From a virus (Duplodnaviria > Caudoviricetes), in the IMG/VR virus record IMGVR_UViG_3300013125_000024, positions 1-32,493 of that record: DNA of 32,493 bases. One strand, written 5' to 3'. Both the position numbers and the translations under genes were made by a program. Positions 1 to 32,493 of the stretch are shown here, in pieces. Position 1 is the stretch's first letter. Every line of letters starts with the position of its first letter. A model generated the notes under the pieces. That model worked only from the letters and a program-made list of their open reading frames with translations, ran no database searches and was not told where the DNA came from.

Positions 1-1527
1 CCGCCTGAGGACCTCGACCCCTATGTGTTCCTGAGGAACGGGGGCTACATCGACGAACATGGCGTGGCTGTCGATGAGAAGCACATCAATGACGCCACTT
101 ACGCTGGGAAGAACATCTACCGGGTCATGGCAGGCAGTCAGGACAATGGTGCCCTTCAGCCAGAAGCGGGCATCTTCACCGAGCACCGCATCGAGGTGGC
201 CCACACATCCAATGGGGTTCTGCCTGTTACCGAGCAGACCGATGGCTTCGACGCAGAACGGTTGCCCCCATCGGACCCGGACACACCTGGCGAGTCTGCC
301 AACAAGCCCTTCATCGAGTGTGTCCTGGGCACCGTCGTGGGCAATGACCCCTTCTCTGCCCAAGGCCGGATGGAGTATGGCCTGCCCCTGGTGGCAGAAG
401 TCTTTGACCCCTTGGGCAATCTCAGTCCCCGGACTCGGGCTGCACGGATTGCTGCATCTGACCAGGATGAGTCTGATGCTCTGGGGGAGCACGCTGCCAC
501 CCTGTTCAAGCTGACGCCCATCACGGGCAAGCTGGCTCCGACCTGGTGGTCCGTGAACAAGAAGGGCCAGGTTCGAGCCAACTTCTCTGGTGCCCCCAAC
601 GAGTTCAGTCTCGATGCGGCTATCGCAGGTGGGATGAGGGTTGCTGTCGGTGGGCGTCTCGAACTCATCCTTCAGGGCGGCATTCATTTCGGCACGAACT
701 CCAAGCACAGCTTGCGGCTTCGCAGCGAGCAGGGACCTGTCGTCATCTATGGTGGTGGCCCCACAGCCGACGAAGAAGCGGCGATGGAGCGGGCGTATGG
801 CACCAGTGGGGGCGATGGTGAACTGCCTGCGGTGGACATCGTGTCCCGTACCAGCACACGCATCCAAGCGGAGCGGGCCATTCTCGTCAAGGGGCAGAAG
901 GTTGAACTCAATGCCTCGTCGGTGAAGCTGGTTGCCTTGGACGAGATGGAACTGTCCACATCCAAGCAGCTTACGGTGGCCTGCACGGATCTCAAGACCA
1001 CGGTGAACGGCAAGCAGACTGACACCTACATGGGGCCGAAGAACTCCCTGCCGACCAATGGAGCTTTGCACGAACGCAGCTATAACCCATCGTATGCAGG
1101 GCTTGTCTGCGAGGAAGTTACCTATCTCTGGGGTGACCGGGAGGAGACGTTCAAGCTCGGCAATCACACCACGCACGTCGTTGTGGGCAACATGACCTAC
1201 AAGACAGACAAGGGCACTTGGAAGGCTCAGGCAGGCATCAACACCCTGACGCTGGACTCCACCGACGGACTCAAGGGTCAGGTGGTGGTCGGCGATGTGT
1301 CCCTGACAGCGGCGGCAGGTTCAGCCCAGATGAAGGCCAGCGTGTCTGCTCTGGTGGAGGCCAAGGGACCGGCAACGCTGCGGTCCTCCACGGTGCTGAA
1401 GCTGGGGGCTCCGATTTCTGGTCCAGATCAGGGGCCGATCATCTGCGCCGGAAGTCTCGAACCTTTCACACATTTGCCCTACCTGACCTGGGGTGCCGGG
1501 GCCAAAAATCACATTGTAGGTATTTGA
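1..1527 (+). CDS. Putative baseplate central spike / hub protein (gp5/gpV/VgrG-like C-terminus), 5'-truncated
   Basis: The frame is open from base 1 (PPEDLDPYVFLRNGGY...), so the GTG at 25 is probably internal. The C-terminal third has short-period beta-strand repeats (GDREETFKLGNHTTHVVVGNMTYKTDKGTWKAQAG...GDVSLTAAAGSAQMKAS) like spike beta-helices, and ends in an IICAGSLEPFTHLPY tip-like segment. It lies in an operon with gp25-, J- and I-like genes. Family call is inference. Confidence 0.6.
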   Translation, partial: PPEDLDPYVFLRNGGYIDEHGVAVDEKHINDATYAGKNIYRVMAGSQDNGALQPEAGIFTEHRIEVAHTSNGVLPVTEQTDGFDAERLPPSDPDTPGESANKPFIECVLGTVVGNDPFSAQGRMEYGLPLVAEVFDPLGNLSPRTRAARIAASDQDESDALGEHAATLFKLTPITGKLAPTWWSVNKKGQVRANFSGAPNEFSLDAAIAGGMRVAVGGRLELILQGGIHFGTNSKHSLRLRSEQGPVVIYGGGPTADEEAAMERAYGTSGGDGELPAVDIVSRTSTRIQAERAILVKGQKVELNASSVKLVALDEMELSTSKQLTVACTDLKTTVNGKQTDTYMGPKNSLPTNGALHERSYNPSYAGLVCEEVTYLWGDREETFKLGNHTTHVVVGNMTYKTDKGTWKAQAGINTLTLDSTDGLKGQVVVGDVSLTAAAGSAQMKASVSALVEAKGPATLRSSTVLKLGAPISGPDQGPIICAGSLEPFTHLPYLTWGAGAKNHIVGI

Positions 1528-2121
1528 GTGCTGACTCCGCCTGTCATCTACGCTGAACTGGCGGCTGCACGAACTGCGGGTCAGTTCGGCTTTGCAGGCT
1601 ACAACTTTGATCAGTTGGCCTGGGCCATTGCCTATGCAGTGTCCGCTTGGCTCAAGACAGCAGGGGTCACTCTCAGGGGGGTTGCAGTAGGTACGGCGGG
1701 CGTGGGCACCATCAATGTTCCTGCTTCCAAATTGTTGCTGGCTCCGAACCCCTCCTTGGTCATTTCCGGGCTGCAAAGCGCAGGGATGAACGGTCCGCTC
1801 TCGGTGTCCTTGGGCACTGTTGTGGCTATCGGATTGGCTAAGGCAGTGACGACCTACGGTCAGTATGCCGGGGGCGTTGCTGGAGTGGGTGTGGGAGGCG
1901 ATGTGTCGAAGGCTGCAACCGTGAATGCACCCAGTCTGATCTCCCAGTTGAAGGTCTTCATGGCCTCCATCCTGGGACCTGGTGCAGCGTCGGCTCAGAT
2001 GGCAACAGGTCTCGGGACGGGCATTGCAGCATTGGCCCTCACGCTCACCGGAGTGGGTAACGTGGTGGGATCTCCCAGCCTCGTCTCGGCGTCTGGGCAG
2101 TCAACCTCTGTGGTGGTTTGA
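1528..2121 (+). CDS. Gly/Ala/Val-rich hydrophobic 197-aa virion-associated protein with three internal repeats
   Basis: The GTG start directly abuts the upstream TGA and the ORF fills the gap to the next gene. Repeated helix plus Gly-rich strand units. Function unknown. Confidence 0.8.
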   Translation: MLTPPVIYAELAAARTAGQFGFAGYNFDQLAWAIAYAVSAWLKTAGVTLRGVAVGTAGVGTINVPASKLLLAPNPSLVISGLQSAGMNGPLSVSLGTVVAIGLAKAVTTYGQYAGGVAGVGVGGDVSKAATVNAPSLISQLKVFMASILGPGAASAQMATGLGTGIAALALTLTGVGNVVGSPSLVSASGQSTSVVV

Positions 2122-2123
2122 TC

Positions 2124-5100
2124 ATGGGCTTCACGTTCGATGGACATGTCCTCCGTGCCCCGCTGCTGGCTCCCGGCAATGCCGCTACGTCAGGGGAACC
2201 CATCAACGGTGTTGTCCGAGATGTGCGGCGGCCCCCAGCTACTCGGAACGCAGCCCAACCGCAAGTCTCTGGTATGCCTGGCATCAGAGCACTCGTGGAT
2301 CTTTGTGGTGACCAGTACAGGGCTGCTGTGCTCCATGCCCCTGGAACGAGCCCTCATGAGTACCTCGTGTGGGCCGCCAACTCATCCCAGTTGGCTCTGG
2401 TATCTGACCCTTCGTGGTGGACCAACCTGGGTACTGGCAGCATTCCGGTGGGCACCGAGACGGTTGGCAACCTGGTCACCCCGACAGCCCCTTACAAGGA
2501 TGGCACCCTCCGCCTGGTGGTGGCTGACAACGGTGACCGCGAGATCAGCACCATCACCCACCTCGTTGTGGCCCGGGGCGATAAGACCTACAACGACCTC
2601 GGCTGGGTAAACCAGGACAACCCCGCAGCCGGGCGTCTCGGCACTGCACCCTACGAGGTTGTGGCTCCGGCGGCAGCCGACCAGAATGGAACCTCTGGTC
2701 TGGTGACCCTGAAGAACTACAACGTCTACACGGCCACGGGCAGTGGATTGACGGCGGGCACATTGGCGGCGGTGCTCGGGGGTGGGCTCTCTCTGAAGCG
2801 GGGGGACAAGATCCAGGAGGTGCGCTACACAGTGGCCCCCCTCAAGTTCTGGTGGACCCGGAACGACCGCTACGAGACTCGGTTTGGCTGGGATGGCAAG
2901 CTCCAGCGGTGGAAGCCGTACAAGGGTTCCGCCCCAGTCAACCTCGGGAAGTTGGCCTATGACACAGCCTACACCCTGAAGCCCAAGATGCGGACTCTGC
3001 CTCTGGGAGCTATCTTGACCGGCGATGCGTCCTCCCCCGACGAGTACGCAATGGTGCGGCTGGGTACCAGCCCAGGTGCCCAGAGCCTGCCTGTGGGCCT
3101 CCACGACCCGGACGGGTTCACAGGCATCGAGGTAGTGGCCGATGCCGACGTGGGACCCTACGACTTCTCCGGCAAGATTCTGGCTGGCGTTGTCGGGCAG
3201 AACAGTGGCATCCTGAAGTTCAACCCCGTGTACGCCCAGAAGAATGTGGGAAAGGTGGTGTGGTACGTCTACAGCACCTTCTCGGCAGAGGCTGACGGGG
3301 TGCTAGGGCCACTCCAGGGTGCGGATACCAACCCGCTGTACCTGGCACCGATCCCTGGGCCGACGGACCATCCGTTCATCCGCATTCAGAACCGCACACC
3401 GCTGACTGTGACCCAAGTGGACACCGAGGCTGACCTGGTGGCTGTGGCAGACCCGATGGAGGGCACATGCCTGGTGGCCCAGAGCACAGGGCGTTTGCGA
3501 CTCAGCCCCACGGACATTGCCAAGGCCAACCCAAAGAACCTGTCCCAGTTCAGCAAGCACTTCTTGGGTGCGTCAGTCATCTACGAGGGGGTGGCCCTCA
3601 ATGCCAGGCCACAACCTACCCGTTCGCCTGTGCCCTTGGTACAGGCCGATGGGGTGACAACAACTCTGGCACCTGTTGCTCCGATGTATTTGCCCCGGTC
3701 TCAGGTGTGGCCGGAGGACATTGAAGGTACGAGTCTGGAATCCTATATGGGTCTCGGGGTGTCCGGGGTACTCCAGATGCCAGATGGTACAGGAGCCGTG
3801 CCCACTCCCGAACTGGTGGACCCTGCCGGTGTGTCTGTGCCTGTGCGCCCGGGTGGCGACACCTTATTTCCTTCACCCCAGTCCCTGGGTTTGGTGTTGA
3901 CCATTGCCGATGGTGTGGGCGACACGATTCTGTTCTCACAGGCAGGAGCCATCCCTGAGGTGTTGGTGGTTGACCGCCAGAGCGATGTGCCCCTCCTACC
4001 CTTCCAGGTACCAGGGGGAAAGGCATACATCTCCAAGCAGATTCAGCCTTTGCCTGTGATTGGCTGGGGTGCCAAGGTGCAACTTGGGTCGGCGGACCGG
4101 ACTGCATTTGTGGGCAAGAAGGTCTACTTCCTCCAGGCATCTCTGAACCCTGCAACGTACACAGACAAGGCTCGGCTGTACTCCAAGGGTCGAATCATTT
4201 TCCGGTTTGATGGCACCGAGGTGCTCTACTTTGCCATCGGTGGTGTGATCCACGACTGGCACGCCAGCAGTTTGCCTTCCCAGAGCTTCTACTCGGCAGA
4301 TGAGGTGGCTGCCTCCATCCAAGCGCGGATCACGGCTCAGGGCGGGACGGGCCTTGCCACGGCGGTAGGGGACCGCATTTGCTTGGAGACGGTCAACCCG
4401 AACACGGGCACGGTGGAGATCGGTTGGGGCACGGTCAAGGACCTCAGTGGCTGTGCCGCGCTGGGCTTCTTGCCTGGCTGGCGGGCCAAGGGGGGTAAAC
4501 CCAACTGGCTCTCTGATGCAGGCATCTCGCTGGGCTTGTCCCGCAGCCTGCTGAATCTTGACCGGAGCAAGGCCACCTCGGACTACAGGGCTCGGACGAG
4601 GCTGGAGAATGTGACCCTGGCGGACTCCATCCAGTCCTCCCCGTTCACCTTCCTGGACTACCCCCCGGTGGAGGACATCTCTGGGTTCGATGACGGCGTG
4701 TTCTTCAACCTCCAGACCGTCTCGACCCAGGGCGCTGATGTACAACTCATCGACAAACGCCTGGAGCACTTCGAGGACATCCAGTATCGGTTCCCTGAGG
4801 GCAAGTTTGCCTGGCTCGAACAGGAGGTGTCCTCCAACCAGGTGCAGCAGAAGACCACAGCTTTGGCACTAGGCAGGGCCGCTGTGGTGCCGGAGACGCT
4901 GCTGGGCGCTCCAGGCATTGGTGGGGGTCTGTTCACTGCTGAGAGCGGTGGTCGGTATGCCTTCCAAGAGCAAGGGGTGGACTACATCCTCCCCGATGAT
5001 GGTTTGCCTGGTGTGGCCCAACTGGTCACCCGCTATGGCGCTCTGGTACTGACGGGCGCTCAAGGTGCCTTCACTCAGGGTGGGACGACCTTCACTGATC

Positions 5101-8100
5101 CCACTGCCGACTTCCTGGCGGACTCCACTGACCCGGACATCGATCCGGCCACGGGCCAACAGCGCATTGACAACCTGGGGGACCTGGTGTGGCTGCCAGT
5201 TCTTCGGGAGGGGTTCCGCATCAAGTTGCCTTCGGGCTCATACCTCGTGACAGCGGTGACGGACGCAACCCATGCAGAGGTCACTCCGGCCTTTGTGTCC
5301 TCATCCACGCGGCCTACACCGTGGGAAGCCTACATCGGTATTGCAGACAGCCTGTACGACCCGGCCATCGTGGCTGACGTGACGTACAAGCCTTTCGACC
5401 ACTTGCAGGATGAGCCCTTCAAGGTACGGGTCCTGTCTCCCTTGGGCACCATCGCAGGCAGTGACTTCTCGGCCTTTGTGGCTGATGCCGTTGCCAAGGG
5501 CCGGTTGATCTCCTTGCGGTTCGGTCCGGTCCATGCCAGCACAGGGGTGATGGCTACGCTGACCCCGTTGGCCGTGACCTCCCTGGGTGTGGTGGCGAAC
5601 AACGTGTTGGTGGCTCCTTGGACGGTCCATGTGGCTGAGGGGGCCTTCCAGATCCGGGTGGGGACCGAGACATACACCCCGGTGCCGGTGATGTCCTTCT
5701 CCCCGAACCCAGTGGGCGTGGAGTACCTGACGGGGGCTTGGAACGATGGTGTCACGGTGCATCCGCAGGGTGAACTGAAGTTTGCGGCCAGCGTGCTCTC
5801 GGACCTGCAATCCAGTCAGGTGGTTCTGGCAGAGACGCTCAGGGTATCAACGAACTTGGCCAGTGGGCAGGCGGAGTATGACCCCAAGACGGGTGCCCTT
5901 CGTATCGCTGCGGCTGATGTCTCCACCCACGCGGGCAAGATGCTCTACTTCGTGGAGCAGATGATCACCAAGGGTGTGTACCGCGATGTGGGCGTCTCCC
6001 CCTTGGTGGGGGCGGTGAGCTTCACCAAGCCCATGTCGCCGGGGGCCTTGGTCGAGATGGTCTACTGGTTGGCTGACACGGAAGGCCGTCGGGTGGGCAC
6101 CCCCACGGACACGGTGACCGAGTTCCTGCCGGTGTTCGTCCGGGGTGAAGTGGCAACGCGGCTGTCCGACCGTGAGTTCGAGTTGGACCCCAATGGTGTG
6201 CAGGTCTGGGATGACCGTATGGAGCCTGTGGTCTACATCGGCCCTACGCAGCAGAACTTCGGCACGGTGGACTTCACAACTGACCGACCGGGGAATCTCA
6301 AGGGTCTGCGCCTGAACTTCAACCGGGCGATGGCCACTTGGATTGATCCTGTGGCGACCTACGCGGTGTTCAATGCCCAGGGTGGGGAGCGGACCTACAG
6401 CACGTCGCAGTCGCCGGTCTATCGGCCTCCATTCTTCATCCAGGCCAAGCGGGACAACTTCGGTTTGCGGGGTGACCGCACGGCAGACTTTGTGCCTGGG
6501 CAGATGCTGCGGCTTGGGGCTGAGTGTTTCTACCTCACCCAGATCAGGTACTTCGCGCCGACGGATCAGACTCGCATCGACATCTACCCGCCCACGACCT
6601 TGGAAGTGGGATCGCGGTCACCGGGCAACGATGTGCTGGCTCTCATCACTTCGGTTCCCATCACGACAATGCTCTACCCGGATGGGCCTACACCTGTGCC
6701 GACCACGGCCAAGGCCGGGTTCATGCAGGTGGTGCCAACCACGACCTTCCCCTTCGAGCCCGTCAATGCTCGGCAGGCCAGCATGACCTTCCGGGGGGAT
6801 TTGTCCCAGTTCGCTGTGCCAGGGCACATCATGGAGATTGGGGGCAAACCTTTCACCATTGCCCAGGTGACTCTGAACGATGATGGCACTCGCACGCAGC
6901 TTGCGTTCACCACGGCGTTCCAGCAGGCCGTAGACCCCGCAGGCACAACCATCAAGCTCTCCTACCGGCCGGTCTACCCACCGGAGGTGCGGGAGTTCGT
7001 GGGTAAGGGGCCAGTGGTTGCCAGTGAGGGCACGGAACTCATCTTGTTCGGCGAGACAATTGGGGGCATCGAGCAGCCTGGGCGCAGCCTGGCGGAAGGT
7101 ACAGAGTTCAGCCTCGATTCTGAGACGGGTGTGGTGCAACTCTTGGGGCCGTTGCAGGCTCCTTTGGGTCCGGGTCAGCGCCTTGTTCTGGCGTTCACTC
7201 AGATGCGGGTGCTGGAGCCCTTCTTCTCTGGTGGCACTGTGGTGTTCCCCCGGTGGTCAGCCAACTACCGTTACAACACCATCCCCTCGAATGATAACGG
7301 TTTCCTGGGCGGCAGGCTTACGGCGACCTACACGTTTGACAACCCGGACACGTTCTACTTCAGGGCACTCCCGCTGAAGTCCTATCTGGGGGAAGCCCTC
7401 ACTCAGGCTTTGGCCGAGATGTCTCAGGGTCAGCCGTCGAGCGGGCCGAGACTCACCACAACAGCGGGGACCCAGAACTGGGAGCAGGGAAACACTGGGC
7501 TGCTGGCACAGCAGCGTGACTTGTTCCAGAAGGACCGGGCAGCACGAGCTTTCCTGAGCTTCTACAACGACACCATCGTGGCCTTCGAGCAGGTGGATGA
7601 GACGATCACTGGCGAGTTCATCGGGGATCGGAGTGGCAAGTTCCGGTTCTTTGTGGGCCGGGGTTTGGAGTATGCACCTCCGGGTTACGAAGATGAGATC
7701 ACGGGAGACTTGAACCCCAACAACATCTGGGCACAGGTCTTCAACGAGGCTGACCCCACACGGAACATCACGTTCCTGGCGGGCAAGGACCCATTGGTCA
7801 TCCCCGTCTCTTGCACCATGACCAATTTGCTCTTGTCGGGGCCGCCCTTGGGCGTGTCTACGCTGGGGCATCTTCAGTATCAGCAGGTGCTGCGGGTTCG
7901 CAACGACGTGGACGATGTGCTGCTTCTCCAGGCATCCAAGCCTCGGAAGGTGACGACCTCGGCTCCGCCCTACTTCACGGTGCAGAATGGGGGCATCTAT
8001 TCTCGGATGGGCCTGCCCCACAAGTTCTCCCGTCTGTACCCTACGACAGCGGGGGTGTTCTTCACTCTCCAGCCAGGCATCGAAGCGGACCTGGCGGCAG

Positions 8101-11100
8101 GCAACGTGGGCACCTATGCCTACAGCAAGGTGAACTCCACGACAGGGAAGGCAGAGAGCACCCACAACGAGCAGGTCGGCCAAGTGGCCAATCCGGTGCG
8201 GGGTGACATTGAAGCCATCTCGGTGAGCACACTGCGCCCTCGTGCAGCCCGTGCCCGCATCTGGGGCTACTACCCCAACGGGTTGCCCACAGCGGCCTTT
8301 GGCACGGCCATTGCCCGCCCTTGCATGGTGCTGTCGGCTGTCCCCCTGGCCCAACTCCCCATCTCGCCTCTCACGGGCTTCCCTGACCCCACCAAGTTCT
8401 TGTCCCAGTCGCCTACGGGCACGGTGCCAGATGCAGTTGCAGGGGACCCCGAGATGGCACTCCCCGGCTTCAAGGCAGGGGACAAGATTGCTTTGGGCAG
8501 ACCGGACGGCAGCTTCCTGGTGGCGGCCTACCCCGAAGAAGTGGACGTTTTCGGGCAGAAGATGTTCACGGCGGTTCTGATTGACACGGTGCAGTTCGGC
8601 TGTGTGGTGACATTCAAGAACCGCAAGGGTGCAGCCATTCTGTCCCCCAGCAAGATCCTGGTGGCGACAGCACCCAACGAGGGCACACCTGCGGACCAGT
8701 TCGGTATTGACAAGGCCGACACCCTCTACATCGTGCCTGCGGACACGGCAAACCCCATCTCAGACCCGGCTACCCAGTCGGCCACGATGGCAATGGCACA
8801 GCAGGCTGCGGCCACATCCCCGGCGTACCGGCAAGGCTTTGATTTGACGGTGCGGCCCGACGGCAGGGTGATGGACCAGTCGCTGCCCTCGTGGACTGAC
8901 CCATTCATGTTCCCTGTCAAGGAGATCCTGGGTCAGAAGTCACCCAAGCCCATGAGTCACGTCGAGGGTGTCGCCGATTTTGCCAACATGGATGAGGTGC
9001 CCATCGAGTTCCCTGCCCTTCAGGGGGCTGCACAGGACGACTCGGGCGACTACCAGATCCCGTACCGCAAAGGCACGGCCACAGAAATCGACCGCTTTGA
9101 TGAGCTTGGCAATCTTTTGGGCAGCCTGATGGCTCGGGATGTCTTGGCAGGTGGCTACTACCCCGACGAGATCCTGTTCACCAATGGTGAGGTCTTGGCT
9201 GCGGCGGTGTCTTTGGGCGGTGGCTCCTACAAGGAGCCCGCAACCCTGATGGCCCAGGCAAACGTGCTTCCCACGGCGACCTATGGTGCGGCCCCAGCGC
9301 GACCCGGTGACTTCGTGCTGGTTGATGTCGGGGGTGCAGAACCCGGCTGGCAGGGCATCCTGTCAGTGGGTGCCGTGCGGGAGCAGAACATCGGTGGCAC
9401 CGATTGGTCTTGGATTGAGCCCCCTCGGTTCCGTACCCAGACGAATAAGGGTTCACCTAGTCAGTATCTACTGAATAACTATGCAGTCCACACGACGCCG
9501 GGCAACTACCCGGTCAATCCTCAGGTGACCAACCCGCCTGGTGTGCGGATCTTCGATGATTCCGCTGGGGTCAAGACCATCCTGTCCTTCCAGGACACGG
9601 TGCTGGCCCTCAACGATGGCTCGGTACTGAGCACGGGCAACTTGAATGCCATCTTGGCGGCAGACCCTGCCAATGCCCTGGTGGTGAAGATCCTGAGCCG
9701 CCCAGATGGCACGGCTGTCAATGCCCCCGCAGGTCCTGGCACCTTCGTTCCAGCGTTGCAGGATGGCCGTCCGCTTCTGACGATCCACATCACGGGTGCA
9801 GCGGTGGTGTTCACCCCAGACCCAGCTCTGGGTGCCCCCGTGGGTGTGGCGCACCTTGGCGTGCAAGTGGGAACCTTTGACCCTGTGACGGGTGAGGTGC
9901 CTCCGGGCACCGTGGCAGACAGCAGGCACATCATCATCGATGGCGTCACTGGCTTGGCCTTCTTCAACGCGGCCTTCTTTGGTGCGAACTCCGACTGGTT
10001 CCTGCCCTTCACGGTAGCAGGCACTTTGCAGTCGAGTGCTTATGGCTGGGAGTACGCTCTGGACGTGGACTGCACCGCAGGGGGTAGCACCTCGGCCTTT
10101 ATCGGTTCCGACCGGTTGACCTTCCATGAGGCCCTGGACCTGCGGTTGTCCCGGCCACGGGATTTCATGCTCACCAACCCGAACCCACCGGGCTACAACT
10201 ACGAGACAGGTTTAGATGTCACGGGCGTTACGGTGGCTCTGGGTTCTCCTCCAGCACCTCCTGTGTTCTCGGGCATCAATGACGTGGCTCCGGGTGCTCT
10301 CAGCTTCGTGAGTCGGACAGGCTCCACGACACTGGCAGGTGGAACTTGGGCACCGGCCCCCACTCCGGCGGATGAGGGTACGCTGCGGGTCATGGCCTTC
10401 GAGTATGGAAACACTCCCATCACGGCATCCAACATCGTGGCCTCTGTGCAGGCTTCGCAGACGGTTGACCCCGCAGGCGGCGACATCCTCACGGGCAATG
10501 GTGTGGCCCTCCAGAACTGGATCTCGGCCATCACACCGACGGCAGGCCTAGTGTCCCAGGTTCTGAAGGGCGATGTGGTCTACATTGACCGGGCAGATTT
10601 AGCCCATCCTGATGCGGCCACGGAGAAGGCAGGCACCTATGTCGTCCGGCACGCGGTCGAACCTGATGGTGTGCTGGCCTACAAGGCCGTTTCGGTGAGT
10701 GCCCCAGTGGGATCTGGTGGTGGCTTCATCGCGACCCGGTTCCCTCGGGTGTTGTCCATCGACGTGGCGGGCTCGCGGTTGGCGCTCGACGACTACTCCA
10801 TGCTCCCTGCCACGGGCAAGGTCTTCATTGTGGTGTCCTACTCCGGGTTGAACAGTTCCGTGGCGGGCATCTTCCAGAAGGCCCTCATGAGCATTGACTT
10901 CACGGGACTGGACGGCTTGGGGCTCATCCTGGGGGCCGCCAACACTTGGCGCTGGGCGGATGACTCTATCATTGTGGCTCCTCTCACCGAGGTCACCAAC
11001 ACGATGGTGGCAGGCCAGTTGTGTTCCTGGCACGACACGCCAGTTGCAGGTGCAGGCCCATCCCTGCCTGGCCGTATGACCCTGAAGGTGGCGGTGCGTG

Positions 11101-13295
11101 GGGGGCAACTGCCCGATGACTCATCTGTGGTGGGTTACCACGACTCCCCAGCGGTGGCGACTTACGGCTTCAACGCTCTGACTCTGGAGAACTATGGGCC
11201 AACAAGCATCGTGGCTCCCAACATCCTGATGGGTGCCCCCGCCGTGGGCCAGGCTCAGGTCACTCCCGCAACTGTTTGGGCCAGCGGGACCTTTGATCCC
11301 ACGAATGCCGAGGCGGTCTACGCCGACGTGCCCGCCACTTTGGTGCTGTACCTCACCAACCTCCAGGGGACGACACTCAATGACCCCCAGAACCATCTCG
11401 GTGGTGGCCCGGGTGTCGCCTGCCTGCTGCCCAATACGGAGGTGCGGACGGAGACAGCAGGTGGGCTGCCCGGTTTCTTCGCTCGGGGCGGCGTGTTCAT
11501 TGAGCCCTCTGTCCCCAATCAGCCGGACATCTTGGGTGCCCTGGCAGTGCCAAAGGTTGTGGATGCTTCGCACTCGCTGCTCTTGGCGCAGGTCGGGATG
11601 CGTTCGGCAGCCACTGCGGAAGAAGTCCACTTTGAGGTACGGCGGGTACGCCGTTGGCACAGCAAGCAGAATGCGCTGAACGATGCCTTCCAGCCGTTGA
11701 AGTACGCCTACGAGATCCGCAGAGGTACCATCACAGGCTTCAGCCGGGATGCACAGCAAGTAGGTCTGGTCACTGCGGCTTCGGGAACCAACCTGGGTGG
11801 CTTTGATTCGGAGGACGTGAACATCCATGCAGGGGACATCTTCAGGGTCACCGATGCCCTGGGCACGGTCTTGGCTGATGGAGTCATCTCCGAGGTGGTG
11901 AGCGCGACGCAGATCAAGATTGCGGCCCCAGGGCTGGCCGTGGCTGCGGCAACCGTGGTTGGCCGGTCCTTTGAAGTGTACTTGCGGCAGTCCCCCTGCC
12001 CGCACGAGCAGTCCAACGAGCAACTACTTGCCCTCATCACAGACAAGGTAGTTCACCGGACCTGGGCAGACCGCACAGACCCTGATCCGCAGAACTGGAC
12101 TGGCGGTTACGTCCCCGAGACAGATGGCACGGCCAACTGGGTGGACGTGTGCAACGTCCTCTACGATGACTCCCCTGGGGTGAACTTCACCGCGCTGGGC
12201 GTCAAGCGGGATGACATTGTGGTCATCGATCCTGTGGGTGTGTTCCCTGCGCCTGTGGTGGACGAACGGGGCTTCCGGCCCTTGGGGGATAGGAGTGTGC
12301 CGACCCGGACGGCAGCGGTTGGCCCGACGCCGTACTTGCCTGGTGCTGTGTCGAGCTTGGACGACAACCGGGGCTTCTACCGGGTGACGGTCGTACACGC
12401 AGACCATCTGGAGGTCACGCCGCTGCACACGTTTGCAGGTGGGCTCGGCACCGATGTTCTGATGGCCAGTGGCAAGACCAACCTGGTCTATGCGGTGTAC
12501 CCCACGGTCAGTTCTTCAGTGCTCTCAGTGGACGGGGCTGAAGGGCAGAATGACCTGCGGCCCACCCGCAAGGCGGTAGGCACGACCTACACGAGCATGG
12601 ACCCCGTGGAGGACAAGCACTCGATCCGACCCTTCAGCTACTTCATCATCCGGCCCACGACCATGTTCTCCAAGGCTCTGGTGGACACTGTGCTGCTGAT
12701 GCGGGAGCGGATGCTGTCCCTCATTGAGATGCTGGGCACGGTCACGAGTGGTGCCCGGGGCGGGTTCTACTGGGATTGGCAGAATGATGAGCACATCTCA
12801 GACCTCGGGGACCCACTGGACCCGGAGTCTGGTCTGGGCCTGTTCCCCAATCGACTGGTTGTGGGCTTGCTGGGGGAGACAGGTATTTCTCCCTTCTGCA
12901 ACAACAGCACCTGCCTCTCGCTGCTGGACCGCCGGTTCTGGGTACATGACGTGCGGCTTGACTCCCTTGCACCAGACCCGAGCAATCCCTATGCAATGGT
13001 CACGGCAGTCCTGCCCTTTGATCAGCCGGGTGGCCCCTACACGGCCTACACCGACACGGCGACGCTGACGGGTGGGTCGGAAGTGCGCCCTGTCCTGACG
13101 GATCATCTGGACCTGATCCTGAACGTCCGTGACAGGTTGCGGGGGATTCGGTACACCTGGTTGACGTACAGGACGAACCGCTTCCGGGGTACACTGGCGC
13201 GCATTGACCAGTACAATGCGGCATTGCCCAAGCTGCTGGCCGACCGGCAGCGGGCCTTGTTGCTGGAAGCCTCTGTGGGCAAGGTGAGTACATGA
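2124..13295 (+). CDS. Giant (3723 aa) beta-rich structural protein, probably baseplate/tail associated
   Basis: Uninterrupted 11.2-kb ORF. ATG at 2124 is preferred over TTG at 2118 (2 nt after the upstream TGA; TGGTGG at 2111-2116). Rich in G/P/T/V, with tail-protein-type motifs (EQGVDYIL, LAEGTEFSLDSETGVVQL) and a helical C-terminus. The ORF is secure; the function is inferred from context. Confidence 0.85.
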   Translation: MGFTFDGHVLRAPLLAPGNAATSGEPINGVVRDVRRPPATRNAAQPQVSGMPGIRALVDLCGDQYRAAVLHAPGTSPHEYLVWAANSSQLALVSDPSWWTNLGTGSIPVGTETVGNLVTPTAPYKDGTLRLVVADNGDREISTITHLVVARGDKTYNDLGWVNQDNPAAGRLGTAPYEVVAPAAADQNGTSGLVTLKNYNVYTATGSGLTAGTLAAVLGGGLSLKRGDKIQEVRYTVAPLKFWWTRNDRYETRFGWDGKLQRWKPYKGSAPVNLGKLAYDTAYTLKPKMRTLPLGAILTGDASSPDEYAMVRLGTSPGAQSLPVGLHDPDGFTGIEVVADADVGPYDFSGKILAGVVGQNSGILKFNPVYAQKNVGKVVWYVYSTFSAEADGVLGPLQGADTNPLYLAPIPGPTDHPFIRIQNRTPLTVTQVDTEADLVAVADPMEGTCLVAQSTGRLRLSPTDIAKANPKNLSQFSKHFLGASVIYEGVALNARPQPTRSPVPLVQADGVTTTLAPVAPMYLPRSQVWPEDIEGTSLESYMGLGVSGVLQMPDGTGAVPTPELVDPAGVSVPVRPGGDTLFPSPQSLGLVLTIADGVGDTILFSQAGAIPEVLVVDRQSDVPLLPFQVPGGKAYISKQIQPLPVIGWGAKVQLGSADRTAFVGKKVYFLQASLNPATYTDKARLYSKGRIIFRFDGTEVLYFAIGGVIHDWHASSLPSQSFYSADEVAASIQARITAQGGTGLATAVGDRICLETVNPNTGTVEIGWGTVKDLSGCAALGFLPGWRAKGGKPNWLSDAGISLGLSRSLLNLDRSKATSDYRARTRLENVTLADSIQSSPFTFLDYPPVEDISGFDDGVFFNLQTVSTQGADVQLIDKRLEHFEDIQYRFPEGKFAWLEQEVSSNQVQQKTTALALGRAAVVPETLLGAPGIGGGLFTAESGGRYAFQEQGVDYILPDDGLPGVAQLVTRYGALVLTGAQGAFTQGGTTFTDPTADFLADSTDPDIDPATGQQRIDNLGDLVWLPVLREGFRIKLPSGSYLVTAVTDATHAEVTPAFVSSSTRPTPWEAYIGIADSLYDPAIVADVTYKPFDHLQDEPFKVRVLSPLGTIAGSDFSAFVADAVAKGRLISLRFGPVHASTGVMATLTPLAVTSLGVVANNVLVAPWTVHVAEGAFQIRVGTETYTPVPVMSFSPNPVGVEYLTGAWNDGVTVHPQGELKFAASVLSDLQSSQVVLAETLRVSTNLASGQAEYDPKTGALRIAAADVSTHAGKMLYFVEQMITKGVYRDVGVSPLVGAVSFTKPMSPGALVEMVYWLADTEGRRVGTPTDTVTEFLPVFVRGEVATRLSDREFELDPNGVQVWDDRMEPVVYIGPTQQNFGTVDFTTDRPGNLKGLRLNFNRAMATWIDPVATYAVFNAQGGERTYSTSQSPVYRPPFFIQAKRDNFGLRGDRTADFVPGQMLRLGAECFYLTQIRYFAPTDQTRIDIYPPTTLEVGSRSPGNDVLALITSVPITTMLYPDGPTPVPTTAKAGFMQVVPTTTFPFEPVNARQASMTFRGDLSQFAVPGHIMEIGGKPFTIAQVTLNDDGTRTQLAFTTAFQQAVDPAGTTIKLSYRPVYPPEVREFVGKGPVVASEGTELILFGETIGGIEQPGRSLAEGTEFSLDSETGVVQLLGPLQAPLGPGQRLVLAFTQMRVLEPFFSGGTVVFPRWSANYRYNTIPSNDNGFLGGRLTATYTFDNPDTFYFRALPLKSYLGEALTQALAEMSQGQPSSGPRLTTTAGTQNWEQGNTGLLAQQRDLFQKDRAARAFLSFYNDTIVAFEQVDETITGEFIGDRSGKFRFFVGRGLEYAPPGYEDEITGDLNPNNIWAQVFNEADPTRNITFLAGKDPLVIPVSCTMTNLLLSGPPLGVSTLGHLQYQQVLRVRNDVDDVLLLQASKPRKVTTSAPPYFTVQNGGIYSRMGLPHKFSRLYPTTAGVFFTLQPGIEADLAAGNVGTYAYSKVNSTTGKAESTHNEQVGQVANPVRGDIEAISVSTLRPRAARARIWGYYPNGLPTAAFGTAIARPCMVLSAVPLAQLPISPLTGFPDPTKFLSQSPTGTVPDAVAGDPEMALPGFKAGDKIALGRPDGSFLVAAYPEEVDVFGQKMFTAVLIDTVQFGCVVTFKNRKGAAILSPSKILVATAPNEGTPADQFGIDKADTLYIVPADTANPISDPATQSATMAMAQQAAATSPAYRQGFDLTVRPDGRVMDQSLPSWTDPFMFPVKEILGQKSPKPMSHVEGVADFANMDEVPIEFPALQGAAQDDSGDYQIPYRKGTATEIDRFDELGNLLGSLMARDVLAGGYYPDEILFTNGEVLAAAVSLGGGSYKEPATLMAQANVLPTATYGAAPARPGDFVLVDVGGAEPGWQGILSVGAVREQNIGGTDWSWIEPPRFRTQTNKGSPSQYLLNNYAVHTTPGNYPVNPQVTNPPGVRIFDDSAGVKTILSFQDTVLALNDGSVLSTGNLNAILAADPANALVVKILSRPDGTAVNAPAGPGTFVPALQDGRPLLTIHITGAAVVFTPDPALGAPVGVAHLGVQVGTFDPVTGEVPPGTVADSRHIIIDGVTGLAFFNAAFFGANSDWFLPFTVAGTLQSSAYGWEYALDVDCTAGGSTSAFIGSDRLTFHEALDLRLSRPRDFMLTNPNPPGYNYETGLDVTGVTVALGSPPAPPVFSGINDVAPGALSFVSRTGSTTLAGGTWAPAPTPADEGTLRVMAFEYGNTPITASNIVASVQASQTVDPAGGDILTGNGVALQNWISAITPTAGLVSQVLKGDVVYIDRADLAHPDAATEKAGTYVVRHAVEPDGVLAYKAVSVSAPVGSGGGFIATRFPRVLSIDVAGSRLALDDYSMLPATGKVFIVVSYSGLNSSVAGIFQKALMSIDFTGLDGLGLILGAANTWRWADDSIIVAPLTEVTNTMVAGQLCSWHDTPVAGAGPSLPGRMTLKVAVRGGQLPDDSSVVGYHDSPAVATYGFNALTLENYGPTSIVAPNILMGAPAVGQAQVTPATVWASGTFDPTNAEAVYADVPATLVLYLTNLQGTTLNDPQNHLGGGPGVACLLPNTEVRTETAGGLPGFFARGGVFIEPSVPNQPDILGALAVPKVVDASHSLLLAQVGMRSAATAEEVHFEVRRVRRWHSKQNALNDAFQPLKYAYEIRRGTITGFSRDAQQVGLVTAASGTNLGGFDSEDVNIHAGDIFRVTDALGTVLADGVISEVVSATQIKIAAPGLAVAAATVVGRSFEVYLRQSPCPHEQSNEQLLALITDKVVHRTWADRTDPDPQNWTGGYVPETDGTANWVDVCNVLYDDSPGVNFTALGVKRDDIVVIDPVGVFPAPVVDERGFRPLGDRSVPTRTAAVGPTPYLPGAVSSLDDNRGFYRVTVVHADHLEVTPLHTFAGGLGTDVLMASGKTNLVYAVYPTVSSSVLSVDGAEGQNDLRPTRKAVGTTYTSMDPVEDKHSIRPFSYFIIRPTTMFSKALVDTVLLMRERMLSLIEMLGTVTSGARGGFYWDWQNDEHISDLGDPLDPESGLGLFPNRLVVGLLGETGISPFCNNSTCLSLLDRRFWVHDVRLDSLAPDPSNPYAMVTAVLPFDQPGGPYTAYTDTATLTGGSEVRPVLTDHLDLILNVRDRLRGIRYTWLTYRTNRFRGTLARIDQYNAALPKLLADRQRALLLEASVGKVST

Positions 13296-13495
13296 GCCAG
13301 GACGACACCAAGCAGGACACCACATGGGGCACGATGGGCGGTGGGGAACCACAACGCCCGCAGTTCATGCAGGCCCAGGCGGACAACCTCATCAAGCTCC
13401 GAGACATGCTCCAAGCCACCGTGGGCCAGAAGCAAGCTGAGATCCAGTCGCTGCAAGAGAAGCTGCACCGGCTCAAGCACGGTGGAGGTAGCTGA
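13292..13495 (+). CDS. Small coiled-coil protein (67 aa)
   Basis: ATGA overlap with the upstream stop and TGATG overlap with the downstream start. Heptad pattern LIKLRDMLQATVGQKQAEIQSLQEKLHRLK. Confidence 0.75.
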   Translation: MSQDDTKQDTTWGTMGGGEPQRPQFMQAQADNLIKLRDMLQATVGQKQAEIQSLQEKLHRLKHGGGS

Positions 13496-16400
13496 TGGCA
13501 GACGAACCTTTCGGCCAATGGGGCACCGTCAGCTTTGGCATCCCAGATTTTCTGGAGTCAATCCGGGATTCGATCAATGACTTTGCTGAGTTGCTCACTA
13601 CTTACTTGGAGATTGCCAACCAGGCATTGGAGTTCTCCAAGGCCTTCGTCAAGGGCTACATTGACCCAATGTCCGTCCTCATTGAAGCCATCATCAAGGA
13701 GATCGTGGCCTTCCTGGAGAGCTTGAAGAGCATCGGTCTGTACCTGACGGGGGACTGGGCGTTGCTCGGGTGGCCGCCCGAGGATTTGCGGGGGGGGTTC
13801 CAGGGCTTCGAGCGGCGGATGATTGCTCGGTTGACAGACCACTCGGACCCGACCAGACCGGACATTCCAAGCACGACCAAGACGCTGGGGTTCTTTGCCT
13901 ACGTCTCGGTGGACCCAAGCGACTTCGAGCGCCTGGTGAGCTTCATCGTGTCTTTCCTGAAGATGTTCGGCCTGAGCTTTCCCCCGGACACCTCACGGTT
14001 CCCTGTGCCCACCATCAAGGGCGTCAAGTACAACAGTCAGGCTATTGGGGTAGGCACGGCCCTTCAGTTCTCCGCTATTGGGGATGCCCTTTGGACCTCC
14101 GCAGGCACCCCGCCGCAGAAGGCCAGCATCACCTGGGTAGCCCAGCCGTCCTCCCTGAAGCATCCGGGGAACCCATTCCCGGTGCTGGGACCTTCAGGGT
14201 ACCTGGTAACGGTGTCTACCATCCCAGAGGGTGTTGCCCTGAAGTACGCCCGTCCCAAGGCAAACACGGACAAGAAGCCTGCCAACGGCAACCAGAAGAC
14301 ACAGGTGCAGCCTCGGGAGTACGGGGACGTTCGAGATGCCTCCGGTCAGCCCATCAAGCTCTATGGTGGATCAGAGATGCTGGACATCGTGGGGAGCCCC
14401 TTTGAGTACAACAAGGGCATTGATTCCGCCACGGGTCTCCCCAAGGACGGCTATTGCCAGGTCTTTGGCCGTCTCGACCCGGCGACCAACGATGTCATCC
14501 CTCTGGAGGACTTGGGGCCAGCCAGCACGAAGATGGGGGTTCCAGGCGATGGCCGGGGGGCTGACTTCTTCCTTCAGCGGACGTTCCTCATCACCGATGG
14601 TGTCGCTCTCGCTCAGTGGTTCTCTGGGGAGTACCATGCTGTCCTGGACCTGAAGGACATGCCCCACCATGCTCGGTGGGAGAAGAACACCTCGGGAAAG
14701 ATGCAGCGGGTGGACTTGGGCAAGGCACCCGTCTACTACGTCCGGGTGTGGTCTGTTGGCAAGCAGGTGGCTGAACAGAAGTTCACTCCGCAATGGGACT
14801 TCAAGAAACTCGCTTTCACCGCAGCCACTTCAGGTCAGCCATTCGTAGTGAACCTCAGAAGTGGTGCAGCGTCTCTGGGCTACCCCAGCACGTCACGCAA
14901 GGTCACCTTCGTGCAGGCCAACACCCAGGAGTACATCAAGGCATTGCAGGCCGCCCTGCTGGTGCTGGTGTTGTCCCGTGCTGACCTGCCGACGTTGGCA
15001 GAGGTAGAGGCTACCAAGGGGACGGCGGCTGCGGAGAAGTACCGTGCGGGCAAGTGGGCCGCATCCGGCTTTGCCACTACGGCGACTGGGCTGGAGGATG
15101 CTCGGGGGCTTCTCCTGCGACTCTACCCAAACATCAAGTCGATGGAGGTTGCAGGGCAAGACCCGGTGAAGTGGCGGTCAGACCTGTACAGCCGCATTCG
15201 GGCTTTGTCCTACGAGTTGTATGCCAAGTCGGGGACCAACACTCGGGTCGAGAAGATTGTGGTGGACGCCACGGTTCAACTGCGGTCTGCGACCTGGGGC
15301 ACCATCCTCAAGGTTATGGTGACAGCGGCAGATGCAGCTACAGCGGCGAATCCAGTGGACCCGGCCAAGACCAGCCTGAGCCAGGCTCAAGTTGCATTGA
15401 CCAAGGCCCAGGTTGCATTGGCTGATGCTGATGATCAACATCTGGCTTTGGCCCAAGCAGCCGTGGCTCAGGCGCAGGCCTTGGCTGATGCAGCCAAGGC
15501 GAATCTGGCCAAGGCCAGGATTGCTGAAGCACAGGACAAGACAGCCCAGGCCCAGTACAACGCTTGGGTGGCCCACCTCAAGGCGACTGGCAGGCAAGAC
15601 CCCACGTTGTTCGAGGGCTTGAACCCGGACAATGAGATGGGGCGCGACCCTGAGTACGGCCTGGCCCCCAACCCCTTCTCGACAGGTATGAACCCCACGG
15701 ACGTGGATGACCTGTTCTATCTGGACGGTGCCCTTCAGAGCCGGGAACAGGATTTCGTGCTGTACGACGGGGGCAAGCTCGACATGACGTTCGAGGAGAA
15801 GGACCCGGTGAAGGCTCTCCGGGCGGTCAATGCCGCACCCGAAGGCATCAAGCGGATCTACAAGATGTTCCTCCAGGCAGATGGCAGCCTCCTGATCCCC
15901 GACGAGTACCGGGCATACCTGACAGCCAAGAAGAAGGACAAGAGGGTTACCAGTTCGGGTGATTTGACCCCGGTGTTTGTGGTGGACCGGCAGGAACTGG
16001 TTGCCCTGGACAGGGACAGCACCGCTTTGGCTTCGCCTCCGAAAGGATCTTCACGGCCTGGTCTGGTCTTCACCCGGGGGATGCTCCGGGTAGCCTATGC
16101 CAACACGGGAGCGCCGGGGCAGGTCTTGACACCTCTGTTCACTCAGGCAGCCCAGGTGTTGAGCATTGCAGCATCAGAACGGCCTCCTGGCGATGGTGAG
16201 TGGATTGCCCTGCGGTTGTTTGACACCTGGCCGGAGTTGGAGGACTTCCTGCGGGCAATGGAGAACTGGACGGCTTCCCTGGCAGAGGCCGCACGATCGA
16301 TGGCTGATGCCATCGTCAAGTACATTGCCTTCATCCAGGCCCAGATCGTGGAGCTTCAGCAACTCATCAGGCGGATCAATGCTCTCATTGCATCGTTCCT

Positions 16401-16716
16401 CAACTTCTCCTTCGCCCTACCTCAGTTCTCTGGGCTGATGCTCAAGTCGGACGGCACCGATGGTGTTTTGGCCGACCTGGTGGCTGCGAAGAACAAGCCG
16501 TCTGACCCGCCTTTGTCCTATGGTGGCGGAATTGCCCTGGTGATCCCCTTTGCTCCCGGGTTTGTTCTGGACATCATCAAGGTGGCCTCTGCAACAGGTG
16601 ATGCGCCCGCCACGCAGAACATCAATGGGGCTACGACCGTGACCCGTCCGCCACCAGCCATTGGCACGGAGGCCAAACAGCCAGCAGTTCCGCCCCCGGA
16701 TGATGACCCCTTGTAG
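13495..16716 (+). CDS. 1073-aa hypothetical virion protein with amphipathic helical N- and C-terminal regions and a central Ala/Gln coiled coil
   Basis: Long ORF, GGAGG upstream, TGATG coupling to the previous gene. No family recognised. Confidence 0.85.
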   Translation: MADEPFGQWGTVSFGIPDFLESIRDSINDFAELLTTYLEIANQALEFSKAFVKGYIDPMSVLIEAIIKEIVAFLESLKSIGLYLTGDWALLGWPPEDLRGGFQGFERRMIARLTDHSDPTRPDIPSTTKTLGFFAYVSVDPSDFERLVSFIVSFLKMFGLSFPPDTSRFPVPTIKGVKYNSQAIGVGTALQFSAIGDALWTSAGTPPQKASITWVAQPSSLKHPGNPFPVLGPSGYLVTVSTIPEGVALKYARPKANTDKKPANGNQKTQVQPREYGDVRDASGQPIKLYGGSEMLDIVGSPFEYNKGIDSATGLPKDGYCQVFGRLDPATNDVIPLEDLGPASTKMGVPGDGRGADFFLQRTFLITDGVALAQWFSGEYHAVLDLKDMPHHARWEKNTSGKMQRVDLGKAPVYYVRVWSVGKQVAEQKFTPQWDFKKLAFTAATSGQPFVVNLRSGAASLGYPSTSRKVTFVQANTQEYIKALQAALLVLVLSRADLPTLAEVEATKGTAAAEKYRAGKWAASGFATTATGLEDARGLLLRLYPNIKSMEVAGQDPVKWRSDLYSRIRALSYELYAKSGTNTRVEKIVVDATVQLRSATWGTILKVMVTAADAATAANPVDPAKTSLSQAQVALTKAQVALADADDQHLALAQAAVAQAQALADAAKANLAKARIAEAQDKTAQAQYNAWVAHLKATGRQDPTLFEGLNPDNEMGRDPEYGLAPNPFSTGMNPTDVDDLFYLDGALQSREQDFVLYDGGKLDMTFEEKDPVKALRAVNAAPEGIKRIYKMFLQADGSLLIPDEYRAYLTAKKKDKRVTSSGDLTPVFVVDRQELVALDRDSTALASPPKGSSRPGLVFTRGMLRVAYANTGAPGQVLTPLFTQAAQVLSIAASERPPGDGEWIALRLFDTWPELEDFLRAMENWTASLAEAARSMADAIVKYIAFIQAQIVELQQLIRRINALIASFLNFSFALPQFSGLMLKSDGTDGVLADLVAAKNKPSDPPLSYGGGIALVIPFAPGFVLDIIKVASATGDAPATQNINGATTVTRPPPAIGTEAKQPAVPPPDDDPL

Positions 16717-16725
16717 GAGGACCCG

Positions 16726-17619
16726 ATGCCATCATTCTCCAAAATGGGAATCTTTCCGGTTGGGTACTTCCGGGGGATTACAACATGGCTTCTTCGGGAG
16801 CGTCGGGATGTGACGGCTCGCATTGACACGCTAGAAGCAGAACTGGTCCGCATCGGTGAGGTGAAGATCAGTTACCGACCGTTGCCCGAGGGGGAGGGTG
16901 TCAAGAGGTCGCACCAGGCGACAGGTTTCGCTGTGACCAAGGGGTCCAGCGTGGCCCGCCTCATGCAGGCATACATTGCTACCGGGGGAAACCCCTATGA
17001 CATTTCCGGGTTCCTGCACCCGGACACGACAACATGGGTGGATACGGACAGCGGTGCCGTCATGATGGAGCAGTACCCCGGCGGCGGCATGATTGCACCG
17101 AAGTCGGCGGAGTACGTCACCAAGTCAGAGCCCACCTCCGAGGACGGGTCCACCCCGCCGGAGAAGACGGGCTTTGAGGCCTACCAGGGGGGCATGATTG
17201 ACCATCCGGGCTATGTGGCTGGTCGAATGGGTGGGCGTCTGGACCGGGGCACCTGGGACAGTGACACGGTGAATCTGGTGATGCACGACGTTCGCAAGTG
17301 GGCCAACAAGGAGATCAAGGCTCGTCTCCAGGACATGGAGTGGCGCATCGTCAAGCTCGCCGACCTGGCTGAGCAACTTCGGCAGGAGCGGGATTTCATC
17401 CTGATGGATGCCTTTGCGGGGCAGTTGAACGGCTTGGGGCTTCTCGATGAGGTCAAGCAAGATCCTCGACGGCTCTGTCAGTGCATCATTCAGGACATGT
17501 ATGCTCTGCTCTACGAGACGGATGCTACTGGGGTGCCGTATGGCTTCAGGGCCAATGTGGAGACGGGGTTCCTGCGGTTCGTCTACCCTGACGAACCGGC
17601 GGACCAGGACCGCTCCTGA
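16726..17619 (+). CDS. 297-aa hypothetical protein with coiled-coil segments
   Basis: AGGAGG RBS just upstream of the ATG. Heptads in RDVTARIDTLEAEL and EIKARLQDMEWRIVKLADLAEQLRQERD. Confidence 0.85.
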   Translation: MPSFSKMGIFPVGYFRGITTWLLRERRDVTARIDTLEAELVRIGEVKISYRPLPEGEGVKRSHQATGFAVTKGSSVARLMQAYIATGGNPYDISGFLHPDTTTWVDTDSGAVMMEQYPGGGMIAPKSAEYVTKSEPTSEDGSTPPEKTGFEAYQGGMIDHPGYVAGRMGGRLDRGTWDSDTVNLVMHDVRKWANKEIKARLQDMEWRIVKLADLAEQLRQERDFILMDAFAGQLNGLGLLDEVKQDPRRLCQCIIQDMYALLYETDATGVPYGFRANVETGFLRFVYPDEPADQDRS

Positions 17620-17628
17620 CGTTTTCGC

Positions 17629-17651
17629 GTCTATACCTGCGGGCAGGTGGG
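17629..17651 (+). promoter_or_regulatory. Recurring intergenic motif, copy 1 (GTCTAT...GGTGGG), candidate phage late promoter
   Basis: GTCTAT ACCTGCGGGCA GGTGGG in the 46-nt gap before the gp25-like gene. The spacer is 1 nt longer than in the other copies and contains the inverted repeat ACCTGC-gg-GCAGGT. Confidence 0.45.
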
Positions 17652-17665
17652 AGGTGCTGGAGAGC

Positions 17666-18790
17666 ATGTCACTCGATTTTCAGTTGGCCTGGCCGTGTCC
17701 ACACCTGACGGTGGAGGAAGTTGTTCCTTTGGGGGCTGACCGCATGTCCCTCAAGGTCCGGCAACCTATTGCGGCTCTGGGCACCGTGCTGGTCATGATC
17801 AACGATGACCCTGACCTGTACGTCCCTCGGAACGGTTTGCAGTCGGCAGCATTGCTCTCCAGTTCCGTTTCTGGCCCCTTTGACATCAAGCAGAATGAGG
17901 ACGTGCTCACGGTGGAGACTTCCACGGGCACGGAGACGCTGACCTTTGGTGCTAAAGGCACCATCAGGCGGACGACTGACCAGGTGATCAAAGCCATCCA
18001 GAAGGCCAACTGGACACATGTGTCGGTCAGCAACGACCATGGCTACCTGGTGCTGGTAGACCCAGACACCCTGGGGTCTAAGGCATTTGTCAAGGTGCGG
18101 GGACCCGCAGCAGCGGGGCTGGGCTTCGGGCAACCAGGAGTCTCCGCTCGACAGTGGGTGGCCTACGGGCGGGAAGTCTACCCGGGCTGGGACCTCTATT
18201 TGCGTCCTGACGAGATCACCAATCGCTACATCCGGTTCCGCAAACCTTTGCAAGGCAACCCGATGATCAAGGTGACCTACTCGGCTCCTGTGCAGCGGTG
18301 TTTGCGGTGCCGGGCTACCTTCGTGGAGAATGACTACCGCTTTGATGAGTCCGGGTCTTCCATCCTCATCCAGAATGAGGACCTGCTCTACCAGGCGGTG
18401 CTCAAGATTCTTCTGACCGACCTGGGGTCCAACCCGTTCCACCCGTGGTACGGCACCTCGATTCGGCAGCGCATCGGGTCCAAGGCGCTGATGGGCGTAG
18501 CCTCGGTGCTCAGTGAGGATGTGCGGCAGGCGCTGAGCCGTTACCAGGCTCTTCAGACGGAACAGGCCAAGTACCAGGTGGTGAGCTTCAAGGAGAGGCT
18601 GTACGGCATCCTGGGTGTGGACGTGAAGCGACACCAACAGGACCCCACGACCTTCCTCATTGATGTCACCGTGCAGAATGCTTCAGGGACGCCCATCTCG
18701 CTGAACATTGTCTACACCGTGCCGGAGGTGGTGGCCCTCATGGGCAGTAATTTTATGCTGTTGGGTGCAAATCCAGTTTCGCCTCAGTGA
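17666..18790 (+). CDS. gp25/gpW-like baseplate wedge protein with a long N-terminal extension (374 aa)
   Basis: ATG at 17666 (MSLDFQLAWPCPH) follows GGAGG/GGAG; the ORF-track start at 17447 overlaps the previous gene. C-terminal LYQAVLKILLTDLGSNPFHPWYGTSI matches the gp25-family ILxTxxGxxPFxPxYG pattern, followed by helix and beta strands (ERLYGILGVDV...FLIDVTVQN). Confidence 0.8.
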   Translation: MSLDFQLAWPCPHLTVEEVVPLGADRMSLKVRQPIAALGTVLVMINDDPDLYVPRNGLQSAALLSSSVSGPFDIKQNEDVLTVETSTGTETLTFGAKGTIRRTTDQVIKAIQKANWTHVSVSNDHGYLVLVDPDTLGSKAFVKVRGPAAAGLGFGQPGVSARQWVAYGREVYPGWDLYLRPDEITNRYIRFRKPLQGNPMIKVTYSAPVQRCLRCRATFVENDYRFDESGSSILIQNEDLLYQAVLKILLTDLGSNPFHPWYGTSIRQRIGSKALMGVASVLSEDVRQALSRYQALQTEQAKYQVVSFKERLYGILGVDVKRHQQDPTTFLIDVTVQNASGTPISLNIVYTVPEVVALMGSNFMLLGANPVSPQ

Positions 18791-19442
18791 TGTGCGGACA
18801 ACCTCCCCGGTACTTGGCCCAGTTACAGTTGTGGCAAAGCACTTGGAATAGGCCCGCAGGGTAACCTTGCTGTCTGGCCCACCGATAGACTCCATAGCCC
18901 GGCAAACTTCTCCTGTGCTGTGTCCCTCCGCCCTGAAGATGATCCAAGGTAAGGAACACGAGTTCTGTTTCCCCACAGCACGAACATGCTCCGCCATAGG
19001 CTCCGAGGACATCTGCCCGGAGGCGCTTTCGGTGTAAAGTTGCTTTTTGCCTCTCCTTTGGGGCAAGCCTTTCGTGGTGGTCTTTTCGATACTGGTTCGC
19101 TTTGGCATAAGTGCAGGGAATGCAGGTAGTAGCCTCTTGGAAGAAGGGGCCAGGTTCCCCACATACGAAGCACGTCCCATCAAACGCAGCACGGTGCTTG
19201 AGGGTGTTAGGATCCTGGTGAGACCGCCATCGTGTGTAATGTTTGATGCAGTAACCCCGGGCTTTCAAGGGCAGGGCGCAGGTCGGGATGGTGCAGGTGG
19301 ATCTGGGTTGCTTTGGTGTCTCTTTGATTCGGATGTTGGGGTCACCATGCCGTCGCCACCTTTCATAGTGTTTCCGGCACATTCCCCGACTGGTGGTCGC
19401 TTGGGCACAGTTTTCCAGTTGACATTGTCCGCTTCGTTTCAT
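18753..19442 (-). CDS. HNH-type endonuclease with N-terminal Cys/His zinc-finger repeats (229 aa), HNH-B
   Basis: ATG at 19442 with GGAGG 8 nt upstream. Two CxxxxC-x6-RGxCxKHYxRWRxHxDPN repeats, a CxxC...CxxC pair, then YGGACSCCGE..FLTLDH..GGG...LCHNCNWAK..GGCPH. Confidence 0.85.
   Translation of the reverse strand: MKRSGQCQLENCAQATTSRGMCRKHYERWRRHGDPNIRIKETPKQPRSTCTIPTCALPLKARGYCIKHYTRWRSHQDPNTLKHRAAFDGTCFVCGEPGPFFQEATTCIPCTYAKANQYRKDHHERLAPKERQKATLHRKRLRADVLGAYGGACSCCGETELVFLTLDHLQGGGTQHRRSLPGYGVYRWARQQGYPAGLFQVLCHNCNWAKYRGGCPHITEAKLDLHPTA
18817..18836. repeat. 20-bp exact direct repeat, copy 1 (GCCCAGTTACAGTTGTGGCA)
   Basis: Identical to 19466-19485; encodes CHNCNW(A) of the HNH on the minus strand. 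Confidence 0.9.
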
Positions 19443-19710
19443 GGGGGCACCCTCCATTAGACTTTGCCCAGTTACAGTTGTGGCAGAGGATCTGGTACTC
19501 CCGTGGGAACTCCAGGGCAATGATCTGGTCGTAGACCTTGATGAGCGATCCGGCGGACTGGACGTGCTTGCGTCCTCCACCATGGACGTGATCGATAGCA
19601 AGAAAGACTTTCCGGGTTTCCCCGCAACAAGTGCAACGAGAGCCATAGGCTGCAAGTATCCGTTCCCGTTTCACCTGGAAGATGGAGTTATTCACACTGC
19701 ACCTGGTCAT
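19363..19710 (-). CDS. Minimal HNH-type endonuclease (~115 aa), paralog of HNH-B, HNH-A
   Basis: YGSRCTCCGE..FLAIDH..GGG...LCHNCNWAKSNGGCPH. ATG at 19710 chosen as start, but there is no clear RBS and the frame is open up to 19845. Its 3' end overlaps the start of HNH-B by 80 nt. Confidence 0.75.
   Translation of the reverse strand: MTRCSVNNSIFQVKRERILAAYGSRCTCCGETRKVFLAIDHVHGGGRKHVQSAGSLIKVYDQIIALEFPREYQILCHNCNWAKSNGGCPHETKRTMSTGKLCPSDHQSGNVPETL
19466..19485. repeat. 20-bp exact direct repeat, copy 2
   Basis: Identical to 18817-18836. Confidence 0.9.
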
Positions 19711-19729
19711 AGGCTTTATGGTGACACAA

Positions 19730-19757
19730 ACAATCTGCCTGGCTACAGGCAGATTGT
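19730..19757. promoter_or_regulatory. Perfect 12-bp inverted repeat with a 4-nt loop (hairpin or operator)
   Basis: ACAATCTGCCTG-gcta-CAGGCAGATTGT, about 20 nt upstream of the HNH-A ATG. Followed by TTGTGT on the minus strand. The structure is seen directly; the role is inferred. Confidence 0.65.
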
Positions 19758-19772
19758 AAAGGGCGTTGATTT

Positions 19773-19795
19773 GTCTATCGCAAGCCTTGGTAGAG
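19773..19795 (+). promoter_or_regulatory. Recurring motif, copy 2 (GTCTAT-N11-GTAGAG)
   Basis: GTCTAT CGCAAGCCTTG GTAGAG. Both hexamers and the spacing are identical to 24824-24846. Confidence 0.6.
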
Positions 19796-19808
19796 TGCCG
19801 TTCTGCGC

Positions 19809-19904
19809 GGCCTACTTCTAGGGAATCAGCCCACCGGGTTGACACCTGCTGAGTCCATGCAGATGTTCAGCACAGACCGGAACACCTTGACGGGAGGCCG
19901 CTAG
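19809..19904 (+). pseudogene. Stranded putative original 3' end of the gp25-like gene (31 codons + TAG)
   Basis: Reads GLLLGNQPTGLTPAESMQMFSTDRNTLTGGR*. Its TAG overlaps the GTG of the next gene (TAGTG). The first residues resemble the present gp25 tail FMLLGANP. The frame is closed upstream by TAG at 19791. Confidence 0.55.
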
Positions 19905-22900
19905 TGGCTAACTACCCTGAGTTCATGGGCTCTGATGGCGTCCTGCGCCAGAACTACGTCCTGACCACGACGATTTCTACTCGGTTGTTCACGGGCACCA
20001 TCCCAGTGGACGCGGTGGATGTGCAGGTTTCGGTCCGTGGGGCGACGTTCACCTCGGACCCAGACTACATCACCTTCGAGGGTTCATCTTTCACACTGCC
20101 CAACCCCTCGGCGTTCCCTACGGGCTTGCAACTGCTGCCTGGTCGCAATGACGTTCGCATCCGGGCCATCCTGTCCAACGGTTCAGTGACCCAGGAAGCC
20201 ACGGCAGAGGTCTATCTCTCGCTTGAAAGTGACGTGGGGGACGTGGCTGATGCCCCCACAGGCATCTACCTGGAACGGTTCGACGACACGGTGAAGATCA
20301 CGGTCGATGGTTTGAACCCGCCGAACAGCACGGTGGTGGGCTACCACTTCTATGCCTCGTCTTCGCCTGGTGGCGGCACCGCAGGCTACTACCGGATCAA
20401 CCCCGCTCTGGTCATTTCAGGATCGGTGTTCGAGGACGTACAGGCGTTGTCGGCCCTCTCGGTCGATGCCTCTGTGGTGGTCGATTCTGAGGGTGTGACC
20501 GCAGCCGACCCCCTGTACTTCCGGCTCAAGGGCACCCAGGAAGACCGCAACGCCCTTGTCCTGGCGACCAACTTCAACGAGGTCATGGAGATCCCAGAGA
20601 ACACTGGGCGTTTCCGTGTGGAGACAACGGTCTCCACGGTGCGGGAGACGAATCGGTTCAGTTTCACCCATGACCGTCAGGGCACGCTGAACACGACCAA
20701 CCCGGCGTTGCCCCAGTCCACCTTGGCCTCAGTCCCCCCAACGGACCCGCTCTACTACGTCGTGACAGCGGTTCACCTGCTGGCTGACGGGACAGAGGTG
20801 GAGAGTGCCTTCAGCCCTGAGGTGCTGGGGTCCCCTCTGCGGGTCACCCCCAACGTGGGCAACTTCCCTCAGGTGAGTCGGCAGCAGATGCTGCGGGCCG
20901 CCGTACAGTCCATCTACCGCTCGCACCCCCAGATTCGGGTGGACCCGGGCTCCGCGCTGCGGGACACGTTCTTGGACCCCTTCACGACGGAGGCCGACCG
21001 CATCCGTTTCGTGATGGACTTCCTGCACAATGCCCAGAGCTTCACGACTTTGCTGGCGATTGATGACCCGACCCTGTCAGGGACGAGCATCCCTGTGGCT
21101 CAGTCGAGCTACAAGGTGGCCCTGCGGGAGGCGTTCTTCCTCACGTCGGATGCCGCCGTCCAGACCATCATTGACAACTGCTTCGACAAGCTGGCGAGCA
21201 ACTACGGGCAGCACCGAGATGGTGGCAACAGGTCTCGTGGTGAGGTGACTTTCTATGTCACGGCCAAGCCTGGCTCGTCCATCTCTCGACAGATTGGCAC
21301 GGTGGTCGGCAGTGGATCAGCCACCTTCCGCACAACTTCTTCGGCAACCATCTCGCCGGCAGGTGGCGGGCGGAACTACAACCCCGCGACTGGCAGGTAT
21401 TTCGCTCGGGCCTTCATCCAGGCGGATGCCCCAGGTACGGCAGGCAACTTGGCCGCTGGCCAGATCAGGGTCATCTCGGGCAACACCCTCAACGTCCAGG
21501 TGGTCAACGAAGGGCCGACCTTTGGCGGCACGGATCGGGAGTCCAACTTGGCCCTTGCTGAGCGGGCGATGCGGGTCTTGTCCGCCGTGGATTCGGGCAC
21601 TTTGCAGGGCTACAAGGACAATGCCATCAACGTGCCCGGAGTTGCTCAGGTTTCAGTCATTGAGGCAGGCAACGTCCTGATGATGCGGGACCGCAACAGC
21701 GATGGCCGTCACGTCGGTGGCAAGGTGGACATCTACTTGAGGGGCGAGAGCGTCTCCAAGGTCACCGACTCCTTTGCCTTCGCCTTTGATGTCGGCGAGA
21801 ACATGCAGTTCGAGCCTGTGGGGGACTTGTCAGCCCTGCGCTTCCGGGTCATTGACCCTCGGGTCACAGAGGCCATGCCTCTCATCGAGATGTTAGACCT
21901 GCCGAGCTTGGGCCTGGTGTTCGAGAATGCCACCCAGGGCTACGCCTTCGACCTGACGGATGTGCAGTATGGCCCCTACAACGAGATCGTCCTGTCACCG
22001 ACCTACAACGACCCGACGGCACACACCTTGGGCGACCAGTTCAGAGGCAGCTACCGCTACCGCACGAGCAACAAGTTCGTGCTCACCCGGCAGCCTGCCA
22101 TTGAAGTCTCGTCCTTCTCGGGCACGGTGACCGGCGAGGTCACACCTGGCATCTACAACCTGTACCGGGCGGCGGACCCATTGGATGTGGGACGGTCGAG
22201 CTTGGCAGGGGACTACATCCAGGTGCTGGAGCCTGTGAATTCCTCTGGGGCAACCATCCCTTCGGGCACCCCAGTTACAGTCACGGATGAGGCACATGTT
22301 CTTCTGGATGGCATCGAGTACCTGGACAACCTGGGGGCCAACTACCTCACGGTGCGGATCTGGAACAGCGACCGGACCACTGAGTACAACGGTCCCCTGT
22401 CCAATTTGACGCGGGACTTCACCATCGTTCCTGGCACCGAGGTCAAGCCGTTGGGTTTCCTGCTCACAGATGGGTCCCGGATGAAGGCCGGGGACACTGT
22501 GCTGGCGGACTACAGCCACGATGAGAACTTCACTGTGGCATACACCAGCAACGCAGTCGTGTCGGTGGTCCAGAACATGCTGGCGACGGACTCACATCTG
22601 ACGGCAGACGTGATTGCCAAGTGGGCTGTCGAAGTCCCTGTGGACATCGAGGCCACCATTGCCATCGAGTCTGACCAGGTGCCAGACACAGTGGATGCAC
22701 GGGTGCGGACGGCCCTGACGACGTTGTTTGGTGCCTTCGAGCTTGGCACCCCCATCCGGCAATCCGACGTGATCCGGGCCATTGATGAAGTTCTGGGGGT
22801 GTCCTACGTCGTGACCCCCCTGGTCAAACTGACCTACGGTGATGGGGCACTGCTGGTGCGGGAAGCTCTGACCACCGCCATCGAAAGTGATGCCTTCCAG

Positions 22901-23401
22901 GTGGCCGCCTGGTCATCTCCCACGGTCAAGGTCTACCTGATCAAAGAGTCACTCAGGGCGGCCACGACCTCCGCAGGTGGTCCTGCCCATGAGTTCCGGG
23001 GCGTTTTCCAAGATGAGGTGCGGATCGAACACCAGGAGACAGCGCCCAACTACAATGGTTACCCACTGCTGGCGTCCGCAGGTGGTGCCTACATCATCGG
23101 GGCTGATGGCCTCGACATCCCGGGCTATTCAGACGACGCCACTATCGTGGCGAACTACGTCCTGCCGACCAACACGGACGAGCGGGCAGCGGAGGTTCTC
23201 CGCATTCGCAAGTCTTTGACAGCGAACCGGGTACTGGTGAGCCTAAAGCCTGGTGGCACCCCGGAGGACACGCCGCTGCGGCACAACTACACCGTGACGT
23301 ACATCGTGTCCGGGGACATTGGGGTGAAGAACATCGCGCCTGGTCCCATTTCATACTTGGTCCTGGGCGACTTGAACTTCTCGTATGATGAGGCGACCTG
23401 A
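19904..23401 (+). CDS. Baseplate J / T4 gp6-like wedge protein, extended (1165 aa)
   Basis: GGGAGG RBS and GTG start. J-family-like segments VDPGSALRDTFLDP, RSRGEVTFY, IQADAPGTAGNLAAGQI, FGGTDRESNLALAER, GKVDIYLRG and LGTPIRQSDVIRAIDEVLGVSYV. N-terminal ~310 aa look Ig/FN3-like (VVGYHFYAS...YYVVTAV...ESAFSPEV). Confidence 0.85.
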   Translation: MANYPEFMGSDGVLRQNYVLTTTISTRLFTGTIPVDAVDVQVSVRGATFTSDPDYITFEGSSFTLPNPSAFPTGLQLLPGRNDVRIRAILSNGSVTQEATAEVYLSLESDVGDVADAPTGIYLERFDDTVKITVDGLNPPNSTVVGYHFYASSSPGGGTAGYYRINPALVISGSVFEDVQALSALSVDASVVVDSEGVTAADPLYFRLKGTQEDRNALVLATNFNEVMEIPENTGRFRVETTVSTVRETNRFSFTHDRQGTLNTTNPALPQSTLASVPPTDPLYYVVTAVHLLADGTEVESAFSPEVLGSPLRVTPNVGNFPQVSRQQMLRAAVQSIYRSHPQIRVDPGSALRDTFLDPFTTEADRIRFVMDFLHNAQSFTTLLAIDDPTLSGTSIPVAQSSYKVALREAFFLTSDAAVQTIIDNCFDKLASNYGQHRDGGNRSRGEVTFYVTAKPGSSISRQIGTVVGSGSATFRTTSSATISPAGGGRNYNPATGRYFARAFIQADAPGTAGNLAAGQIRVISGNTLNVQVVNEGPTFGGTDRESNLALAERAMRVLSAVDSGTLQGYKDNAINVPGVAQVSVIEAGNVLMMRDRNSDGRHVGGKVDIYLRGESVSKVTDSFAFAFDVGENMQFEPVGDLSALRFRVIDPRVTEAMPLIEMLDLPSLGLVFENATQGYAFDLTDVQYGPYNEIVLSPTYNDPTAHTLGDQFRGSYRYRTSNKFVLTRQPAIEVSSFSGTVTGEVTPGIYNLYRAADPLDVGRSSLAGDYIQVLEPVNSSGATIPSGTPVTVTDEAHVLLDGIEYLDNLGANYLTVRIWNSDRTTEYNGPLSNLTRDFTIVPGTEVKPLGFLLTDGSRMKAGDTVLADYSHDENFTVAYTSNAVVSVVQNMLATDSHLTADVIAKWAVEVPVDIEATIAIESDQVPDTVDARVRTALTTLFGAFELGTPIRQSDVIRAIDEVLGVSYVVTPLVKLTYGDGALLVREALTTAIESDAFQVAAWSSPTVKVYLIKESLRAATTSAGGPAHEFRGVFQDEVRIEHQETAPNYNGYPLLASAGGAYIIGADGLDIPGYSDDATIVANYVLPTNTDERAAEVLRIRKSLTANRVLVSLKPGGTPEDTPLRHNYTVTYIVSGDIGVKNIAPGPISYLVLGDLNFSYDEAT

Positions 23402-24813
23402 TGGCAGATCAGCCCACCAGCAAGACCACGTTGCCAGGTCTGCTCCCGCAGAACCCATCCTCGGTGACCCCGCAAGGGCAAGCCCTGGTGGTGGCCCGGC
23501 GGCAGCAGGTGGACAGCATCATGGCGGTGTTCCTCCAGATGCTGCCGTCGAACTATGTCTCGCAGGTGCAAGGCCCCTTCTACACGGTGCAGTTCCAAGC
23601 CGTGGCTGAGGTCATCGCCGACATCCAGATCGCAGCGCAAGAGGCATTCGCCGATTACGACTATGACTACATGCGCCCGGAGTTCCTGTTCCAACTTCTG
23701 GGCAGTCTGGTGTTCCCTGACGCGACCACGGATGGCTACCCCCTGCTCAAGGGTGATTTGACCTACCGTGAGTTCATGCAGCGGATGGTGGCTTTGCTTC
23801 TCCAAGGGGCGACCAAAGCCACGGTGGAGGGCGGCCTCAATCTTCTCAACCCAGATGCAGTCTGGACGGTCATCGAGAAGGGCCTGGCCGCTCGGGCAGA
23901 GAAGAAGCGCACCTGGAACAAGACTCTGGGCATCTGGGAGGCAGGGCCGGGCTCGGCTTGGGGCTTGGACGACCAGTTCGAGTTCGAGGTCAACGTCGTC
24001 TACAAGGACCCGACCACGGAGCGTCAACGGTTCCCCGAGGACCCCTTTGTGCTCCAGGAGAACGTCCGCATCGTTCTTCGGGCCTTGAAGCCTGCCCACA
24101 CGCTCTACGAGTACCGGCACCTGTTTGTCGAAGCCTTTGGATCCGTGTTCGATGATGCCTCGGCCTGGGACCTCTCCAACTACTACTACGAGGACTTCCG
24201 CAAGTTCTGCTGTGGCGCTCGGCAGGTTACAGGCACGGTGGGCACAACTTGGGCGGACAAGACGTTGTTCAGCGACCCCACGAGGGACTTCAGCCAGATC
24301 AGCCCTGGTGCAGATTTGACCATCACATCTGGCCCCAACAGCATCCACTCTGGGGGGGTCGAAGGCACGCCCGCTTCGATGGATGCCAAGCAGATCGGGC
24401 GTTACCGTGTCACCGATGTGCGGGCCTTTCCTCTCGGGACAGACACAACGCCTCGGGCCTACACGACGAGCCCCACGGGCTTGTCCGGGACGGCCACGAT
24501 CTCAGGGGACTGCCTGGAAGACTCAACTCAGAACTTCGGCCTTGCTGTCGAGGGTGAACTGATCACCTTTCTGGCTGGCCCGAACTCGGGGACCTACAGG
24601 CTGAAGATGCTCTTGGGCAACACGGGCGGCACGGTGGGCCTCACTGCTGGCCCGGCAACACGGGCTCGGATTGCGATGAGTTTGCTGCGACTCGACCGCA
24701 GGATGCGGTATGCAGCCAGCGGACAGGCTTACACTGTGACCGTGGATCGGCTAGGGGTTCAGGTGCCACACAGCGTTGCAGGGGAGGACGCCACGGTTCA
24801 CTTCATCCTCTAG
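23401..24813 (+). CDS. Baseplate I / gp7-like wedge protein (470 aa)
   Basis: TGATG-coupled directly after the J-like gene. Contains MLPSNY, PEFLFQLLGSLV, YREFMQRMVALLLQGATKATVEGGL and VLRALKPAHT, the layout typical of P2 gpI-like proteins, plus two small C-terminal beta repeats. Confidence 0.65.
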   Translation: MADQPTSKTTLPGLLPQNPSSVTPQGQALVVARRQQVDSIMAVFLQMLPSNYVSQVQGPFYTVQFQAVAEVIADIQIAAQEAFADYDYDYMRPEFLFQLLGSLVFPDATTDGYPLLKGDLTYREFMQRMVALLLQGATKATVEGGLNLLNPDAVWTVIEKGLAARAEKKRTWNKTLGIWEAGPGSAWGLDDQFEFEVNVVYKDPTTERQRFPEDPFVLQENVRIVLRALKPAHTLYEYRHLFVEAFGSVFDDASAWDLSNYYYEDFRKFCCGARQVTGTVGTTWADKTLFSDPTRDFSQISPGADLTITSGPNSIHSGGVEGTPASMDAKQIGRYRVTDVRAFPLGTDTTPRAYTTSPTGLSGTATISGDCLEDSTQNFGLAVEGELITFLAGPNSGTYRLKMLLGNTGGTVGLTAGPATRARIAMSLLRLDRRMRYAASGQAYTVTVDRLGVQVPHSVAGEDATVHFIL

Positions 24814-24823
24814 GCCGTATTTC

Positions 24824-24846
24824 GTCTATACGCCGGAAGGGTAGAG
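24824..24846 (+). promoter_or_regulatory. Recurring motif, copy 3 (GTCTAT-N11-GTAGAG)
   Basis: GTCTAT ACGCCGGAAGG GTAGAG in the 58-nt gap, ending 25 nt before the ATG at 24872. Confidence 0.6.
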
Positions 24847-24871
24847 GGCCACGCGACCTACGGAGGATCGG

Positions 24872-27800
24872 ATGCCAGCGGTTATCGAAAGCACCCTGTA
24901 TGTCACCCCTGGTGGTGCCGTTGTTCCTGGCTCGACCCAGCAGAACAGTCGTGACGATCTGCGCCCGGGCTATCAGGTGCTCCTGCACTCGGTGCATGTG
25001 GCGACGACCTACTCGTGGGACTTGTCCTTCGCCTCAAACTCGCCGGGCTCGACCGTGCCGGGTACGCCCTTTGATGGCACCGTGTCCGCATCAGCTTTGC
25101 TGCCCCCGCTGGGCAGCACGAGTCGTGATGCCAAGTTCAACGTGGACTTTGAGGGGTCCTACCTCATCCGTCTGGTGGTGGATGCAGGGCTGCCGACTGA
25201 GGACACCCAATTCATCCGGTGCCGGTTGCTGACCCTGTTTGGCGAACTCAAGCTCGTGGCAGCGGGCGAGCGGCGGGATGAGAAGGGCGTGATCCCAGTG
25301 GATGCAACCCCTGAGGGCTGGTCCAACGACCAGAACGCCAACCTCCAGCGCATCTCTTTGCTTCTGCGACGGCTTTCGACCAGCGGCCGGGTGCTCTATG
25401 TTGATGCGAACCGGGGTCGGGACAATGGGGCGGACCAGAATGACTACGAGAATCTGATCAGCCTCCCAGGGCCAGATGGGGCTCGCCCGGAGGAGACAGG
25501 CATCAAGGTGCGGGCAGTGGCCCACGGTGACTTCGCGTCCATCAACGAGGCCATTGCCTATGCTGTGGCTGCGCCTAGCCGAGGTGAACCGGCTCCGAGT
25601 GACACCAATCCGTACCTCATCAAGATCCAGCCGGGACTCTACGAAGAAGACCTGAACCTGGCGGCCTACGTCCACATCATGGGGGACTCGGGGCAGACGG
25701 TGACGATCCGCACAGTCAATGCGGGCGGAACGGGGACGCACACTTTCAACCCCATGGTGCCAGCGAACCAGGCTCGGCTGATCCTCTCGGGCCTGACGTT
25801 CATAAATACGGCGAACACCACAAGCCCTCTGCTGTATTTGCAGGGCGGTGAGGTGATGATCCTCAACTGCTTCTTTTACCAGAAGGGCGATGGCGTCGCT
25901 CAGGGTCCTGCGTTGGCGTGCATCACCACTGACCCAGCCCTGGCCCCCAAGGTCGGGTTGTTGTTTCCCAGCATCAGCACGTTGGCCACGGATGACCACA
26001 CCTGTGCCGTGTTCTTTGATGCCCCCGACAGTCATCTGGACTGCTTTGACGCACAGATCGAGGCGATCACCAATGGGCTGATTGTCAATCCGTCTCTCTA
26101 CGAGAACTGCGATGTCTCCATCACGAACAACACCGGGGTGCGTGCGACCTACCCCTTCGTGGGTTACCCCTCATCCTTGAATGTGCTCAACAGCAGCTTT
26201 GCCACCACGGATGGAGACCACGCCATCACTTTGGACACGTTCGGTGGGAACAAGCCAGGCAAGGTGGATGTGCTGCTGGACCATGTCTTCCTATATGGGA
26301 AGATTGAGTTTGACACCTCCAAGGCATTGGGCGGAGCTTCGATCGATCAGTCTTCCGTGAGCCACATGCCAGCCCAAAACGGTGGGGGCGGTGGCGGTGG
26401 ACCCCCCGAGTTTCTTCGTCTGCCTGCGGCTCCGGGGCAGTTGCCCAACATGGCAACAATCCTCCGGTCGGACACCCTCTGGTACGTCAAGGGCTATACA
26501 GACCCTCGGCAAGGTCCTGGAGGCACCCCGACCATCCCAGCAGCGAACCAGGTGAACGTGGAGGATGTGCAGCGCATTCTGGACACCCTCTGGCTGGCGG
26601 TGTTCCCTACTGCGGGCAGTCCTTTCCAGAGTCTGACCGGCGCGTACAACGGCTATTCATCCCTCGACCCGCTGGTGGCTGGGGTGGGTTTGGGCCGCAA
26701 CATCAATGCCGTGGGCGGGGCTGTTCAGATCCAGGGGGCCTCATGGCCCACGGCTCTGGAGAGCAGCCGCAAGAACGGAGGCTTGCAGGTCGAAGGCATC
26801 ATCGACATCGGTGGCTTCATCTCGGGTGCGGGTGCGGACACTGTAGCCAAGGTGGGCGGGTCTGAGATTCACCTGAACCCCAACCAAGCTGGAGCCGGCC
26901 CCTTCATCGGGCTCGGTCGGGCGACCTGGCCCAACGGGGTCACCCAGAAGGACCGGGGCTTTGCTGCGGGCCTCATCGTGGCCGGCGGTGCGCAGATTGA
27001 GGGGGAGACATCGGCCTATCACCTGCACCTGCGGACAGCCGACCTCAACAACCCCAACACAGGCAAGACGGGCAACATCTACATGGTGGCGGGGGCCACG
27101 CAGGGGGCCAATGAGGGTGGTGAAGTTCACCTTGTCGGGGGATCACAGCACACGCCTGGGGGCACGGTTGGCAATGTCTGGCTGGTGCCCGGCACCACGG
27201 AAACGCCGACGGCGGGCAAGGTCTGGTTCACTGGCAAGATGACAGGAGGCAACAGGGCTTCCCTGGCCCCCTCGGGCAACTTCGTACCGGGCACAGCGGG
27301 CACTTTGTTCTTCGGGACGCCCACAGGTGTGGTGAGTTTCACGTTGACGGGGATGGAGGCCACGGCCATTGTGGCCGCAACCTCCATCAACACTCAAGTG
27401 CGAGGCATCACAGCGGCAGAAGTGGCTGGCAAGGTGGTGCTCTACTCGGAGTACGGCCCTGGTGGTGACATCCTGTTCCTTGGGGGTGACGCAGCCCTCA
27501 ATACGGCGATGGGTAACTACAGCCTCGGCAGTGGTGCCACGTTCACTCCCGGGGTCTACGGCCACAAGGTCGCGGTGGATGTCCCCCAGAATGGCCGTCT
27601 GCGGGTCAACGGCGACTTGGAGTACACGGGCAGTCTCATCCCCAATCCCGGTGGCGGCGGGGTGTATGCCAACACGGCATTGCCGGTCTACAACCTGGCT
27701 TTGGGTTCCAACATCGACATCCTGGGCGTGAGTCTCCAAGCAGGGGTGAACACGTCAGTGGTGCTGAATGCTGCTGAGCCCACAGGTCGGCGGATCACGA

Positions 27801-27979
27801 TCACGGACGAGTTGGGCATGGCAACGATTGTCCCACCTGCGGCGGGCCAGCGGATCATCATCTCGGACAGTGGTGGTGGCACCCCCTTCGATGGCGGGGC
27901 TGCGACCCTGGAGATCACCGTGGCTGACGGGGCAGTGAGCCTCTACAAGACCTTGGCAGGCAAGTGGAAGTCCTACTAG
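24872..27979 (+). CDS. Tail fibre/tailspike-like protein with a probable right-handed beta-helix (1035 aa)
   Basis: GGAGG RBS. N-terminal PKD/Ig-like segment (TYSWDL...FNVDFEGSYLIRLVVD). GRVLYVD...FASINEAI...IKIQPGLYEEDLNL..VHIMG is the usual entry into pectin-lyase-like beta-helices. Later Gly-rich fibre-like repeats (TGNIYMVAG, GGEVHLVGG, VGNVWLVPG). Confidence 0.65.
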   Translation: MPAVIESTLYVTPGGAVVPGSTQQNSRDDLRPGYQVLLHSVHVATTYSWDLSFASNSPGSTVPGTPFDGTVSASALLPPLGSTSRDAKFNVDFEGSYLIRLVVDAGLPTEDTQFIRCRLLTLFGELKLVAAGERRDEKGVIPVDATPEGWSNDQNANLQRISLLLRRLSTSGRVLYVDANRGRDNGADQNDYENLISLPGPDGARPEETGIKVRAVAHGDFASINEAIAYAVAAPSRGEPAPSDTNPYLIKIQPGLYEEDLNLAAYVHIMGDSGQTVTIRTVNAGGTGTHTFNPMVPANQARLILSGLTFINTANTTSPLLYLQGGEVMILNCFFYQKGDGVAQGPALACITTDPALAPKVGLLFPSISTLATDDHTCAVFFDAPDSHLDCFDAQIEAITNGLIVNPSLYENCDVSITNNTGVRATYPFVGYPSSLNVLNSSFATTDGDHAITLDTFGGNKPGKVDVLLDHVFLYGKIEFDTSKALGGASIDQSSVSHMPAQNGGGGGGGPPEFLRLPAAPGQLPNMATILRSDTLWYVKGYTDPRQGPGGTPTIPAANQVNVEDVQRILDTLWLAVFPTAGSPFQSLTGAYNGYSSLDPLVAGVGLGRNINAVGGAVQIQGASWPTALESSRKNGGLQVEGIIDIGGFISGAGADTVAKVGGSEIHLNPNQAGAGPFIGLGRATWPNGVTQKDRGFAAGLIVAGGAQIEGETSAYHLHLRTADLNNPNTGKTGNIYMVAGATQGANEGGEVHLVGGSQHTPGGTVGNVWLVPGTTETPTAGKVWFTGKMTGGNRASLAPSGNFVPGTAGTLFFGTPTGVVSFTLTGMEATAIVAATSINTQVRGITAAEVAGKVVLYSEYGPGGDILFLGGDAALNTAMGNYSLGSGATFTPGVYGHKVAVDVPQNGRLRVNGDLEYTGSLIPNPGGGGVYANTALPVYNLALGSNIDILGVSLQAGVNTSVVLNAAEPTGRRITITDELGMATIVPPAAGQRIIISDSGGGTPFDGGAATLEITVADGAVSLYKTLAGKWKSY

Positions 27980-27993
27980 GCTTGGAGGTATGA
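27971..27993 (+). promoter_or_regulatory. Degenerate recurring motif, copy 4 (TCCTAC-N11-GTATGA)
   Basis: Same CTAY-N10-GGTA spacing as copies 2 and 3, straddling the stop at 27979 and the GGAGG upstream of ATG 28001. Could be chance because it overlaps a stop codon and an RBS. Confidence 0.3.
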
Positions 27994-28000
27994 GTAGCAC

Positions 28001-31000
28001 ATGGCCTTCACTCCGCCCACGGACCCCAAGGACTCCTACGAACTGAGTCCTTTCGGCTTTGGCCCCTTCCCGGTTCCTGGGGAGTCGGTCGAGGTTGCGC
28101 CCCCTCATCCTGAGGGAGGTGGCTACGGCGGCGTGGGCTTCCTGGTGGTGGACGGCCAGGCTCCCGGGGGCACGCCCTATGGCCTCGGCTCGTATGGTTC
28201 ATCTTGGTTCCGGCGGCCCCGCAAGAACATTGATGGCGGCTATGGTGGTGACCCCTATGGCTTTGGTGGCTACGGTGGCACAGAGAATGTGTCCCCCAGG
28301 GTGTCCTCGGCCATCTCCATCACAGCCTTCGAGGTGGAGGTGTTCTTCTCGGAGGATCTCGACACCAGGAACTCAGCCCTGACCGACCCCGCGTCGTACA
28401 CCCTGGAGGCCATTGCAGGGGCCGCTCCGGCCACGGTCCTCTCGGTACATGTGGAGCAACTTGGCTCGGTGAACTTGGGCGCTGGGGATACCATCGCTGG
28501 AGCCTTGTCCGTCATCTTGACCCACACGGGCACGACTTTGGGCGGGACGTACAAGGTTCATGCCCAGAACGTGACTGACATTGCTGGCAATGTCATGTTG
28601 GATGTGGGTGCCTCCTTCCTGGCTCGGGGCGCAGCCCCCCAGTTCGTGGCGGCCCTCCCCCAGATTGACACGGGCGACCAGGTGGGACTCACCTTTGACC
28701 AGGACATGCTCAGGGCCGCCGATGAGCCTGGTGCTGGTCAGGGTATCTCTGACCCTGCGTCCTACGAGTTCACCTCGCAGGTGGCGTACCCCATCTCGGT
28801 GATACCTGTCACGGCAAACCATGAGCCGAACCCCAAGAAGGTACTCCTGACCGTCCGGGGGATGACTTCCCTGACCTACGACCTGTTGGTGGGGCCTGCC
28901 TTTGCCTTCAGCTATGACACCATGGCAGGGTTGAAGAATGCCATTCGCATTGACACGGGTACGGGTACTGTGGCCATCAGTGGCAGCAACCTGATCTTGA
29001 GCCGAGCGAAGAACAACGTCCTGGGCATGGAGTGGCAGGACACGAGTGGCACCATCGTGCCCCTGACTTCAACCTTGCGGGCGGACATCGCCTTTGACTT
29101 CAGCAACACGGCCTACGACCCGGCCATTGGCACCTTCCCTCTGCCCGAGGTGGCAGAGGTGGTGTTCCAGGATGGCCTCCCAGGCGTGGGGCTTCTGGTG
29201 CGAGCCACTTTGCAGTACGGCCTGGCAGGAGTGGAGCAGATCCGGCTCCGGTCTGGCAGCTTCGATGTGCCATTCGATGCCACTTGGACGGGTGGCAGGC
29301 ACACACTGTCCTTTGTTCGCAACCAGAAGGCCGGCACCTTCGCCTTGGTGCTGGACGGCCTCCCCTTGGGGGCTACGGCCATTGGCAACTTGGATGGGGT
29401 GCCCGAGACGCAGGCCGGTTTGCGGTTCTCACTCCTGTCAGGCGGCTGGGACATCTCTGGTGTGCGTGTAGGTGCGCTGAAGGTGACCTCATCCACGACG
29501 GTCTACTCCGCAGCTTGGAACTTCTTGCATGAGGGCGTGGTGTCCTTCCAGGGCTCCGCCGTCTTGACACGGGACACCGTGGAGACGCAAAGAGGTCCCC
29601 TGGTCAAGGGATGGGGCGATGCAACGCCGGCAACCAAGCAGGACGTGGCCGTGGTGGTCAATGGTGTGGCTGTCGAGGTCGCTGATGTCAACCCGTACAT
29701 CGGCAAGATTCGCACGACAGTCCCTATCCCGTTGCTGCCCCCGGGTGACCCCCAAGCCAGCGTGCAGGTGGACTACCAGTGGTTCAAGTCCCCGATCATG
29801 GAGTTCGCAGGATTGAACACAGAGGGCCTGGTCCTCAACAAGTTCGACTGCAACAGGCGGGGGCATCACGACCCAACGGCACCTGGCGATCAGGTACAGG
29901 TGCTTCCTGGTCCTGATTTCTTGGCAGAGCCCGGGGAGCCCAAGGGGGCCGTGGACATCCACCGTTTCCCAATGGGTGTCGTGCTCGGACCGATGCTTCG
30001 GGCTAAGCCACTCTACATCGGGCACAGATACATGGGCTTTGAGCGGGCCTACTCAGCTCTGATGAACAGCCCCACGACTCTGACCTTGAACCAAGCTCCG
30101 AATCGAGCTTCTGTGCCCGGTTTTGACCGGACGGTGCAGGGCGTGAGTGTGGCCTATGAGGGCTTGGTCAAGCCGGGAGCCTCGTCCCCTGCTTGGGCTC
30201 TATCAGGGACGGATGATGGCGGGGTGGACCACAGTGCTACGCCGGGCATCGACTTGGGCACCTACACGGTCATCGACGCACAGACAGGATCTTACCTGCC
30301 CACCGCAGAGCAGGCTGTGGTCTACAGGCGTGGCGTGGACTTGTCCTTCTTGTCGAGCATCAGCTTGGTGGCTCGCTTCCAAGTTGCTTCAGGCAATCTG
30401 TTTGATGCGACCCACCCGGCGACCCGGCCTGTCTCTACTACGGTCACGACCCCGGAGGGGGTGTTCACGGGCGTGGGCTTTGGCATCCACGACAACCAGC
30501 GGCTGTATTTCTGCGGTGCGCTCCTGGTCAACGGCGTGGAGCATGTGGGGCTCTTGCTCAACCCGAAGCGGCCCCAGGAGGCCACATCATGGAGCATCGG
30601 TCCCAGGGGCATTCTGACGGCTTCCAGCCAGACTCGGGGGGCACTGCCCACAGTCCAAGTTCCTGTGGGCTTCACCTCTGGTTCCCGCTTTCAGATTCTC
30701 ACAGGCCCGCAGGCGGGGGTTTACACCGCGACCAGTGTGGTGGCTCAGACGGGGGGTGCCACGACCGTGGAGTTCACTCCGGCACTTCCGGTGCCCTGGG
30801 ATCAGTGGGGACAGAAGTACCCGGAGGTTACCTTCGAGACGAGGACGACGGCCAAGCCATTCACCTACCGGCTGGACATCCACACGGATCAGCAGGTGGC
30901 AGAACTGCGCATCTCGGGTGAAACCCAGGGCGTAGTTGCTGCGATCGATGGCAACGTCCCCGCACTGCCTGTTCCGGCGGCTACTTCATTGCTACTCCCG

Positions 31001-32493
31001 ATGGACGGCAATGGCCAGGTCTTCTGGGGCTCCTTGAGTCGCCAGGCAGCCAGCCGGGCTACTTGGTCCTTCATGCGCTACGGCGTCATCCCCGATCAGG
31101 TGTTCAGCCAGGGTCATGCCGTGGTGGTGAACACAGAGATGGGCAGCTTGCCTGAGGACGATGTCACAGCCCGGTGGTTCCCTCGGCAGGACTTTGGTGA
31201 GGCCAGTATTGGAACGGGGATGCTCCTTAAGACTGGAGTTGCCCATGAGAGCCTCGACTTCACCTTTGGCTACACCAGGGTCGAGCCCTTTCTCTCACCC
31301 GAGGCCTTGTTTGACTTCCGGGCGAAAGTGGCCCTCGATTCAGGGACTCTTGGCGCGGGGGATGTGGAACTGTCCCTGGACGACACGCAGAGGGTTGCCA
31401 AGTTGGTGCCCTTGCTCTACCAGAGGGGGTTTGGCGGGGAGGCAGACAAGCGCCTGGTGAACCTGCCCTCGGTGTCCATGACGGGCTTCGCCTTGCCCGA
31501 GACGCTGGGGTGGGCCAAGCAGTCAGGGAGTACCCTCGGGGTATCTGTGGCGGGTGCCCAGTTGATTACGACCCAGACGGCCATGACCAAGGGTGGCTGG
31601 ACGAGGAATCTCGACTGGAATCTGATCGGGGCACCTTCGACGGATGAAGGCCGCATCTTTGAGGCACGGCTGGCAGTGAGGGCTTACACGGCCAATGCTG
31701 CGGGGGACACAGGTATTCGCTTTGGCTGTCAGATGGCAGGCCCCGTCGTGGATGCGGTGGTCCAGGTGGAGCTTCGTGCCGGGGGCGTTCCCGGTGTCCG
31801 CCTGCGGACTGCGGCGGCCGTGGTCCTGGAGTATGACTTCAATTGGACGGACGGGAACCCTCACACTTACCGAGTGCTTGCGGACGGCGCAGCGGGAACA
31901 GCCACCCTGGTCCTCGACGACACAGTGCAACTTCCCGCTGCCAACCTCGGACTGTTCGATGGTGCCACGGACACGGTGGCAAACTTCTTCGGCTGCACCG
32001 GTCTCAACGGTCTCAATGTCATTGACGCCACCCTGTCTTGCACGGTGGAGTGGCATCACTTCCATAGCCATGTCATGCCCCCAGCCTCGGCTCTGCGTAC
32101 CATCGGTGTGTGGCTCGGCGGGGACAAGAATGACATCAATTCCTTCGAGATCCCCCGCACGGACACCTCATCTGCACCGAACGCACGGGAAGTTGGACCT
32201 CTCATTGAGGACATGGACTGGCGGCAGAGCATGGAGCTTCGGCTCTATCACGATCCGGGTTGGGGCATCACGGTGTTCCGGCCGGACTTGCCCCCGCCCC
32301 CCTACTATCAGCCTGAGGACGGTCAGGCTGGTCACGGCTTCATCACGGATTCAACGGAGCCATCGGCGGGCTGGATCAACGTCGAGTACCCTTCGCTGCC
32401 CCGGTCCCCGGGGACAGCACTGGGCGTGGTGGCCTTTGGGTCTTTGGACAGCAGGAGCTTGAGCCAGTCGAGGTGGGACTGGGTGCGCTACCG
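28001..32493 (+). CDS. Large Ig-like / LamG-like structural protein, 3'-truncated (>=1497 codons; absent from the ORF track)
   Basis: Hand translation from ATG 28001 gives MAFTPPTDPKDSYELSPFGFGPFP..., and the same frame reads ...SQSRWDWVRY at the window end. No stop was seen in the many lines checked. Contains Big-like repeats (VEVFFSEDL..TDPASYTL..VTDIAGN; VGLTFDQDM..SDPASYEF) and LamG-like motifs (WTGGRHTLSFVR..LVLDG; FNWTDGNPHTYRV..LVLDD). Confidence 0.85.
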   Translation, partial: MAFTPPTDPKDSYELSPFGFGPFPVPGESVEVAPPHPEGGGYGGVGFLVVDGQAPGGTPYGLGSYGSSWFRRPRKNIDGGYGGDPYGFGGYGGTENVSPRVSSAISITAFEVEVFFSEDLDTRNSALTDPASYTLEAIAGAAPATVLSVHVEQLGSVNLGAGDTIAGALSVILTHTGTTLGGTYKVHAQNVTDIAGNVMLDVGASFLARGAAPQFVAALPQIDTGDQVGLTFDQDMLRAADEPGAGQGISDPASYEFTSQVAYPISVIPVTANHEPNPKKVLLTVRGMTSLTYDLLVGPAFAFSYDTMAGLKNAIRIDTGTGTVAISGSNLILSRAKNNVLGMEWQDTSGTIVPLTSTLRADIAFDFSNTAYDPAIGTFPLPEVAEVVFQDGLPGVGLLVRATLQYGLAGVEQIRLRSGSFDVPFDATWTGGRHTLSFVRNQKAGTFALVLDGLPLGATAIGNLDGVPETQAGLRFSLLSGGWDISGVRVGALKVTSSTTVYSAAWNFLHEGVVSFQGSAVLTRDTVETQRGPLVKGWGDATPATKQDVAVVVNGVAVEVADVNPYIGKIRTTVPIPLLPPGDPQASVQVDYQWFKSPIMEFAGLNTEGLVLNKFDCNRRGHHDPTAPGDQVQVLPGPDFLAEPGEPKGAVDIHRFPMGVVLGPMLRAKPLYIGHRYMGFERAYSALMNSPTTLTLNQAPNRASVPGFDRTVQGVSVAYEGLVKPGASSPAWALSGTDDGGVDHSATPGIDLGTYTVIDAQTGSYLPTAEQAVVYRRGVDLSFLSSISLVARFQVASGNLFDATHPATRPVSTTVTTPEGVFTGVGFGIHDNQRLYFCGALLVNGVEHVGLLLNPKRPQEATSWSIGPRGILTASSQTRGALPTVQVPVGFTSGSRFQILTGPQAGVYTATSVVAQTGGATTVEFTPALPVPWDQWGQKYPEVTFETRTTAKPFTYRLDIHTDQQVAELRISGETQGVVAAIDGNVPALPVPAATSLLLPMDGNGQVFWGSLSRQAASRATWSFMRYGVIPDQVFSQGHAVVVNTEMGSLPEDDVTARWFPRQDFGEASIGTGMLLKTGVAHESLDFTFGYTRVEPFLSPEALFDFRAKVALDSGTLGAGDVELSLDDTQRVAKLVPLLYQRGFGGEADKRLVNLPSVSMTGFALPETLGWAKQSGSTLGVSVAGAQLITTQTAMTKGGWTRNLDWNLIGAPSTDEGRIFEARLAVRAYTANAAGDTGIRFGCQMAGPVVDAVVQVELRAGGVPGVRLRTAAAVVLEYDFNWTDGNPHTYRVLADGAAGTATLVLDDTVQLPAANLGLFDGATDTVANFFGCTGLNGLNVIDATLSCTVEWHHFHSHVMPPASALRTIGVWLGGDKNDINSFEIPRTDTSSAPNAREVGPLIEDMDWRQSMELRLYHDPGWGITVFRPDLPPPPYYQPEDGQAGHGFITDSTEPSAGWINVEYPSLPRSPGTALGVVAFGSLDSRSLSQSRWDWVRY

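Follow-up and report, generated by a model that had tools for sequence, protein, structure and literature searches.

Replacement of the 3' end of a gene by a homing element is a design known from fungi. In the mitochondrial mORF gene hybrids (Allomyces atp6; Glomus atp6, atp9, cox2 and nad3), a LAGLIDADG or GIY-YIG endonuclease element sits near the 3' end of a gene and supplies, without splicing, an in-frame new C-terminus that is a faithful homolog of 50-240 nt; the native C-terminus is stranded downstream and remains close to that of empty relatives (PMC3630166, in excerpt). The WHO elements of yeast FBA1 carry a functional 3' gene part of about 400 bp and an intein-related nuclease with demonstrated cleavage, form tandem clusters, comprise several nuclease families at one locus, and displace the old end to the right, where it degenerates or is deleted (PMC7282813, in excerpt). 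In phages, the intron-less HNH genes mobE (in nrdA of Aeh1) and mobA (of T4) lie inside coding regions and leave two translated enzyme pieces (PMC2988022, in excerpt); the introns of the LittleE capsid gene and the BAKA tail gene interrupt virion structural genes, are spliced with an exon-end U and an intron-end G, and have room for an RNA core, and that of LittleE also holds a bottom-strand endonuclease ORF (PMC3706429, in excerpt). ShiLan, in phage methylases, is a homing HNH that is neither intron nor intein and whose DNA is read in two frames, with host-frame read-through over its whole length (PMC11855218, in excerpt).

Here, the window (the whole 32,493-nt stretch of DNA that was analysed, from a giant lake phage) was found to hold a gp25-like baseplate gene interrupted near its 3' end by an antisense HNH pair. 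This insert is probably an unspliced, site-specific homing element at an Asn|Gly codon boundary, whose left end gives the host a short, likely carried and degenerate tail, while the host tail is stranded and likely untranslated. The anatomy of the insert, the origin of the stranded tail as the ancestral end, the presence of this cassette at the identical codon in a second, distant phage (L028), purifying selection on the cassette and the loss of the tail in L028 were established directly. Like the 3'-end-replacing elements of fungi, the locus combines a fixed site near the 3' end, empty relatives, a stranded native end and lateral movement, and it shares with the mORFs an in-frame new C-terminus made without splicing; unlike theirs, its tail has 12 codons, has lost a conserved Gly and overlaps the end of an antisense HNH gene, the tail of the second allele is at chance level, and the host is a phage structural gene. 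With the WHO elements it shares a displaced, decaying old end and more than one nuclease family at one locus; unlike them, it is a phage element, HNH-type, antisense, with two ORFs and no clusters seen. The downstream piece, unlike those of Aeh1 and T4, has no start and is gone in the second allele; the LittleE and BAKA introns likewise lie in virion structural genes, but their splice-site bases and room for an RNA core are found nowhere at this locus; and whereas ShiLan is read through, here 12 dual-coded codons are followed by the host stop. No description of phage 3'-end replacement or its parts was found in open-licence PMC and bioRxiv texts, and new here are the antisense two-gene nuclease, the tail overlapping its gene end, the two occupied alleles and the rival element.

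Anatomy of the interrupted gene

17629..17635, + strand: candidate late promoter, a CTATA-containing motif upstream of the gp25-like gene
17666..18751, + strand: gp25-like gene body, 362 codons from ATG 17666, ending in the conserved MGSN motif
18752..18790, + strand: new 12-codon tail and TGA from the insert, in antisense overlap with the last 12 codons of HNH-B
18753..19457, - strand: HNH-B, 234 aa, stop 1 nt from the left boundary (PHROG HNH endonuclease, E 1e-15)
19363..19695, - strand: HNH-A, about 110 aa, a bare HNH domain (Pfam Endonuclease_7, E 0.004; PHROG HNH, E 2e-6)
19715..19726, - strand: candidate cassette promoter TGTnnCCATAAA
19730..19757, no strand assigned: perfect 12-bp inverted repeat with a 4-nt loop, not present in L028
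19809..19904, + strand: stranded original C-terminus, 31 codons and TAG (profile match; identity to the P0001 tail)
19904..23401, + strand: baseplate J-like gene, adjoining the stranded tail on its 3' side (Pfam Baseplate_J, E 2e-16)

The gp25-like body matches a PHROG baseplate protein (E 9e-6), and its homologs carry the name baseplate assembly protein W. Its position upstream of baseplate J fits gp25/sheath-initiator proteins, with a Pfam Sheath_initiator match under the cut-off (E 0.0019) and weak fold matches (E 0.008-0.017) to a T4 baseplate chain of 126 residues and to a putative tail lysozyme. Of 27 distinct upstream regions, 24 have CTATA no more than 70 nt 5' of the start; the motif also occurs at window position 24824.

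The insert comprises 1057 nt (18752-19808). The gp25-like ORF reads MGSN|FMLLGANPVSPQ*, and terminates with a TGA whose last base is 18790. At 19809-19904 there is an open frame of 31 codons, with a TAG six codons upstream (19791-93) and no ATG, GTG or TTG ahead of its first codon; its own TAG shares G19904 with the GTG of J, and the GGAGG at 19893-19897, inside the stranded tail, is likely the ribosome-binding site of J. The initial annotation had given the same frame end, gap, startless downstream frame and TAG/GTG overlap, and all of these coordinates hold. So does its rejoined protein: 362 and 31 codons make 393 aa, and P0001 and P0243, the nearest relatives without an insert, are just as long.

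By sequence comparison, the stranded 31 codons are the ancestral gene end. They match the tail of P0001, whose body is 93% identical to that of the window, at 25 of 31 residues, and they are the top profile match among 52,073-58,023 window peptides. Insertion-free relatives have, as had been expected, a GLxLG-type tail after the junction: among 119 homologs (the best 120 of 446, minus the L028 protein), Gly at +1 is present in 118, Leu at +2 in 116, Leu at +4 in 117 and Gly at +5 in 115. Insertion-free homologs with an FMLLGANP-like end unlike the relic, which would have contradicted the earlier reading, were looked for and not found. The Leu codons at positions 2-4 of the stranded tail are rare in empty sites (0, 0 and 1 of 43). 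These data agree with the earlier proposal that an element landed inside the gene, that the downstream frame is its original end and that the cassette supplies a stop and a new tail.

That the gene is "split" was too strong a term: the reading frame is interrupted, but the junction (362|363) lies past the last predicted strand, which ends at residue 351 in structure models. The gp25-like fold is therefore predicted not to be split. Residues 353-374 have pLDDT <50 in models of the occupied and the empty allele alike, the gp25-like domain itself being modelled at only 50-75, and low tail confidence in a monomer model is no proof of dispensability within the baseplate. The first five residues of the native tail are strongly conserved and are the only five conserved in the C-terminal extension.

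As first reported, the insert has no terminal repeats and no target duplication; nor was a transposase of an insertion sequence (DDE or HUH) found in it, and its best direct repeat, an internal one, pairs the end of one HNH gene with that of the other. Scans of 18500-20200 gave neither a sigma-70 promoter nor a terminator.

The two HNH genes

The initial annotation spoke of an HNH cassette; the insert holds two HNH genes, both antisense. HNH-B, whose start at 19457 is common to L028 (alternative start, 19442), has two CxxxxC..RGxCxxHY repeats, a third Cys cluster and a C-terminal HNH/EndoVII-like domain with D-H and CxNCN. HNH-A (preferred start GTG 19695; alternative, ATG 19710) is without the N-terminal Cys repeats and, in the window and L028 alike, overlaps the start of HNH-B in the +1 frame; a programmed +1 frameshift that would fuse the two was considered, the one point in its favour being this shared offset. 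DH and CxNCN occur in all four proteins (A and B, window and L028), as in HNH/beta-beta-alpha-metal nucleases. F-CphI and Endo VII, of the DHHRN family, likewise have Cys pairs around a D-H core and a distal Asn (PMC6083498, in excerpt); unlike that family with its central DHDH and conserved Arg, HNH-A and HNH-B show DHV or DHL, and in HNH-A the downstream His is followed by Val at a position that is basic in most relatives.

Both genes are under purifying selection: between window and L028, pS is 0.77 and pN 0.27 for HNH-B, and 0.80 and 0.21 for HNH-A, with synonymous sites saturated and amino acids 61-66% identical in both frames. The closest database relative of each ORF is the L028 copy or a one-residue variant, and the best database match of HNH-A is a 90-aa protein. 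Single-chain double-HNH proteins make up 88 of 118 close database matches, a share inflated by the higher profile score of two matches. HNH-A groups with neither of their domains and is nearer to single-domain relatives of HNH-B, which fits duplication. Sequence searches matched no solved structure for HNH-B, NCBIfam had no match for any of the four proteins, and tblastn within the window found the two HNH domains and nothing more.

The TGTnnCCATAAA motif occurs once in the window and ends 19 nt before the HNH-A GTG in both alleles, with 10 of 12 bases identical. The 3' non-coding region folds with z = -2.98 (+) and -2.18 (-), against about 0 for the L028 spacer; compared with phage records, it gave chance matches only.

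A second occupied allele and a rival element

L028 is an independent phage whose gp25-like protein is 57% identical to that of the window, and it carries the same two ORFs, with the same +1 overlap, at the same codon. There, 67 nt separate the HNH-A start from J, with no significant profile match to the tail motif; a decayed relic proposed by eye (AVFMGT) came 4th among 774 positions and was dismissed for lack of significance. In gp25 trees, the window lies beside the uninterrupted P0001 and P0243 (branch about 0.05) and L028 beside the uninterrupted P0111; the 119-row tree was built without P0051 and P0057, which are short. A single clade of occupied alleles was rejected (p-AU 9e-8, in tests on 37 chosen rows with a second-tail group defined after the first tree was seen), which indicates that the cassette pair moved sideways. 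The window-L028 comparison gives 61-66% for the cassette and 46-58% for host genes; such similar divergence would, alone, also fit old vertical descent, but the gp25 tree and the fresh stranded tail argue against it. Searches for further cassette alleles, in viral contigs and protein databases, gave nothing beyond L028 and a variant with one residue changed (P0122); L062, which has the same sequence as the window, was left out of the count of independent cases. The window and L028 alleles resemble an early and a late stage of a single process.

Among 64 gp25 loci (70 matches minus 6 non-gp25), J begins 28-107 nt after the junction in 61; two carry inserts and one has no J match. The distance is 96 nt at close uninterrupted loci and 96 + 1057 nt in the window. 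At the same junction, L141 carries an EndoVII-type gene that is unrelated to the cassette and follows a tail of a distinct kind, before J; this nuclease has the DHDH core of the DHHRN family (PMC6083498, in excerpt) and, as a search query, found only itself. Four proteins have the L141 tail type. They are not monophyletic, and one belongs to the same 90% cluster as the window protein; the tail type is tied to the nuclease gene in one of the four. Judged from these sequences, the junction site attracts nucleases, with L141 as a second family there. In a related phage, a member of the cassette's HNH family occupies an unrelated site between genes.

The new tail

The new tail of the window is identical to the stranded tail at 4 of 8 positions (p 0.002; BLOSUM p 0.0006, for one register picked after the fact) and fits the family motif better than chance (p about 0.006, three lengths tried). 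The L028 tail, FLLERRPSP*, is at chance level (p 0.12-0.16), with p 0.15-0.16 against the family profile. The resemblance first described as a "mimic" is thus present in the window allele but is no conserved feature of the element; similarly, the shared xxLLGxxP is real in the window, but Pro occurs in just 17 of 118 homologs and is not a family feature. Both new tails have lost the near-invariant Gly (118 of 119 homologs), and of eight conserved empty-site bases the window keeps six and L028 three. The TGA of the new tail lies at a homologous place in L028. At the left junction, GG is replaced by TT at +1/+2 in both occupied alleles, and the right junction is missing 18 of the 20 bases conserved on its upstream side; the conserved site is rebuilt at neither of them, in keeping, at the sequence level, with the suggestion that the cassette may destroy its own target. 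A carried, degenerate tail, on an element that has homed repeatedly, is a likelier source than a single recoding event after landing, the homology of the carried tail resting on the window allele.

Alternative explanations

The same unspliced mobile cassette could instead have produced its tail by chance read-through into the antisense end of HNH-B, tolerated as dispensable, with the likeness due to luck or later host adaptation; this we regard as unlikely, though a serious contender. The chance-level L028 tail, the loss of Gly in both alleles and the 6-7-residue tails that directly precede J in uninterrupted loci (L156, L206) all suit it, and the new stop is the antisense of HNH-B H-(I/L)-T codons. 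It leaves unexplained that the window tail keeps six of eight conserved bases and L4-G5 in exact register, and that the two tails align as DNA with a 2-nt offset, so that the L028 tail could be a frameshifted version of a motif-like ancestor; by eye, the antisense of the HNH ends of L029-L057 at the same offset gives no xxxLG-like start. Far less probable is that the insert is removed by splicing, as an intron bearing antisense HNH genes like that of mycobacteriophage LittleE, and that the stranded frame serves as exon 2, an alternative that the initial annotation had raised. That exon would be intact and conserved (25 of 31), and virion-gene introns with a bottom-strand endonuclease are known (PMC3706429, in excerpt). 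By eye, a P1-like hairpin of 7 bp that includes a U-G at 18748 can be traced, and the 3' non-coding part is structured (z -2.98). The stranded tail begins with rare synonymous codons, a pattern reminiscent of a co-conversion tract. But Asn-Gly is restored only by joins 18750/19807 (exon end A) or 18751/19808 (intron end C), and all joins of the form U|...G| alter or add residues, so none that restores Asn-Gly follows the group I rule. The HNH-B stop lies 1 nt from the 5' end and the non-coding 3' part has only about 113 nt, against 265 bp for the ORF-less BAKA intron (PMC3706429, in excerpt). Three scans gave no relevant Rfam match, including any to a group I P3-P7 catalytic core (Rfam can miss divergent introns), and the HNH synonymous sites are saturated; the 5' junction folds no better than shuffles (z +0.45), the two junctions pair no better than random pairs, and L028 has no exon 2. 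Group II introns have the end consensus GUGYG...AY, which the boundaries lack, and domain V had no Rfam match. Splicing is therefore disfavoured for want of a group I-legal join giving Asn-Gly, of non-coding room and of an Rfam match.

Arrival by ordinary tail-module recombination or rare illegitimate insertion, rather than by the element's own cutting, is slightly less probable still: the same-family HNH at an unrelated intergenic place would suit it, but two distant lineages carry the cassette at the same codon, their host sequence being native right to the boundary, D-H and CxNCN are retained in both ORFs under purifying selection, and a second nuclease family lies at the same junction. It is very improbable that the stranded tail is made separately from an internal start and joins the baseplate, like the split NrdA of Aeh1. 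T4-like phages offer the precedent (PMC2988022, in excerpt). In-frame starts are present (TTG codon 11, ATG codon 17 or 19), but they come after the conserved GLxLG, have by eye no good ribosome-binding site ahead of them, and belong to a piece missing from L028. A misassembly, which the initial annotation had named as fatal to its reading, can be given hardly any weight: single contigs span the whole stretch in five of eight runs, in separate assemblies, and L028, another phage, has the same layout, although the five runs may be the window's source and hence not independent. The empty (joined) form was found in none of the eight runs, whose contigs drop rare variants.

Proposed mechanism and significance

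For the homing element favoured here, the nuclease would cut the conserved MGSN-GL(M/F)LG site in co-infecting empty genomes, and repair from an occupied genome would copy the cassette into the cut one; the GG to TT change at +1/+2 may help the occupied site to escape cutting. The host would tolerate the insert because the junction falls within a C-terminal extension, ten residues beyond the end of the last predicted strand, and because the new tail retains a hydrophobic F-(M/L)-L run, with L-G also in the window allele. The cassette may be transcribed from its own antisense promoter. The intact stranded tail of the window would reflect recent arrival; such a tail would later decay except for bases serving as the ribosome-binding site of J, as in L028.

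A broader and tentative view, possible but distinctly less secure than homing itself, is that at least two unrelated homing nucleases compete for the final conserved codons of this giant-phage baseplate gene, each spreading its own gene end across distant phages. The nuclease of the window would be a two-subunit HNH, with HNH-B finding the site and the bare catalytic HNH-A cutting the other strand, a split counterpart of the single-chain double-HNH proteins that encodes a host-saving tail on the back of its own last codons.

Altogether, the locus shows how a nuclease can home into a structural gene of a phage without being part of an intron or an intein: it inserts into a short extension at the terminus, provides a stop and a handful of residues that the host tolerates, and leaves the former end to decay. 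One 90% protein cluster includes empty alleles, the cassette and the rival tail type, which makes allele-specific cutting testable, and odd, patchy C-termini of phage virion proteins can be homing footprints.

Structure of the insert and origin of the downstream frame

From its start at 17666, the gp25-like baseplate gene runs through MGSN to an Asn-Gly codon boundary (the junction, after which residues and bases are numbered from +1), where it continues as FMLLGANPVSPQ and a stop codon. A frame at 19809-19904 without a start ends in a TAG that has one G in common with the GTG of the downstream baseplate J-like gene (Pfam E 2e-16). A search of the intervening insert (18752-19808, 1057 nt) for terminal repeats and target duplication found none; on these points the window agrees with the initial annotation. 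The insert has a GC content of 54%, compared to 59-61% in the flanking genes. The whole stretch is covered by single contigs in five of eight public DNA runs, all five being possible sources of the window. Relatives sit on contigs as long as 536 kb, and even the best matches to cultured phages reach a weak 29-30%, so that the phage is a member of an uncultured giant-phage group.

A search with the junction pattern returned 26 viral loci; an insert occupies one of them, and the remaining 25 are uninterrupted. A looser pattern returned 70, of which 64 encode a gp25-like protein; J lies 28-107 nt past the junction in 61 of these, two carry inserts, and one lacks a J match. Among 119 other homologous proteins (the best 120 of 446 minus that of L028, a second phage with the same insert; their empty state is inferred from protein), Asn precedes the junction in 117 and is followed by Gly at +1 in 118, Leu at +2 in 116, Leu at +4 in 117 and Gly at +5 in 115. 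Tails of the GLxLG type dominate among these homologs, a comparison that the initial annotation had proposed. The closest of the homologs listed, P0001 (393 aa, body 93% identical), shares 25 of the 31 residues of the stranded frame; five pairs of empty alleles with body identity >85% average 26.6/31, indicating no clear decay of the stranded frame and fitting a recent arrival. On sequence comparison, the start-less frame is the ancestral gp25-like end, as had been proposed. Its first codons (19809-19823), which are able to pair into a small CCUA/UAGG stem, include CTA, CTT and CTA for Leu; CTA is otherwise rare, accounting for 9 of the 633 Leu codons counted in four large genes of the window.

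Two antisense HNH genes

The insert had been described as an HNH cassette; its HNH nuclease content is supported by PHROG, and it holds two minus-strand genes rather than one:

18753-19457, minus strand: HNH-B, Cys/His repeats at the N-terminus and an HNH domain at the C-terminus
19363-19695, minus strand: HNH-A, a bare HNH domain overlapping the start of HNH-B in the +1 frame

HNH-B stops 1 nt short of the insert's left boundary, so the 12 new codons of the host gene are the antisense of the last 12 of HNH-B. Both proteins match PHROG HNH families and retain D-H and CxNCN, and between the window and L028 they show saturation at synonymous sites (pS 0.77-0.80) against a pN of 0.21-0.27, indicating that both are conserved as proteins. 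Two HNH domains, spaced by 83-204 residues (median 104), occur in one chain in 88 of 118 further HNH-B matches (P0123-P0240), a biased share; the frequency of such chains suggests that HNH-A may supply a second catalytic unit beside HNH-B. No description of double-HNH chains as phage homing nucleases was found in the open-licence literature. In the window and in L028 alike, a TGTnnCCATAAA motif, a candidate promoter, ends 19 nt short of the HNH-A GTG. Just upstream of this motif, at 19730-19757, the window has a perfect 12-bp hairpin, T-rich thereafter on the minus strand and missing from L028. An HNH gene of the same family in a 536-kb relative (L209:1285-3462) is convergent with a gene that by eye resembles a peptide-chain release factor, and adjoins an ORF that by eye resembles a LAGLIDADG endonuclease.

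A second occupied allele and the mode of insertion

L028 was found by searching with HNH-B, and both ORFs, their frame offset and the insertion codon are as in the window; the gp25-like proteins are 57-58% identical. A tree of 119 rows gives the window the empty P0001 as its sister and L028 the empty P0111, and a single clade of window and L028 was rejected (p-AU 9e-8, 37 chosen rows). The L028 gp25-like protein ends in FLLERRPSP*, its HNH-B extends across the junction, and the 67 nt between the HNH-A start and J gave no significant tail-profile match.

The insert is probably an unspliced homing element. During co-infection, the putative nuclease would cut an empty genome at a conserved site, and repair would copy in the cassette, short tail included; the recipient's own end would be pushed downstream, kept at first and later lost except for the ribosome-binding site of J, which reads GGAGG in the window and GGAGA in L028. 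A spliced intron would account for the intact downstream frame, for the structure in the 3' spacer (z -2.98) and for a P1-like pairing that can be drawn by eye, and it has a precedent in the LittleE capsid intron, which undergoes splicing and carries an endonuclease on the bottom strand (PMC3706429). However, each join restoring Asn-Gly violates on one side the rule of U before the first cut and G before the second, non-coding sequence amounts to 113 nt, nothing relevant came out of three Rfam scans, the 5' junction folds much as shuffled sequences do, and the second exon is absent from L028, making splicing very improbable.

The main rival reading, rather unlikely, keeps the homing element and differs solely in taking the new tail as tolerated read-through. 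The initial annotation saw a mimic of the original C-terminus. The window tail beats chance against the family profile (p 0.006-0.007 at three lengths) and keeps 6/8 conserved bases, the two changed being GG to TT at +1/+2; the L028 tail is at chance (p 0.15-0.16, 3/8 bases). The proposed xxLLGxxP likeness holds insofar as the window's new and stranded tails are identical at 4/8 positions (p 0.002), but its Pro occurs in only 17/118 homologs. Both new tails replace the near-invariant Gly with Phe and have an F-(M/L)-L run in common, their DNA aligns with a 2-nt offset, and tails of 6-7 residues exist in uninterrupted loci. The two alleles allow both a degeneration of the L028 tail from a motif-like ancestor and a drift of the window tail towards the motif; the mimic is not a conserved feature.

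In structure models of the occupied and empty proteins (the former built on an alignment of empty alleles, the domain itself of moderate confidence), the last strand ends at 351 and residues 353-374 have pLDDT under 50, so the gp25-like fold is predicted to be left whole by the insertion. The N-terminal 210 residues (17666-18350) are modelled confidently (pLDDT mostly >85) and show a weak likeness to domains D2-D3 of the flagellar cap protein FliD (E about 5e-4, TM about 0.2); as modelled, this extension is unusual for a gp25.

A different nuclease at the same junction

Three proteins distant in the tree have the short tail type GL(F/M)L(G/S)QxL(S/T)GTN in common. The viral locus of one of them carries a nuclease between the gp25-like gene and J:

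L141:2372-3097, sense strand: EndoVII-type (DHDH) nuclease gene

This nuclease is unrelated to HNH-A and HNH-B and is preceded by a distinct 14-residue tail of this type; a stranded piece is absent. Similar tails occur in P0016, P0050 and P0242, scattered across the tree, and P0242, the fourth protein with this tail type, shares a 90% cluster with the window's protein and two empty alleles. The four, grouped after the first tree was seen, are not one clade, and the tail type is linked to a nuclease gene in L141 only.

Other features of the window

17629-17635 and 24824-24830: CTATA motif, the first site upstream of the gp25-like start
2118-13295: 3725-aa ORF
28001-32491: 1497-aa ORF, 3' end open

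The CTATA motif precedes the gp25-like start in 24/27 distinct relatives and is likely a late-promoter element of the giant-phage group. In locus L149, CTATA is missing from the 70 nt that precede the gp25-like start, which resemble coding sequence; another insertion may lie upstream of the gene. The two ORFs had no Pfam match at E 0.01 and are likely large virion proteins.

Relation to known elements

The insert would work like the mORF gene hybrids of fungi (PMC3630166) and like the yeast WHO elements (PMC7282813). It does not appear to be a full member of either kind, since the putative carried end fits the family profile beyond chance in the window and not in L028 (p 0.006-0.007 versus 0.15-0.16) and cleavage is putative. 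Split phage genes such as Aeh1 nrdA/mobE, both of whose pieces are translated (PMC2988022), are a different case, the stranded piece here being likely untranslated. A term search of the WHO preprint (10.64898/2026.08.13.744650) gave no phage case, and open-licence texts yielded no phage description of 3'-end replacement by such elements. The insert itself is real and its design is already known; the case is useful for its two occupied alleles, overlapping tail, two-gene nuclease and rival element at one site.
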